A stretch of DNA of 63,939 nt, filler included. It is 5 parts of 5 records of this genome, joined end to end, with 100 filler letters (N's around TTAATTAATTAA, not from the genome) between each part and the next. Parts side by side here need not be neighbours in the genome. Positions count along the whole stretch, not along the records: positions 42,408 to 57,790 come from SRR33789315_4; 4 more parts are not named here. The stretch is one strand, 5' to 3'. The position numbers and the translations under genes are program-made. This document shows, one piece after another, positions 1 to 63,939 of the stretch (the stretch's first letter is position 1; each line of letters opens with the position of its first letter). The notes below the pieces were generated by a model that worked only from the letters and a program-made list of their open reading frames with translations, ran no database searches and was not told the DNA's origin.

Positions 1-257
1 TGAGGATTTTGCTTCCGAGGAAGTAAGACGCGGTGGATCCCAACGGTATTCTTTTTAATTAATTCTTTTATAGAAAACAATTTCAATGCCTAGGAGGTAA
101 TTTTAATAACCAACTTTAAGTCTATTATTTGCCAATAGTAAATTACCAAATTTAATATAAAATACAGTCAATTGCTTTAAAATTAAGTGTAAAAAAGGCA
201 ACTATATGATTTTTATATAATTACTTTTTTTTTGATATGTTTTGATATCTTGAAAAG

Positions 258-332
258 TCGGGTAGAGAGGATTCGAACCTCCGATCTCGCGCCCCCCAGA
301 CGCGCACTTTAACCGGACTAAGCTACTACCCG
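258..332 (-). tRNA. tRNA-Pro(GGG)
   Basis: Reverse complement CGGGTAGTAGCTTAGTCCGGTTAAAGTGCGCGTCTGGGGGGCGCGAGATCGGAGGTTCGAATCCTCTCTACCCGA folds as a cloverleaf with GGTTCGAATCC T-arm and anticodon loop CT-GGG-GG; CCA not encoded. Confidence 0.95.
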
Positions 333-363
333 TGATTTTACAAAATCCTTAGATTTTGGGGTG

Positions 364-371
364 CAAATATA
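364..371 (-). promoter_or_regulatory. Bacteroidota -7 promoter element (TAnnTTTG) for tRNA-Pro
   Basis: TATATTTG on the minus strand ~30 nt upstream of the tRNA 5' end. Confidence 0.6.
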
Positions 372-453
372 GGTATTTGGTCAAAAACCAAAAGTCAAAA
401 AAGTATCTAAAAAAAAGAAGTATTTATTTTAAGGTAATCAGGAGGATAATAAT

Positions 454-912
454 CTATCTATCAACGGCTTCAACTTCCCGTTCTGTAACCATTTCATCAC
501 TTGTATTTTTCCAACTGTGCAGAATATAGTTCATAACATCTGCAATTTCATCTGGATACAATCCCGGATTGGGCATAATACTATTATATGAACTGCCATT
601 TACAGTGATTTTACCACTCATCCCGTATTTAACCGCTTTTATACTTAACAATCGGTTTTTCAAAAGATAGTCAGACCCAGCAAGTGGAGGATAGGTTCCC
701 GCAACACCTTTTCCGGTATCTAAATGGCACTGCATACAAAAATCCTGATAGACTCCTTCACCACGTTTAATACTCTGAGAGAGCGTAGTATCTTGAACAG
801 ATAGCGTTTTATAGTTTGCTTGATTAAATGTTAAGTTTTGATATAAACGGGGTTTAAAACTGATTTTAAAAATCCCGATTGCTGCAAGGAGAAGTAAAGT
901 TAAAGCTTTCAT
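454..912 (-). CDS. Monoheme c-type cytochrome
   Basis: CMQCH heme motif, YPPLA, distal MP ligand, N-terminal hydrophobic segment. Confidence 0.85.
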   Translation of the reverse strand: MKALTLLLLAAIGIFKISFKPRLYQNLTFNQANYKTLSVQDTTLSQSIKRGEGVYQDFCMQCHLDTGKGVAGTYPPLAGSDYLLKNRLLSIKAVKYGMSGKITVNGSSYNSIMPNPGLYPDEIADVMNYILHSWKNTSDEMVTEREVEAVDR

Positions 913-2036
913 TATTTAGTTAATTTTAAAATTCCTTTTCCCTCAACACTAATATAAATATTGCCGTCAGGACCTTGTTTAATATTCCTAACGCGGCCAA
1001 TATCTTGAAGTATTTTTTCTCTTTTTACAGGTTTTGTGCCTTCAAAGTATACCGCTTCTACATATCCAAACTTTAATGAACCTACGAGAATGACATTTTT
1101 TAACTCTGGAAATTTGTCACTCGTTACATATTCCATTCCGCTAGGTGCAATTGAAGGAACCCAGTAATACAAGGGTTGTTCCATACCCGGGCGTGCGGTT
1201 TCATCAGTTATAGGTGTACCGCTATAATTAATACCATAGGTTATAATAGGCCAGCCGTAATTAGCTCCTTTTTTTATTAAATTAATTTCATCACCACCTT
1301 GTGGCCCGTGCTCATGAACCCATATCTCACCAGTTATAGGGTGAACAATCATCCCTTGAGGGTTTCTATGCCCATACGACCAAATCGCTTTTTTTGCATC
1401 TTGTTGATCTACAAAAGGGTTATCATTAGGAATAGAGCCATCTGCGTTAAGTCGATAGATTTTTCCGCCATCACGTGTAATATCCTGAGGATTTACATCG
1501 CGATTTCCTCTTTCTCCTATGCTAAAATAAATATGGTTCTCTTTATCAAAAACAATACGACTGCCAAAATGCTGTCCTTTAGTCGTATTAGGAACTGCTT
1601 TATAGAGAATTTCGCTATTTGTCAAGATAGTGTCGTTTAACTGCGCTCTCATCAAGGCTGTATTTCCACCTCTTTCTTCTCCATCTTCTGAAGCATAGGT
1701 CATATAAATCCAGTGGTTTGTTTCAAAGTCAGGATGCAATTTGACATCGAGTAACCCTCCTTGTCCTCGGTCATAAACGGGAGGAACACCGCTTATCATA
1801 GTTTTAACACCATCTTTAAAATGAAGGAGGCTTCCGCTTTTTTCTGTGACCAAAAAACTACCGTCAGGTAAAAAATCCATTCCCCACGGAATATTAATGT
1901 CTGGTATCACCATTTCTGTTGAATAGGTTGAGTTTTCTTGAAGACTTATTGTGTTATTGTTTTGGTTTGTTGCATCTTGACCACAAGCTGTTAACCCAAA
2001 GCATAACAGGAAGAAGAATTGTACAGCGTTTTTCAT
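912..2036 (-). CDS. PQQ-dependent sugar dehydrogenase (GSDH/YliI family), lipoprotein
   Basis: LTAC lipobox; GQGGLLDV, HFGSRI, YGHRNPQG, EHGPQGGDE, NYGWP motifs. Confidence 0.9.
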   Translation of the reverse strand: MKNAVQFFFLLCFGLTACGQDATNQNNNTISLQENSTYSTEMVIPDINIPWGMDFLPDGSFLVTEKSGSLLHFKDGVKTMISGVPPVYDRGQGGLLDVKLHPDFETNHWIYMTYASEDGEERGGNTALMRAQLNDTILTNSEILYKAVPNTTKGQHFGSRIVFDKENHIYFSIGERGNRDVNPQDITRDGGKIYRLNADGSIPNDNPFVDQQDAKKAIWSYGHRNPQGMIVHPITGEIWVHEHGPQGGDEINLIKKGANYGWPIITYGINYSGTPITDETARPGMEQPLYYWVPSIAPSGMEYVTSDKFPELKNVILVGSLKFGYVEAVYFEGTKPVKREKILQDIGRVRNIKQGPDGNIYISVEGKGILKLTK

Positions 2037-2180
2037 TATTGTTTTTGTTTTAAAAATAAGGGAAGGAAGCGCTATAAGTTATTATAGAAATGTTAATTAA
2101 ATATGGAAGGCTATGTGGAGGTTTATTACCAAATCTGTCTTAAATAAATTAATTTTGTATTCTTATTAAAATTGAAGTGT

Positions 2181-3137
2181 ATGGCAACTGAAAGAATAAA
2201 ATGTCTAATTATAGGTTCGGGGCCTGCTGGTTATACAGCAGCTATTTATGCAGCTCGTGCTGATTTGAAACCTATAATGTATACTGGGATGGAACCTGGA
2301 GGACAGTTGACTACAACTACCGAAGTAGATAACTTCCCTGGTTATCCAGAAGGAATTGACGGGCCTACGATGATGATGCAATTACAGCAACAAGCAGAAC
2401 GTTTTGGCACAGAAGTGCGAATAGGAATGGTTACTCAAGTTGAGTTTAGTGATGAAGTAGGAGGAATACATAAGGTTGTAGTAGATAGTAATACTGCAAT
2501 AGAAGCTGAAACGGTTATTATTGCAACAGGAGCTACAGCTAGATATTTGGGATTACCCAGTGAGCAAAAATTACGCGGAGGCGGTGTTTCTGCATGTGCA
2601 GTTTGTGATGGATTTTTCTTTAGAAATCAAAGAGTGGCAATTGTAGGAGGTGGAGATACTGCTGCAGAAGAAGCAACCTATCTGGCTAATATTTGTGAAC
2701 ATGTCACCATGTTAGTTCGTAAAGATCATTTGCGAGCTTCAAAAGCGATGCAACATCGTGTTAATTCTAGAAAGAACTTAACCGTGCTTTATAATACTCA
2801 AGTTGACGAAGTTTTGGGAGAGCAAGTTGTTGAAGGATTGCGTATGCTAAACAATGAGACTGGAGAAAAGTCACAAATAGATATTACAGGGCTGTTTATT
2901 GCTATTGGTCATAAGCCGAATACAGATATTTTTAAAGGTCAATTAACTATGGATGATACCGGCTATGTAATTACTGAACCGGGTAGTACTAAAACAAATA
3001 AACCAGGTGTATTTGCGAGCGGTGATGTGCAAGATAAAGAATATAGACAGGCCATCACTGCGGCGGGTACAGGATGTATGGCAGCACTGGATGCAGAACG
3101 CTATTTAGCAACAATAGAAGCTGCTATAGAGATTTAA
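2181..3137 (+). CDS. trxB: Thioredoxin reductase
   Basis: IIGSGPAGYTAA, CAVCDG redox pair, GGGDTA, QAITAAGTG; ATG at 2181 preferred over TTG at 2172. Confidence 0.97.
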   Translation: MATERIKCLIIGSGPAGYTAAIYAARADLKPIMYTGMEPGGQLTTTTEVDNFPGYPEGIDGPTMMMQLQQQAERFGTEVRIGMVTQVEFSDEVGGIHKVVVDSNTAIEAETVIIATGATARYLGLPSEQKLRGGGVSACAVCDGFFFRNQRVAIVGGGDTAAEEATYLANICEHVTMLVRKDHLRASKAMQHRVNSRKNLTVLYNTQVDEVLGEQVVEGLRMLNNETGEKSQIDITGLFIAIGHKPNTDIFKGQLTMDDTGYVITEPGSTKTNKPGVFASGDVQDKEYRQAITAAGTGCMAALDAERYLATIEAAIEI

Positions 3138-3162
3138 ATCTAAAAGAGTAATAAAAAAATTG

Positions 3163-3204
3163 ATCAAACAAAAAGCCCGTTGAAAAACGGGCTTTTTGTT
3201 TGAT
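3163..3204. terminator. Bidirectional intrinsic terminator
   Basis: ATCAAACAAAAAGCCCGTT / AACGGGCTTTTTGTTTGAT perfect inverted repeat between convergent genes. Confidence 0.9.
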
Positions 3205-3218
3205 TATATTAAGAAAAA

Positions 3219-3578
3219 TTAATCTTCATCATCTTCGGGGTCTTCATCGTCTGACGGGATACTTTCCTCATCTTCTTCTTCTAAATCCTCATCAATATCT
3301 TCATCTGGTTTATCTGGAATCTCTGAAATAGGTACTTGAAGATCTGTGTCATCATAGTCATCTTCGTCAAAGTTTTCCATACTAGATTCTAGTTTTTTAC
3401 TCACTTTAACAAGATAAATGGTGTCATCTGTTCTTACTTCTACGGCCTCAATAATCTCATTTTTTGCATTTTTAAATGAAATGATTTGATCATCATCGTA
3501 GCCATAGGGATATTTATCAACCAAAAGTGCTAATATCTCTGGTGTAAGTTTTTTGAAATCAACGATTATACGTCGCAT
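3219..3578 (-). CDS. Hypothetical protein with a highly acidic C-terminal tail
   Basis: Compact N-terminal domain (KYPYGY) followed by a D/E-rich low-complexity tail. Confidence 0.75.
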   Translation of the reverse strand: MRRIIVDFKKLTPEILALLVDKYPYGYDDDQIISFKNAKNEIIEAVEVRTDDTIYLVKVSKKLESSMENFDEDDYDDTDLQVPISEIPDKPDEDIDEDLEEEDEESIPSDDEDPEDDED

Positions 3579-3658
3579 AGAATAAGTTGTATTAATTTGG
3601 TTTTATAATTTTAAATGTAAAAAAAAATGCTTCTCTTCAACAGAGAAAATCTTATTAT

Positions 3659-4729
3659 TTATAAATTTTGATAAAAATTAAATGACTCATAAATTAGGTC
3701 GTTACTTACTACGACATCTATTTTGGGTTTTGCGATGTCATTTAGTAAAACGAAGTTTATTCTTCCGTGAGAATTTTTCTTATCAAATTTTAAAAGTTCT
3801 ATAATTTCCTTAATATCTTCGGTTGTAAAACGTACCGGATTATATATAGTATTAATCCTTTTGCTAATTTTTAATAAGGATTGTTTTGGAAAATCTAATA
3901 TTTCGCCAGAAAGAAATAATGCTAAAATCATACCTACGGCAATGGCTTCACCATGTAGTAACCTTGTTTTTTTCTCAGAAACTAAAAAATAGGATTCTAT
4001 GGCGTGGCCTAATGTATGCCCAAAATTGAGTGTTTTACGCAAACCTTGCTCATAAGGATCTTCTAGAACTACTTCATTTTTAATGGCAATAGAACGAGGA
4101 ATTGCTTCGGCTATAGCTTCTTTATCTTTATAGTTTTTAGTGGAAATTTCTTCCCAGTAAGCCGCATCTGCAATTAAGCCATGCTTGAGCATTTCGGCAT
4201 AACCTGAGCGTATTTCTTCTAGGGCTAAAGTTTCCAGAAAGTAAGGGTCAATAAGCACCATTTTAGGGTTGCTTATAACACCGATTTGATTTTTTAAATT
4301 ACCTAAGTCTACTCCTGTTTTTCCGCCTACAGAAGCATCTACCATAGATAATAATGTGGTGGGTATATTGATATAATCTATTCCTCTTTTAAAGGTACAA
4401 GCAATAAATCCGCCAAGATCTGTGATAACGCCGCCGCCCAGATTTATCATAAGGCTTTTACGGTCGCCATCCAGTTCTGATAAGGCTTCCCATACACCCA
4501 TACAGGTTTCTATATTTTTATTTTCTTCTCCTGGATCAATTTCGATCACTTCTATCGTAAGTGTAGTCTCAAAATTTGAAAGAAAACGCGCAAGACAGTG
4601 TTCATGCGTATTAGAATCTACGAGCACAAAAGCCATGCTGTAATTTTGCGATTGGATAAAAGTATTAAAATCAGCATAACCTTCCCCTTCAAAAACTACC
4701 TGATACCCTTTTGCTTGAATAGATTCCAT
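3659..4729 (-). CDS. aroB: 3-dehydroquinate synthase
   Basis: GGGVITDLGG, PTTLLSMVDASVGGKTG, LNFGHTLGHAIE, LLHGEA. Confidence 0.96.
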   Translation of the reverse strand: MESIQAKGYQVVFEGEGYADFNTFIQSQNYSMAFVLVDSNTHEHCLARFLSNFETTLTIEVIEIDPGEENKNIETCMGVWEALSELDGDRKSLMINLGGGVITDLGGFIACTFKRGIDYINIPTTLLSMVDASVGGKTGVDLGNLKNQIGVISNPKMVLIDPYFLETLALEEIRSGYAEMLKHGLIADAAYWEEISTKNYKDKEAIAEAIPRSIAIKNEVVLEDPYEQGLRKTLNFGHTLGHAIESYFLVSEKKTRLLHGEAIAVGMILALFLSGEILDFPKQSLLKISKRINTIYNPVRFTTEDIKEIIELLKFDKKNSHGRINFVLLNDIAKPKIDVVVSNDLIYESFNFYQNL

Positions 4730-4803
4730 AATCAATATTTACGAGTCGAAATTTATACCTTTTACATAAAACTAGTAAGTATATTTACGCTCATTTTTAT
4801 GAG

Positions 4804-5976
4804 ATGGTAAAGAAAAGAATTTTTGAAAATACTGAAGCCGCTTTCGCTTTAAAATCTGATAGCGATTTAGAAAGAGCTTATTTTTTGTTTAAGATGATTT
4901 CTAAACAACCGCTAGTACGTATAGGCACTGCCGTCACAAAATTTGCGTTGAATGCAAATTTACCCGTAGAGGGACTGATTAGGGCAACTGTATTTGATCA
5001 TTTTTGTGGCGGAGTAAATGCGGGAGATTGCATTTCTGTCGTAGATAAAATGTTTGAAAAAGGAGTTTGTTCTGTATTAGATTTTTCTGTTGAAGGTAAA
5101 GAAGAAGAAGTTCTTTTTGATAGTGCTCTAGAGCGTTTACTTGGGCTTATTGAGTTTTCTAAAGATAAAAAGTCGATGCCTTTTTCAGTTTTTAAACCCT
5201 CAGGATTAGGGCGTTTTGAAATCTGGGAACGTAAAAGCGCTGGTGTTAATCTCAGTCTTGCAGAACAGGAAGAATGGGGTCGTATTGAAGGTAGATTTAA
5301 TAGAATATGTCAAAAAGCCGAAGCTTGCGGTATACGTTTGTTAATAGATGCCGAAGAAAGCTGGATTCAAGGAGCAGTAGATGAGCTTGTGGGAAGTATG
5401 ATGCATATTTATAATAAAGAGCGCCCCATAATTTTTAATACCATTCAATGTTACAGACATGACAGATTAGCCTATCTAAAAGATTTGCATGTGGATTCTT
5501 TGGTAAAAGGGTATAAGATAGGGGTGAAGATTGTACGAGGAGCCTACATGGAAAAGGAACGTGAAAGAGCTAGTGATAAGGGGTATGTTTCCCCAATTTG
5601 TGAAGACAAAGCGGCTACAGACATTAATTTTAATACCATAATGACTTATGCTTTAGAACATATAAATGACATTGCATTATATATAGGTTCACATAATGAG
5701 GATAGTAATTATCTAGCCATTCAACTTATGTCAGAACTCAGTCTTTCGGTTGAAGATCAGCGTATTTGGTTTGGACAATTGTTTGGGATGAGTGATCATA
5801 TTTCGTATAATCTGGCTAGTAATGGATATAATGTTTCAAAATACTTGCCTTTTGGTCCGGTTAAAGATGTTATGCCTTATTTAATTAGAAGAGCAGAAGA
5901 GAATACATCTGTCGCTGGGCAAACAAATAGAGAATTGGATTTGTTGAAAAAAGAAATGAAAAGACGAAAGATTTAG
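4804..5976 (+). CDS. Monofunctional proline dehydrogenase
   Basis: IDAEESW, KIVRGAYMEKER, SHNE, QLFGM, PYLIRRAEEN. Confidence 0.92.
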   Translation: MVKKRIFENTEAAFALKSDSDLERAYFLFKMISKQPLVRIGTAVTKFALNANLPVEGLIRATVFDHFCGGVNAGDCISVVDKMFEKGVCSVLDFSVEGKEEEVLFDSALERLLGLIEFSKDKKSMPFSVFKPSGLGRFEIWERKSAGVNLSLAEQEEWGRIEGRFNRICQKAEACGIRLLIDAEESWIQGAVDELVGSMMHIYNKERPIIFNTIQCYRHDRLAYLKDLHVDSLVKGYKIGVKIVRGAYMEKERERASDKGYVSPICEDKAATDINFNTIMTYALEHINDIALYIGSHNEDSNYLAIQLMSELSLSVEDQRIWFGQLFGMSDHISYNLASNGYNVSKYLPFGPVKDVMPYLIRRAEENTSVAGQTNRELDLLKKEMKRRKI

Positions 5977-6353
5977 TCTAATTCTATCTCTTTAATTATA
6001 GCGTGATTTTCACAATTTTCAATATGTAATTTGATATTCTTTTCCTCATGCTTTCCTTTCACAATATAAATTGCACAGGGTTCTAATCTAGCGTTACTTT
6101 CAGAAAAATCTACTTTTCCTTTATGAAGAATAGTCGATATTGTAGCTGTATCTATAATTTTTTGATTAATAAGTTCTTGCGTATTTTCTGAAAAAGTATA
6201 GCCTTTTGTTCTAATATTTTTTAATACCCGACTCGTAGGCATATAATCGCAGGAAGGAATAGATGTTTTACTTCCTTTAATAAAAAAGGCAAGTAGAATA
6301 AGACCAATAGAAAATCCGCCTAAATAATAACCTAATCTTTTAAGTATTTTCAT
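5973..6353 (-). CDS. Conserved membrane-anchored protein (DUF4258-like)
   Basis: N-terminal TM (RLGYYLGGF); CxYxPxxRVL motif seen in flavobacterial members. Confidence 0.6.
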   Translation of the reverse strand: MKILKRLGYYLGGFSIGLILLAFFIKGSKTSIPSCDYMPTSRVLKNIRTKGYTFSENTQELINQKIIDTATISTILHKGKVDFSESNARLEPCAIYIVKGKHEEKNIKLHIENCENHAIIKEIELD

Positions 6354-6495
6354 TTATCAACGATTATGATACCAGTTTGTATCAACAGTGCGCAAATATA
6401 ATATAAGTAGAGAAGTAGAATCTATTTTCTGTTTTTTAATGGAGATAAAGAAGATTTATTTTTTAATTACGCTACTGTGCTATCTAAAAATAATT

Positions 6496-7695
6496 TTAAA
6501 AAAATAAAAGGTTAATATCTCTATAAGGAATATCAAACCAGTCTGAAACCGATTTATTAGTCAGGATACCCCGGTAAAAATAGAGTCCGCTTTTAAGCCC
6601 TTTATTCATACGTAGGCTGTTTTCAAGTCCGCCATGTTCGGCAATATTCAATAAATATGGAGTAAAGATATTACTGATAGAAATGGAAGCTGTACGGGCA
6701 TACCTAGCAGGTATGTTAGGGACACAATAGTGTATAACCCCATGCTTTTCGAATGTAGAATGGTCGTGTGAAGTCACTTCACTAGTTTCGAAGCATCCGC
6801 CCATATCAATACTAACATCTATTATTATGGCTCCTGGTTTCATAAGTTCAACCAGATTCTCAGTAACAATAATTGGAGATCTGTCTTTTCCTCTTACGGC
6901 TCCAATGGCCACATCGCATCTTCTAAGACCTTTCATCAGGGTTTTAGGTTGTACAGTAGATGTATAAACAGTTCTGCCTAGATTAGTCTGGATGTTTCTA
7001 AGTTTGGTAAGGGAATTATCAAATATTTTGACATTTGCCCCTAAACCTATAGCAGATCGTGCAGCAAACTCACCAACTGTTCCAGCCCCAATTATAACGA
7101 CCTCAACGGGTGGAACACCACTTATATTTCCAAACATAAGCCCATTGCCTTGTCCGTCTTTTGACATAAGTTCTGATGCGATAAGTATAGAGGCAGTTCC
7201 TGCAATTTCACTTAGTGCTCTTACAGCGGGATAAGTGCCGTCTTCATCGCGAATAAACTCAAACCCTAAAGCTGTAATTCTCTTTGTAGCCAGTGTTTTA
7301 AAAAACCATTTTTCTTGAGTCTTTAACTGAATAGCAGAAATAAGTACAGATTGTGGATTCATTAAATCCAATTCTTCTATAGAAGGCGGCTCCACTTTTA
7401 GCACAATAGGACAACCAAAAACTTTTGCAGTACTGTTAGTAATTTCTGCACCAGCTTCTGCATATTGATGATCTGTGAAATTAGCATTTAAGCCTGCTTT
7501 TGATTCTAATAATATACGATGACCATTATTAGTAAGTGCTGCCACAGCATCTGGAGTGAGGCATACTCGTTTTTCTTGATAGTGGTTTTCTTTAGGAATT
7601 CCAATAAAAAGAGATCCCTTTTTATGATTGATTTCTAGTTTTTCTTCCTGCGGAATCAATTCTTCCCGAGTAAAAGGGCTATTGGCTAATGTCAT
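6496..7695 (-). CDS. ald: Alanine dehydrogenase
   Basis: IGIPKE, EKRVCLTP, SEIAG, GAGTVG, DVSIDMGGCFETS, YCVPNIP. Confidence 0.92.
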   Translation of the reverse strand: MTLANSPFTREELIPQEEKLEINHKKGSLFIGIPKENHYQEKRVCLTPDAVAALTNNGHRILLESKAGLNANFTDHQYAEAGAEITNSTAKVFGCPIVLKVEPPSIEELDLMNPQSVLISAIQLKTQEKWFFKTLATKRITALGFEFIRDEDGTYPAVRALSEIAGTASILIASELMSKDGQGNGLMFGNISGVPPVEVVIIGAGTVGEFAARSAIGLGANVKIFDNSLTKLRNIQTNLGRTVYTSTVQPKTLMKGLRRCDVAIGAVRGKDRSPIIVTENLVELMKPGAIIIDVSIDMGGCFETSEVTSHDHSTFEKHGVIHYCVPNIPARYARTASISISNIFTPYLLNIAEHGGLENSLRMNKGLKSGLYFYRGILTNKSVSDWFDIPYRDINLLFF

Positions 7696-7758
7696 TTCTA
7701 AAATAATAATTATCGAAGATCCAATTTACACATAATATTAAGAAGTAGGAATGACTAA

Positions 7759-8337
7759 TTATCCCATAAAAAGTGGATCGTCATCATCATCATCAACATC
7801 ATCAGAGTTAGACGAAGAGTTAGTTATGTCATTCTCTTTTTCTTTAATTTCACCTTTAAGAGAAACTCGATCGAGTTCACTAAAATCAATATTGTGAATT
7901 TTATCAAAAATGCGAGTTCTTATTGTATAGAGAAAAATTAATGCAAAGAAAATTAAAGGAGCGAGATAAAAAATTTCAAGATTGTCTTTAGCTAATAAAT
8001 CTTCTTTAAATAAATTATAGATTTGAAAAGAATACATACAAATAGGTATGGCTATTGCATGATACCACCAGTGTTTACAAGTAAAAAACCAGATAAGTAA
8101 AAAGATTAAAGGAATTAATTTACCAAATAAAATCCAAGCTAGTGTATTTATATCTTGATAGTATAAACTATCATATTTGATATCCATACCTAAAAATGAA
8201 AATTCCCATACCTTAATAGCAGGGAAACCTTCATATAAATAAAAAAAATAAGGAGAAGCAACAAGAAATGCTGCTATTATACTACCCGTGAGTAGGGATC
8301 TTCGTGATTTTTCGCGGGTCGATTTTGGTTTGCGCAT
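7759..8337 (-). CDS. Multi-pass membrane protein of unknown function
   Basis: About 4 TM segments, WFFTCKHWWY motif, acidic tail; start uncertain because it overlaps the upstream small ORF. Confidence 0.7.
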   Translation of the reverse strand: MRKPKSTREKSRRSLLTGSIIAAFLVASPYFFYLYEGFPAIKVWEFSFLGMDIKYDSLYYQDINTLAWILFGKLIPLIFLLIWFFTCKHWWYHAIAIPICMYSFQIYNLFKEDLLAKDNLEIFYLAPLIFFALIFLYTIRTRIFDKIHNIDFSELDRVSLKGEIKEKENDITNSSSNSDDVDDDDDDPLFMG

Positions 8338-8425
8338 AATCTGCTTTATCTTCTTTAGTAGAAGTGTAAGTGATAGCTGATGTTCCTGCGATTAAAAGTC
8401 CGAAAATTAAAGCTTTGAATTTCAT
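8282..8425 (-). CDS. Small putative secreted peptide (47 aa), not in ORF track
   Basis: Hand translation MKFKALIFGLLIAGTSAITYTSTKEDKADYAQTKIDPRKITKIPTHG*; signal-peptide-like N-terminus, AT-rich upstream region. Confidence 0.6.
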   Translation of the reverse strand: MKFKALIFGLLIAGTSAITYTSTKEDKADYAQTKIDPRKITKIPTHG

Positions 8426-8689
8426 AATAATAAGTTTTAGAATTGAGGTTATATCTTTTTGTTATTGTCTGATACAAAGATGATATGACCTTCCTTCTTA
8501 TCCAAGAACTCTTATTTTTCTACTTTTGTGCTCTTTTTCCAGATTATAAATGTTACGTATATAAAGTATTTACTTGTCTAAAATAATACGATTATTTTTT
8601 TAATCAATTGAAAATCAACTATTTATTTTTTTTAGAATTTAATAATTATTTTTTTTAACGCAAATTAATTTTATATTTTTTTTAACAAA

Positions 8690-9097
8690 TTATTGAAAAA
8701 TCAACTTTCTTTTAAGGCTTTTAGTCGTGTTGATTTCTATTTTATGCACCTTATTTGTTAAATGTTTGTTAATTATTTCAGGCCATTCGATGAAAATATA
8801 TGCATCTTGATCTATATAATCTTCAAAACCTATTTCTAGGGCTTCAAGGTAATCCTTTATACGGTAAAAATCAAAATGAAATATAGGTGAGCCATTATCA
8901 AGTTGATATTCTTGTACAATAGAATAAGTAGGGCTGCTTACATGATCCTGTACACCTAGCTGGTTTATAATGGTTTTTATCAAGGTTGTTTTTCCTGATC
9001 CCATTTCGCCATAAAATAAAAACACTTTATGGCTAGATTCCTGAATTATTTTTTGGGCAATAGAATCAATTTCAGTCAAGTCAAATTCGACTTCCAT
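8690..9097 (-). CDS. tsaE: tRNA threonylcarbamoyladenosine biosynthesis ATPase TsaE
   Basis: GEMGSGKTT, SPTYS, HFDFYR, IEWPE. Confidence 0.96.
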   Translation of the reverse strand: MEVEFDLTEIDSIAQKIIQESSHKVFLFYGEMGSGKTTLIKTIINQLGVQDHVSSPTYSIVQEYQLDNGSPIFHFDFYRIKDYLEALEIGFEDYIDQDAYIFIEWPEIINKHLTNKVHKIEINTTKSLKRKLIFQ

Positions 9098-9118
9098 AGC
9101 AAATAAGATTTCGGTAGG

Positions 9119-10669
9119 TTATCTAGGAGACATAATTACAAACGGTATAATCATTTCCTCAAGAGAAACACCACCATGTTGGTAGGTGTTTCGATAATAA
9201 CTCACATAGTAATTATAATTATTAGGGTAAGCAAAGAACATATCTCCTTTAGCAAAAATAAAAGAGCTACTCATATTAATAGTAGGTAGATGCATTTTTT
9301 TTGGATCTGTTGCTGCTACTACTTCTTTCTTTTCATATGTGAGACTTTTTCCGGTTTTATAGCGCAGATTAAGGCTTGTGTTTTTGTCCCCAATTACTTT
9401 TGAAGGATTTTTCACGTTGATGGTGCCGTGATCTGTAGTAAGAATTAACTTTAATCCTAATTGCTGTGCTTTTTGAATCATTTCTAACAAAGGCGAATTT
9501 TTAAACCAGCTTTCTGTAAGTGAGCGATACGATTTGTCATTAGATGCTAGCTCTTTAATAACCTCCATTTCTGTTTTAGAGTGACTAAGCATATCAACAA
9601 AATTATAAACAACTACGGTAAGGTCATTATTTTTAATTGAATTGAAATTGTCTACGAGTTTTTTTCCTCCTTTAAGACTGGTTATTTTATGATATTCCCA
9701 ATTGATGTTATTTAGACCTAAACGTCGAAGTTGTGTTTCTAGGAATTTATCTTCACTCATATTTTTACCACCTTCTTCTGTATCATTGAGCCATAAATCT
9801 GGATATCTTTTTTCCATATCACTAGGCATCATTCCAGAAAAGATTGCATTACGAGCATATTGTGTGGCGGTAGGTAAAATACTGCAATAGGTGTTTTCTT
9901 TTTCTTTTTTATAATAGTTGTTAATTATAGGTTCAAAGGCCTTCCATTGATCATATCTAAGATTATCTATTACGATAAATAGAACTGGTTCTTTTTCCTT
10001 TAAAACTGGAACAACCCATTCTCTAAATAGGGTATGAGACATAACGGGCTTCTCATCCTCCTCAAACCAATCTTCATAATTACGTTCTATGAACTTAGCA
10101 AATTGATTATTAGCCTCGCTTTTCTGAGATTCAAGAATCTCATGCATCCCTTGGTCTTCTATATTTTCTAGTTCTAGCTCCCAGTATACAAGACGCTTAT
10201 ATAAATCTGCCCATTCTTCATATGAATTTACGCCCCCTAAATCCATAGCAATTTTTCTAAATTCCTGTTGGTAATTAAGCGTTGTTTTTTCTGAAACTAA
10301 TCTGCTTGTATCCAGATGCTTCTTTAAGCTTAGCAATATTTGATTAGGATTAACAGGTTTTATTAGGTAATCTGTAATTTTTGAACCTATTGCTTCTTCC
10401 ATAATATATTCCTCTTCACTTTTGGTTATCATAATAACAGGAAGTGAATCGTTTATGGCTTTGATTTCAGAAAGTGTCTCTATGCCGGTTAAGCCAGGCA
10501 TATTTTCGTCAAGAAAAACTATATCAAAGTTGGTTTCTTTTACTAGTTCTATGGCTTCTGTACCACTCTTACACGTGGTGACTTCATAATTTTTCTTTTC
10601 TAAAAAAAGAATATGGGGTTTAAGCAGGTCTATTTCATCATCTGTCCATAGTATCTTTATTGTGCTCAT
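9119..10669 (-). CDS. porX: PorX-type response regulator (receiver + PglZ/alkaline phosphatase domain)
   Basis: WTDDE...FLDENMPG receiver; IDNLRYDQW, LPTATQYARN, TTDHG, HGGVSLEEM; next to tsaE as usual in Bacteroidota. Confidence 0.9.
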   Translation of the reverse strand: MSTIKILWTDDEIDLLKPHILFLEKKNYEVTTCKSGTEAIELVKETNFDIVFLDENMPGLTGIETLSEIKAINDSLPVIMITKSEEEYIMEEAIGSKITDYLIKPVNPNQILLSLKKHLDTSRLVSEKTTLNYQQEFRKIAMDLGGVNSYEEWADLYKRLVYWELELENIEDQGMHEILESQKSEANNQFAKFIERNYEDWFEEDEKPVMSHTLFREWVVPVLKEKEPVLFIVIDNLRYDQWKAFEPIINNYYKKEKENTYCSILPTATQYARNAIFSGMMPSDMEKRYPDLWLNDTEEGGKNMSEDKFLETQLRRLGLNNINWEYHKITSLKGGKKLVDNFNSIKNNDLTVVVYNFVDMLSHSKTEMEVIKELASNDKSYRSLTESWFKNSPLLEMIQKAQQLGLKLILTTDHGTINVKNPSKVIGDKNTSLNLRYKTGKSLTYEKKEVVAATDPKKMHLPTINMSSSFIFAKGDMFFAYPNNYNYYVSYYRNTYQHGGVSLEEMIIPFVIMSPR

Positions 10670-10722
10670 ATAGTATCTTTGTTTTGTGAAAATGCCTTTT
10701 TAGACTAAAAAGGATTCTTAAA

Positions 10723-11973
10723 ATGTTAAGGGTAAACTATTCCTTCTTGAAGAATAATAACAAAATTACAATTATAAACGACCCTATATATGGGTTTATT
10801 ACAATCCCTGCAGGTCTTGTTTTTAAACTAATTGAGGATAACTACTTTCAAAGGCTGCGTAGAATCTCGCAAATGGGATTGTCTTATCTGGTTTATCCAG
10901 GTGCACATCATACGCGTTTTCATCATGCCTTAGGTTGTATGCACATCATGCAAAAAGCATTAGAAAATCTTGAGCGTAAAGGTGTTTTGCTATCTGAAGA
11001 GGAAAAAGAAGCTACACAAATAGCTGTTTTATTACATGATATAGGGCACGGTCCTTTTTCACATGCGATGGAAAATAGTATTGTAGAAGGGGTACATCAT
11101 GAGTCCATTTCATTGATGTTTATGGAGGCTTTGAATCAGAAGTTTAACGGAAGATTAACATTAGCAATTTCCATCTTTAAAAATACGTATTCGCGTAAAT
11201 TTCTACATCAATTGGTGTCTAGTCAATTAGACATGGATCGCACAGATTATCTAAAAAGAGATAGCTTTTTTACAGGAATGGCAGAAGGTAACATTAACAC
11301 AGATCGCATAATTGCTATGCTCAATGTGAAAGATGATATGCTGGTTGTTGAGGAAAAGGGTATCTATACTATAGAAAAGTTTCTTGTCGCAAGAAGATTA
11401 ATGTACTGGCAAGTGTATTTGCACAAAACGAGTCTAACGGCAGAGCAATTATTAGTGCGTGTTTTAAAGCGAGCTAAAGAATTGGCCGAATTAGGTAATA
11501 CGCCTCCTGCGAGTAAAGCCTTGACCTACTTTTTAAATAATAAGGTGACTATAGAAAGTTTTGACCTTGAGGCATTGAACCTTTTTTCTAAACTAGATGA
11601 TTACGATATTATTTCAGCTATGAAAAGTTGGTGTAATAATGACGATTTTGTACTTAGTAAATTGTCTAAGATGATTATTAACAGAAAATTATTGAGAATT
11701 GTAATTAAGAAAAAGCCTTTTGAAGATGATTTTGTACAGCAAAAAATAAAGGACGTTGCTCAACAATATCAAATTGATGAAAAACTCGCCCATTACTTTG
11801 TCTTTACTGGAGATATAAGTAATCAGGCATACTCTACCGTAAATGGAATAAAAATCCTTTCTAAGAAGGGTAGAATTACAGATGTGGTTAATGCAAGTGA
11901 CCAATTAAGTTTAAAAGCACTATCTAAGGTTGTAAAGAAAAACTATATCTGTTATCCTAAACATTTAGATTGA
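10723..11973 (+). CDS. HD-domain phosphohydrolase (dNTPase-like)
   Basis: DPIYG, FQRLRRISQ, HTRFHH, LLHDIGHGPFSH, DMDRTDYL. Confidence 0.9.
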   Translation: MLRVNYSFLKNNNKITIINDPIYGFITIPAGLVFKLIEDNYFQRLRRISQMGLSYLVYPGAHHTRFHHALGCMHIMQKALENLERKGVLLSEEEKEATQIAVLLHDIGHGPFSHAMENSIVEGVHHESISLMFMEALNQKFNGRLTLAISIFKNTYSRKFLHQLVSSQLDMDRTDYLKRDSFFTGMAEGNINTDRIIAMLNVKDDMLVVEEKGIYTIEKFLVARRLMYWQVYLHKTSLTAEQLLVRVLKRAKELAELGNTPPASKALTYFLNNKVTIESFDLEALNLFSKLDDYDIISAMKSWCNNDDFVLSKLSKMIINRKLLRIVIKKKPFEDDFVQQKIKDVAQQYQIDEKLAHYFVFTGDISNQAYSTVNGIKILSKKGRITDVVNASDQLSLKALSKVVKKNYICYPKHLD

Positions 11974-11997
11974 CCCAATTTTTCTATTTTTGCACTC

Positions 11998-13023
11998 ATG
12001 AAATTTACAGCTGCACAAATTGCCGGAATCTTAGAAGGTGAAGTTGAGGGAAACTCAAACGCCGAGGTTTCCCAATTATCCAAAATTGAAGAAGGTATTA
12101 ATGGATCTATTACTTTTTTAGCAAATCCAAAATATACACCTTATATATATAGTACAAAAGCAACAATTACTATTGTATCAAAAACTTTTGTGGCAGAACA
12201 TCCTTTAACGACCACTCTAATTAGAGTAGAAGATGCTTATAAAGCATTTTCACAGTTATTGGCTTATTATAATCTTGCTAAGCAGAATAAAATAGGTATA
12301 GAAAGTCCATCCTATATAGCAAAATCAGCTACATATGGTGAGGAGATTTACCTTGGGGCTTTTGCTTACATTGGTGAAAATGTTAGAATAGGTAAGAATG
12401 TTAAGATTTATCCTAATGCATTTATAGGAGACAATGTAACCGTTGGCGATAACTGTGTATTATACGCAGGAGCCAAAGTACAATCTGATTGTGTTTTGGG
12501 TAATAATGTCTGCATACATAGTGGCGCTGTAATTGGCGCAGATGGTTTTGGATTTGTTCCTGACGAAAACGGAGTGTATAGTAAAGTACCACAAACCGGA
12601 AATGTAATTATTGAAGATGATGTAGATGTGGGAGCAGGAACAACAATAGATCGCGCAACTTTAGGATCTACAATTATTCGTCAAGGTGTGAAACTTGACA
12701 ATCAGATTCAAATTGCCCATAATGTTGAAATAGGAAAAAATACGGCTATAGCTGCTCAAACAGGCATTGCAGGATCTACCAAGATTGGCGAGAATTGCAT
12801 GATTGGAGGACAAGTAGGAATTGTTGGGCATCTCACTATAGGGAATAGAGTTAGAATCCAGGCGCAATCAGGAATTAGTAGAAATCTTAAGGATGATGAA
12901 GCCGTACAAGGGTCGCCAGCATTACCCTATGCAGATTATAATAAATCCTATGTTCATTTTAAGAACCTTCCATCACTTGTTACACGATTAAATAGTATCG
13001 AAAAAATTAAAACGCATGATTAG
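11998..13023 (+). CDS. lpxD: UDP-3-O-acyl-glucosamine N-acyltransferase
   Basis: Hexapeptide repeats, [25 protein letters not shown]. Confidence 0.95.
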
Positions 13024-14425
13024 TAAATGCAAGGTGAGACAGAAAACCATTGCTGCCGAAATAGCATTAACTGGAGTAGGTCTTCATACAGGTGAAAAAG
13101 TCACACTACACTTTAAGCCAGCAAAAGAAAATTCTGGATACTGTTTTAAACGCGTAGATCTTGAAGGTCAGCCTGTTATAGAAGCTAATGCAGATTATGT
13201 AGTAAATACACAGCGAGGAACAAATCTGGAAAAACATGGCGTTTCTATCCATACAAGTGAACATGTATTAGCAGCTTGTGTAGGATTAGGAATAGACAAT
13301 ATCTTAATAGAAATAGATGCTTCAGAACCTCCTATTATGGATGGTTCTTCAAAATATTTTGTTGAAGCGTTAGAGAAAGTAGGGGTTATAGAACAAGAGG
13401 TTTGCAGAGAAGAATATGTAGTTACAGAGGTTATCAGCTATACAGATGAAGCTTCAGGAAGTGAAATACTCATCATGCCTGCAGATAACTATCAGGTAAC
13501 TACTATGGTAGATTTTGGAACCAAAGTTTTAGGTACACAAAACGCCAGCATTAAATCTATTTCAGAATTTAAAGAAGAAATAGCAGATGCCAGAACCTTT
13601 AGTTTTCTTCACGAAATAGAAATGCTTTTAGAACATGGTCTTATAAAAGGTGGTGATCTTAATAATGCAATCGTTTATGTAGATAAAGAACTTTCTGAAG
13701 ATACTATGGTTAAGCTACGCAAGGCTTTCAAGAAAGATAGTATAAGTGTAAAACCCAATGGGATTTTAGATAACCTTACGTTGCATCATGCTAATGAAGC
13801 AGCAAGACATAAATTGCTGGATGTTATTGGTGATTTAGCACTTGTTGGGATGCCTATTCGAGGGAAAGTAATTGCAAATAAACCAGGTCATTTTGTAAAC
13901 ACACAATTTGCTAAAAAGCTTAAAAAAATAATAAAGCTAGAGAAGCGTAATAATATTCCTGTTTTTGATATTTATAAAACTCCGGTAAAAGACATCAATG
14001 CAATAATGGAAATGCTACCACACAGGCCACCATTTCTTTTAGTTGATAAGATTCTTGAGCTTTCAGAAAGTCACGTAGTAGGTTTGAAAAATGTTACTAT
14101 GAGTGAGCCTTATTTTGTAGGGCATTTTCCTGGAGCACCCGTTATGCCGGGCGTACTTCAAGTGGAAGCCATGGCACAAACGGGAGGTATATTAGTCTTA
14201 AGTACAGTACCAGACCCAGAAAATTATCTTACGTATTTCATAAAAATAGATAACGTTCGTTTTAAACAACAAGTATTGCCAGGCGATACGCTTGTATTTA
14301 AGTTAGAATTGCTGTCGCCCATTCGCCGAGGAATTTGTCATATGCAAGGATACGCTTATGCAAACGGCAAATTAACTACCGAGGCAGAGCTGATGGCTCA
14401 AATAGTCAAGGTTAAAAATAATTAG
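13016..14425 (+). CDS. lpxC: Bifunctional LpxC/FabZ
   Basis: GVGLHTG, TSEH, HKLLD (LpxC); [23 protein letters not shown] (FabZ). Confidence 0.95.
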
Positions 14426-14428
14426 AGT

Positions 14429-15214
14429 ATGAATCAACCATTGGCTTATGTGCATCCAGGTGCTAAAATCGCTAAAAATGTGGTTATAGAACCTTTCACA
14501 ACCATTCACAATGATGTGGTGATAGGAGAAGGTAGTTGGATAGGAAGTAACGTCACCATTATGGAAGGCGCAAGAATTGGGAAAAATGTGAGTATTTTTC
14601 CTGGAGCTGTCATTTCGGCGGTACCTCAAGATATGAAATTTAACGACGAGGATACCGTTACCATTATAGGCGACAATACCACTATTAGAGAGTGTGTGAC
14701 GATCAATAGAGGTACTGCAGATAAGATGAAAACCCAGCTGGGTAAAAACTGCTGGATTATGGCCTATTGCCATATTGCCCACGATTGCATTGTAGGTGAT
14801 AATTGTATCTTTTCAAATAATAGTACCCTTGCCGGGCATATTACAGTAGGAGATCACGTGGTTTTAGCGGGGATGTCTGCTATACAGCAATTTTGTACCG
14901 TAGGTCAACATGCATTTGTTACTGGTGGTTCTTTAGTACGTAAAGATATTCCACCTTATGTGAAGGCAGGACGCGAGCCACTATCCTATGTTGGAATAAA
15001 TAGTATAGGTTTGCGTAGAAGAGGATATACAACAGAAAAAATTAGAGAAATACAGAATATTTATAGAATTCTGTACCAAAAAAATTATAATAATACGCAA
15101 GCTGCAGAGATAATTGAAGCTGAAATGGAAGCAACACCAGAACGTGATGAAATCCTTCAGTTTATTAAAAATTCGCAGCGTGGAATAATGAAAGGTTACT
15201 TTTCAACAAATTAA
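14429..15214 (+). CDS. lpxA: UDP-N-acetylglucosamine O-acyltransferase
   Basis: PQDMK, IRECVTINRGT, HIAHDC, GLRRRG. Confidence 0.96.
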   Translation: MNQPLAYVHPGAKIAKNVVIEPFTTIHNDVVIGEGSWIGSNVTIMEGARIGKNVSIFPGAVISAVPQDMKFNDEDTVTIIGDNTTIRECVTINRGTADKMKTQLGKNCWIMAYCHIAHDCIVGDNCIFSNNSTLAGHITVGDHVVLAGMSAIQQFCTVGQHAFVTGGSLVRKDIPPYVKAGREPLSYVGINSIGLRRRGYTTEKIREIQNIYRILYQKNYNNTQAAEIIEAEMEATPERDEILQFIKNSQRGIMKGYFSTN

Positions 15215-15219
15215 TATTT

Positions 15220-15786
15220 ATGGCAAATACTTCAGATATAAGAAACGGAATGTGCATTAAGTACAACCATGATATCTATAAAATTATTGAATTTCTTCAT
15301 GTAAAGCCGGGTAAAGGGCCAGCTTTCGTTAGAACAAAATTAAAAAGCGTTACAAACGGAAAAGTTTTAGATAATACCTTTTCCGCAGGACATAAAATAG
15401 AAGATGTACGTGTTGAAACACGTGGTTACCAATTCTTGTATCACGATGGTGAATGGTATCACTTCATGAATACAGATGATTATACCCAAATACGTCTTTT
15501 AGAAGCAGCTCTAGATCAACCTGGTTTATTAAAAGAAGGCGAGATAGTTTCTATTTCAATCAATACAGAAGACGATATGCCACTTTCGGTAGATATGCCA
15601 GCTCATGTTGTCTTGACTATTACACATACAGAGCCTGGTTTAAAAGGAAATACAGCAACTAATGCCACAAAACCAGCTATCGTAGAAAGTGGGGCAGAAG
15701 TACAAGTTCCTTTATTTATTAATGAAGGTGATAAAATTAAGGTCGAAACAGATAAAGGTACCTACAAAGAGCGTATCAAAGAATAA
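15220..15786 (+). CDS. efp: Elongation factor P
   Basis: HVKPGKGPAFVR loop, KGNTA, VPLFINEG. Confidence 0.97.
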   Translation: MANTSDIRNGMCIKYNHDIYKIIEFLHVKPGKGPAFVRTKLKSVTNGKVLDNTFSAGHKIEDVRVETRGYQFLYHDGEWYHFMNTDDYTQIRLLEAALDQPGLLKEGEIVSISINTEDDMPLSVDMPAHVVLTITHTEPGLKGNTATNATKPAIVESGAEVQVPLFINEGDKIKVETDKGTYKERIKE

Positions 15787-15788
15787 TT

Positions 15789-16721
15789 TTGAAATTTCCC
15801 CAAGTACATACCTTAAAGCAAATCGCCACGATACTCTCCTGTGAGTATGTAGGTGATGAAGACTTTCCTATTTTTGGGATGAATGAGATTCATGTGGTAG
15901 AGCCTGGCGATATCGTGTTTGTAGATCATCCCAAGTATTATGATAAAGCCCTCAATTCGGCAGCTACTATTGTTCTTATTAATAAAGAAGTAGCATGTTC
16001 AGAAAATAAGGCGTTACTAATTTCTGATGATCCTTTCAGAGATTTTAATAAGCTAACCGAATATTTTAAACCTTTTCAGAAGGCTCCTAAAAGAATTTCT
16101 GAAACTGCAAGTATTGGAGAAGGCACTATTATTCAACCCAATGTATTTTTAGGAAATAACGTAAAAATCGGGGATAACTGTATTATTCATAGTAATGTAA
16201 GTATTTATGATAATACGGTTATAGGTGACAATGTAACCATACACGCAGGAACCGTATTAGGAGCAGATGCATTTTATTACAAAAAAAGACCAAGTGGTTT
16301 TGATAAATTAATTTCTGGTGGAAGGGTTATAATTGAAGACCATGTAGATATTGGCGCATTATGTACCATAGATAAAGGAGTTTCTGGCGATACAACTATA
16401 GGGGCAGGATCAAAGTTAGATAATCAGGTACATGTAGGACACGATGTTATTATAGGAAAAAAAGTACTTATTGCTTCTCAGACTGGAATTGCAGGTTGTG
16501 TAGTTATTGAAGATGAGGTAACCATATGGGGACAAGTAGGTATAATTAGCGGTATTACTATTGGTAAAGGTGCTGTAATTTATGCACAGAGTGGTATAGG
16601 TAATTCTTTAGATGCAGGAAAAACATATTTAGGATCCCCTGCTGGAGAATACAGAAGTAAATTTAGAGAATTAGCAGCCCTAAAGAAGCTGCCATTTATC
16701 ATAAACAAATTAAACTCTTAA
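15789..16721 (+). CDS. Second LpxD-like acyltransferase
   Basis: LpxD N-domain plus hexapeptide repeats, TIDKG, KLDNQVHVGHD; TTG start. Confidence 0.85.
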   Translation: MKFPQVHTLKQIATILSCEYVGDEDFPIFGMNEIHVVEPGDIVFVDHPKYYDKALNSAATIVLINKEVACSENKALLISDDPFRDFNKLTEYFKPFQKAPKRISETASIGEGTIIQPNVFLGNNVKIGDNCIIHSNVSIYDNTVIGDNVTIHAGTVLGADAFYYKKRPSGFDKLISGGRVIIEDHVDIGALCTIDKGVSGDTTIGAGSKLDNQVHVGHDVIIGKKVLIASQTGIAGCVVIEDEVTIWGQVGIISGITIGKGAVIYAQSGIGNSLDAGKTYLGSPAGEYRSKFRELAALKKLPFIINKLNS

Positions 16722-16722
16722 T

Positions 16723-17133
16723 ATGAACATCTCAGGCAAAGAACTTGTACGTGGTTTGTATGAATCAGATTTTTTGAATGACGTTAGTATTCTATCAGAG
16801 TATTTGCACCCACAAGCAGAGCTTAATTGGAATGCGTCTACTGGTTTTTCTAAGATGAATTATGCCGATATTGCTTCTATGACCGAAGAAATGGGAAAAT
16901 CATTCATTTCGCTGCGACCATCCATATCACATGTATTAGAAGAAAATGGGTTAGTAAGTATCAGATTGACCTATTATATGCAAACGATAGAGAATCCATT
17001 TGAGGATGTAGCAATCATTCATTTTTTAGCCATTTGGGAACTTAAAGACGGTAAACTTTATAAAGGATATCAAATGAGTTTGCCTAGTGATGAAGACCCA
17101 TCAAATGTTGATGCATATATTCGGATAAAGTAG
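16723..17133 (+). CDS. NTF2/SnoaL-like protein
   Basis: Size and pattern (YLHP...W...IWELKDGKL). Confidence 0.65.
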   Translation: MNISGKELVRGLYESDFLNDVSILSEYLHPQAELNWNASTGFSKMNYADIASMTEEMGKSFISLRPSISHVLEENGLVSIRLTYYMQTIENPFEDVAIIHFLAIWELKDGKLYKGYQMSLPSDEDPSNVDAYIRIK

Positions 17134-17194
17134 GGATAAAGCTTTCGCTTTCTATCTATAAAATCTATTTTTGTGACACTTAAATAAAAAATTA

Positions 17195-18073
17195 ATGAGC
17201 GTTTTAGTTAATAAAGATTCCAAAATCATCGTACAAGGCTTCACAGGTAGTGAAGGAACATTTCACGCAGGTCAAATGATCGAGTATGGTACAAACGTAG
17301 TAGGTGGTGTAACTCCAGGAAAAGGAGGGCAAACTCACTTAGACAAACCCGTTTTTAATACTGTTTCAGAAGCAGTAGAAAAAACAGGAGCAGATGTGTC
17401 TATTCTTTTTGTACCGCCAGCTTTTGCTGCAGATGCTATTATGGAAGCTGCAAATGCGGGTATCAAAGTAATTATCACGATTACAGAAGGAATCCCAGTT
17501 GCAGATATGATTAAAGCTGCAGATTATGTAAAAGATTTAGATTGTAGACTTATTGGCCCTAACTGTCCTGGTGTAATTACTCCAGGAGAAGCAAAAGTGG
17601 GTATTATGCCTGGGTTTGTATTCAAAAAAGGTAAAGTAGGTATTGTTTCAAAATCAGGAACACTTACTTATGAGGCTGCAGACCAAGTTGTAAAACAAGG
17701 TTTAGGTATTACTACAGCCATTGGTATTGGTGGTGATCCCATTATTGGAACTACTACTAAAGAAGCAGTTGAATTGTTAATCAACGATCCAGAAACCGAA
17801 TGTGTGGTTATGATTGGAGAAATAGGTGGACATTTAGAAGCAGATGCTGCGCGTTGGGTTAAAGCTAGCGGAACAAAAAAACCGGTTATTGGTTTTATCG
17901 CTGGTGAGACTGCTCCTGCAGGAAGAACAATGGGACACGCTGGTGCAATTGTAGGTGGTAGTGATGATACCGCTCAAGCTAAAAAAGCAATATTAAGAGA
18001 ATGTGGGATTCACGTAGTAGATTCTCCAGCAGAAATCGGTTTAAAAGTGGCCGAAGTTCTAGCAGCATTATAG
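17195..18073 (+). CDS. sucD: Succinyl-CoA synthetase alpha subunit
   Basis: [26 protein letters not shown]. Confidence 0.97.
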
Positions 18074-18090
18074 ATTTTCTCATACATATA

Positions 18091-18121
18091 AAATAAAGCG
18101 GATAATCTATCCGCTTTATTT
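18091..18121 (+). terminator. Intrinsic terminator after sucD
   Basis: AAATAAAGCGGATA-ATC-TATCCGCTTTATTT. Confidence 0.8.
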
Positions 18122-18205
18122 GTCTAATACAAATAAGTAAATAAACCTCTTTCTTACAGATTCCTGTTTTTAAGAGGCTCAAGTACAACCTGATATTATT
18201 CAGTT

Positions 18206-18952
18206 ATGAAATTACTAGAAGGAAAAAATGCAATTATCACCGGAGCAAGCCGCGGAATAGGCAGAGGTATCGCTCAAGTCTTTGCCCAACAAGGGGCTAA
18301 TGTAGCTTTTACCTATAGTTCTTCTGAAGGTCCTGCAAAGGAATTAGAAGGAGAATTAATAGCTATGGGTGTAAAAGCTAAAGCATATAAATCTAACGCT
18401 GCTTCTTTTGAAGAGGCACAAGAATTAATCAAAGCTATTTCAGCAGATTTTGACAGTATAGATGTGTTGATTAACAATGCAGGAATTACAAAAGATAATC
18501 TGTTGATGCGTATGAGCGAAGCAGATTTTGATCACGTCATCAACGTGAATTTGAAGTCTATTTTTAATATGACAAAAGCCGTACAACGTACAATGCTTAA
18601 ACAACGCAGCGGTAGTATTATCAATATGAGTTCTGTTGTAGGAGTAAAAGGAAATGCAGGTCAGGCTAATTATGCGGCTTCAAAAGCAGGAATAATTGGT
18701 TTTTCAAAATCTATGGCGCTAGAATTAGGTTCTAGAAACATACGTACCAATGTGGTAGCTCCTGGTTTTATTGAAACCGAAATGACTGCAAAATTGGATG
18801 AAAAAACCGTTGCAGGTTGGCGTGAAGCTATTCCTCTAAAACGAGGCGGAAGTCCTGAAGATATCGCCAATGCATGTGTTTTCTTAGCGAGTGATATGAG
18901 TACTTATATCACTGGTCAAGTATTGCAAGTTGATGGCGGGATGTTGACCTAA
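18206..18952 (+). CDS. fabG: 3-oxoacyl-ACP reductase
   Basis: TGASRGIG, NNAGITKD, NYAASK, PGFIETEMT. Confidence 0.95.
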   Translation: MKLLEGKNAIITGASRGIGRGIAQVFAQQGANVAFTYSSSEGPAKELEGELIAMGVKAKAYKSNAASFEEAQELIKAISADFDSIDVLINNAGITKDNLLMRMSEADFDHVINVNLKSIFNMTKAVQRTMLKQRSGSIINMSSVVGVKGNAGQANYAASKAGIIGFSKSMALELGSRNIRTNVVAPGFIETEMTAKLDEKTVAGWREAIPLKRGGSPEDIANACVFLASDMSTYITGQVLQVDGGMLT

Positions 18953-18960
18953 TTATAATT

Positions 18961-20988
18961 ATGGCGGTACCACAGCTAGTCTATATTATCCTAGCCGCAA
19001 TGCTTGCATTGGGCGTGTCGCTTTTTCAATATGCCTATAAAAAAAAAGGAAGTAAGCGCTTACGACTCTTGTTGGGAGCGCTTCGGTTTTTAAGCCTTCT
19101 TGGTTTATTACTTCTACTCCTAAACCCCAAAATAAAAAATACCACCTACATTACGGTTAAACCCGTTTTAGCTTTAGCCATAGATAATTCAGAATCTATA
19201 AGATACTTAGGTGCAGAGTCTACAGTGCAAGAAAGTGTATCTCGCTTTCGCGAAAGCAAAGCCCTTAACGACCGCTTTGATATAGATTATTATACTTTCG
19301 GTTCTGAAATACAAGCTTTAGACTCACTTTCCTTTTCCGAAAAACAATCAGATATAGCAAAACCCATCCGTCAATTTGAAGAAATCTATCGAGGTTCAAC
19401 GTATGTCCCTATTCTAATTACAGATGGTAATGCGACTTTAGGTGAAGACTACGGCTATAGTTCACGCGCTTCTGGATTGCCTTTTTATGCTTTGGCTGCG
19501 GGAGATACAATAGCTTATGATGACATTCAAATAAACCGAGTAAATGTTAATCGCTATGCTTATTTAAATAATACGTTTCCCGTTGAGGTATTTGCGCAAT
19601 ATTCGGGCAAGAATCAAGTAGACACAAAACTTGAAGTCCTAGATGGAGATCGTGTTGTGTATAGCAAACCAGTGACTTTTGATGCTGATAATACTTCGGT
19701 AATGCTCCAACTTTATTTACCTGCAAATAGGATAGGAGTTAGGCAATATGATGTGCGGTTACTTCCTATAACAGCCGAAAAAAATACAGTTAATAACACT
19801 AAAAGGTTTGCTGTTGAAGTGATCGATCAGAAAACTAAAATTTTATTGGTTTATGCTGTGATGCATCCTGATTTAGGTGCTTTAAAAAAAGCAATAGAGT
19901 CAAATAGGTTACGAGAAGTAACCTTGGCGAGTGTTTCAGAAATCCCTACAACGGTAAATAACTATGATTTAGTTATTCTCTATGAGCCGCAAGCCTCATT
20001 TGCTAAATTGTATGAGCAGATGAATAAGTTGAAGAAAAATAGATTTACCATACTTGGACCAAATTCTGACCTCTCATTTTTTAACCAAATTCAAACCAGT
20101 ATTAAAAAGGAAAATTTAGGGCAAATAGATGAAAGTCAAGGGTATTTAAACTCCAATTTTTCAAGATTTCAACTGTCTGATATTGAATTTGAAGACTTTC
20201 CGCCTCTTACAACTCCTTTTGGAAACACCCAATTAAAGGGCGATTTTGAGTCCGTTTTATTTCAAGAAATAAGCGGTTTAAAAACTGAAAACCCACTATT
20301 GATAGTAGGAGAAGGAGAACAAGGTAAAGAAGTTGTATTACTAGGCTCTGGTATATGGAAATGGCGTGCAGCGAGTTATGTTAAAACCCGCTCTTTTGAG
20401 ACTTTCGATGGGTTTATAGAAAAGCTAATACAATATAGTGCTTCAAATAAGCGTAGAGAACGGTTAACCTTACAATACGACTCGTTTTACTACGGCGGAA
20501 ATGATATTAGAATAAGTGCGCAGTATTTTGATGAGAATTATATTTTTAATCCGGATGAGCAGTTAGAAGTAATTTTCACTAAGAAAGAAAATGATTCTAC
20601 CTTTCAAACGACGATGGTTTTACGAAATAATGAGTTTGTTGCTAATTTAGACAATCTTACAGCGGGAGAATATACCTTCTCGGTCAAAGGAGGTGCACTT
20701 ACAAAAAGCGGAAGCTTTGCAGTCATTCCTTTTGCTATCGAAAAACAACAGGTAAATGCCAATTATGATAAGCTAAAAAACCTAGCGCAAGAAACAGAAG
20801 GTCAAGTTTTTAGTGTATCAAATACAGCGCAGATGATCCAGTCGCTTACTGCAAATCCTATATATACTCCAGTACAAAAAAAGGTAGAAAAGACGGTTCC
20901 TTTGATAGATTTTCGTTTTATCCTTTTTATTATAATATCTTCGCTTGCAATAGAATGGTTTGTTAGAAAATATAACGGACTTATATAA
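18961..20988 (+). CDS. Membrane-anchored vWA-domain protein
   Basis: N-terminal TMs, DNSES MIDAS-like motif, ITDG, C-terminal EWFVRK tail. Confidence 0.75.
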   Translation: MAVPQLVYIILAAMLALGVSLFQYAYKKKGSKRLRLLLGALRFLSLLGLLLLLLNPKIKNTTYITVKPVLALAIDNSESIRYLGAESTVQESVSRFRESKALNDRFDIDYYTFGSEIQALDSLSFSEKQSDIAKPIRQFEEIYRGSTYVPILITDGNATLGEDYGYSSRASGLPFYALAAGDTIAYDDIQINRVNVNRYAYLNNTFPVEVFAQYSGKNQVDTKLEVLDGDRVVYSKPVTFDADNTSVMLQLYLPANRIGVRQYDVRLLPITAEKNTVNNTKRFAVEVIDQKTKILLVYAVMHPDLGALKKAIESNRLREVTLASVSEIPTTVNNYDLVILYEPQASFAKLYEQMNKLKKNRFTILGPNSDLSFFNQIQTSIKKENLGQIDESQGYLNSNFSRFQLSDIEFEDFPPLTTPFGNTQLKGDFESVLFQEISGLKTENPLLIVGEGEQGKEVVLLGSGIWKWRAASYVKTRSFETFDGFIEKLIQYSASNKRRERLTLQYDSFYYGGNDIRISAQYFDENYIFNPDEQLEVIFTKKENDSTFQTTMVLRNNEFVANLDNLTAGEYTFSVKGGALTKSGSFAVIPFAIEKQQVNANYDKLKNLAQETEGQVFSVSNTAQMIQSLTANPIYTPVQKKVEKTVPLIDFRFILFIIISSLAIEWFVRKYNGLI

Positions 20989-21003
20989 ATCAAATTAATT
21001 AAA

Positions 21004-21819
21004 ATGGATAAATTACCTAAAATTGGAATACCGATAATTATTGGTGTAGCCATACTTTTTATTATTCTTTCTAAATCTGCTGTGACTATAGACTCCGGTG
21101 AGGCTGGAGTACTTTATAAAACCTTTGGAGATGGTGTTGTTACAGACGAACCGCCTTTAGGAGAAGGCTTTCACCTTGTCGCTCCTTGGAACAAAGTATT
21201 TATTTACGAAGTGCGTACCCAAGAATTATTTGAAAAAATGAACGTACTTTCTTCAAATGGTCTTGATATTAAATTAGATGCTTCAGCTTGGTACAAACCT
21301 GATGCTGCCAATTTAGGTAGACTACATCAACAAATTGGGGAGAATTACGTAGATCGTATTTTGCTACCTACCATTCGCTCTGCTGCTCGTTCTGTAGTAG
21401 GACGTTATACACCAGAACAATTATATTCTTCAAAAAGAGATGCTATTCAGGCAGAAATTTATGAAGAAACCAAAAAAATTATTGGTGATCAAAATATTAT
21501 TTTGGACGAGATCTTAGTGCGTGATGTAACCTTACCACCTACTATTAAAGAAGCGATTGAACGCAAATTGCGTCAAGAACAAGAATCTTTAGAATATGAA
21601 TTTAGACTGGTTTCTGCACAAAAAGAAGCCCAGCGCCAGATTATTGAAGCAAAAGGTAAATCTGATGCCAATAAAATTTTGGGAGAATCACTTACAGACA
21701 AATTACTTCGTGATAAAGGTATCGAGGCGACTTTAGAACTTTCAAAATCTCCCAATTCTAAAACCGTGATTATTGGTAGTGGCAGCGATGGCCTTCCGTT
21801 GATTCTTGGCGATAATTAA
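21004..21819 (+). CDS. SPFH/prohibitin family protein
   Basis: N-terminal TM, EGFHLVAPW, RSAARSVVG, coiled-coil AQKEA. Confidence 0.9.
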   Translation: MDKLPKIGIPIIIGVAILFIILSKSAVTIDSGEAGVLYKTFGDGVVTDEPPLGEGFHLVAPWNKVFIYEVRTQELFEKMNVLSSNGLDIKLDASAWYKPDAANLGRLHQQIGENYVDRILLPTIRSAARSVVGRYTPEQLYSSKRDAIQAEIYEETKKIIGDQNIILDEILVRDVTLPPTIKEAIERKLRQEQESLEYEFRLVSAQKEAQRQIIEAKGKSDANKILGESLTDKLLRDKGIEATLELSKSPNSKTVIIGSGSDGLPLILGDN

Positions 21820-21910
21820 TGTTATTTCTCAATACAGGAACGGGTTTTTTGTAGCGAAAACAAAAATATCCTTTTCAGATATTAGAGAAAAGGTTAATTT
21901 TACGGCTGTA

Positions 21911-21967
21911 ATGAAAAGAAACATACACATACATCATCATTTTCACCCTACCGTTCAGGCGAGGTAA
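21911..21967 (+). CDS. his operon leader peptide
   Basis: MKRNIHIHHHFHPTVQAR* with 5 His codons, upstream of a terminator and hisG. Confidence 0.85.
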   Translation: MKRNIHIHHHFHPTVQAR

Positions 21968-21996
21968 AGTGTTATGTAGATAATTTAACTATAAAC

Positions 21997-22034
21997 AAAA
22001 CCCGTTTGAAACCATTCAAACGGGTTTTCTCTTT
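21997..22034 (+). terminator. his attenuator terminator
   Basis: AAAACCCGTTTGAA-ACCA-TTCAAACGGGTTTT followed by a T-rich tract; TTCAGGCG (21954-21961) can pair with the 5' arm as an antiterminator. Confidence 0.85.
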
Positions 22035-22066
22035 GTAGGAATGGTTCAAGCACAATTTAAAAGATA

Positions 22067-22927
22067 ATGACTAAAAAAATAAGAATCGCAATTCAAAAAG
22101 CCGGACGGCTTAATGAAGATTCATTGGGTATTCTAAAAGATGCCGGGATTTCTATCGACAATGGGAAAGACCAACTTAAAGCCAGCGCTCGTAATTTTCC
22201 GATGGAAGTTTTTTACCTACGCAACGGTGATATTCCGCAGTATTTGCGAGATGGCGTGATTGACATCGCTATTGTGGGCGAAAATTTGCTTATCGAAAAA
22301 GGAGAAGATATTGCTATTGCTCAGAAACTTGGTTTTTCAAAATGTAAGGTGTCTTTGGCTATTCCTAAAGGAAAAACTTATTCTGCTGTAACCGATTTTG
22401 AAGGTAAGAAAATTGCGACTTCCTATCCCAATACAGTTAAAAGATATTTAGAAGAAAAAGGAGTTACGGCAGACTTGCATATTATTTCCGGATCTGTAGA
22501 AATTGCGCCTAGTATTGGTCTTGCCGATGCCATTTGCGACATTGTTTCCAGCGGAAGCACGTTGTTTAAAAACAACCTGAAAGAGGTCGAAGTGATGCTG
22601 ACTTCAGAAGCTGTTTTGGCAGTTTCTCCAGCTATTGACCAAGAAAGAAAGGCAATTTTAGATAAATTGTTATTTAGATTTAAAGCCGTTTTAAAAGGAC
22701 GCGAATTCAAATATGTGTTGCTTAACGCACCTAATCACAATATTGATAAAATTATCTCCATTCTTCCGGGAATGAAAAGCCCTACGGTTTTACCACTCGC
22801 AGAAGAAGGTTGGAGTAGTGTACATTCTGTAGTAGATAAGAACCGGTTTTGGGATGTAATCGACGAGCTTAAAGAAGCGGGAGCCGAAGGTATTTTGGTT
22901 TGTCCAATAGAAAAAATGGTATTATAA
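22067..22927 (+). CDS. hisG: ATP phosphoribosyltransferase (long form)
   Basis: IAIQKAGRL, IATSYP, GSVEIAP, DIVSSGSTL. Confidence 0.97.
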   Translation: MTKKIRIAIQKAGRLNEDSLGILKDAGISIDNGKDQLKASARNFPMEVFYLRNGDIPQYLRDGVIDIAIVGENLLIEKGEDIAIAQKLGFSKCKVSLAIPKGKTYSAVTDFEGKKIATSYPNTVKRYLEEKGVTADLHIISGSVEIAPSIGLADAICDIVSSGSTLFKNNLKEVEVMLTSEAVLAVSPAIDQERKAILDKLLFRFKAVLKGREFKYVLLNAPNHNIDKIISILPGMKSPTVLPLAEEGWSSVHSVVDKNRFWDVIDELKEAGAEGILVCPIEKMVL

Positions 22928-22955
22928 TTTCGCTTAAAGCGAAAAGAAATACGTT

Positions 22956-24248
22956 ATGATAAAAGTTGAATATCCATCACAAGATACGTGGCAGGACCTT
23001 TTAAAAAGGCCCACGCAAACCGTGGCTGCTATTGAGGGAATTGTGCTTGATGTTTTTAAAGATATTGAAGCCGAAGGCGATCAAGCGCTATATAAATACA
23101 CCGAAAAGTTTGATAAGGTTAAGCTGAAGAACATAGTTGTTTCTCCAGAAGAAATTACACAAGCCGAAGCCACATTGACTCCTCAATTAAAGGAAGCCAT
23201 TGCGTTGGCAAAAAGCAATATCGAAGCTTTTCACAAAGCCCAGAAAACCGAAAAAGTGTTTTTAGAAACGCAACCCGGAGTGGAATGCTGGCAAGAAAAA
23301 CGACCAATTCAAAAAGTGGGTCTGTATATTCCGGGCGGTACGGCGCCTTTGTTTTCTACGATATTAATGCTGGCGGTTCCCGCAAAAATTGCTGGATGTA
23401 GGGAGATTGTATTATGTTCTCCGCCTAATACCGAAGGAAAAATCAATCCAGCTATTTTATATACAGCTCAATTATGTGGTGTGACTCAAATTTTTAAAGT
23501 GGGTGGCATTCAAGCCATAGGAGCAATGACTTTTGGTACCCCAACGGTTCCCAAAGTATATAAGATTTTTGGTCCGGGAAATCAATTTGTGACCGTTGCC
23601 AAACAAATGGCGACCAAGTATAATGTGAGCATCGATATGCCAGCAGGGCCTTCAGAATTGCTTGTGGTAGCAGATGATTCTGCCAATGCGGCTTTTGTGG
23701 CTTCAGATTTATTGAGTCAAGCAGAACACGGCGTAGATAGTCAGGTGATTCTGGTTTCCACTTCAAAGAATTTAATCACTGAAGTTGAACAAGAAATCGA
23801 ATTGCAGTTGAAGGTTTTACCTAGAAAAGCCATCGCCGAAAAAGCCATTGCAAACAGTAAGTTGATTTTGGTCAATACTGATGAAGAAGCCTTACAGCTT
23901 ATTGATGAATACGGCCCTGAGCATTTTATTGTGTGTTGTAAGAACGCCGATTTTTACGTAGATCATATTCAAAATGCAGGTTCGGTTTTTATAGGAAATT
24001 ATACACCAGAAAGTGCCGGGGATTATGCTTCGGGTACCAATCATACGTTGCCCACAAATGGCTACGCCAAGCAGTATAGCGGTGTCAATCTGGATAGTTT
24101 TATGAAGAGTATGACCTTTCAAAAAATTTCGCCGAAAGGCATAAAAAATATAGGTCCTGCTATTGAATTAATGGCTCAGGCCGAAGGATTGCAAGCGCAC
24201 AGTAATGCGGTTACCCTACGTTTAAACCAACTTAAGAAGCAGGAATGA
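22956..24248 (+). CDS. hisD: Histidinol dehydrogenase
   Basis: YIPGGTAPL, GPGNQFV, DMPAGPSE, SQAEH, GTNHTLPT. Confidence 0.97.
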   Translation: MIKVEYPSQDTWQDLLKRPTQTVAAIEGIVLDVFKDIEAEGDQALYKYTEKFDKVKLKNIVVSPEEITQAEATLTPQLKEAIALAKSNIEAFHKAQKTEKVFLETQPGVECWQEKRPIQKVGLYIPGGTAPLFSTILMLAVPAKIAGCREIVLCSPPNTEGKINPAILYTAQLCGVTQIFKVGGIQAIGAMTFGTPTVPKVYKIFGPGNQFVTVAKQMATKYNVSIDMPAGPSELLVVADDSANAAFVASDLLSQAEHGVDSQVILVSTSKNLITEVEQEIELQLKVLPRKAIAEKAIANSKLILVNTDEEALQLIDEYGPEHFIVCCKNADFYVDHIQNAGSVFIGNYTPESAGDYASGTNHTLPTNGYAKQYSGVNLDSFMKSMTFQKISPKGIKNIGPAIELMAQAEGLQAHSNAVTLRLNQLKKQE

Positions 24249-25342
24249 AGATGGAGAAGAAAAATATACTTTTCCCCTTTGGGGAGAGGATTGAGGAGAG
24301 GGGATTTGATATAAACAGATTAGTCCGGGAGAATGTAGCGCGTTTAAAACCGTATTCTTCAGCGCGCGATGAGTTTACTGATTTTGATAAGGATATGGTT
24401 TTTCTTGATGCTAATGAGAATCCGTTTGATAATGGCGTAAATCGGTATCCAGATCCACACCAAGTGACCTTAAAACAGCATTTATCCTCTGTAAAACGAG
24501 TTCCAGTAGATCAGATTCTTTTTGGTAACGGAAGCGATGAAGTACTGGATTTAATCTATCGAGCTTTCTGCGAACCCAAGGTAGATAATGTAATCACGTT
24601 GCCGCCTACTTATGGAATGTATAAGGTTTTGGCAGAGACAAACAATATCGAAAATCGGGAAGTTTTATTGACAACAGATTTTCAACCTAAAGTTGACGAA
24701 ATCCTGACAACGGCAGATGGAAATAGCAAATTGCTATTTATTTGCTCGCCAAATAATCCTTCGGGAAATTTATTTGACCCCGATTTAATCGAGAAACTGG
24801 TTAAAAATTTCAACGGTTTAATAGTTATTGATGAAGCTTATATTGACTTTGCTCCGCAAGAAAGTTGGTCTACAAGATTACATGAATTTCCGAATTTGAT
24901 TGTTACCCAAACCTTATCCAAGGCCTATGGAATGGCGGGAATACGGTTGGGAATTTGTTACGCTTCCGCGGAAATTATAGGCATCTTAAACAAGATTAAG
25001 CCGCCCTATAATGTCAATGAGCTAACGCAAAAGAAAGCTTTAGCGCGTATTTTAAAAATAGAAAATGTCAATAACGAAATTAGCTTAATTCTAGCTGAAA
25101 GAGATCAATTATCTAAAGCTTTACTTCAAGTAGATTTTGTGAAAGAAATATTTCCTACCGACGCCAATTTTATTCTTACTAAGGTTGATAATGCCAATTT
25201 ACGGTATGACCAATTGATAGCAAAAGGGATTGTGGTGCGTAACAGAAGCACGCAACCGTTGTGTGAAAATACCCTGCGTTTTACAGTAGGAACCCAAGAA
25301 GAAAATAAGAAACTCATTCAAGCATTAAAAGAAATTTACTAA
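24245..25342 (+). CDS. hisC: Histidinol-phosphate aminotransferase
   Basis: LDANENP, NRYPDP, GNGSDE, DEAY, TLSKAYG. Confidence 0.96.
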
Positions 25343-26478
25343 TGGGAAAACCCGTTTTATTCATAGACCGAGATGGAACCATCATCAAAGAACCCGCAGA
25401 TTTTCAAGTGGATGCTTTTGATAAGGTTGAATTTTACCCCAAGTCATTTACCTATTTGGGCAAAATCGCTCAAGAGCTCGATTTTGAGTTGGTGATGATC
25501 ACCAATCAGGACGGTTTGGGAACGCCGGTTCATCCTGAAGAGAAATTCTGGCCCGTACATAATTTTGTTCTCAAGGCTTTCGAAAATGAAGGTGTAAAAT
25601 TTGATGCGATATATATAGACCGTACGTTTCCCAAAGACAATGCAGATACCAGAAAGCCCAAAACGGGGTTGCTTACTTCCTATTTTTCGGAAGCCTATGA
25701 TTTGGCAAACAGCTTTGTGATAGGAGACCGTTTGACCGATATAGAATTGGCCAAAAATTTGGGTGCTAAAGGTATTTTTATCAATGATGAAACCCATTTT
25801 GGGACGGATGAAATCACGGTTAAAAGAGGAGAATTAGATTCATTTATTGCTTTAGAAAGCAACGATTGGCAGAAGATTTATGAGTTTTTAAAACTTAAAG
25901 AACGCACTGCAGAAATTTCACGTAAGACCAATGAAACTGATATTCAGATTAAACTGAATCTCGACGGAACCGGAAAAAGTGATATCAACACGGGTCTAGC
26001 GTTTTTTGATCATATGCTGGATCAATTGGCACGTCACGGTGCTATGGATTTAACGATAAAAGTGAATGGTGATCTTGAAGTTGATGAGCATCATACCATT
26101 GAAGATACGGCAATTGCTTTGGGCGAAGTGTTTAGTAAGGCGTTAGGTAACAAATTGGGGATTGAGCGCTATGGTTTTTGCCTTCCTATGGATGATTGTT
26201 TAGCACAAGTGGCTATTGATTTTGGTGGCAGAAATTGGCTGGTTTGGGAAGCCGAATTTAAACGTGAGAAAGTAGGAGATATGCCTACAGAAATGTTTTA
26301 CCATTTCTTCAAATCCTTTACTGATGGAGCCAAGGCAAACTTAAATGTCAAAGCAGAAGGAACAAATGAACACCACAAGATAGAAGCTATTTTTAAGGCT
26401 TTTGCGAAAGCAATAAAAGTGGCGGTAAAACGCGATGCAGACAAAATGATTTTACCAAGTACCAAAGGGGTTCTTTAG
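25342..26478 (+). CDS. hisB: Bifunctional histidinol-phosphatase/imidazoleglycerol-phosphate dehydratase
   Basis: DRDGT HAD motif; FFDHML, HHTIED, NEHHKIE. Confidence 0.97.
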
Positions 26479-26521
26479 AAATGAGAAGTTAGAAGGAAGA
26501 TATACGAGGTTAAAAACTGAA

Positions 26522-27109
26522 ATGAAACTAGTTATTATAAATTATGGTGCGGGAAATATTCAAAGTTTGAAATTTGCTTTCAAACGCTTGGGTATTGATG
26601 CGGTTCTATCTGATGATGCAGCAGAAATTAAAAGTGCAGATAAGGTGATTTTTCCCGGTGTGGGTGAGGCGAGCAGTGCGATGGAAAAATTGAAGTCCAC
26701 TGGATTAGACCAGCTTATTCCTCTACTAAAACAGCCTGTGTTGGGAATATGTCTAGGAATGCAGTTGATGTGTAATCATACCACAGAAGGCGACACTACT
26801 GGACTCGGAATTTTTAATGTAGATGTGGTGAAATTTTCCAAGAAGGTTAAGGTTCCGCAGATAGGATGGAATGAAATCACGGGGTTAAAAAGTGAATTAT
26901 TCCACGGTATTCCAGAGGCTTCTTATATGTACTTGGTACATAGTTTTTATGCCACACATTGCGCTGAAACCATAGCCACGACAAACTATGAAGTTGATTA
27001 TGCTTCGGCATTGCAAAAAAATAATTTTTACGGCGTGCAATTTCATCCCGAGAAAAGTGCTAAAGCCGGCGAGCAGATTTTGGAGAATTTTTTGAAGTTA
27101 AAGGGGTGA
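26522..27109 (+). CDS. hisH: Imidazole glycerol phosphate synthase, glutaminase subunit
   Basis: PGVG, GICLGMQ, QFHPEKS. Confidence 0.97.
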   Translation: MKLVIINYGAGNIQSLKFAFKRLGIDAVLSDDAAEIKSADKVIFPGVGEASSAMEKLKSTGLDQLIPLLKQPVLGICLGMQLMCNHTTEGDTTGLGIFNVDVVKFSKKVKVPQIGWNEITGLKSELFHGIPEASYMYLVHSFYATHCAETIATTNYEVDYASALQKNNFYGVQFHPEKSAKAGEQILENFLKLKG

Positions 27110-27155
27110 GAAGTTTGAAGTGGGAAGTAAGAAGTGGGAAGTTTGAAGTAAGAAG
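27110..27155 (+). repeat. Heptamer tandem repeat (GAAGTNN)x6
   Basis: GAAGTTT GAAGTGG GAAGTAA GAAGTGG GAAGTTT GAAGTAA GAAG. Confidence 0.9.
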
Positions 27156-27180
27156 AGATAATTTGTATTGAGATTTTTAA

Positions 27181-27534
27181 ATGAGGGATTTAAAGGAAAG
27201 AACTAAAACTTTTGCAATTAATTGCCGGAAATTGTGTACCAAGCTTCCCAAATCTAGGGAGTACAATGCACTTGCCAATCAGTTGATTAGATGTTCTGGT
27301 TCTGTGGGAGCAAATTATAGAGCTTCCCAACGTGCTAAATTCACTACTGATTTTATTTATAAATTAAAAATTGTTGAAGAAGAAACAGATGAAAGTATGT
27401 TTTGGTTGGAAATGCTTTCTGAAATTTGGAATGCAGAAGAAACTGAATTAAAGAGGCTACAAACCGAAGCCAATGAATTGCTGGCGATTACCGTTTCATC
27501 AATCCTAACAGCTAAATCTCGAATTAAAAAATAG
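27181..27534 (+). CDS. Four-helix-bundle protein (23S rRNA IVP/Avd-like family)
   Basis: LKERT..FA, LP, QLIR...SVGANYRA, F..KL.I..EE.DE..FWLE. Confidence 0.9.
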   Translation: MRDLKERTKTFAINCRKLCTKLPKSREYNALANQLIRCSGSVGANYRASQRAKFTTDFIYKLKIVEEETDESMFWLEMLSEIWNAEETELKRLQTEANELLAITVSSILTAKSRIKK

Positions 27535-27552
27535 TAATATGTTTAAACAGAA

Positions 27553-27582
27553 TTCGTACTTCAACCTTCTATATTCTCACTT
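27553..27582 (-). repeat. Inverted heptamer-periodic tract (TTCNNNN)x4
   Basis: TTCGTAC TTCAACC TTCTATA TTCTCAC, complementary in phase to the upstream GAA heptamers. Confidence 0.65.
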
Positions 27583-27585
27583 ATC

Positions 27586-28377
27586 ATGCGAATAATACCT
27601 GCAATAGATATCATAGACGGAAAATGCGTAAGGCTATCCAAGGGCGATTACAGCACCAAAAAGGTGTATAATGAAAACCCGCTGGAAGTGGCGAAGGAGT
27701 TTGAAGCGCACGGCATTCAGTACTTGCATTTGGTTGATCTTGATGGGGCAAAAAGCAAGCACATTGTCAACCATAAAATTTTGGAGCTGATTACTTCACA
27801 AACAGGATTAAAAGTTGATTTTGGCGGCGGATTAAAGACCGACGATGATTTGCGCATTGCTTTTGAATGTGGTGCTAATCAAATCACTGGAGGAAGCATT
27901 GCTGTTAAAGATCCGAGTATATTTAAGGATTGGTTGCAAAAATTTGGCAGTGATAAAATCATTTTGGGGGCAGATGCCCTTGATGAAAAGATCGCTGTTT
28001 CGGGTTGGATGGAAGAATCTAAGGAAGACTTGATTCCATTTATTCAAAAATATCAACAAGAAGGTGTTGAATATGTGATTTGTACCGATATTAGTAAAGA
28101 TGGCATGCTGGAAGGTCCCGCTTTTGAGTTGTACAAAAAGATATTGGAACAGACAAAAATGTCAGTTCGAGCGGAGTCGAGAACTGCTAAAGCAGACCCA
28201 TCTACTGCGCTCCGAGAGACAAAAACCATAAAACTAATCGCTTCTGGAGGAATATCGCATTTTGATGAACTACCCAAACTTGCAGAAATTGGCTGTGAGG
28301 GAACGATTATAGGAAAGGCGATCTATGAGGGACGTATCAAAATGAAACAATTAGAGGATTTTATACTTCAGCAGTAA
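27586..28377 (+). CDS. hisA: HisA isomerase with a ~20-aa internal insertion
   Basis: [35 protein letters not shown]. Confidence 0.96.
28160..28221. repeat. Degenerate REP-like palindrome inserted in frame in hisA
   Basis: TGTCAGTTCGAGCGGAGTCGA...TCTACTGCGCTCCGAGAGACA; arms match at 15 of 21 positions. Confidence 0.7.
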
Positions 28378-28886
28378 TGGAAAATACGGTGATTTCGGTT
28401 TTAAAAAATAGCGCGTGCTACAGAATGGATGAAAGCACACGTATGATTAAGATTGCGTTGTCAAAAATAGAAGAGGAGCAGATTTGGGTGCGACCAAATG
28501 GAATATCAAATAGCATAGGTAATCTTATCTTGCATTTATGCGGAAATATTGAGCAGTATGCGATTTCCTCCTTGGGAAATCTACCTGATGTGAGAGCTCG
28601 AGATGTGGAGTTTGAAACACAAGCTGGTTTTACTAAAATAGAACTCCTAAAAACGCTTGAAGAAACGGTTGATAAAGCCAAGAAAACTATTCAGGAACTA
28701 TCAGAAAATGAGTTGCTCAGACAACGAGAAGTACAAGGTTTTGATTACACAGGAATCGATATTATTATGCACGTAGTTGAGCATTTTTCCTACCATACGG
28801 GGCAAATCGCATTTTGGGTTAAACAACTTACCGAGCGGGATTTAGGTTTTTTTGACGGAATAAATTTGAATATTAAAAATAAGTAA
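28377..28886 (+). CDS. DinB/DUF1572 family protein
   Basis: NSIGNLILHLCGN, R.RD.EF, HVVEHFSYHTGQI. Confidence 0.85.
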   Translation: MENTVISVLKNSACYRMDESTRMIKIALSKIEEEQIWVRPNGISNSIGNLILHLCGNIEQYAISSLGNLPDVRARDVEFETQAGFTKIELLKTLEETVDKAKKTIQELSENELLRQREVQGFDYTGIDIIMHVVEHFSYHTGQIAFWVKQLTERDLGFFDGINLNIKNK

Positions 28887-28941
28887 AGTTTCACCTGATG
28901 TGGGTGTAGTAACGAGAGGTCACATCCAGCGTAAGCTGAGT

Positions 28942-29041
28942 NNNNNNNNNNNNNNNNNNNNNNNNNNNNNNNNNNNNNNNNNNNNTTAATTAATTAANNN
29001 NNNNNNNNNNNNNNNNNNNNNNNNNNNNNNNNNNNNNNNNN
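28942..29041. other. Artificial contig linker
   Basis: N44-TTAATTAATTAA-N44 (stops in all six frames). Confidence 0.99.
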
Positions 29042-29330
29042 TGTGACCCTGAAATAAATTCAGGGTGACGCATATTTGCTAGAGTTGTTACTTCAAACAG
29101 ACTCGGTTATTTATCAATTAGAAGGATTCCCCTAATTGAATAATTTCGGAGTTTTTCTATTTATAATTTCAACAATTTTTTCATGGTTTTATGTCATGCT
29201 GAACTTTTTTCGATAGCTGTTGGAACAGCATCTTTTAATTATTATTTTTTTAGTCATGCTGAACTTTTTTCAGCATCGCATTAGTTTTTCCGACAATCTG
29301 GTGTGACCCTGAAACAAGTTCAGGGTGACG
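29042..29330. repeat. Cluster of REP-like palindromes
   Basis: TGTGACCCTGAAA.AA.TTCAGGGTGACG at 29042-29070 and 29302-29330; GTCATGCTGAACTTTTTT...CAGCATC at 29193-29232 and 29253-29277. Confidence 0.85.
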
Positions 29331-29946
29331 TGAGCTTTCCCCTAAACTTATCAGCATACTCCTTAACCACCATTTTATCAAAATAAGGCTCTTCTTCAAT
29401 CCTGCCTAAAATGGGAACTCCGCTCATGTTAGCAATGACACTTTCGGTTGTTTTATGTTCTGCTCCACTAAAAAGAATACCAAAAATAGTCTTCCCAGTT
29501 TGCTTCAATTTATCAATGGTCAATAAGGTGTGGTTGATGCTTCCGAGGTAATGCCGACTGACTACAATGACTTTGTATTCAGGTTTAATAAGTTCTAAAA
29601 TGGTTTCAGAATCGCTGATGGGCACGAGCAAACCGCCGGCGCCTTCTACGACCAAAAAATTATCGGTTACCGGTGGCATGACTTTCGCGGAAGCGATAGT
29701 TACACCATCAATTGCCGCTGCCGCATGCGGACTCATAGGCGTTTGTAACTCAAAAGTTGTTGGGTGAAAAAAAGATTTTTTATTCGAAATCAACGCCTTG
29801 ACCTTATCGGTATCTGTCTGGTGCAAATCCCCGGCTTGAATGGGCTTCCAGTAATCGGCTTCCAACGCTTCGGTGACAATAGCCGAGGCTATTGTTTTTC
29901 CCACTTCGGTAGAAATTCCTGTTATGAAAAACGTATCTTTTTGCAT
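29320..29946 (-). CDS. bioD: Dethiobiotin synthase
   Basis: TGISTEVGKT, WKPIQAG, EGAGG, LGSINHT; ATG at 29946. Confidence 0.95.
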   Translation of the reverse strand: MQKDTFFITGISTEVGKTIASAIVTEALEADYWKPIQAGDLHQTDTDKVKALISNKKSFFHPTTFELQTPMSPHAAAAIDGVTIASAKVMPPVTDNFLVVEGAGGLLVPISDSETILELIKPEYKVIVVSRHYLGSINHTLLTIDKLKQTGKTIFGILFSGAEHKTTESVIANMSGVPILGRIEEEPYFDKMVVKEYADKFRGKLTSP

Positions 29947-29992
29947 ATCCAGCAAAGGTAAACCCGAGCTTTTAATTCTTTCCTGACAACCG

Positions 29993-31159
29993 TCATTTAT
30001 TTATTAATCCCTGAAGAAGCTTCAAAACGTGACTGATTTCGGCTTTAGTATTAAAACTATGCAGGCAAAAACGCAAGCGCTCCTGACCGTCGGGCACCGT
30101 GGGCGATAAAATGGGCTTCACATCAAAACCTGCTTCTTTTAGCTTACGCGAATTGTTTTTTACGTGTGAATTACCCGGAATCACAGCAGATTGTATGGCC
30201 GAATCACTAGATATAAAATAGGATGCCAAGTTCTTTTTTTCGGCTTCGGTTTTAAAAAAATTAATATTTTGGAATAATAAGGTCGTTGGTGATTCAGCAG
30301 TTTTCTTTGGGTTCAAAAGTGTTTCGTGTGCAGCCAGTATTGTGGCAATCGCATGTGGCGGAAGCGCCGTAGTGTAAATCAAACTACGGGCAAAATTAAC
30401 GAGATACGATTTTAAATCAGCACTGCCCAAAACCGCCGCTCCATGACAACCCAGCGCCTTTCCGAAAGTAATAATACGCGCAAAAACCTGGTTTTCTAAT
30501 TGCAGTTCTGGAATTAATCCCAGGGCATCGCTGCCCAGAATACCCAGTGCATGCGCTTCATCTACAACTAAATGACATTGATTTGCCGCACATAAATTTG
30601 CCAATGCTTTAAGTTCAGGGCTATCACCATCCATCGAAAAAACAGATTCGGTTACCACATAAATTTCACCTTTGGTGAGTAAGCCGGCTGTTTCCCGAAG
30701 GGATAATTTTCGCTTTAAATCTAACAAATCATTATGCCTAAACTTATATGCTTTGGCATTGCTTAATTGAATGCCATCCCGAATGCTGGCGTGCGCAAAC
30801 TCATCGTATAAAATGTAATCCCCACGTTGTGGAACGCTCGCAAAAAAACCCACATTGGCATCATAACCCGAATTGAAAATGAGCGCGTTTTCTGCATGAT
30901 GTGCTTCGGCTACATATATTTCTGCTTGTTTATATAAAGGATGATTACCCGATAAAAGTCGGGAACCGGTTGCTCCATTTTTACTAAAACCGGCTGTTTT
31001 TAAAATTCCATGAGCCCGATCATAGATGTGTTTATTTCGCGAAAAACCCAAATAATCGTTTGAAGAGAAATCGATCAATTCGGTAGTTTCAGGAAGCGTG
31101 CGCAGGGCATCACTTTCTATGCGTGCAGTTAGTTTAGCTTTTAAATTAGATGGTAACAT
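29993..31159 (-). CDS. bioF: 8-amino-7-oxononanoate synthase
   Basis: FSSNDYLG, GSRLLSG, HASIRDG, SMDGD, DEAH, TFGKA; adjacent to bioD. Confidence 0.92.
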   Translation of the reverse strand: MLPSNLKAKLTARIESDALRTLPETTELIDFSSNDYLGFSRNKHIYDRAHGILKTAGFSKNGATGSRLLSGNHPLYKQAEIYVAEAHHAENALIFNSGYDANVGFFASVPQRGDYILYDEFAHASIRDGIQLSNAKAYKFRHNDLLDLKRKLSLRETAGLLTKGEIYVVTESVFSMDGDSPELKALANLCAANQCHLVVDEAHALGILGSDALGLIPELQLENQVFARIITFGKALGCHGAAVLGSADLKSYLVNFARSLIYTTALPPHAIATILAAHETLLNPKKTAESPTTLLFQNINFFKTEAEKKNLASYFISSDSAIQSAVIPGNSHVKNNSRKLKEAGFDVKPILSPTVPDGQERLRFCLHSFNTKAEISHVLKLLQGLINK

Positions 31160-31211
31160 TTGGCAAAGATAGGATGTAGTATTTTCCTTTTATTAAAAAA
31201 ATAAAAATAAA

Positions 31212-31261
31212 AATTATTGTTTTTCAATAATTAATCTATATTTGTTATCGTAAAACGATAA
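31212..31261 (+). promoter_or_regulatory. Two palindromic operators flanking a Bacteroidota -7 promoter box
   Basis: AATTATTG-N5-CAATAATT (31212-31232), TATATTTG (31237-31244), TTATCG-N5-CGATAA (31245-31261). Confidence 0.7.
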
Positions 31262-31272
31262 TTAATTTAACT

Positions 31273-31404
31273 ATGAAAACCATGTATTCTAATTTAAGTC
31301 GCACTCAAAAAACGCTAGTATTCATTTTTGGTGTTCTTTTAATCCTCTTCACCATTATCGCCAGCTTTATAGATGCTGTTCATATTGGAGTTACCCACCA
31401 CTAA
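31273..31404 (+). CDS. Small single-TM protein (43 aa), not in ORF track
   Basis: MKTMYSNLSRTQKTLVFIFGVLLILFTIIASFIDAVHIGVTHH*; first ORF after the promoter, 11 nt before the next gene. Confidence 0.6.
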   Translation: MKTMYSNLSRTQKTLVFIFGVLLILFTIIASFIDAVHIGVTHH

Positions 31405-31415
31405 AAAAACAACCT

Positions 31416-31931
31416 ATGAAATTAAATCAACTATTCAAGCTTCTTATTGACATTGCGTATTACTTTTTAATACCCGTGGTCATCTTTTTCCCAGGAATTA
31501 TTCTTTACCTATTGGTTTTTCCAGATCAATCTGTAATCCATGTTCAAATTCCTTTTGCCGAAAATGGAGTTGGATGGAAGGCCTTATCAGTGTTAATCAT
31601 TGTGTATCTAGAATTTATCCTGTTTTTTATCGGTTTTTTTAACCTCCGAAAATTAGCAACCCTATTGATTAAAAACAAGTTATTTACAACAGATACCGTT
31701 GAAAAGACCAAAAGAATAGGACAATTTTTCTCGCTTTGCGGCGCGTCTTCCCTTGTGCTTTTATTTGGCTATTCTTTAGTGGTACATTCTAATCGAGTAG
31801 GAATCACTTTTGGAATTTCAGAATTTCAACTGCTTCTTTTCCTAGTAATCATTGGCGTGCTATTTCTATTGCTCAGTGATGCTTTTAAGCAAGCGTTAGC
31901 CTATAAAGACGAAAATGAATTAACCGTTTAA
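31416..31931 (+). CDS. DUF2975-family membrane protein
   Basis: 4 TMs, C-terminal KDENELTV signature, followed by an XRE HTH gene. Confidence 0.85.
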   Translation: MKLNQLFKLLIDIAYYFLIPVVIFFPGIILYLLVFPDQSVIHVQIPFAENGVGWKALSVLIIVYLEFILFFIGFFNLRKLATLLIKNKLFTTDTVEKTKRIGQFFSLCGASSLVLLFGYSLVVHSNRVGITFGISEFQLLLFLVIIGVLFLLLSDAFKQALAYKDENELTV

Positions 31932-31933
31932 GC

Positions 31934-32137
31934 ATGGCGATCTTAATAAACTTAGATAAAGTCCTTGCAGATCGCGGAATGAAAAGTATTGAATTGGCCG
32001 AAATTATAGGCATCACACAAGCCAATCTTTCTATACTACGATCAGGAAAAGCCAAGGCGGTGCGTTTTTCAACATTAGATGCAATTTGCGAAACGCTGGA
32101 CTGTCAGCCTGGTGACATTCTCGAATATTCGAAATAA
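31934..32137 (+). CDS. XRE/Cro-family HTH regulator (YozG-like)
   Basis: GITQANLSILRSGKAKAVRFSTL...CQPGDIL. Confidence 0.93.
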   Translation: MAILINLDKVLADRGMKSIELAEIIGITQANLSILRSGKAKAVRFSTLDAICETLDCQPGDILEYSK

Positions 32138-32174
32138 ATTTTCCTACCTTTAGTTCTTACTACAATTCCAAAAT

Positions 32175-32597
32175 ATGGATTTTACAGATTTTGCTCTGAG
32201 AATTGGTGCGGCGGTACTCGCTGGACTAATTATTGGGGTTGAAAGAGAATTAAAAGAAAAAAGTGCCGGGCTTAAAACCAATGCGTTGGTCGCATTGGGC
32301 GCAGCCGTTTTTGTGGCGATTAGTATTCAATTTATAGATCATGACCGTACCGATGTAACCCGAGTCTTAGGACAAGTGGTTACGGGGATCGGTTTTCTGG
32401 GTGCAGGCACTATTTTACAGGATAAAAACAAGATAAAAGGTTTAACCACCGCGGCTACGATTTGGTGCAGTGCAAGTGCAGGATGCCTAGCAGCTTTCGG
32501 ATTGTTTAAAGAACTTGGTTTGATCACGGTCGTTGTTGTCCTAATCAATGTTATCTTTGGAGTATTAGATACAAAAATTAGACACCCTAATCCCTAA
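32175..32597 (+). CDS. MgtC/SapB family protein
   Basis: IGVERE, AGLKT, QVVTGIGFLGAG, GLTTAATIW. Confidence 0.93.
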   Translation: MDFTDFALRIGAAVLAGLIIGVERELKEKSAGLKTNALVALGAAVFVAISIQFIDHDRTDVTRVLGQVVTGIGFLGAGTILQDKNKIKGLTTAATIWCSASAGCLAAFGLFKELGLITVVVVLINVIFGVLDTKIRHPNP

Positions 32598-32618
32598 TCC
32601 CTAATCCCTAATCCCTAA
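32585..32618 (+). repeat. (CCCTAAT)x~5 tandem repeat
   Basis: Four full copies plus CCCTAA, overlapping the MgtC stop. Confidence 0.9.
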
Positions 32619-32650
32619 AGTCAAGTAACTCTTCTCCCCAGATCTATCCT

Positions 32651-34432
32651 ATGAAAATTTTATATATCTTCCTGCTTACGGGTTTTTTCGCCTTTGGCCA
32701 AACCAATACCTATTCTATTTCTTTTGAAAATGCCGTTCACCACGAGGCACAGGTTACTTTTACCATTCCCAATATCAAAACAAAAACCATTACGGCACGC
32801 ATGGCGCGTACCTCTCCGGGACGTTATGCCTTGCATGAGTTTGCAAAAAACGTATATGGTTTTACTGCATTAAATAGTAAAGGAGATACGCTTGATGTGC
32901 GCAGACCAGATCCATATTCGTGGGAAATCACGGGACACGATGGGACGGTAATTATTAAGTATACTTTATTTGCCAATCGCGCTGATGGCACTTATTCTCA
33001 GGTGGACGAAAGTCATGCGCACCTTAACATTCCCGCCACTTTTATGTTTGTAAAAGAATTTGAAGAACGCCCACTTGAAGTGGAATTTGAAGTGCGAAAA
33101 GACCTAAACTGGAAAGTAGCTACGCAACTCAAAAAGATTACAGACACCAAATATTACGCGGCCAATCTCTATTATTTTATGGACAGCCCAACAGAAATAA
33201 GTGATTACAAACTGCGCGAGTTTAATTACGAAGGACAAAATATGCGATTTGTGCTGCACGACACCGCAAATGACAGTTTGTTTGACGCCTATTTTGAAAA
33301 TGTAAAACGCATCGTAAAAGAAGAAGCTCAGGTTTATGGTGGCTTGCCTAAATATGATTATGGCGAATACACCTTTCTTGCATGTTATTTGCCTCATGTT
33401 TCAGGAGATGGTATGGAACACCGAAACAGCACCATCCTGACCGATACAGAAGGACTCGCCAATGGCGGTATGGATGGTAATATTGGAACGGTTTCTCATG
33501 AGTTTTTTCATTGTTGGAATGTTGAAAGAATACGTCCAGATGCTTTAGAACCCTTTGATTTTACTGAAGCCAATATGAGCGGCGAACTTTGGTTTGCCGA
33601 AGGTTTTACTAGTTATTATACGGGTTTAATCTTGTTGCGTGCAGGAATTATAACCCAAGAAAAATACCTGGAAGGCGTCACCGGAACCTTTAACTATGTC
33701 TGGAATTCGCCAGCGCATCGCTATTTTAATCCCATCGAGATGAGCTATCAGGCTCCGTTTGTAGATGCGGCAAGGGCTGTAGATCCCGTAAATCGGGAAA
33801 ACACCTTTATTTCTTATTATTCCTACGGAAGCATTTTAGGATTGGCACTTGATTTAAGCTTACGCGAAAAAGGACTCCATCTGGACGACTTTATGAAACA
33901 CGTCTGGGACATACACGGAAAAACCGAAGTCGCTTACACGGTGAGTGATCTAGAAGCTCGCCTTGGTGAATATGCCGGTGAAGCTTTCGCGAAAGCATTT
34001 TTCTCCAATTACATTTATTCGAGCAACATGCCCGATTACAAAACCTTACTTTCTCAAATGGGACTCACGCTCTCCCAAGATTTAACCAAACCTTCTTTGG
34101 GAATTGCCATAAAAGAAACCGATGGTGGACTAGAAATCACCCGAAATACCAGTTATGGTAGTGCTGCATATACAAGCGGTCTGGATATAGGCGATGTGCT
34201 TACCGCTATTGACGGAGTCCCAATCAAAACGCAAGATGATGTAAACAAAATAGTGGAAAAACATGCAGTAAATGATGCTGTTATAATAAGTTATATCAGC
34301 CGTGGTGTTACCAAAACAGCTTCAGTAATTCTTATATCAGATCCTACTTATTCAATCACTACCGATGAAAAAGCAAAAGGAAAATTACAAAAGAATCGAG
34401 AGGCTTGGCTGCATGGTTTAGATATAAAATAG
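32651..34432 (+). CDS. M61 glycyl aminopeptidase with PDZ domain
   Basis: Signal peptide, GMEHRNS, HEFFHCWN, WFAEGFTSY, C-terminal PDZ (GLDIGDVL). Confidence 0.9.
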   Translation: MKILYIFLLTGFFAFGQTNTYSISFENAVHHEAQVTFTIPNIKTKTITARMARTSPGRYALHEFAKNVYGFTALNSKGDTLDVRRPDPYSWEITGHDGTVIIKYTLFANRADGTYSQVDESHAHLNIPATFMFVKEFEERPLEVEFEVRKDLNWKVATQLKKITDTKYYAANLYYFMDSPTEISDYKLREFNYEGQNMRFVLHDTANDSLFDAYFENVKRIVKEEAQVYGGLPKYDYGEYTFLACYLPHVSGDGMEHRNSTILTDTEGLANGGMDGNIGTVSHEFFHCWNVERIRPDALEPFDFTEANMSGELWFAEGFTSYYTGLILLRAGIITQEKYLEGVTGTFNYVWNSPAHRYFNPIEMSYQAPFVDAARAVDPVNRENTFISYYSYGSILGLALDLSLREKGLHLDDFMKHVWDIHGKTEVAYTVSDLEARLGEYAGEAFAKAFFSNYIYSSNMPDYKTLLSQMGLTLSQDLTKPSLGIAIKETDGGLEITRNTSYGSAAYTSGLDIGDVLTAIDGVPIKTQDDVNKIVEKHAVNDAVIISYISRGVTKTASVILISDPTYSITTDEKAKGKLQKNREAWLHGLDIK

Positions 34433-34512
34433 ATGACCCGTCCTAAATAAGTTAACTGCTAAAAAGCGTTACATTTGCCCTCTCTTTTTGGTCAGGACTT
34501 TAATCTTTAAAC

Positions 34513-36006
34513 TTGGTTGATTCATCACTTAATTCTTTTCGCGTAGGCAAACTATTTACTTCTGGGAATACCGCTAAGAAGTTTCTAGTTTTTATATCTG
34601 TTTACGTATTGCTTCAGTTTATAGCACGTATTTTGTTGACAGATTCTCTCGAAATAGATGAAGCTGAACAAGTCTATCTAAGCCAAAAAATACTCTGGGG
34701 CTATAATCAGCAACCTCCTTTATACACTTGGATTACTGCACTATTTATTAAGCTTTTTGGGTATTCTGTGGCTAGTATTATCGCTTTTAGATTTATTATT
34801 ATCTGGGTTACCTATATTTTCTATTATAAAACCGCACAACTACTTATCAAATCTGAAACGCTCCAAATTCTTGCTACACTAAGCTTGATTTTATTTATTC
34901 AGTTCTCATTTGAAGGATTGCGGCATACCCATACCATGCTAGTGACGCTAGCTACGGTCTGGATGCTCTATATGTTTTTATGCATATATCGCAATTCTTC
35001 AACTTGGAACTATATTGCGCTAGGTTTAATTTTTGCATTAGGGCTGCTTGCTAAATATAATTTTGCTTTAGGAATAGCTGGTGCTTTACTAGCTCTCATT
35101 AGTATTCCTGAATATAGAGCAAAAGTACTTACACCTAAAATACTCATTAGTTTTCTAGTTTGTTTTTTGTTGTTTTTACCCCATTTTCTATGGCTTTTAA
35201 GCAACTTAAGCCAGGTTACAGAAGAGACTTTAACAGATTTTGGTACTGCAGAAAAACCAGAATTATTGTTAGGTATTCTACAAAGTTTTTGGGGTTTACT
35301 AAAAGGGATTCTATCTTTTGGTGGGATTTTTTACCTGTTTATGTTTATTATTTTCAGACGAAAAAGCATTGCTTTTTTTAAAAAAAGTAATCCACTTAGT
35401 ATATTCATTGGAAGATACATTCTTATAACTTTAAGTGGGGTTTTAATCATTCTATTAATCACCCAAGGACATAACGCCCACGAGCGCTGGCTACAACCCT
35501 TTATATTACCATTACCTCTTTACCTTTTTGCCATTGTAGATCAGTATCAATTAAAGTTTAATTCAAAATTAATCGAAAAATTGATGGTTGCGATTTATGC
35601 TATTTTGCTTTTAGCTAAAAGCTTTAGCTATACTTCGCTGGGCTCTATGGGTATTATCAACCGTATTAACAGACCCTATCCTGAACTCGCCACTTATCTA
35701 TTAGAAGAAGAAAAATTTAATGAGGTGAACTTAATTGTTTGTGATGAAATTGCCTTAGCTGGTAATATAAAGTTTCTCTTGCCAGAGGAAACCGTTATAT
35801 ACCTTCCCAAAAACTGCAAGAAAGGAAAAGAAATAATCCCATTAGCCTCTAAAATCCTAAGTATATCAATAAATCCAGAAGCTAACCCATTGAATACTTG
35901 TACCACATTAACAACTAGTTTTTTGGAAAGAATAGAGAAAAATTATTATTACGACCAAAGTAAAATACCTTATACTGTGTATTTAAAAACCTATTCTGTT
36001 AAGTAG
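34513..36006 (+). CDS. ArnT/GT39-like membrane glycosyltransferase
   Basis: DEAEQ, QPPLYTW, LAKYN, multi-TM. Confidence 0.8.
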   Translation: MVDSSLNSFRVGKLFTSGNTAKKFLVFISVYVLLQFIARILLTDSLEIDEAEQVYLSQKILWGYNQQPPLYTWITALFIKLFGYSVASIIAFRFIIIWVTYIFYYKTAQLLIKSETLQILATLSLILFIQFSFEGLRHTHTMLVTLATVWMLYMFLCIYRNSSTWNYIALGLIFALGLLAKYNFALGIAGALLALISIPEYRAKVLTPKILISFLVCFLLFLPHFLWLLSNLSQVTEETLTDFGTAEKPELLLGILQSFWGLLKGILSFGGIFYLFMFIIFRRKSIAFFKKSNPLSIFIGRYILITLSGVLIILLITQGHNAHERWLQPFILPLPLYLFAIVDQYQLKFNSKLIEKLMVAIYAILLLAKSFSYTSLGSMGIINRINRPYPELATYLLEEEKFNEVNLIVCDEIALAGNIKFLLPEETVIYLPKNCKKGKEIIPLASKILSISINPEANPLNTCTTLTTSFLERIEKNYYYDQSKIPYTVYLKTYSVK

Positions 36007-36152
36007 CGGGCTTTACAAAATTGTTAGCTTAATGTTAAACCTATACCATCAACAATTTTTCATCGTTTACTTTTATAATGAAATCTTTAAGAAATGTTAG
36101 CTTCTTTGATTATGATTCTCTTTTTGAGTAATTTTGCACATAAAATTTTCCT

Positions 36153-36752
36153 ATGGGATTAAAGAAAAAAATGCTTTATACATTATTGGGTCTTGTTGTA
36201 ATTGCAGCAGGCGTTTATGTTTATGAAGTACACTTTCATTACCGCCTCACTGAGGTGGCTAAAGACAAGGTATATAGTTCTTCACTTATGCCTACAGAGA
36301 AGTTAGAAAAATATGTAGAGAAGAATAAGATTAAAACTGTTATTGATCTTAGAGTAGGCGATGTATTTGATCCCTTAAATCCCAGTACTTCTTCTGAGAT
36401 TACTAAAGAAAAAGAAGCTATTGAAAGTCTGGGAAATGTGAACTATGTGAATATTCCTTCACAACAAATTCCTTCTGAAGAAAATCTTGAAGAATTTTAT
36501 AAGGTTTTAGATAATGAAGATGCATATCCCGTATTGATTCACTGTTATCACGGGACAGGAAGAGCGGTACTTTATAGCGCCCTTTATAAAGTGGAATATG
36601 AAGGAATATCTCCTGAAGAAGCACGTAAAACTGCACGTTTTCCTACCCTCTTAAGTAATTTTGATAATGGCACACCTAAAGGTGAGTGGCTAAAAAACTA
36701 CAAGGAGCGTAAATCAAAAAAAGCTGTTACAGCTACAGAAACAAATGAGTAA
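36153..36752 (+). CDS. Membrane-anchored dual-specificity/tyrosine phosphatase-family protein
   Basis: N-terminal TM, VIDLR, HCYHGTGR (CX5R) active-site loop. Confidence 0.88.
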   Translation: MGLKKKMLYTLLGLVVIAAGVYVYEVHFHYRLTEVAKDKVYSSSLMPTEKLEKYVEKNKIKTVIDLRVGDVFDPLNPSTSSEITKEKEAIESLGNVNYVNIPSQQIPSEENLEEFYKVLDNEDAYPVLIHCYHGTGRAVLYSALYKVEYEGISPEEARKTARFPTLLSNFDNGTPKGEWLKNYKERKSKKAVTATETNE

Positions 36753-38438
36753 CTACTTTTTTATGAGGTAAGCTCTTTCCAATACTTGATCACGTGTATT
36801 GGGATTTAAGAACTTTATGCGAAGTTGAGTGATTCTGTAATGAACAATTTCATATTTTTTTTCAAAAGTTAACCCTTGTTCTTTAAAAGCTTCAAACTCA
36901 TTATCATAGAGAAATAACCACGAATCATCTGGTAAATTCTCGTAATCCTCAAGTGCTATTTTAGGAACAATTTGAGCTGTATAAAAATCTAAAGACCAGC
37001 TATTTCTATCACCGTCCAGTCTATAAATTTTATCGTAGGATATGTTTTCAGCATCCATAATTTTAACAGCTGTATTTCCTTCCTGATAATTAAGTAGAGA
37101 AGGGTAAAATTGCGTGTTTAAACAGAAATTAGCCAAAATCATCATATATACGGAGAAAACAAGCAATCTACGCATCTTGGTCATAGGTATATTTAATAAA
37201 TACACTAGACCTATAAGAAAGCCTAAATCAGCCAGTATTAATATAAAATGAGGTTTTGGAAAAGCCCAAAATGTCATAAACAATACTAACCCAATACCAA
37301 GGGCGAGAACTACATAATTTATTGCTAAAAAAACCTGTGTTGCCTTTTCCTTTTTCTGTATGTATAAGTACGTTAAATAGCCCGACACAAGTACCGCAAG
37401 TACAGGAATAAGACTATTAAGGTAATGTGGTAGTTTAAATTTTGAAAAGCTCATAACAATTAACACCACTAAGATGCCAATTGAAGTGAGTGCTTCTAAT
37501 CCTGCAACCTTCTTAAATTTTAGTTTGAAAAATTGCTTCAATCTATTAGCCAATGCACTATACATTAAAATTGACCACGGTAAAAATGCCCAAAGTAAAT
37601 TGGTAAAGAAAAAGGAATAATCTACTGTTTTCTCCCCATCAAATCCTTTTGCGGTAAGCCTATTAAAACTTTGATCCCATAGAATAAATTTCACGCCAGA
37701 GACACCCGTCTTACCATTAAATTCTTTTTCTGGATGCAAATCAAATTGCACATAATAAGCATATAAAACCGGTGCTATTGTTATTGCAAATACGCCTATT
37801 CCTAGTAAAACCTTCCAACTTAATACTGAATGCCACTTTCTAGAATAAAGTAGGTAAGCTAATATACAGACTCCGGGTACAAATACGCCTAATTGCCCTT
37901 TGGCCGAAAAGGCTAGACCTATACCAAATGCACCACCTATTACATGAATCAATTTGCCAGAGTCAATGTATAATACTAATTGCCATATTCCGAAAATAAC
38001 TGCTCCTGTAAGCACTGCATCTGTGCGTACATCATGATTAGCCAGAAATATAGCTTGCGAGGATAGAAAAATTAATGCCGCAGGATGAGCCGCTAGTTCT
38101 CCGTAAAAATGCTTAGCTAATTTGTAACACGAGTATGCTGCTAAAAGCGTAAACATTAACGATGGCAACCTGTAGGCCCAATGTGAGATACCAAATATTT
38201 TATAAGATAGTGCTGCTAACCAAAAATGTAAATGAGGTTTATCTAAATAATCTTCACCATCTTTAAGAAGATGTAAAAAATCATTATCTAAATAAATACG
38301 CATAGAAGTTACCGCATGTTGTGCAGCATCATTTTCCATTAACGGAATAAATAATCCAAAAATATAGATTAAAGCCAGTAAAGCGTATAGGATTAAATAG
38401 TCACGCTTAGTTATCATATTTGACATGTAATTCACCAC
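36753..38438 (-). CDS. ArnT family glycosyltransferase
   Basis: YLDKPHL, RLPS, RTD, AKG, KLPHY; start may be ATG 38417. Confidence 0.85.
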   Translation of the reverse strand: MVNYMSNMITKRDYLILYALLALIYIFGLFIPLMENDAAQHAVTSMRIYLDNDFLHLLKDGEDYLDKPHLHFWLAALSYKIFGISHWAYRLPSLMFTLLAAYSCYKLAKHFYGELAAHPAALIFLSSQAIFLANHDVRTDAVLTGAVIFGIWQLVLYIDSGKLIHVIGGAFGIGLAFSAKGQLGVFVPGVCILAYLLYSRKWHSVLSWKVLLGIGVFAITIAPVLYAYYVQFDLHPEKEFNGKTGVSGVKFILWDQSFNRLTAKGFDGEKTVDYSFFFTNLLWAFLPWSILMYSALANRLKQFFKLKFKKVAGLEALTSIGILVVLIVMSFSKFKLPHYLNSLIPVLAVLVSGYLTYLYIQKKEKATQVFLAINYVVLALGIGLVLFMTFWAFPKPHFILILADLGFLIGLVYLLNIPMTKMRRLLVFSVYMMILANFCLNTQFYPSLLNYQEGNTAVKIMDAENISYDKIYRLDGDRNSWSLDFYTAQIVPKIALEDYENLPDDSWLFLYDNEFEAFKEQGLTFEKKYEIVHYRITQLRIKFLNPNTRDQVLERAYLIKK

Positions 38439-38542
38439 TTAAAATTCATCCTTTACAGGACTTTACTTATGTATTCAATATTAAGTCATGCAAGTCTTTG
38501 GCACGAATATAAAATACCTAAATTTGCTCTTCAAATTCTATC

Positions 38543-39514
38543 ATGCATCAAGCACCACTTTTATCTATTGTTGTACCCGTATACAATGAAGAAGGCAATA
38601 TTACCATATTGACTGAATCTATTGACAATGCCCTTACAGGCCTACACTATGAAATCATATATATAGACGATTTTTCTACTGATAATACTCGCGGCGAAAT
38701 TAAAGCATTAAACAATCCTAACGTTGTTCTAATAGAACTTAAACGTAATTATGGTCAAAGTTCTGCACTTGCAGCCGGAATCGAACATTCACGCGGGGCT
38801 TATGTTGTTACCATTGATGGTGATATGCAAAATGATCCTTCAGACATTAAAATGATGCTAGAATTGGCACAAGATGATGAATGTGATTTGGTTATTGGTA
38901 TTCGCCAAAAACGACGTGACAATGTGATAAGAACGCTGCCTTCTAAGATAGCAAATTACATTATTCGTAAAGCCACTAAATTACATATTACTGATGCTGG
39001 TTGTGCGCTTAAAGTCATGACCGCAGAAACTGCTAAAGCATTACCTTTATATGGTGAACTGCACCGTTTTATTGCTTTAAATGCGCATATGGATGGAGCA
39101 CGTATAGTTGAAGTTCCTGTTAAACATCACGCCAGACAATTTGGGGTTTCTAAATATGGTTTAGGCCGTACTTTTAAAGTTATTAATGACCTACTCTTGA
39201 TCTTGTTTCAACGTAAGTATTTACAGAAGCCATTATATCTTTTCGGAAATTTAGGAATGCTGTTTTTTGCAATAGGAGTCTTAATTAATCTTTACTTAAT
39301 TGTCATTAAGTTTATGGGTAATGATATAGGTAACCGACCATTATTGCTTTTAGGAGTATTATTGATTTTAGTAGGAATACAATTTTTTACAATTGGTATT
39401 GTAGCCGATTTATTAATGCGTACCTATTACGAATCACAAGAAAAAACTCCCTATTCTATCCGAAAAATCACATCTTTTGAAAAAACAAAAGAATCCTCTC
39501 TTCATCTTTCTTAA
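38543..39514 (+). CDS. GT2 polyprenyl-phosphate glycosyltransferase (ArnC/DPM-like)
   Basis: VVPVYNEE, DDFSTD, RNYGQ, DGDMQNDP, ELHRFI, two C-terminal TMs. Confidence 0.9.
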   Translation: MHQAPLLSIVVPVYNEEGNITILTESIDNALTGLHYEIIYIDDFSTDNTRGEIKALNNPNVVLIELKRNYGQSSALAAGIEHSRGAYVVTIDGDMQNDPSDIKMMLELAQDDECDLVIGIRQKRRDNVIRTLPSKIANYIIRKATKLHITDAGCALKVMTAETAKALPLYGELHRFIALNAHMDGARIVEVPVKHHARQFGVSKYGLGRTFKVINDLLLILFQRKYLQKPLYLFGNLGMLFFAIGVLINLYLIVIKFMGNDIGNRPLLLLGVLLILVGIQFFTIGIVADLLMRTYYESQEKTPYSIRKITSFEKTKESSLHLS

Positions 39515-40334
39515 GATAGGAGTTACTATTGCCCTACTTTACTTTGTTTTCTCTAAAATACCTTTACAGGAGGTGTGGAAGACCTTACAGCAAATTCACG
39601 TAGGTTATTTGCTATTGGGTGTTATAGCCTTTATGGCTTCACAATTTATATCTGTTGTTAGGCTTCAGTTATTATTTGAAACTGCTGTTTTCCCTCTTAG
39701 TTTTGTAAGTAATTTGAAACTGTATTTATTGGGTATGTTTTATAATTTCTTTATCCCTGGTGGTATAGGAGGCGATGCATACAAAGTTTATACGCTCAAT
39801 AAAAGTTTTGACTGGCCCGTAAAAAAATTATCAGCAGCTGTACTCTATGATCGTATATTAGGATTAACAGCTATAGGTATTTTAGTACTTTGCTTATTGC
39901 CATTTACGGGCTTACAATTACACATTTCATGGTCAATTATTATCCCTATCTGCTTGATTTTAGGGCTGACGTTTGCTATTATTTTTTCTAAAAAAATATT
40001 TCCCACTTATGCCGCAACTTTTTGGAAAGGGCTTTCTTTATCGCTAATAATCCAAGGATTACAAGGATTATGTATTATATTTTTAGTTCTAGGATTAGGA
40101 TTAAATGACTACTTAATTTATGTACTCATTTTCTTTGTATCTGCAGTGCTTTCTCTCTTTTCATTTGCAGGCATAGGTGTACGCGAATGGGTATTTTATC
40201 AAGCATCTATACTTTATAATTTTAATCCAGATCAAGCAGTTACTATAGGATTACTTTTTACTATTATAAGCGCTTTAATTTCTTGTTTGGGTATTTTTTT
40301 CCACCTAAAAAAACCTATTTGGAAAAAAGTATAG
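39477..40334 (+). CDS. Lysylphosphatidylglycerol-synthase-TM/flippase-like protein
   Basis: FIPGGIGGDAYK, DRILG, GIGVRE, multi-TM. Confidence 0.85.
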   Translation: MKKQKNPLFIFLKIGVTIALLYFVFSKIPLQEVWKTLQQIHVGYLLLGVIAFMASQFISVVRLQLLFETAVFPLSFVSNLKLYLLGMFYNFFIPGGIGGDAYKVYTLNKSFDWPVKKLSAAVLYDRILGLTAIGILVLCLLPFTGLQLHISWSIIIPICLILGLTFAIIFSKKIFPTYAATFWKGLSLSLIIQGLQGLCIIFLVLGLGLNDYLIYVLIFFVSAVLSLFSFAGIGVREWVFYQASILYNFNPDQAVTIGLLFTIISALISCLGIFFHLKKPIWKKV

Positions 40335-40340
40335 GGAATA

Positions 40341-40380
40341 AAAAAGCCCGCTATATTATGTATTATACAGCGGGCTTTTT
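40341..40380. terminator. Bidirectional intrinsic terminator
   Basis: AAAAAGCCCGCT...AGCGGGCTTTTT between convergent genes. Confidence 0.85.
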
Positions 40381-40397
40381 GCTTATTAAACAACGTA

Positions 40398-41411
40398 TTA
40401 GTTTTTAATAAACTTCAATTGCTTTTTATTATTTGTTACTAAGAAATACATCCCTTGATTAAGATTTTCTACATCTATACTTTTAACTTGATCTAAGTTA
40501 GCTATTCTTCTTACTGTACGACCTGCAACATCATATATAACTAATGATTTTGCCTGAAGTTTTGAATTATCTATAAAAAGTTTACTTTTTACAGGATTAG
40601 GATAAACAGCAACGCCATTAACGTTAACACCATCTATGCCTAAAGATTCTATAGTAACGTCTGTTGCAACTTGAGCTTTCCAATTCCAAGAATCCTCAAA
40701 TATCGCTACAACAAGTTTATAAGATTCTCCAGATTCAAGTGTAGAACTTGCAGGGGTTTCTGCAGGAATCGTAATTGCCAGATCTGTTGTGACACCAGCG
40801 GCATCTGTTGCTGCTGCAGGATCAATACTAACTTCATTTCCTAAAACATTATAATCATTAGTAGTACCACCTTCTCTTTGCAATGCAAATTTTACTTGCC
40901 CATCATTTGTTAATGTATAGTGTATGTTTGCTGTGACAATATCTCCTGGTGCAACTGCTGTAGGAAGGTCATTAAGTATTTCTACCGTATAGAGCACAGC
41001 TGCTGATGCTGTAATCGTAACCAAATTACCCGTATTGTTATATGCAAAATCAGCGCCTCCACTAGTTAACTTACCTGCCCAAGTATAGGTGTCTCCTGCA
41101 GTACCACCAACACTGTATGTAAAAGATACTTCAGTTGGAGTTGCTGTTGCAGGATAAGTTCCAGATAATTTATTATATGAAATCTGGCCGCCTCCCCAAT
41201 TTGGAGATCCATCTTCATTTGCGGGTACTAATTGCCACTCTATTTCTACTTCAACATCAGAGGTGTAGGTAAAAGTGAAGGTTTTATCAGATGCGCCTTG
41301 TTCTAAAGTTGCATCATATGCAAGATCTGCTAATGCACCCGTTTGGGAATAGGCTCCAAGAGTTAAAAAAACAAATAGCAAGGGTAAAATGTTAAGTAAT
41401 TTTTTTTTCAT
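40398..41411 (-). CDS. T9SS type A sorting-domain secreted protein
   Basis: Signal peptide, beta-rich domains, CTD VYPNP...IYDVAGR...GMYFL...KFIK. Confidence 0.9.
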   Translation of the reverse strand: MKKKLLNILPLLFVFLTLGAYSQTGALADLAYDATLEQGASDKTFTFTYTSDVEVEIEWQLVPANEDGSPNWGGGQISYNKLSGTYPATATPTEVSFTYSVGGTAGDTYTWAGKLTSGGADFAYNNTGNLVTITASAAVLYTVEILNDLPTAVAPGDIVTANIHYTLTNDGQVKFALQREGGTTNDYNVLGNEVSIDPAAATDAAGVTTDLAITIPAETPASSTLESGESYKLVVAIFEDSWNWKAQVATDVTIESLGIDGVNVNGVAVYPNPVKSKLFIDNSKLQAKSLVIYDVAGRTVRRIANLDQVKSIDVENLNQGMYFLVTNNKKQLKFIKN

Positions 41412-41438
41412 AATTATTAGTTTAAATTAATTGATTAA

Positions 41439-41452
41439 CGCAATCGATTGCG
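41439..41452. promoter_or_regulatory. LacI-type operator candidate
   Basis: Perfect palindrome CGCAATCGATTGCG with central CG, 28 nt upstream of the T9SS gene start. Confidence 0.6.
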
Positions 41453-41520
41453 AACTATAAAGTTATATAAGCAATTTTAAAAAAACTAATGATTTATTCA
41501 CAATTTTTAAGCATAAAAAT

Positions 41521-41550
41521 TCAAAAACCACCATAAAAGGTGGGTTTTGA
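41521..41550 (-). terminator. Terminator after atpC
   Basis: TCAAAAACCACC-ATAAAA-GGTGGGTTTTGA. Confidence 0.7.
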
Positions 41551-41572
41551 CTAAAATTATGTTCAAAATGTT

Positions 41573-41854
41573 TTAATCTGCCAAAATAATGACACGATTA
41601 TCTTTCATTTCAATAGTACCAGAATCTATTTTTAATATGAATTCTGAGCTATCTTTTCCTTTTATAAATTTACTGCTCAAAGATTTAGCAGCAATATTAA
41701 CTCCTTGTATTTTCACATTACCTTGCTCAAGAAGAGAAACAATGGGTGCGTGATTATCCAATAACTGGAATTCGCCATCTACTCCTGGCAGTGTTACTGA
41801 ACTAACTTCACCACTATACAAGGTTGCTTCTGGACTTACTATTTCTAAGTGCAT
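41573..41854 (-). CDS. atpC: ATP synthase epsilon subunit (short form)
   Basis: LEIVSPE, LPG.DGEF..L..HAP; directly after atpD. Confidence 0.92.
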   Translation of the reverse strand: MHLEIVSPEATLYSGEVSSVTLPGVDGEFQLLDNHAPIVSLLEQGNVKIQGVNIAAKSLSSKFIKGKDSSEFILKIDSGTIEMKDNRVIILAD

Positions 41855-41904
41855 AACAAATTTATTTATACCCCTATTATTTCGAGGCTATTATAATTAA
41901 AAAA

Positions 41905-42307
<403 letters not shown>

Positions 42308-42407
42308 NNNNNNNNNNNNNNNNNNNNNNNNNNNNNNNNNNNNNNNNNNNNTTAATTAATTAANNNNNNNNNNNNNNNNNNNNNNNNNNNNNNNNNNNNN
42401 NNNNNNN
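42308..42407. other. Artificial contig linker
   Basis: N44-TTAATTAATTAA-N44. Confidence 0.99.
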
Positions 42408-42804
42408 ATCCTAATTGATCAATTAGGATTCCCCAGGAAATAGCTTCTTTGCCTATCAATGCATCAAGAAGTGGTAGACCTACAAATGATGTATTGCCTA
42501 ACCCTGCGGTAAGGATGATGGCCCCGGTTCTAGCTTTAGACCAATTTCGTGCTTTTCCTATTTGACTGAAAACGAGCCATGATAAAGCGAAAGTTATCCA
42601 AGCCATTGAAATGGGAATGATAACTTTGAGATCAAAAACAGTAGTTTGAAAAAGTTTTGGTATATTAAGAAAAACTACAGCAGGAAAAGACACACAAATA
42701 ACAAATGCATTTAAAACTTTGTGTGAATAGGTTGGGAATCGTGATGAAAACTTAAGAGCAAAGCCAAGAATAAACGAAGCAAATATTAAAAAAAAATTAT
42801 CCAT
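42408..42804 (-). CDS. AEC (auxin efflux carrier) family transporter, 5' part
   Basis: LNAFVI...PA, GNTSFVGLP motif; truncated by contig end. Confidence 0.85.
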
Positions 42805-42810
42805 GAAGAA

Positions 42811-43956
42811 TTATAACTTAAATATCTGCATTATCTTCATAATATTTAAATCATTTTTCTCCCCTAAAGTATTCATCTTTAGAGCTTTCAGACGAGACAT
42901 CATTTTAAAAGCTAAGTCTGTTCCTACTTCTGGATACGAAGAAAATGAAGTTGGAACCCCAAGGCTCTCGAAAAAATCATCTGTGGCTTTTAACGTACGC
43001 TCAAAGGCAACTTCTGGATCTGAGTCATGAATGTCAAAAACTCTTTGTCCGTACTGGAGCATCTTCTCCATTTTATTCTCTTTTCTTAAACGCATGTTCT
43101 TAGACCATACCAAAGCCAGAGTTCTAGCGTGATCTATTCCATAAATAGAAGTGAGCTGATGACCTAAGGCATGTGTTGACCAGTCACTTTCAACACCAAC
43201 ACCGATTAAATTATTTAATGCCATCGAGGTACACCAAAACATACTTGCTCTATGGTCTAGGTTTTGTGGGTCATTATAAGTTTTAGGGCCAACTTCAATG
43301 AGTGTTTTAAGAATAGATTCACTGAAGCGGTCTTGAAGTGGAGCTGATTGAGGATAAGTTAGATACTGCTCCAACACATGAACATAAGCATCGACAACAC
43401 CATTGCCAATATAATGCTTTGGAAGCGACAGAGTTAGACTAGGATCTAAAATTGAAAATACAGGATAGTTCTTTGAATTAAAGATTCCTACTTTACTGCC
43501 TTTATAACTCATAACAGAGCCTGAATTCATCTCGCTTCCAGTGGCAGGAAGTGTCGAAATGGTCGCAAACGGCATTGGATCAACGGTCTCGGCTTCATTC
43601 TCATTGAGAAGCTCATTGGGTTTACCAGCATACTTTGTAGCAATCGCAATAAATTTGGCACAATCAATAACCGAGCCACCACCAACGGCCAAAATAAAAG
43701 TGATTTTATGATCTTTTACTTTTTGCACGACATCGAGGGCAAAATCGAAATCCGGATTTGGAGTAACACCGGAAGCTTCAACTACATCAAAGCCCTTTAA
43801 GAGTTCAGTGACTTTCTTATAAGTTCCATTGTCTTTAATGCTTTTAGAACCATATAAAAGAAGAATTTTTTCTTTTGGAAGTAATTCGGACAAATTTGAT
43901 AAAGATTGATCACCAAAAATAATTTTAGTGGGATTATGATAAATAAAGCTGTCCAT
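42811..43956 (-). CDS. Iron-containing alcohol/aldehyde dehydrogenase (YqhD/BdhA-like)
   Basis: NPTKIIFG, GGGSVIDCAK, TLPATGSEMN, DWSTH..GH, HA.TL; real start MDSF at 43956 with AGGA RBS. Confidence 0.92.
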   Translation of the reverse strand: MDSFIYHNPTKIIFGDQSLSNLSELLPKEKILLLYGSKSIKDNGTYKKVTELLKGFDVVEASGVTPNPDFDFALDVVQKVKDHKITFILAVGGGSVIDCAKFIAIATKYAGKPNELLNENEAETVDPMPFATISTLPATGSEMNSGSVMSYKGSKVGIFNSKNYPVFSILDPSLTLSLPKHYIGNGVVDAYVHVLEQYLTYPQSAPLQDRFSESILKTLIEVGPKTYNDPQNLDHRASMFWCTSMALNNLIGVGVESDWSTHALGHQLTSIYGIDHARTLALVWSKNMRLRKENKMEKMLQYGQRVFDIHDSDPEVAFERTLKATDDFFESLGVPTSFSSYPEVGTDLAFKMMSRLKALKMNTLGEKNDLNIMKIMQIFKL

Positions 43957-43963
43957 AATTATC

Positions 43964-45028
43964 CTAAAGTAAAATGACGTCTGCGAGACCAACACCATTA
44001 AAGTCATGATTCCAAGCAAGTGAATATCCAGAGATATTATCAAAAATAACATGATCACCAATTGCTAAGTTCAAAGCCGAAGTTAAGTCAGTAATAAGTA
44101 AGCAATCATCTTCATAAGCTGTTTGACCGTAAAACTTAACCTTACCATCAATATTTTGTTGAGAAGACTTTGAATTTGAGAAAATATAAAACGTTGATGG
44201 CCATGACCATTTAAGGTGGGATTCATGTGAGAGATTCGTAAGGATATGTGTACAATCATTTCTCTGTCTAATGGAGAGGACTTTAGCAACGGCATAACTT
44301 GAAGCTTTAAAGAAATAACGTCCAGCTTCTAAAATAATTTGAAAATCTAGGTCTTTTACAAAATCAAATAATTTCTTAAAATCCTCCGTCGAGAATTTAT
44401 TTACACCGCCGCCAATATTAAAAACTTTAACCGTTGGAAGATGAGCCTTGGCGAGCTTAACACATGAACTTATTGAGTCGATTAAGTCTGATACAGTAGT
44501 TTTTTCAAATCCAATATGAAAATGCAATTGAACTATTTTTGATGAAAGACTTTTATCCTGGATAAGTGTTTTGACTTCTTCTTGGGTAAGGCCAAAACGA
44601 CTTTTTTGGGCTTGTTCAAGTTTCAAGTCAGGCTGAACTCGAAGTGAAACTTGTGAAAAGCTCTTGGCTAACTCTGTTTGTTCGATATAACCAAGGTCAA
44701 AGAGATTATTAATTCTTTCGCTACTTTTGTTCATAGGTCTAAAAGAATTTGAAATGAGCAGAGTGTGATCTGGCGATAATGACGGCTCAACGACGCTAAG
44801 CTCATTTTCATTAGATATTTCAAAACCACTTAAATAGGGAGAAATTCTTTTAAGAAAATCAATATTGGGACAAGACTTCACTGGAAAGGTTAACGCAAAG
44901 TTTTTGGGAGCGAGATTCAATAAGTTCTTATAATTCTCAATGATAGTATTACTATCAATAAAGATCGTAGGTGTATCTGGTGTTTTATAGGTCTGGAGCA
45001 AAATTTGTTTTTTTATTAGATTATTCAT
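43964..45028 (-). CDS. Fold-type III PLP enzyme (Orn/DAP/Arg decarboxylase family), divergent
   Basis: FPVKSCP (PLP Lys), SRFG, HFHIG, NIGGG, EAGRY, GQTAYEDD, GYS...FNG. Confidence 0.8.
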   Translation of the reverse strand: MNNLIKKQILLQTYKTPDTPTIFIDSNTIIENYKNLLNLAPKNFALTFPVKSCPNIDFLKRISPYLSGFEISNENELSVVEPSLSPDHTLLISNSFRPMNKSSERINNLFDLGYIEQTELAKSFSQVSLRVQPDLKLEQAQKSRFGLTQEEVKTLIQDKSLSSKIVQLHFHIGFEKTTVSDLIDSISSCVKLAKAHLPTVKVFNIGGGVNKFSTEDFKKLFDFVKDLDFQIILEAGRYFFKASSYAVAKVLSIRQRNDCTHILTNLSHESHLKWSWPSTFYIFSNSKSSQQNIDGKVKFYGQTAYEDDCLLITDLTSALNLAIGDHVIFDNISGYSLAWNHDFNGVGLADVILL

Positions 45029-46758
45029 TTTTTGCTAATTAAAAAATCTCCAAGAAACATGGATTTAATTTTTGTATCATTCATAAAGTCGACAGCATCA
45101 TGAATGGTCTCAAGTATAGGTTTTCCCATGATATTTAAACTCGTATTTAACAGAAGGCCATGACCTTGAAGCTTTTTAACTTCATTTATCAAATCATAAT
45201 AACGTTGATTTTGCTTTCTATTAACAGTTTGGATTCGACATGTTTGATCTACATGAGTGACTTCTGTTAAAAGAGCTGCATATTGAGATTTCACATGTGG
45301 AGCAAATGACATATAAGGCATATGATAATTCTCAGGACAGTCAAAATATTTGTGCGCATCTTCAAGCAATACAGAGCAGCCGTAAGGTCTAAAGCTTTCT
45401 CTGAACTTAATATTATCGTTAAGTTCTTGTTTTCGACCAGCAATTCCAGGAAGACTTAAAATACTTCTGTTTCCAAGTGCTCTTGGGCCACATTCACTTC
45501 TGCCTTGAAACCAAGCGATGATTTCACCTTGAGAAATTAACTTGGCTGCAATTTGAGATGGATTCTCTACTTTTTCGACTTTATGATTAGTAAATAGTTC
45601 TCGAAGTTTTGCTTCGTTATCAATTCCATGAATTGACTTCTTGCTACCAAGATAAGGATTGATATCTTCAACTTTGCTTGGTGAAAATGTTTCAAATCCC
45701 TTTGTAATAGCTTTGTAATAAGCCGTACCAAGGCTTATTCCCTCATCATTTGGACAAGGAGGAATAAAGACGTGATCAAAGAGTTTCTCTTTTACAATTT
45801 TTGAAACAGTCAAACAGTTAAGGGCACATCCACCCATGAGATTTATATTTCTATAATCAGGATAGTTTTTTGTAATATCATGAACACAGGCCATGATTGT
45901 CTCTTCAAAGTAGTCTTGAATACTTCGTGCAAGATTTGCACTTCTTTCAAAATGTGCTGATGGCTGCTCATTAAATGCATTCATGCCTTTGTAGACATGG
46001 CGAGGTTTTTGAAATTCTGAGTGTAGAAATTGGTAATAGTCATTTTCTAGCTTTTGAGACTTCCCATAAGCAGACAAACCCATGACCTTACCTGAATCAG
46101 TCCATGCGCCAAATACATAATTAGCCACAGCGCCATAGAAACTACCAAGTCCTTGATTAAGAAAAATCCCTGGTTTAACGACGGGACAGTATCTTCCCCA
46201 TATTTTCTTAACAAGCTTTAGATTTTGTCCATCTTGAAGATAAACTGAAATTGATTCAAAAACTTTTTCATTTTCATTAGTGTGTATTTTATTTTCGTCA
46301 TCGTTAATGATTTTATTGTAGATATCACCATTAGAGCCAATTCCGTCTGCAACGAGAATGATTGATTTTTCAAAAGGACTAAAATACAAAGCACAATAAG
46401 CATGGGCCAAATGGTGTGAGATTTCAGTGATAGATGGATTAGTCAGTGAAGAGAAGTTTTCTGCGCCAAGGGTCTTAAGCATTTGAGTATAGCTTTTCAT
46501 TTCTAAATATATTTCTTCTTTATGCTTAGCTCCTTGAGCGTAGCTATTAATGGCAAACTGACTTTTATCAGTTAAGAGAATTTTTTTATTTTCAATGATA
46601 AGATTTTTTAAGACATGAATAGGAAAATAGTACTGATTTTTAATTTTACTATAGCGTTCTGATTCATAGACGACTGCTTTTTCAGAGTGACACTGACTAG
46701 AATCAATTACAGCAATACTGGCATCATGACCTACATTTATGCCAACAGATAAACTCAC
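45025..46758 (-). CDS. O-carbamoyltransferase (NodU/CmcH/TobZ family)
   Basis: HDAS, ERY, HHLAHA, DGIG, GKVMGLSAYG, GGCALN, GPRALGNRS, KFRESFRP, LNTSLN. Confidence 0.93.
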   Translation of the reverse strand: MSLSVGINVGHDASIAVIDSSQCHSEKAVVYESERYSKIKNQYYFPIHVLKNLIIENKKILLTDKSQFAINSYAQGAKHKEEIYLEMKSYTQMLKTLGAENFSSLTNPSITEISHHLAHAYCALYFSPFEKSIILVADGIGSNGDIYNKIINDDENKIHTNENEKVFESISVYLQDGQNLKLVKKIWGRYCPVVKPGIFLNQGLGSFYGAVANYVFGAWTDSGKVMGLSAYGKSQKLENDYYQFLHSEFQKPRHVYKGMNAFNEQPSAHFERSANLARSIQDYFEETIMACVHDITKNYPDYRNINLMGGCALNCLTVSKIVKEKLFDHVFIPPCPNDEGISLGTAYYKAITKGFETFSPSKVEDINPYLGSKKSIHGIDNEAKLRELFTNHKVEKVENPSQIAAKLISQGEIIAWFQGRSECGPRALGNRSILSLPGIAGRKQELNDNIKFRESFRPYGCSVLLEDAHKYFDCPENYHMPYMSFAPHVKSQYAALLTEVTHVDQTCRIQTVNRKQNQRYYDLINEVKKLQGHGLLLNTSLNIMGKPILETIHDAVDFMNDTKIKSMFLGDFLISKK

Positions 46759-47012
46759 TCAAAAAAACCTAGCTTTTTAAACTCTTCGATTGTTTCTGTT
46801 ACAAAAGTATTAACTTCCGAATCAGACTTGCTTGGAAGTTTTGACTTAATATCCGTATTAATTTCCGCAGTTGATTTTTCTTGAGAAATAAGTTGAAAAA
46901 CATGAGCAACAGACTTTTCTAGCGTATAAACATTATTGTCATCATCAAGTTTTAAAACCTTAATTTCGTTTTCGTTGATTTGATTAAAAGCAATATTTGA
47001 ACTTAGTTTCAT
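46755..47012 (-). CDS. Stand-alone PqqD-family protein / RiPP recognition element (85 aa)
   Basis: Start MKLSS at 47012 with AAGGA RBS; beta-beta-beta then helices pattern (VLKLDDDNNVYTL...VFQLI...EI...FVTETIEEFKKLGFFE). Confidence 0.75.
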   Translation of the reverse strand: MKLSSNIAFNQINENEIKVLKLDDDNNVYTLEKSVAHVFQLISQEKSTAEINTDIKSKLPSKSDSEVNTFVTETIEEFKKLGFFE

Positions 47013-47085
47013 TGTTAATCCTTTATGATGAGATAAATAGCTTAACTTTAAACCTGTGCATTTTAAAGCATAAGTACGTGTTTTT

Positions 47086-47739
47086 TTAAAAAGGGTATTG
47101 GCCACTAAGAAAGGTAGTTAAAGTAATTCTGCGTCCTGTTTCTATCGTGGTGACTCTGTGTGGCAATATCGAAGGGAAATAGACGACATCGCCTTTAGCC
47201 TTAAGAGGAACTTTTAGCCAAAATCCAAAGGCATTTTGAATTTCGAGTTGGCCCCCAGTGTAGTCTTTTCCTAGTTCAGACATATGAATGACCTGAGTTA
47301 AAAGTCGGCCCATTTTTGAGTCATCTGGAGATGGATCTTTGTCTCCTCTAGATCTCACGCCATCATTATGCTCGCCGATATAACCGCCTTGATTGAACGT
47401 CACGAACTCATACGGATCAAGTCTAGTCAGTGGAGCGAATTTCCATTTTTGGGCATTAGTGCCTACAAGAAGACTTTCGAGACTTTGATCAAGCCATAGA
47501 AGTTCTTTATTGTAATAGGTGACACTATTATTTGAAGCCGTCGATTCTAATTGCAGCTTATGACCATCTTTATCTTTTTGCTCATATTGGCTTTTATAAA
47601 GGGGAACTGGTTTTGAGTCATAGTTAATCTTAAGACTATCAAGTTTTTCAATAGTTTCAGGCTGGATACAATTAGGAATATAATGGAAAGGTATTTTAAA
47701 GTTTAAAAATTCTTTCCAAAACAGTAGATCTTCGTTCAT
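47086..47739 (-). CDS. 2OG-Fe(II) oxygenase (prolyl-4-hydroxylase-like)
   Basis: HND (HxD), YTGGQL, GDVVYFPS..PHRV...GRR.T. Confidence 0.9.
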   Translation of the reverse strand: MNEDLLFWKEFLNFKIPFHYIPNCIQPETIEKLDSLKINYDSKPVPLYKSQYEQKDKDGHKLQLESTASNNSVTYYNKELLWLDQSLESLLVGTNAQKWKFAPLTRLDPYEFVTFNQGGYIGEHNDGVRSRGDKDPSPDDSKMGRLLTQVIHMSELGKDYTGGQLEIQNAFGFWLKVPLKAKGDVVYFPSILPHRVTTIETGRRITLTTFLSGQYPF

Positions 47740-47755
47740 AAGATTTTTGGAACTA

Positions 47756-47929
47756 TTATTTTCTTCTTCTTCTTCTTCTTCTTGCAGCTGCCATTAAGTC
47801 GACATCGAAGTATTCATTCAGATTTTCGCTAACAATGCGACCAAACTCTCGAAAGTCTTTGTGAACTTTAAGTTCACTTGGCTTTTCTGTATTTGTTGAC
47901 GCTTGCTTTGTTTCTTTTTTGTTACTCAT
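47756..47929 (-). CDS. Candidate RiPP precursor peptide A1 (57 aa, poly-Arg C-terminus)
   Basis: MSNKKETKQASTNTEKPSELKVHKDFREFGRIVSENLNEYFDVDLMAAARRRRRRRK*; ATG 47929 preferred over TTG 47941; paralog adjacent. Confidence 0.8.
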   Translation of the reverse strand: MSNKKETKQASTNTEKPSELKVHKDFREFGRIVSENLNEYFDVDLMAAARRRRRRRK

Positions 47930-48098
47930 CTCTAACCCCAAATTGACCCTGTAAATAATCTTATAACGATATCTAAGATATAGTATAAAAGTTATTTAAA
48001 CTATTGAAAATCACACTACTAACTCTAGAACTATATGCCCATTTTCATTGGCTTCTTTTATCTAGTTAGACGATGCTTAGATCTATTGAAAGAGGCAA

Positions 48099-48275
48099 TT
48101 ATCTTTTTCTTCTTCTTCTTCTAGCAGTTGCAGCAAGATCGACATCAAAATATTCATTAAGATTTTCACTGACAATTCGACCGAAGTCATTGAAATCCTT
48201 GTGAATCTTAATTTCTGAAGCTTGAGATTTGGTCTCAGTTGCTAGGGTTTTAGAATTCTTATCATTTTTCTTCAT
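48099..48275 (-). CDS. Candidate RiPP precursor peptide A2 (58 aa, poly-Arg C-terminus), not in ORF track
   Basis: Hand translation MKKNDKNSKTLATETKSQASEIKIHKDFNDFGRIVSENLNEYFDVDLAATARRRRRKR*; 24/28 identical to A1 over the central motif. Confidence 0.8.
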   Translation of the reverse strand: MKKNDKNSKTLATETKSQASEIKIHKDFNDFGRIVSENLNEYFDVDLAATARRRRRKR

Positions 48276-48451
48276 ATACCAGGTCCCTATAAATCGTTTA
48301 GTGACTAAAATAACAAATTTATTAGTATTTATCTCTATCTAATAATTATAACCGAGTATCGCAATACACCTAATCTTTTCAACTTAATTTTTGTTTAATT
48401 TCTAAAAATCAAGTACTTCGCTTATCATAAGAGCTTAAATCGAGGAAAACG

Positions 48452-49645
48452 ATGAAAAGTTTAAGCCAATATTTTAAGGAGCGAGATGGAGCCTTGTCGC
48501 GATTTGGTGAAAGGTACGGGCTCGTCACACAGCTGCCATGTGTCAATTTGGCGAATTTCTACGCCCAACTTAAAAAATTAACTATTGATCTCGCTATTCC
48601 AGTGATGACAAATTTTGAAAATGAGTATGTTCAATACTTTGGTATAGAGCTTTATAGTCGATATCAAAGGCAGGGACACCTTATAAAGGATAAGAGAACC
48701 TTCTCTAAATTATATTCCCAAGACTTCAATCCAAATACTGACCATGAGCTGTTCTTTACTACGAATTGCCAATCAGCTCACTTTGGCCTGCTGCACGCTC
48801 TTAAGGCCTGCTTCCCCAAAGCGAGTCTCTTTAAGCCAACTGAGAAGTTGTATTTTGAATCGACCTATATACTAGAAAGGTATGAGGAAATTTTTAGTAG
48901 TAATAACTCGAATGAAACGATTGTCTTTCTAGACAGTACTTTTATTACTCGTGAGGAGCTCTTTTGTTTCGAAGAAGTTGACTCATGTGTCGCTATAATA
49001 TTTGATACGACATGCTTTGATCGACAATCTTCTCTCATCACTGATGTTGTAAGAAAAGCTCAGGAAAAAGCAATCCCCCTCATACTAACAAGAAGTCATT
49101 TGAAACTGGACTCTCTTGGCACTGAGTACGGCCCTTTGGGTTCAATCTTATTTCTCAATCAAGAGGAAGACTTAATTAAGAAGACTTGTTTTGAATATAT
49201 TTCTCATATGGGCGCATTTGCGACTATTTCACAGATTTATCCTTTTATCTTTGATCAGTCTCTAAAAGACATTGCATCTTTGAGAGTTGAAATGATTCAG
49301 GAGAATACTAAAAAGATATTCAATGGAGTCTATGAAGAAAATTGTCAGTCTGGCTTCTATCACCCAGAGCGCCTACATGGGCTTCATAATGTCTTTGTTT
49401 ACGATAGGGATAAAGTTAACTTTTATAAATTAGCAGAGAAGTTTGTCGCATTATCGAAGGTCTATAACGTTGAGTCTAAGTTTTGCGATAGCTTTGGATT
49501 TGATTTCTTTAGCCTAACAAATGTTGAATCGTGTGATTCTCTCAATAGAGGTTTTTTAAGATTCTGTAGTAGCATTAAGGCTGATGAAGTTGATGGATCA
49601 GTAAATGTCATTCGCTCTCTCGTTAAACAAATTGAAAAGACTTAA
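48452..49645 (+). CDS. Divergent fold-type I PLP-dependent enzyme (trans-sulfuration/lyase-like)
   Basis: IIFDTT (cf. DNT) followed by SHLK (SxxK), then LDSLG.EYG.LGS and C-terminal SFGF...LRF; GAGG RBS. Confidence 0.6.
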   Translation: MKSLSQYFKERDGALSRFGERYGLVTQLPCVNLANFYAQLKKLTIDLAIPVMTNFENEYVQYFGIELYSRYQRQGHLIKDKRTFSKLYSQDFNPNTDHELFFTTNCQSAHFGLLHALKACFPKASLFKPTEKLYFESTYILERYEEIFSSNNSNETIVFLDSTFITREELFCFEEVDSCVAIIFDTTCFDRQSSLITDVVRKAQEKAIPLILTRSHLKLDSLGTEYGPLGSILFLNQEEDLIKKTCFEYISHMGAFATISQIYPFIFDQSLKDIASLRVEMIQENTKKIFNGVYEENCQSGFYHPERLHGLHNVFVYDRDKVNFYKLAEKFVALSKVYNVESKFCDSFGFDFFSLTNVESCDSLNRGFLRFCSSIKADEVDGSVNVIRSLVKQIEKT

Positions 49646-49647
49646 CC

Positions 49648-52065
49648 ATGAAGAAATTAGACGCTCTAACATCAGTCAATATTTTGAAAGAGAGAGTAGA
49701 ACTCTGGGCCTCAAAGAACGCTATCGATAATTATATTTTCTTAGAATCTTTTAATCTACCAACGAAAGAGCAACTTAAAAATAGAAAAATTGCATTTTTG
49801 TTTGGCGACTTTATCGCTTGTTTTGCTTATTTAAACGAAAATAAGACACAAGTTGAAAAAGTCTATGTTCTCTGCCGTAAAGCAAAACGCATGATAGATA
49901 ATTGTAAAGAGGGCAAAGATATTGAAGTTGAAGTTATAGACCGTTATGATTTATTTAAGAAAGCAAAAATTGGAAATATTTTTCCGAATTTAATGAATGA
50001 TAAAGTCCGATTGGTTTATGCCGGCCGAATAACTCGCTCCAAAAATATCACAATATTCCTTCGACTTGCTAATCAATTACAAAAGGTGAATCCACATATT
50101 AGCGTTCAAATATTCGGCGAGTATGATGACTTTCTTAATATAGACTTTAACGGCAAAAAAATGGTTTATAGTTACCAGACTGAAGTTGAAAAATGTATAA
50201 ATGAGCTAGAATGGAGTCAACCGCCTTCAATAACACATGAGATTTCAGCGACTCAATGGCCGTTACTTTTAGAAAAACAAGATCTCGTTGTTAATTTATC
50301 AACCTATTGGATGGATGATTTTTCTGTTGCTATTGCCCAGGCGCAGGAAATCGGAATTCCGATTCTTTGTACCGATATTGGCGGTTTAAGTGATGTCAGC
50401 GCAAATAATGTCGTTAAGCTTCCGTCTTTTTTGCTCGATTCTGAATTTGTAAATCCCAGCACAGAAGTAGACTCTATAAAGGCGCAAAATATTCTTGAAT
50501 ACATAAAAGTGAACAAAGACTTAAGCCCAGAAAGTATGCCTCACGAAGCGCTTAGTTATAAACTACCTGAATTTAAAAACTTAAAGCTTAATCAAGCTTT
50601 TGATTTCAAAAACACAGTCGAAGGCAGAGCTTTTTTTAAAAAATATTTTGAAGTTTGGAATCACACCGCACATCCATCAAAGAAAATCCTTTTTTTAGTT
50701 TCAGGTGAGCAAAATCATTGGTTGAGTCTTCAGACTATTTCAGAGCATATTAAACATTTTTGGCTTGCTTATCAGCAAAATGGATATGCTTTGGAAATGG
50801 TCAACGTCGATGAGGCGTTGGATAAGAAATATGTCTCACGTTTAAAGTCTTATGATTTAATTGTGGCGCCATCGTTGAGTTTAAATACGATCAAAGTAAT
50901 GAAATTAATAAGAAATACTTTTGGGCTTAAAACTCCGTTTGTTTCTTATGTTCATGAACTTCCTTCGACTTTCTTTTCGGCACTTAAACTTAGAGGGCTG
51001 ACTGATATCTTTACAAAAGACGATATAATGGTTGTTCAATGTGAATCTGACTTAAAACTGGCGAAACTTTCATTTGAAAATATTAATGTCCAAATGATTC
51101 CTTCGTGTTTTTCTAGTGATAAAGGTATCCAGCCTGAAAAATATAATATTAAAAACTTATTTTACATCGGCAGAATTAGTGAACAAAAAGGTTTGCACTT
51201 TCTTTTTTGGAGTTTGAGCCTAATTAAGCAGAAACTAACTCAAGGAAATATAAAAGTTAATATCTATGGGGTTCATGATCATCTTGGTATGCCTAATTGG
51301 GGTGACGGTGGTGGACTTTATTTGGATTTTCTTGGTGATTTAATTCAAGAGCTAGGATTAGAGGAATTGATTAGCTTTCATGGTTTTAGCTCAAAGCCGA
51401 ATTGGGGCGACTATGTTAAAAGCAAGCAAGGGGCAGGAATTTTTCCAAGTCTCCATAGTGATGAGAATTTTGGTGTTGCTCCATTTGATTTGCTGAATGA
51501 AGGGATTCCAGTTCTATTAACAAAATGGGGTGGGTATCAAGATCTAGCAAATCATTACAATCCTTTGGTGAAAAACAATAATGTTTATCTGTCCTCTAAA
51601 GGTCCGTACATTGACCCCAATGAAATGGCACAAAATATCTTAAACTTTGTTGAAACCGACTTATCAAATATTCCATCGTTTAAACCTAAACTGGATATTA
51701 ATGAATGGGTTAAAAGTGTAAGTTTTAAGACTAACGAAAGTAATAAGCCATTAATCTTTTCTAAGATTTCTAATGAGCTAATGGGTAAGATTAGATTTTC
51801 CTCGAATATTTCCCTTAAAGCTCGTGGCTGGGCACTAAATGGCGTGATGTACTCTGGTCCAAATGATCCAAATTATCTTATTGCTTGTGAAAGTTATGGC
51901 GCAGTTAAAAATAGTAATCTAGTTGAAGAAAGTTATATTATGGCCCCATGGGTGAAAAATACTGAGGATGGATTTGACGTTAGTGATCCGATTAAAGGAC
52001 GTTTTACTGTAAAGGATCTTGATTCACTATTCGAACTTGGTTTAGCTTTTAAAAAACTATTTTAA
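49648..52065 (+). CDS. Glycosyltransferase with two GT4/GT-B donor-binding domains
   Basis: YAGRITRSKN...DDFSVAIAQAQEIGIPILCTDIGG and YIGRISEQKG...ENFGVAPFDLLNEGIPVLLTKWGG. Confidence 0.8.
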   Translation: MKKLDALTSVNILKERVELWASKNAIDNYIFLESFNLPTKEQLKNRKIAFLFGDFIACFAYLNENKTQVEKVYVLCRKAKRMIDNCKEGKDIEVEVIDRYDLFKKAKIGNIFPNLMNDKVRLVYAGRITRSKNITIFLRLANQLQKVNPHISVQIFGEYDDFLNIDFNGKKMVYSYQTEVEKCINELEWSQPPSITHEISATQWPLLLEKQDLVVNLSTYWMDDFSVAIAQAQEIGIPILCTDIGGLSDVSANNVVKLPSFLLDSEFVNPSTEVDSIKAQNILEYIKVNKDLSPESMPHEALSYKLPEFKNLKLNQAFDFKNTVEGRAFFKKYFEVWNHTAHPSKKILFLVSGEQNHWLSLQTISEHIKHFWLAYQQNGYALEMVNVDEALDKKYVSRLKSYDLIVAPSLSLNTIKVMKLIRNTFGLKTPFVSYVHELPSTFFSALKLRGLTDIFTKDDIMVVQCESDLKLAKLSFENINVQMIPSCFSSDKGIQPEKYNIKNLFYIGRISEQKGLHFLFWSLSLIKQKLTQGNIKVNIYGVHDHLGMPNWGDGGGLYLDFLGDLIQELGLEELISFHGFSSKPNWGDYVKSKQGAGIFPSLHSDENFGVAPFDLLNEGIPVLLTKWGGYQDLANHYNPLVKNNNVYLSSKGPYIDPNEMAQNILNFVETDLSNIPSFKPKLDINEWVKSVSFKTNESNKPLIFSKISNELMGKIRFSSNISLKARGWALNGVMYSGPNDPNYLIACESYGAVKNSNLVEESYIMAPWVKNTEDGFDVSDPIKGRFTVKDLDSLFELGLAFKKLF

Positions 52066-53052
52066 AAACTCAAGCCCTTCTGGATGAACGTCTCTTCTCC
52101 ATAAAAAAGAATCAATCGTAAAATGAGTTAGTACAATTGTTAACAATAGCGATCTAATGATTATATTACCGTTTGCAAAGTTCCTGACTTCTACCTCGGT
52201 ATAACTTAACAGCATTGTACAGATAATTAGAAAAGGTAGCATAAGTTTTGGGGAAGATAGTAAAGCGATGAAACGTTCGCCTTTTCCAGTTCTACTGGCG
52301 ACATACTTTTTCCCAAGGAAAAGGTAGGGGGTTGAGTGGCCAAAGACTAAGAGTAATAGACCGAATACTGCAGCTTTTGGAAAAGGCTCAAGACGATAAA
52401 TAATCCAAATAAGAGCACCATTGATCAGATGAAAGTGCTTTCCCCAGTTAACCTTCTTTTCCTTAGAGTATTCTAGTATTTCCTTAATAAGATAAGAGAT
52501 TATTGATACACCTGCGATAACCCATACTGGATATTTGAGATAGTTAGGTAGGACAATAAGATCAGCATCTGTGCGCCATCCACTTTTACCAATACCTTCC
52601 ATCATCGAAAGTAGTGCGGGACCTGCAATAAAACTATAAATGGTAATTTTATCGATCAGACGAGAAAGTGATGACCTTTGTTGTCTTGCAGCTGAAATAA
52701 AGAACCAGGCTGTTTGCTGTTTAATAAAATGAAAAATTGAGTAATGAGCAAGTAGCATGCTCACATAAATAGGTTTTCCAAATTCGTACATAGATAAAAG
52801 AATACAAAAAATAGTTATCGGTATAAGGGCTAGTAGGATTTTGAATTTCTTTGAAAACCTATCCGATCCGTAGGTATAAAAATATGTCGTATAGACATGG
52901 GGTTGATCGTGAAGAACATACATCCAGAAATAATCCCCAAAATCATTAATGAAAAATCCTATAGTGATAGCAATTAATGTAGAGCCACCAAAGATGAGAA
53001 GATCATCTTTCTTTCCAAAGACCCATCTTTTATCAACTGCACTACTGTTCAT
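52057..53052 (-). CDS. Multi-pass membrane protein with conserved His motifs (paralog 2)
   Basis: DQPHVYTTY, FHFIKQQ, FGHS.PY, HFTIDSFLW. Confidence 0.75.
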   Translation of the reverse strand: MNSSAVDKRWVFGKKDDLLIFGGSTLIAITIGFFINDFGDYFWMYVLHDQPHVYTTYFYTYGSDRFSKKFKILLALIPITIFCILLSMYEFGKPIYVSMLLAHYSIFHFIKQQTAWFFISAARQQRSSLSRLIDKITIYSFIAGPALLSMMEGIGKSGWRTDADLIVLPNYLKYPVWVIAGVSIISYLIKEILEYSKEKKVNWGKHFHLINGALIWIIYRLEPFPKAAVFGLLLLVFGHSTPYLFLGKKYVASRTGKGERFIALLSSPKLMLPFLIICTMLLSYTEVEVRNFANGNIIIRSLLLTIVLTHFTIDSFLWRRDVHPEGLEFLK

Positions 53053-54073
53053 TGATAATCTTCTTTCTTAAAAACTCTAGACCTTCTTTATGAGTGTCGG
53101 TTTTCCACATAAAGGTATCAATCAGAAAATGGCTGAATATAATTCCAAGCCAAATACTAGGAACAATTCCATCGGCGTAAAATGCTTTTTCACTTATAAC
53201 TTCTATATAGCTAATAAGAATACCTAGCATGACAACGATAATTGCCATGAGTTTAAGGTTCTTAATCCCTGGCCAAAAATTTTCTTTTTCTTTTCGGCTC
53301 TCATAATATCTAAGACCAAGGTAGATATAAGGAAAGGAGTGACCGAAAACAACTAAGAGTTGTCCAGCCATTGATAAGCTTCCTACCGTTGCAAATCGAT
53401 AGATTCCCCAAATAATGAGAGCATTAAGTAGATGAAAGTTTTTACCCCAAGTAATAACTTTGAACTTATTAAATTTATAAATCTGAATAGCAATATAGAA
53501 TAGCCATGAAACAATCATCAGAACAAAAATGGGAGTTTTAAAGGCGAGAGGAACTTGTATAAGGTCTCCTGCTGAGCGCCAACCACTTCTACCAAAAGAG
53601 TCAGTCATGGATATAAGCAAAGGCCCAGCAACACTTAATTGTACAACCGCTTTATCAACATAGTTTTCAAGCTTTCTATTTTGAATAAGAACCTTTTCTT
53701 TACCTTTAGTAATGTAAAACCAAGCTGATTGTTGTTTGGCAAAGTGAAAAGCTGAGAAATTGCTTAAAACAGCATAAGCGAAATCATCTCCTAGATTGAC
53801 AAACATAAGGTAGGAAAGAGTGAAGCAAATAATCGGTAAGGCAATGAGAGGGATTCTAAACTGTTTATTAAACCGATCAGATGTATAGGTGTAGAAGTAT
53901 GTTGTAAAAACATGGGGTTGATCAAAGAGAATAAACATCCAAAAATAGCTGGTGAAATCTTTTATAAATAACGAGGCTAGTAAAGCGATGGCAGTAGAAC
54001 CTGCAAATAACCATAGGTCTTCTTTGATACTAAAAACCCATTGAGATTGAGTTGGCTTCAGCTGCTTAATCAT
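53042..54073 (-). CDS. Multi-pass membrane protein with conserved His motifs (paralog 1)
   Basis: DQPHVFTTY, FHFAKQQ, FGHS.PY, HFLIDTFMW. Confidence 0.75.
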   Translation of the reverse strand: MIKQLKPTQSQWVFSIKEDLWLFAGSTAIALLASLFIKDFTSYFWMFILFDQPHVFTTYFYTYTSDRFNKQFRIPLIALPIICFTLSYLMFVNLGDDFAYAVLSNFSAFHFAKQQSAWFYITKGKEKVLIQNRKLENYVDKAVVQLSVAGPLLISMTDSFGRSGWRSAGDLIQVPLAFKTPIFVLMIVSWLFYIAIQIYKFNKFKVITWGKNFHLLNALIIWGIYRFATVGSLSMAGQLLVVFGHSFPYIYLGLRYYESRKEKENFWPGIKNLKLMAIIVVMLGILISYIEVISEKAFYADGIVPSIWLGIIFSHFLIDTFMWKTDTHKEGLEFLRKKIINEQ

Positions 54074-54590
54074 TTTTAATCACGGGTAATAAAATCTGCG
54101 TTCTTAATTTGTCTTGAGACACTTCCATTGGAGAGTTTAAATAGAGCTCATATGGTATTCCATCAGGTACAAGATGATTTTCTTCGACCCATTGATTGAG
54201 CTCAACATATCCATTTTTTATTTTAGAATAGCTTCCATGGATATTATTAATCGCTACATTTTGGTCATTAAGTTCAATGAGCTTAAATTCTGGATTTGAT
54301 GTTTTTGTGTACTTTGACGCTTGAAATCCTGCTTGAAAAACAGTTTTATTTTCATTCTGCTCAATGACTCTAAAAAAACCAATAGCTCCCTTACTAATTT
54401 TTAAGTCATCTATCTCTTTAAAAGCATCACTAATGTTCTTAATAGTGAAAGAATTTACTTGATACTCTTTAACTAAAAAATAGTGATACTTTGGTGGTTT
54501 TAATTCGAATTGTTGATCTTCTAAAAGTGTCGCTAGAATAAACCCAATAAAGATAATGAATGTTCCTGTGACAATGAGCTTATTTTTCAT
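54066..54590 (-). CDS. GyrI-like small-molecule-binding protein with N-terminal TM anchor
   Basis: HGSY..I...Y..L..W, PYELYLNSP......LRTQI.LPV. Confidence 0.85.
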   Translation of the reverse strand: MKNKLIVTGTFIIFIGFILATLLEDQQFELKPPKYHYFLVKEYQVNSFTIKNISDAFKEIDDLKISKGAIGFFRVIEQNENKTVFQAGFQASKYTKTSNPEFKLIELNDQNVAINNIHGSYSKIKNGYVELNQWVEENHLVPDGIPYELYLNSPMEVSQDKLRTQILLPVIKND

Positions 54591-54606
54591 TCTATTAGCA
54601 TAAATT

Positions 54607-54631
54607 AAAAAGCCCTTGTTTCAAGGGCTTT
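54607..54631 (-). terminator. Terminator after bfr
   Basis: AAAGCCCTTG-TTT-CAAGGGCTTT; U-tract on the minus strand. Confidence 0.75.
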
Positions 54632-54657
54632 AAATAAAAAAACATTTTTAGTCGGGC

Positions 54658-55134
54658 TTATTCCTTCATAACGATTTGAGACTGCATATAATTTTGAAGA
54701 CCAACTTTAGAAATAAGCTCTTGTTGAGTCTCTAACCAGTCAATATGCTCTTCTTCGCTTGCTAGAATGGACTCAAAAAGATCGCGAGAGACATAATCAC
54801 GTTCTTCCTCGCAAACCTTAATACAATCTTTTAAAAGAGGGATGGCAATATATTCAACTTTAAGATCAGCTGCAATGACCTCTTCAAGAGTTTGACCAAT
54901 ATCAAGCTTGTCTAGCTTTTGAAGATTAGGAAGTCCTTCCAAGAATAAAATACGCTTGATCAATTCATCAGCATGTTTCATTTCATCAATAGAGGCTTTA
55001 TATTCAAGCACACCAAGTTTTTCTAGTCCCCAGTTTTGTAGCATTCTGGCGTGAAGAAAATACTGGTTGATAGCAGTCAATTCTCTAGTAAGAACTGAAT
55101 TAAGGGCATCGATAACTTTTTGTGAACCTTTCAT
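54658..55134 (-). CDS. bfr: Bacterioferritin
   Basis: MKG, ELTAINQYFLHARM, IDEMKHAD, RILFLEGLPN, EEEHIDWLE. Confidence 0.97.
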   Translation of the reverse strand: MKGSQKVIDALNSVLTRELTAINQYFLHARMLQNWGLEKLGVLEYKASIDEMKHADELIKRILFLEGLPNLQKLDKLDIGQTLEEVIAADLKVEYIAIPLLKDCIKVCEEERDYVSRDLFESILASEEEHIDWLETQQELISKVGLQNYMQSQIVMKE

Positions 55135-55227
55135 AGAACGAACTCCAATAATGAATAATGGCAGTAGTTTACACTGAAGAATGAGTCGTCACAATCAGAG
55201 TATTGTTTGATTTAGGGAACGTTGGTT

Positions 55228-55428
55228 TTAAGACTTAGACGGATTTGAATTATTAGTCTTAGGAGACTGATCAATTGATGAACTTAGCCTGTCGATAGCG
55301 TCCATAACGCATATACCACAGCCACTTCCAACACCTAAGTGTGAAAGTGCGTCCTTACCTGTCAGGCCCTTAGAGACGACATTCTTGACTTGATCTTCAG
55401 TAATGTTGTTGCAAATACAGACGTACAT
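55228..55428 (-). CDS. bfd: Bacterioferritin-associated ferredoxin
   Basis: MYVCICN...GCGIC; upstream of bfr. Confidence 0.9.
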   Translation of the reverse strand: MYVCICNNITEDQVKNVVSKGLTGKDALSHLGVGSGCGICVMDAIDRLSSSIDQSPKTNNSNPSKS

Positions 55429-55688
55429 AAACCCTCTGGATGAATTATACACTAACTGTTCGGCTGATCAAACTTTTTCTTGAGTGTGCTATCAAATATT
55501 TATACTGCTATACAAAATCCTTAGAAAACAATGGTTTGGAACGATGCGCAGGTTTACTTCGTCTTATTAAAACTGCGATTAAATTACGGGTTCCAGCTCG
55601 AAATGGCTCTTTCTTGAGCTAGTCGGATGATCATGATTTAAGTAACATGGGGGTGTTTTTTAGTCTTATATAATGTTGCGGAGCCCTA

Positions 55689-56954
55689 ATGCTAGACCTA
55701 AAGTTTATTCGTGAAAATCCTGAAGCAGTTAAAAAAGCAATCGTACAAAAGAAAGTAGGATTAGATCTTGATGAATTACTTAAGCAAGACCAAGTCGTTC
55801 TCAAACTCAAGCAACAGGCGCAAGAGCTGCAAGAAAAGAGAAATGCTCATTCTAAAAAAATCCCAAAAGCAACAAATGAAGAAAGACCCGCTCTCATTGA
55901 AGAGGGACGTAAAATTGGTTCAGATCTAGATGCTATGAAGCCAATGCTTAATGAGGAAGAAGAAAAATTAAAACAACTCCTCTATTTAGTACCAATGATT
56001 CCGTCTCCTGAAGCACCAATTGGTAAAGATGACTCAGAAAACGTTGAAGTTAAAAAAGCTGGAAAACTACCAGAATTTTCATATAAGCCATTAGATCACG
56101 TCGAGCTTCTTGATAAAAATAATTGGGCCGAGTTTGAAAAAGTTGCAACAGTATGTGGTTCTCGCTCGTATAGTCTTCGAAATGAAATGGTTCTACTTGA
56201 AATGGCCGTCCATCGTATGGCACTCGATATTTTACAGAAGAAAGGATTTACGCTGGCAAGTTTTCCTGCCATGGTTCGTGAACATGCGCTTTATGGTTCA
56301 GGACATTTTCCTGCTGGTCGCGATCAAGTCTATTACCTTCCTGAGCAAGATCTTTATTTATCTGGAACGGCAGAAGTTCAGGCAAATTCACTTCATACAG
56401 GTGAAATGCTAGATGAAAAACAGTTGCCAATTCTATATGCCGGCTACTCACCATGCTTTAGAAGTGAAGCCGGAAGTTACGGTAAGGATGTGCGTGGTTT
56501 GATTCGCGTTCATCAATTCATGAAAGTCGAGCAATATATTCTTTGTAAGAATGACGAAGAAGAATCAAAAAAATGGCATAAAAAACTTTTAGAAACTTCA
56601 GAAGAAATAGTAAACGCCTTAGAGCTTCCATACCGTATTGTTGAAGTTTGCACCGGTGATATGGGAGCTGGTAAGGTTCGTATGTACGACGTTGAATGTT
56701 GGGTTCCTTCTGAAGAGAAGTACCGTGAAACACATTCATGTTCATCACTTCATGACTGGCAAGCCCGTAGAAGTAATCTTCGTTATAGAAATAATGAAGG
56801 TAAAGTTGAATATGTTCATACATTGAATAATACGGCCGTTGCTACGCCTAGAATCTTGGTAAGTTTAATAGAGTGTCATCAAAACGAAGACGGATCTGTA
56901 ACTATACCTAAAGCTCTTCAGCCTTATATGGGCGGAGTTTCAAAGATAGGCTAG
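55689..56954 (+). CDS. serS: Serine--tRNA ligase
   Basis: MLDLKFIREN, GTAE, FRSEAG, RVHQF, YRETHSCS, HTLN. Confidence 0.97.
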   Translation: MLDLKFIRENPEAVKKAIVQKKVGLDLDELLKQDQVVLKLKQQAQELQEKRNAHSKKIPKATNEERPALIEEGRKIGSDLDAMKPMLNEEEEKLKQLLYLVPMIPSPEAPIGKDDSENVEVKKAGKLPEFSYKPLDHVELLDKNNWAEFEKVATVCGSRSYSLRNEMVLLEMAVHRMALDILQKKGFTLASFPAMVREHALYGSGHFPAGRDQVYYLPEQDLYLSGTAEVQANSLHTGEMLDEKQLPILYAGYSPCFRSEAGSYGKDVRGLIRVHQFMKVEQYILCKNDEEESKKWHKKLLETSEEIVNALELPYRIVEVCTGDMGAGKVRMYDVECWVPSEEKYRETHSCSSLHDWQARRSNLRYRNNEGKVEYVHTLNNTAVATPRILVSLIECHQNEDGSVTIPKALQPYMGGVSKIG

Positions 56955-57058
56955 GAGAGCTATTTCAAACTCTTAGGCATATGATAATTTTTACAATTCC
57001 CTTCTAGGGCTGTTTTTGGCCTGCTAAAACTCCTTATTATCTAAAAACTGGAGTTTTT

Positions 57059-57766
57059 ATGAATCTACTAAGATCTTGTATTGCGAGTACGCTCATTTTG
57101 GTTTTGAGTACGACTAGTTATGCCGCTACGATTGAATTAACTAAATCAAAGGCAGTTGTTACTAAAGAGAATGCGACGAAAGAAGTTCTTCGTGGTTTAG
57201 ATAAAGCCATTAAAAAAGAGCAAAAAAATCCAACGTCTATTGAAGAGTTGAAGATTAAAGCCGCGAAAAAAGTAACGAAAAATTTCGATAAAAGAAAAGA
57301 ACTTTTAGAAGATATTTTTAAGCATGATGATCAAGACAAGCGCTTAAAAGTTTTAGATAAAAAACTTAAGAAGCTTGTTAAGCTCGATCCAACTTTAGCA
57401 GATATGAATACTGAAGCGGATAAGATCGAAATGTTAATTTCACTTGAAAGAAAACTTGAAGGAATTGACAGCGAAATGAATGCTCAAATTCAAGCAGTCA
57501 ATGATGAACTCTCTATGTTTGAATCTACTGAAGCCTATCTTGTAGATTTAAAGTCAAAAGTTCAAAATGACACTTTAGCTTCAAGCATGAATAAATCAGG
57601 TCGTAATGTTGCCAATATTGATCAGTATGATGTTTACGTCGCTCTATATGTTTTAACAGCATTGTTATTCATTGGTTTAATTTATTATTTGGTTGTTTCA
57701 GCAACTGTAGCCATCTGGGCATTTTCACCAGCACTAGCAATTATTTTCTTACTCATTATGCTTTAA
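57059..57766 (+). CDS. Hypothetical exported coiled-coil protein with hydrophobic C-terminus
   Basis: Signal peptide (SYA|A), K/E-rich helical body, GRNVAN, then two TM-like segments. Confidence 0.7.
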   Translation: MNLLRSCIASTLILVLSTTSYAATIELTKSKAVVTKENATKEVLRGLDKAIKKEQKNPTSIEELKIKAAKKVTKNFDKRKELLEDIFKHDDQDKRLKVLDKKLKKLVKLDPTLADMNTEADKIEMLISLERKLEGIDSEMNAQIQAVNDELSMFESTEAYLVDLKSKVQNDTLASSMNKSGRNVANIDQYDVYVALYVLTALLFIGLIYYLVVSATVAIWAFSPALAIIFLLIML

Positions 57767-57790
57767 AAAATATGGGGTCCAAACGGGCCC

Positions 57791-57890
57791 NNNNNNNNNN
57801 NNNNNNNNNNNNNNNNNNNNNNNNNNNNNNNNNNTTAATTAATTAANNNNNNNNNNNNNNNNNNNNNNNNNNNNNNNNNNNNNNNNNNNN
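57791..57890. other. Artificial contig linker
   Basis: N44-TTAATTAATTAA-N44. Confidence 0.99.
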
Positions 57891-57891
57891 G

Positions 57892-59679
57892 GATAATAAT
57901 TATATTTCTTTTATCGTTAAGGCAGGCGATAAGCAACATACCGATACATTTATAAAACAAATACCCGTTATCAAGCAAAGACCAGGATACTCGGCTGCTC
58001 AATATGAAGTTCTTGATACAGAGAAGTCAAAAGAGATTAATATAGAGTTTCCAGATGATATCTATCCTGATGTCGGTGGTCTCGAATTCACAGGCTCAAC
58101 TACTAGGTTAGGATTACTTGAAGATGGATTTAGTTATTTAAAAAAATATCCATATTCATGTTGGGAACAAAAACTAACTAAACTTGTTGGTGCGGCTCAA
58201 TTTTTAAAACTTGAAAAATATATAGGCAAGGGATTTAGCTGGATCCAGGCAAGTGCACTAATAAAAAAAACTATTGAAGAGATGCCAAATTATCAAACAT
58301 CAGATGGTGGAATGTCATATTATGGAAAGTATTCATCTGAATATCTCTCAGCCTATACTTTATTAGCTATTGGATGGATTGAGAAATATGGCTATTCAGT
58401 TGATCCAAGCTTAAAGCAAAAGTTGATCGCTTATTCAATGCGGTTGTTACGCAATGATATGTTTGATAAAGATTATAATAGTTCATTGAAAAATTCTATC
58501 CGAGCTATATTTCTTGCAGGATTATCCCAATTTAATTCTGTAGATAAAACAGAGATAGATAGATTTGCAGAAAAAATTCATGAACTAAGTACCTTTTCTA
58601 AATTTCATTACTATATTGCAACAATAAATACCAATAATGAAAATTCAAATAAGGCTATTCTTGCGGCTCTTTCAAATTTAGTTGTAGATGCTGCTAGTGT
58701 TCGTTTCAATGAAGTTCCTGAAAGTAGCTGGTATAGAATTCATTATTCCCCAAAACGTACACAGTGTTCGGCGTTAATGGCTTTGACGTTGGCTTATAAT
58801 AAAAATAATAATTTGAAACTCATTTCTGATTTGCCTGCGAAATTAGCAATGACAATTGCAAAAGATATGCAAACTAAAAGTAGTTTTTGGGAAAGCACGC
58901 AAAGTACTATTTATTGCATGAACGCGCTAATTGATTATTCCGAAACATTCGAGAAAGAAAAACCCGATCTTAAGTTGCTTATCAAAATTGCGGATAAAAT
59001 AATAGGAACTGATGAGTTTAAGGATTACTCACTTTCGGGCAAGAAAATTAAATATGAACTAACAGCTAAAGATGTCGGAAAGAAAAAGAAAGTAACTCTT
59101 GTTAAAGAAGGTACTGGAACTGCTTATGTTAAAACACTAATGAGCTTTTCATTTAAAGAGTCTGATCGTGAATTTAACAATGGAATTTCAGTGAAGAAGA
59201 TAGTTTCTGTAAAAAGAGATTCCAAGTGGATTGAAGTTAAAGCAGGAGACAAGTTAAAAAGAGGAGACCTGCTGAATGTTGATATTTTGTTAAACCTACC
59301 AACATTAAGACACTTTGTTGTAATTGATGATCCAATAGCTGGGGGAATGGAGCCCTTAAATGCACAGCTCGCGACAACTTCAATTGTAGATGACAATAAA
59401 GATGAAAGACTGGGTACTTATGAAAATAATTACTGGAAGGGAAACGAGTGGCTTTATTATGGAGAAAATAGATATACTTTTTATCATAAAGAGCTTCGCC
59501 ATGACAGAGCTTTGTTCTATAGTGAATATCTGATGCCTGGAAATTATCATGTAAGTTATAGGATGCAAGCTATTGCTACTGGAGAATTCTCTTCGATGCC
59601 AACAATTGCTAAAGAAATGTACAATCCCGAAGTTTTTGGTTCAATTACAGAAATGAGATTTAATGTTGAAGAAAAATAG
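57892..59679 (+). CDS. Bacterial alpha-2-macroglobulin, C-terminal part (5'-truncated)
   Basis: Frame open from the contig start; YPYSCWEQ thioester motif (58147-58170), W.STQ, DDPIAGGME, EMYNPE; upstream of pbpC. Confidence 0.92.
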   Translation, partial: DNNYISFIVKAGDKQHTDTFIKQIPVIKQRPGYSAAQYEVLDTEKSKEINIEFPDDIYPDVGGLEFTGSTTRLGLLEDGFSYLKKYPYSCWEQKLTKLVGAAQFLKLEKYIGKGFSWIQASALIKKTIEEMPNYQTSDGGMSYYGKYSSEYLSAYTLLAIGWIEKYGYSVDPSLKQKLIAYSMRLLRNDMFDKDYNSSLKNSIRAIFLAGLSQFNSVDKTEIDRFAEKIHELSTFSKFHYYIATINTNNENSNKAILAALSNLVVDAASVRFNEVPESSWYRIHYSPKRTQCSALMALTLAYNKNNNLKLISDLPAKLAMTIAKDMQTKSSFWESTQSTIYCMNALIDYSETFEKEKPDLKLLIKIADKIIGTDEFKDYSLSGKKIKYELTAKDVGKKKKVTLVKEGTGTAYVKTLMSFSFKESDREFNNGISVKKIVSVKRDSKWIEVKAGDKLKRGDLLNVDILLNLPTLRHFVVIDDPIAGGMEPLNAQLATTSIVDDNKDERLGTYENNYWKGNEWLYYGENRYTFYHKELRHDRALFYSEYLMPGNYHVSYRMQAIATGEFSSMPTIAKEMYNPEVFGSITEMRFNVEEK

Positions 59680-61738
59680 AAATAAAATATTCTCATTGTT
59701 TTTTGTTTGTCTCTTGCTTCTTTCAGCTGCAGATATAATAAGTAAAGTAGACCAAATAAACTTAGACGTATTAAGGGATAAACCTCATTTTTCAACGATC
59801 CTAGACCGAAACAAAAGTGAGTTGTCATTAAGTTATATGGATCATTGGAATCCAAATATTAGATCACTTGAATCTCATCCTTCACTACTTCTGAAAGGCT
59901 TAGTAGAGTCTGAAGATAAAAGGTTTTACTCTCATGCAGGAATAGATTTTCTGGCGAAAATAAGAGCTTTATACTTTAATGTTTTAAGACTTAATATTCA
60001 TCAAGGTGGAACTACTATATCTGAGCAAGTCGTAAGAATTCTTTTAAATTCTTCAAAAAGTGTTTGGAATAGATGGATTCAGATGTGGCTTTCGGTTGTT
60101 TTGGAATCAAAATTTTCAAAAAAAGAAATCTTAGAGTTCTATGTAAATCAAGCTCCATTTGCATCCAATCGTAGAGGATTTCATCAGGCTTCATATCTAT
60201 ATTTTAATAGAGATTTAGAAACACTAAGTTCAAGTGAACAGCTTGCTTTAATTGTCATGCTACAGTCTCCGAGTGCATATGATATTAGAAAACATCATGT
60301 CTTAGGAAAAAAGATTTCATATTTATCTTTAAAACTAGATTTAAAAGATTTTGATGAGAAAATTAATTTAGTTCGCTACAATTTTAAGCAAAAGATTAAT
60401 ATTAATTCTATTCAAGAATTTATTGTCTCAAATGCTAAACCAACAAACGGGAAAATTCATTCTACAATAGATAGTGCTATCCAAATTGAACTTTCGAAGA
60501 TACTGGCCGCTAGGTTGAAATCACTTAAATCTAGGGGGGCGTTTCATGGATCAGCTATGGTTGTTGACCATTTGAGCGGGGAAGTTCTTGCTATGATCAG
60601 TGAAAATGGTTCTAAAGATAGCTTCGGTTTTAATACCTCTCTCGTCCCAAGACAAACGGGTAGCACACTTAAGCCTTTTCTCTACGCTTCATATTTTATG
60701 AATGGAGGACGCCCTTTTAATCTTGTTGACGATTCGCCAATCTCTTCTGTAATCGCTGGCGGGTTACACGAGATTAATAATTATAGTCATCATTTTTACG
60801 GAGAGCTGTCAATGAGAGAAGCTCTTGGTAACTCTCTTAATGTACCTGCGATTAAAATTATGAGAAGAACTGGTGAGGAAACCTTATATAATAATTTGCA
60901 GCAAGCGGGGATCACATTACCAATGCCTGTATCCTATTATGGAGAAGGTCTTGCTTTGGGAAATTCGGAAATTAGTCTGTATGAAATGATGCAAGCTTAC
61001 ACTTGTTTGGCAAACAGAGGGCAATGTAAAAAACTTAAAATAGATCTGAATATTAGAAGCGAAAAAGCGCCTAGAATTTTTGATGATTATGTTTCAGATA
61101 TGATTTTGGATATTCTATCAGACCCAAAAGCTAGGATTAAAGAATTTGGTGATTATAGATTTAGTCACCAAGTTGCAGTGAAAACTGGAACAAGTACTGA
61201 TTTTCGAGATGCTTGGGCTTTTGGTATTAATCGTAAATATTTAGTTGGAGTTTGGGTTGGTCATTTAGATTCTCACGCTATGAATGAAGTGACAGGGGCT
61301 TATGCAGCTCTGCCTGTTGTAAGATCTATTATTGAAAGTAAATTATTAGAAAATGGTCAAGGCAAGTTTGCTTTATCGCCTAAACTTTACAAAGACACAT
61401 GGTGCGTGACTAAAAAAAATGAATGTGAGATGCGAGATGAGTTATTTGTAAAAGATGAAGAAAGAGTTGATCATTATCATCAATCAAAAAAAACATTCGA
61501 TTTAGTTCCTTCTTCATCCTTCCTTCATTTAGCTATTGATCCTCGGATACCTAGAGATAGGCAAGTCTTCATATTTAAAACGAATAAAGACACAAAAGTA
61601 AGCTGGTACGTAGATGGTGAACCTGCAGGTATGCTCGAAAAATTTGAGTTTAAATTAAAGAAAGGAACATTCAATATATCAGCCATAGATAGTTCTCAAT
61701 CAATAGAAAAAAATATTAAAGTTTACGTTCATGAATGA
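59663..61738 (+). CDS. pbpC: Penicillin-binding protein 1C
   Basis: EDKRF, GGTTISEQ (transglycosylase); GSTLKPF, SLN, KTGT (transpeptidase); coupled to the A2M gene. Confidence 0.88.
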   Translation: MLKKNRNKIFSLFFVCLLLLSAADIISKVDQINLDVLRDKPHFSTILDRNKSELSLSYMDHWNPNIRSLESHPSLLLKGLVESEDKRFYSHAGIDFLAKIRALYFNVLRLNIHQGGTTISEQVVRILLNSSKSVWNRWIQMWLSVVLESKFSKKEILEFYVNQAPFASNRRGFHQASYLYFNRDLETLSSSEQLALIVMLQSPSAYDIRKHHVLGKKISYLSLKLDLKDFDEKINLVRYNFKQKININSIQEFIVSNAKPTNGKIHSTIDSAIQIELSKILAARLKSLKSRGAFHGSAMVVDHLSGEVLAMISENGSKDSFGFNTSLVPRQTGSTLKPFLYASYFMNGGRPFNLVDDSPISSVIAGGLHEINNYSHHFYGELSMREALGNSLNVPAIKIMRRTGEETLYNNLQQAGITLPMPVSYYGEGLALGNSEISLYEMMQAYTCLANRGQCKKLKIDLNIRSEKAPRIFDDYVSDMILDILSDPKARIKEFGDYRFSHQVAVKTGTSTDFRDAWAFGINRKYLVGVWVGHLDSHAMNEVTGAYAALPVVRSIIESKLLENGQGKFALSPKLYKDTWCVTKKNECEMRDELFVKDEERVDHYHQSKKTFDLVPSSSFLHLAIDPRIPRDRQVFIFKTNKDTKVSWYVDGEPAGMLEKFEFKLKKGTFNISAIDSSQSIEKNIKVYVHE

Positions 61739-61808
61739 TTATTATCTCTTTCGCAAAATGCTTTATCATTTATTTAGTGTTAATATTTAAAATATGAAGA
61801 ATATACTC

Positions 61809-61908
61809 NNNNNNNNNNNNNNNNNNNNNNNNNNNNNNNNNNNNNNNNNNNNTTAATTAATTAANNNNNNNNNNNNNNNNNNNNNNNNNNNNNNNNNNNN
61901 NNNNNNNN
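61809..61908. other. Artificial contig linker
   Basis: N44-TTAATTAATTAA-N44. Confidence 0.99.
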
Positions 61909-62961
61909 TCGGTACATGGTGGTGGTTTTTATGAAGTATCGAAATATGCTTATGGCCCAGAAAAAATTCCAGAAACCCTCCATTGGTTTAAATGGGAAGC
62001 TTATAGTACATGGCTGAGTGGATTTCTATTGCTAGCTTTGATCTATTACCACGGCGCGACCATTTACTTGATCGACAGCAATGTTATGCAATTGACTGCA
62101 GGCGAAGCGATTACCCGAGGTTTAGGCTTGATTTTCGGCGGGCTGTTTATCTATGAAGCGGCTTGTCGTAGCCCATTAGGCCGCTCACCCACATACTTTG
62201 GCTTATTTCTATTAGCTTTGATAACGGTAGCCAGTTATTTAGCCTGTCACTGGTTTAGTGGTCGTGGCGCATTTATTCACGTTGGTGCCCTAATCGGAAC
62301 GATAATGGCTGGTAATGTATTTTTTAAAATCATGCCCGCTCAGCGACTGATGGTTAATGCAGTGGCTAACAAACAAGACATTGATCCGGCTTGGGGAGAA
62401 GCCGCCAAACTGCGCTCAGTACACAACAATTACTTCACCCTGCCCTTACTGTTTATCATGATCAGTAATCATTATCCGATGACCTATCAACATGAGTTGA
62501 ACTGGTTAATCTTGGTCGCTATAGGTGTCATTTCTGCGTGGATAAGACATTATTTTAATTTAAAACATCTCGGCATTAGTCGCCCTTCAGTATTAATTAC
62601 CGGAGCCTTGGGGATGCTGCTGTTGGCGCTTTGGATCAGTTGGCCTCGTGCAGAAAATACCAGTACCACTGTTTCTAATTCAAATACAGTTCAAAATGCA
62701 GAACCAATCAGTGACTTAGATAAAGCGGTTTTCGGTTTGATTACAACCCATTGTAGCAACTGTCATTCGGCTAAACCTACCGATGATATATTTGTGATTG
62801 CGCCCTTAGGTTTGATGTTAGATAACTGGCAACAAATAGAAGCTAAATCCGCTTTAATTTATCAACGTGCAGCAGTGACTAAAGATATGCCGATGATGAA
62901 TAAAACCGGTATGACTGATGAAGAGCGGCAAGTTATTGCTACTTGGTATAAGGCTCGCTAA
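61909..62961 (+). CDS. puuD: Urate hydroxylase PuuD with C-terminal cytochrome c (5'-truncated)
   Basis: VHGGGFY, HWFKWEAY.TWLSG, RSVHNNYFTLP, MISNHYP, CSNCH. Confidence 0.88.
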   Translation, partial: SVHGGGFYEVSKYAYGPEKIPETLHWFKWEAYSTWLSGFLLLALIYYHGATIYLIDSNVMQLTAGEAITRGLGLIFGGLFIYEAACRSPLGRSPTYFGLFLLALITVASYLACHWFSGRGAFIHVGALIGTIMAGNVFFKIMPAQRLMVNAVANKQDIDPAWGEAAKLRSVHNNYFTLPLLFIMISNHYPMTYQHELNWLILVAIGVISAWIRHYFNLKHLGISRPSVLITGALGMLLLALWISWPRAENTSTTVSNSNTVQNAEPISDLDKAVFGLITTHCSNCHSAKPTDDIFVIAPLGLMLDNWQQIEAKSALIYQRAAVTKDMPMMNKTGMTDEERQVIATWYKAR

Positions 62962-62997
62962 GCGAGAATTCTGGCCCTGGACAATTAGTATTTCTGA

Positions 62998-63804
62998 TTA
63001 TCCAGCACTACCTCCCGTAGTGATATGTAAAATATGGCCACAATGTTTGCAGTGAACCGCATCACTTTCGTGGCGATTCAAGCCACAATCTTCACACTCA
63101 TATTTAACTTTATTAGGTCGAAAAATCGTTTGAATTAAACGTAAAAATAATGAAATGCCGAAGATCATAATTAAAACGGCCAATATCCGCCCATCAGTCC
63201 CCAATAGGGTAATATCACCAAATCCAGTCGTCGTTAAGGTCGCGATAGTGAAATATAAGGCATCAATGTAATTAGAAATGCCCATATTTTTTTCATGTTG
63301 GCTTACAAAAACAATAGCGGTAATGACAAAAATAAACACCAGCAAGTTAACTACGCTAACTAAAATTTCTTCATTTGCACGAACAAAACTGGATTGTTGG
63401 CGAAGGGTTTTAAGCATGTGGTACGAACGCAGTAAACGTAGGGCTCGCGCTATACGTAAGAAACTAAAATTGGCTGCTAGTGAAGGGGCGAATAGCGATG
63501 CAATCACCACTAAATCAGCCAATCCAACGGGATGCAATGTATCCCGAATTTTATGCTTGCTGATCCAAGTTCTGGCTAAAAACTCAATAAGATAAAATAT
63601 ACCTATAGCTAATTCTAATGGGTGTAATTCCGCAACAAAGTGAAAAAATGATGAGATAATAAAATATAAAATAGTGAGTGCATCAAAACCTAAAAGCCAC
63701 CACCGAAATTGCGTGGATACGCTAGAATTGCCGTGATACAAAAACTCTATTTTAGCGCGTAAACCTTGCATCGTTGAGTGAGAACTTGCGTTTTTTGTTT
63801 TCAT
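62998..63804 (-). CDS. Voltage-gated-type potassium channel family protein
   Basis: LRIARALRLLR S4-like helix, TTTGFGD filter, C-terminal CxxC...CxxC. Confidence 0.9.
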   Translation of the reverse strand: MKTKNASSHSTMQGLRAKIEFLYHGNSSVSTQFRWWLLGFDALTILYFIISSFFHFVAELHPLELAIGIFYLIEFLARTWISKHKIRDTLHPVGLADLVVIASLFAPSLAANFSFLRIARALRLLRSYHMLKTLRQQSSFVRANEEILVSVVNLLVFIFVITAIVFVSQHEKNMGISNYIDALYFTIATLTTTGFGDITLLGTDGRILAVLIMIFGISLFLRLIQTIFRPNKVKYECEDCGLNRHESDAVHCKHCGHILHITTGGSAG

Positions 63805-63890
63805 GAAAGACTCAGTCCTTGAGGTGTAGACATATTTTCACCTTATTAATATCACGTTTGATGAGCATGGCTAAGTCAAACCAAGACAGA

Positions 63891-63939
63891 TTAACTAGCA
63901 CTGGGTGACTGATTAAAGTGTCGCTTAAATTCACGACTA
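63891..63939 (-). CDS. C-terminal fragment of an AraC-family regulator
   Basis: SREFKRHFNQSPSAS*, matching the AraC FSRxFKxxFGxSP end. Confidence 0.65.
   Translation of the reverse strand, partial: SREFKRHFNQSPSAS

Follow-up and report, generated by a model that had tools for sequence, protein, structure and literature searches.

A probably RiPP-type gene cluster with poly-arginine precursors belongs to a wider family marked by a CGS-like PLP protein

We analysed a stretch of 63,939 nucleotides (hereafter the window), made up of several contigs joined by N runs. One 15,383-bp contig (window positions 42408–57790), from a host resembling the predatory marine genus Halobacteriovorax, carries a whole cluster that very probably encodes a RiPP-type system. 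Sequence comparisons indicate that its poly-Arg precursor tails are a local speciality of a wider RiPP-type family. All eleven genes proposed in an earlier, sequence-only reading were recovered as open reading frames:

48099–48275, minus strand: precursor A2, 58 aa, with a conserved leader (DFxxFGRI...YFDVD) and an Arg-rich core, ending ATARRRRRKR
47756–47929, minus strand: precursor A1, 57 aa, A2 paralogue whose core end has seven Arg and one Lys, ending AAARRRRRRRK
47086–47739, minus strand: 2OG-Fe(II) oxygenase (PF13640), with H124-x-D126, H194 and R204
46755–47012, minus strand: stand-alone RRE/PqqD-like protein, 85 aa, with a profile match to TbiB1
45025–46758, minus strand: TobZ/NodU/CmcH-type carbamoyltransferase (CT; PF02543+PF16861), with intact Kae1-like and YrdC-like motifs
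43964–45028, minus strand: fold-III (group IV) PLP decarboxylase-like enzyme (DC3; PF02784)
48452–49645, plus strand: fold-I PLP enzyme (PLP1), of a family lacking annotation and related to cystathionine gamma-synthase/lyase
49648–52065, plus strand: twin GT4 glycosyltransferase (GT), with two PF00534 stretches and tandem GT4 domains
52057–53052, minus strand: M1, multi-pass membrane protein with conserved H52, H108, H239, H310 and D314
53042–54073, minus strand: M2, M1 paralogue, 43% identical to it
54066–54590, minus strand: GyrI-like small-molecule-binding domain protein (PF06445), with a hydrophobic helix N-terminal to the domain by hydropathy

Many neighbouring genes overlap or nearly touch: CT shares 4 nt with the RRE gene and 4 nt with DC3, the GT/M1, M1/M2 and M2/GyrI overlaps measure 8–11 nt, and PLP1 and GT lie 2 nt apart. 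The Pfam matches listed for DC3, CT, the oxygenase, GT and the GyrI-like protein all exceed the cut-off, and the RRE, PLP1, M1 and M2 gave no match above cut-off in Pfam or NCBIfam. Consistent with the claim that no class-defining RiPP enzyme is visible, lanthipeptide, YcaO, radical SAM, lasso and MNIO families were absent from all 11 genes in both databases.

Both precursors are real genes with a leader under purifying selection: over 17 leader codons they differ by nine synonymous and no non-synonymous changes. Among 1186 stop-bounded frames of at least 25 aa in the window, eight had four or more Arg in the final 10 residues, and only A1 and A2 among these carried an unbroken run of five or more. 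Arg tails of related precursors use mixed Arg codons. Leaders are duplicated up to four times, in front of hypervariable cores, and a leader HMM found leaders in eight genomes outside its alignment. The same leader type occurs with a Cys/Ser-rich core beside RRE, LanC-like and LanB genes (L160).

A sample of 54 collected precursors was grouped by hand into 15 lineages. Only 15 of the 54 have at least four Arg in the last 10 residues, all from one clade; elsewhere the cores are rich in Ala, Pro or acidic residues. Lys or Arg occurs within the last 12 residues of 53 of the 54. A plain test for at least one K/R was not significant (P about 0.1), but exactly one K/R near the C-terminus was seen in ~12 of the 14 lineages without poly-Arg, where 5.1 would be expected for an equal mean (P 2e-4, post hoc and on hand-grouped lineages). 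K/R was also the sole residue class of 13 with P <0.01 in all three residue spans tried, again post hoc, and K and R exchange at an identical position between sister loci L017 and L018.

We then consider how far the enzymes recur with such peptides. In a survey of 238 Bacteriovoracia genomes, RRE matches were found in 98 genomes and PLP1 in 26; of these 26, scored within the fetched stretch, 23 carry an RRE, 18 CT and 15 DC3. Seventeen of the 18 CT-type genomes have an RRE and 17 a homologous precursor (15 by HMM and 2 by eye), and the synteny of enzyme genes with short precursor ORFs does recur. Poly-Arg tails, however, occur in only three CT-type genomes. The same enzyme set thus accompanies homologous precursors without an Arg tail in 14 of 17 genomes, an observation that the sequence-only reading had itself named as speaking against it. 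Its description of a RiPP-like cluster built on poly-arginine therefore loses the poly-arginine basis but keeps the rest: real precursors, an RRE, recurring synteny and no known class-defining enzyme. The mechanism it offered also left out both PLP enzymes, the most conserved part of the cluster.

PLP1 also occurs in other contexts. DC3 and CT are missing from five loci that belong to a separate PLP1 clade, and in three of their five cores the last 12 residues contain no K/R. PLP1 and DC3 occur together in two proteobacterial ThiF clusters (L013, from Sphingomonas, and L034), alongside a ThiF adenylyltransferase, a B12 radical SAM protein, a 2OG oxygenase, a GNAT protein and a small peptide ending Arg-Ser; no CT was seen in the fetched DNA of either. 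L015 shows the same pattern of PLP1 plus DC3, penultimate Arg and no CT, on a stretch ending at a contig edge. PLP1 homologues stand alone on the two Bradyrhizobium plasmid regions examined, and in L008/L009, where neither an RRE nor a leader was matched, one lies with MATE and an ATCase-like enzyme. A literature search found no description of this cluster family, which is apparently undescribed.

The RRE assignment was borne out by a profile of 22 homologues, which matched the lasso RRE TbiB1 (E 3e-5), followed by PqqD-family, TfuB1 and lasso B1 proteins at E 0.1–1; three homologues matched PF05402 below cut-off. A model of the RRE bound to A1 scored 0.44 against 0.03 for the best control, a weak pass that may reflect likeness to solved RRE–leader complexes; runs agreed in at least 88% of contacts, with partner pLDDT of at least 54. 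In calibration 51 of 78 solved pairs passed, as did 2 of 108 mismatched ones, and passes at or below 0.60 comprised only 5 of the 78 solved pairs and all 4 mismatches that passed. The RRE gene directly adjoins PLP1 in five loci (L006, L014, L079, L082 and L083), which suggests that PLP1 sees a leader-bearing peptide.

The modelled structure of PLP1 (AlphaFold pLDDT 89.5) adopts fold I, as had been assigned. Structural comparison (Foldseek, VIA) gave Z 20.7 to CGS, and nine of the ten best matches were named CGS, CGL, CBL or sulfhydrylase (Z 18.8–20.7, rmsd 4.0–4.5, ~310 aligned); the Arg-cyclising PLP enzymes GntC, MppP and RohP scored 17.2, 17.5 and 17.2, and a shared fold shows no function. 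Y71, D185, S215, K218 and R370 are invariant in 137 homologues, and the CGS-type PLP and alpha-carboxylate residues, whose roles we presume from E. coli MetB, are retained. From these residues and structural matches, the substrate that PLP1 binds through PLP is expected to be a free amino acid. PLP1 shares with the CGS/CGL family (PF01053; PDB 9vsm, 7nl1, 2cb1) the fold, PLP lysine, dimer Tyr-x-Arg, Asp and alpha-carboxylate Arg, but is only 10–14% identical to it and is located in peptide clusters. Its structure-atlas (Atlas) neighbours carry PF01053, and PLP1 itself gave no PF01053 match at E 0.1, missing the Pfam gathering threshold. It belongs to a separate family of 412 representatives at 50% identity, without annotation or Pfam model, and is a candidate class-defining enzyme of the cluster family.

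DC3 best matched the NCBIfam models lysA and then nspC, both far below cut-off. It keeps the group IV PLP lysine (Lys51) and the HxH, GGG and E-x-G-R motifs, and the catalytic Cys of the C-terminal domain is replaced by Ala304; this position holds Cys in 15, Ala in 8 and Val in 1 of 24 homologues, with Ala in all six poly-Arg-clade sequences. CT matched NovN, GdmN and TobZ in the PDB (E 1e-40 to 1e-47) and has the catalytic His, HHxAH, Asp ligands and K-x-R (motifs checked in 24 homologues); it fell below the NodU equivalog cut-off (138 of 1000 bits). The two halves of GT align to each other (E 1e-6). Orthologues of the window-type oxygenase occur in 3 of 26 PLP1 genomes, all in the poly-Arg clade, and the GyrI-like gene in 2 of 26; both are clade-specific extras. 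The GyrI-like protein is an accessory and a candidate for product binding or self-protection. The His motifs proposed for M1 and M2 were confirmed in 29 homologues, with three His invariant and one nearly so, and the conserved His/Asp of M1 probably form a metal site.

We favour, tentatively and with slightly less than an even chance, an RRE-dependent RiPP pathway that acts on a conserved basic residue (Lys or Arg) near the precursor C-terminus. PLP1 would transfer an aminocarboxypropyl group onto this residue, by the logic of Mur24 and MccD, and DC3 would decarboxylate the added unit, by that of Mur23 and MccE; carbamoylation, hydroxylation and glycosylation would follow. A fold-III decarboxylase requires a free alpha-amino acid unit, and here the appendage would provide one. 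In the Halobacteriovorax clade the target residue may have been multiplied into the poly-Arg tail. Several observations count against this pathway: DC3 lacks the catalytic Cys in the poly-Arg clade; in the PLP1 clade without DC3 and CT, three of five cores lack K/R near the C-terminus; PLP1 homologues also occur alone (the two Bradyrhizobium regions) or without an RRE or leader match (L008/L009); Mur24 is ACC-synthase-like rather than CGS-like; and Pfam and NCBIfam revealed neither a leader peptidase nor an exporter in the 11 genes. It also demands that one family alkylate guanidines as well as amines, and guanidinium is a poor nucleophile. The basic residue could instead be a protease site or CT substrate.

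Both PLP enzymes look suited to free amino acids, and DC3 belongs to the Orn/Lys/Arg/DAP decarboxylase family, fitting K/R. These features would also suit a scheme, in our view rather unlikely, in which the peptide is a scaffold: the oxygenase hydroxylates its Arg, the hydroxyl receives an O-carbamoyl group from CT and a sugar from GT, and single modified Arg units are cut loose by proteases, poly-Arg being a multi-copy feedstock. PLP1 would then eliminate the activated hydroxyl, perhaps with closure of an enduracididine- or capreomycidine-like ring, and the product would be decarboxylated by DC3. Crocagin biosynthesis offers a precedent as reported, with dioxygenase hydroxylation preceding CT; in related clusters GT takes this place, and some include a decarboxylase (PMC10070186). 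Among the chosen neighbours scanned, a 2OG oxygenase of some kind was present at or close to no fewer than 8 of the 18 CT-type loci. Against the scheme, none was noticed at the other 10, PLP1 is nearer CGS/CGL than GntC, MppP or RohP, the RRE abuts PLP1 in the five loci above, and cyclic guanidines are impossible from single-Lys cores.

Alternatively, a leader-dependent CT might carbamoylate the basic side chain directly, giving homocitrulline from Lys or carbamoyl-Arg from Arg, with PLP1 and DC3 making or attaching an aminopropyl-type unit elsewhere (a sugar, the C-terminus or a small molecule). StdF, a NodU-like CT, is described as carbamoylating a RiPP Lys (PMC13174530), and the RRE/CT overlap in the window is matched by adjacency in eleven loci (L001–L003, L005, L007, L010–L012, L017, L018 and L076). 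K/R is often missing from PLP1-associated cores at loci lacking DC3/CT, and may thus go with CT; however, L013 and L034 combine PLP1, DC3 and a penultimate Arg with no CT in the fetched DNA, and we consider this scheme quite unlikely. Very improbable is a role outside RiPPs, in which the enzymes would modify a surface glycan, LPS or some protein, for instance flagellin, and the peptides would be regulatory or incidental. NodU/TobZ enzymes usually carbamoylate sugars, GT finds its best NCBIfam matches among EPS/LPS GT4 families (each scoring far below cut-off), and a related RRE locus (L153) adjoins ABC-2 exporter and DegT genes. Against this stand the precursor and RRE in 17 of 18 CT-type genomes, the duplicated leaders with hypervariable cores, and the use of the same leader type in a lanthipeptide cluster.

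Returning to the PLP1/DC3 pathway, it may, though this is doubtful, define a new RiPP class, in which a CGS-like PLP protein N-alkylates the Lys/Arg side chains of a leader-bearing peptide and, with DC3 and CT, yields aminopropyl- or ureidopropyl-Lys/Arg glycopeptides. The module would be portable between Bdellovibrionota CT/GT and proteobacterial ThiF/B12-radical-SAM clusters, poly-Arg being a multivalent form. This proposes a testable function for a PLP enzyme family without a Pfam model. Leader-controlled PLP alkylation of a peptide side chain, if true, would be a type of chemistry new to RiPPs, and might serve to tag Lys/Arg at specific sites, because the cores tolerate almost any flanking sequence. 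Release from a scaffold, if true, would mean that small molecules derived from modified arginine can be made by way of the ribosome. Predatory Bacteriovoracia hold many RRE–leader systems, largely unstudied.

Among known systems, the std cluster as reported has a NodU-like CT, StdF, acting on a basic RiPP core residue together with hydroxylation; StdF is counted there as the second RiPP CT, so the present CT would add a third context (PMC13174530). That account describes YcaO-TfuA, MNIO and an S8-fused CT and names no PLP pair or GT. We rejected a std/homocitrulline-type RiPP, as the 577-aa window CT has only the two CT domains, with no S8 fusion, and the cluster has no YcaO or MNIO. For crocagin, the cited report describes RiPP hydroxylation by a dioxygenase and a carbamoyltransferase (CgnC/CgnI), with GT swapped in and a decarboxylase sometimes added in related clusters (PMC10070186), so the order from hydroxylation to carbamoylation or glycosylation suggested earlier has RiPP precedent. 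Crocagin as described has a Tyr/Trp core and uses CgnB/CgnE for peptide binding and the protease CgnD; the present cluster combines basic-residue cores with an RRE of the PqqD type and a fold-I PLP enzyme, and a crocagin assignment was rejected since A1 and A2 cores contain no Trp or Tyr.

Muraymycin Mur24 is reported to transfer aminocarboxypropyl to an amine by PLP-dependent gamma-elimination/addition, paired with the fold-III decarboxylase Mur23 (PMC10491745, PMC11350588); as described, its substrate is a nucleoside with no precursor peptide and it resembles ACC synthase, whereas the nearest kin of PLP1 are CGS/CGL. In microcin C, MccD and MccE are reported to add aminocarboxypropyl to a RiPP and trim it with a group-IV PLP decarboxylase (PMC10491745, PMC11350588, PMC12250964). 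MccD is described as a methyltransferase fold acting on phosphoramidate, whereas the proposed donor enzyme here is a CGS-like PLP protein, and the window cluster has an RRE, CT and GT. A microcin C-like peptide-nucleotide was rejected for the window, which has no ThiF/MccB in its cluster and whose A1 and A2 end in Lys and Arg, not Asn. The gene set of the relatives L013 and L034, which carry ThiF, DC3 and GNAT with PLP1, parallels MccB/MccD/MccE, PLP1 standing where MccD does.

The cluster lies on a contig of 15,383 bp (window 42408-57790). Separate contigs are joined in the window by paired 44-N runs (28942-29041, 42308-42407, 57791-57890 and 61809-61908), and, read by eye, the piece preceding 42308 closes with atpD/atpC-like genes and a gene for a secreted protein that carries a Bacteroidota-like C-terminal sorting domain; the window is thus a mix of organisms. 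Eleven open reading frames occupy the positions assigned to them by the sequence-only reading, with gaps or overlaps of 2-11 nt within the enzyme blocks, and Pfam bore out its fold-III PLP enzyme (DC3), TobZ/NodU-type carbamoyltransferase (CT), 2OG-Fe(II) oxygenase, two GT4 domains and GyrI-like domain. In sequencing run X1, possibly the source sample, reads fell over all 30 bins (repeat letters skipped) and a single contig bridged both precursor genes. Promoter and terminator counts equalled the shuffled level (39 vs 39.2 and 6 vs 5.9, respectively).

The nearest relative, from an uncultured Halobacteriovorax MAG (L001), has its genes in an identical order between the YqhD-like gene and serS; its Bfr and SerS are 98% identical to those of the window, and its cluster proteins 67-94%. 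At another locus, L024, Bfr and SerS are 98% and 99% identical to the window's, yet the cluster proteins share 28-67% identity (window 43964-56954), mostly no nearer to the window than those of L002, whose Bfr and SerS are at 89%. This divergence between near-identical flanking proteins suggests that cassettes have been exchanged at the yqhD-bfr site. L024 further has two CTs and a single membrane paralogue. In an empty-site test of 30 bfr loci, the YqhD-like gene was next to bfr in none, cluster genes were present only in G001 and G002, and a clean insertion site was not found. One flanking gene adjoins DC3:

42811-43956, same strand as DC3, YqhD-like Fe-ADH gene, starting 7 nt past the DC3 stop

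This gene may be co-transcribed with DC3, and the adjacency is repeated in L001-L003, L021, L023 and L024.

The two Arg-tailed precursors, A1 and A2, differ by 9 synonymous and no non-synonymous changes across 17 leader codons and, judged by this codon pattern, are real genes. The A1 tail is an AGA repeat throughout; since AGA is the commonest Arg codon locally (40/90 in seven genes) and the tails of relatives mix AGA, CGT, CGC and CGA, selection acts on Arg. As a single query, A1 identified no locus in the genome contigs (0/600 pattern matches confirmed) and only four proteins, including A2 of the window; relatives of the cluster were reached via the fold-I PLP enzyme (PLP1). The 85-aa protein, previously called PqqD-like, matched no Pfam family alone, and a profile of 22 homologues substantiated the RRE assignment by matching the lasso RRE TbiB1 (E 3e-5) and other RREs at E 0.1-1. 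Co-folding of RRE with A1 supported binding weakly, with a score of 0.44 (best control 0.03) to which likeness to solved RRE complexes may contribute; contacts agreed by at least 88% between runs, with a partner pLDDT of at least 54. The co-fold mark was attained by 51/78 solved and 2/108 mismatched pairs, and the pairs that passed with scores of 0.60 or below were just 5 of the solved ones and all 4 mismatches that passed.

The RRE profile matched 98 of the 238 Bacteriovoracia genomes, and the leader HMM matched (E 9e-4) a precursor lying between RRE and LanC-like plus LanB genes:

L160:9286-13607, lanthipeptide-like cluster with RRE, Cys/Ser-rich precursor, LanC-like protein, LanB N-terminal domain and JmjC

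Given this widespread RRE and the LanC-like/LanB-associated match, the leader of the cluster is, on sequence grounds, a RiPP leader. The L160 cluster shares its leader type with the precursors of the window. The leader profile, run without a positive control, had no match in 5 genomes lacking a precursor near PLP1. A second RRE system was also noticed:

L149:1766-2275, second Bacteriovoracia RRE system
L151:1757-2236, same system
L145:776-1237, same system (wider context, L152-L154)

Here a similar leader (DFGG...YLDVFA) is fused straight to a Peptidase_S74 self-cleaving chaperone domain, leaving a core of just one or two residues. RRE, carbamoyltransferase and radical SAM/SPASM genes lie beside it, with DegT and an ABC-2 exporter in one case. 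This system looks undescribed.

PLP1 is present in 26/238 Bacteriovoracia genomes. Within up to 20 kb around it, often ending at contig ends, these 26 genomes contained RRE (23), CT (18), DC3 (15), GT4 (15), M1/M2-type His-motif membrane proteins (9), window-type 2OG oxygenase (3) and GyrI (2), as counted with HMMs partly trained on the same loci and with two contigs pooled each for G173, G220 and G181. Precursors were found by the leader HMM in 18 genomes, 8 of them outside its alignment, and by eye in four more. RRE accompanies CT in 17 of the 18 CT genomes, as does a precursor, with G215 the exception. Gene order varies; RRE is next to CT at the majority of loci and next to PLP1 at five. 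Elsewhere, PLP1 occurred in 3/301 genomes of the phylum of G240 and in 1/301 of the Sphingomonas family, and 22/401 matched in Alphaproteobacteria, just 3 strongly and the remainder partially and weakly. Proteins of 330-365 aa, grouped by N-terminal likeness and position, recur in several of the family clusters:

L075:6731-7735, 330-365-aa protein, no Pfam/NCBIfam match where tested
L079:14059-15153, likewise
L082:13406-14491, likewise
L156:3326-4423, likewise
L076:12735-15374, similar protein fused to CT

A separate PLP1 clade (L084-L088) has Cys-containing cores, GT2, JmjC/2OG-like oxygenases and mostly RRE, and is devoid of CT and DC3. Cys as the nucleophile of PLP1 in this clade was considered and dropped, as its GT2, and at one locus a radical SAM enzyme, could explain the Cys just as well.

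The description of the cluster as "built on poly-arginine" did not survive this survey: a poly-Arg tail occurs in only 3/26 PLP1 genomes, whose PLP1 proteins form one clade with that of the window (support 100, quick tree). Other cores end, for example, in SAAARS, AAAAAKE, FSTARD, VYSKLAPIEP... or PLDPLNKK. Among 54 precursors of same-type loci, hand-grouped into 15 lineages, 15 have at least 4 Arg in the last 10 residues, every one in a single clade, and 53 have Lys or Arg within the last 12; so do 86% of 383 neighbouring proteins, making the excess weak (P about 0.1). A sharper signal is that exactly one basic residue was found in about 12 of the 14 non-poly-Arg lineages, compared post hoc with 3.6 expected from neighbours and 5.1 from a Poisson distribution of equal mean (P 2e-4); with 10- and 15-residue windows, P was 9e-3 and 6e-3, also post hoc. 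None of the other residue classes (13 tested) showed a single-residue signal in all three windows. These counts exclude five precursors of the separate clade without DC3 or CT, all of which contain Cys and three of which lack Lys and Arg in the last 12 residues.

PLP1 itself matched nothing in Pfam or NCBIfam, nor in the PDB as a single sequence, and a 35-sequence profile found no solved relative; only a 137-sequence profile attained solved CBL/CGS sequences (E 2e-5). Its AlphaFold model (pLDDT 89.5) matched cystathionine gamma-lyases and synthases in Foldseek (E 7e-8), and 9 of the top 10 VIA-align matches were named CGS, CGL, CBL or sulfhydrylase (Z 18.8-20.7, rmsd 4.0-4.5, ~310 residues); GntC, MppP and RohP gave Z 17.2-17.5. 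The family comprises 412 representatives at 50% identity. Across 137 aligned members, conservation is complete at Y71, D185, S215, K218 and R370 and almost complete at R73, Y134 and S347. We take these to be, by E. coli MetB numbering, the PLP-binding residues plus an Arg/Ser pair gripping the alpha-carboxylate of the substrate, which points to a free amino acid as the probable PLP-bound substrate. On two Bradyrhizobium plasmids the homologues are isolated, and at L008 and L009 PLP1 has a divergent ATCase-like carbamoyltransferase and a MATE as partners, neither RRE nor leader being matched there:

L009:9818-13260, PLP1, then divergent ATCase-like carbamoyltransferase, then MATE exporter

These cases weaken a universal peptide role for PLP1, and the L009 set is possibly a small-molecule pathway. 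This second carbamoyltransferase, unrelated to CT, hints, in this single lineage, that the product or substrate of PLP1 is N-carbamoylated. In G240, to which the sister locus L008 belongs, there are 5 transcarbamylase matches.

Outside the CT type, PLP1 and DC3 recur beside a small peptide ending Arg-Ser, together with a ThiF adenylyltransferase, a peptide-binding protein (SBP_bac_5), B12 radical SAM, 2OG and GNAT:

L013:3033-11484, candidate RiPP locus, Sphingomonas pituitosa
L034:1891-10708, candidate RiPP locus, metagenome contig

The N-terminal extension of the L034 ThiF gave no match to the RRE profile (probability 0.2). At L016, PLP1 adjoins DC3 and a precursor was not found at the locus. 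At L015, the peptide has AHRC at its end and is accompanied by PLP1, an MFS and a DC3 that is truncated (E 5e-20); placement of this locus in the Cys-core group was rejected in favour of the PLP1+DC3 set on the basis of the tree (quick method, long branch) and the truncated DC3. PLP1 and DC3 co-occur across these loci.

CT matches NovN, GdmN and TobZ, with TobZ-type motifs kept across 24 homologues, and the 2OG enzyme has its HxD...H triad. DC3 retains Lys51 together with the PLP motifs. Its position 304 is the catalytic Cys in 15/24 homologues and Ala in the window, as in 6/6 poly-Arg-clade sequences, a replacement by which the DC3 reaction may differ in that clade. The YqhD-like reductase as handler of an aldehyde from this Cys-less DC3 was unsupported: the gene was seen only beside poly-Arg-clade clusters, and its conservation resembles the host backbone more. 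M1/M2 form a bundle of membrane helices with a probable metal site of four His, and a Brp/Blh-like or protease role is a candidate; their 29 members matched no Pfam family above cut-off, Atlas neighbours were unnamed, Foldseek gave no match at E 0.001, and the best VIA Z was 6.8 amid numerous weak rhodopsin-like matches. No peptidase or exporter was recognised among the cluster genes.

Taken as a whole, the cluster is very probably a RiPP-type system. The best single mechanism, which we favour tentatively, is an RRE-guided route in which PLP1 would transfer an aminocarboxypropyl group to Lys/Arg, DC3 would decarboxylate this appendage, and carbamoylation, hydroxylation and glycosylation would follow; we infer every chemical step. 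Modification might instead be borne on a scaffold from which single Arg units are released, with the PLP chemistry on a free amino acid, a reading that we consider rather unlikely. Slightly less probable still is that, by analogy with StdF, the basic residue would be carbamoylated directly and the PLP pair would use a different acceptor. That the substrate is a non-peptide glycan seems very improbable.

No description of the cluster family was found in literature searches that reached few subscription journals. RRE-carbamoyltransferase fusions are mentioned in PMC12710340, where the main text does not name Bacteriovoracia and the supplements could list cluster-type RREs. The cluster is real and conserved and seems not to have been described before; it operates like an RRE-dependent RiPP pathway outside every named class tested, and may turn out to represent a new class. 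At L013 and L034, ThiF, decarboxylase and GNAT reproduce the microcin C layout. In microcin C, MccD attaches the aminocarboxypropyl group and MccE then trims it (PMC10491745, PMC11350588, PMC12250964); Mur24 is likewise described there as a PLP enzyme capable of aminocarboxypropyl transfer, and Mur23 as a fold-III enzyme able to act on the aminocarboxypropyl conjugate (PMC10491745, PMC11350588).
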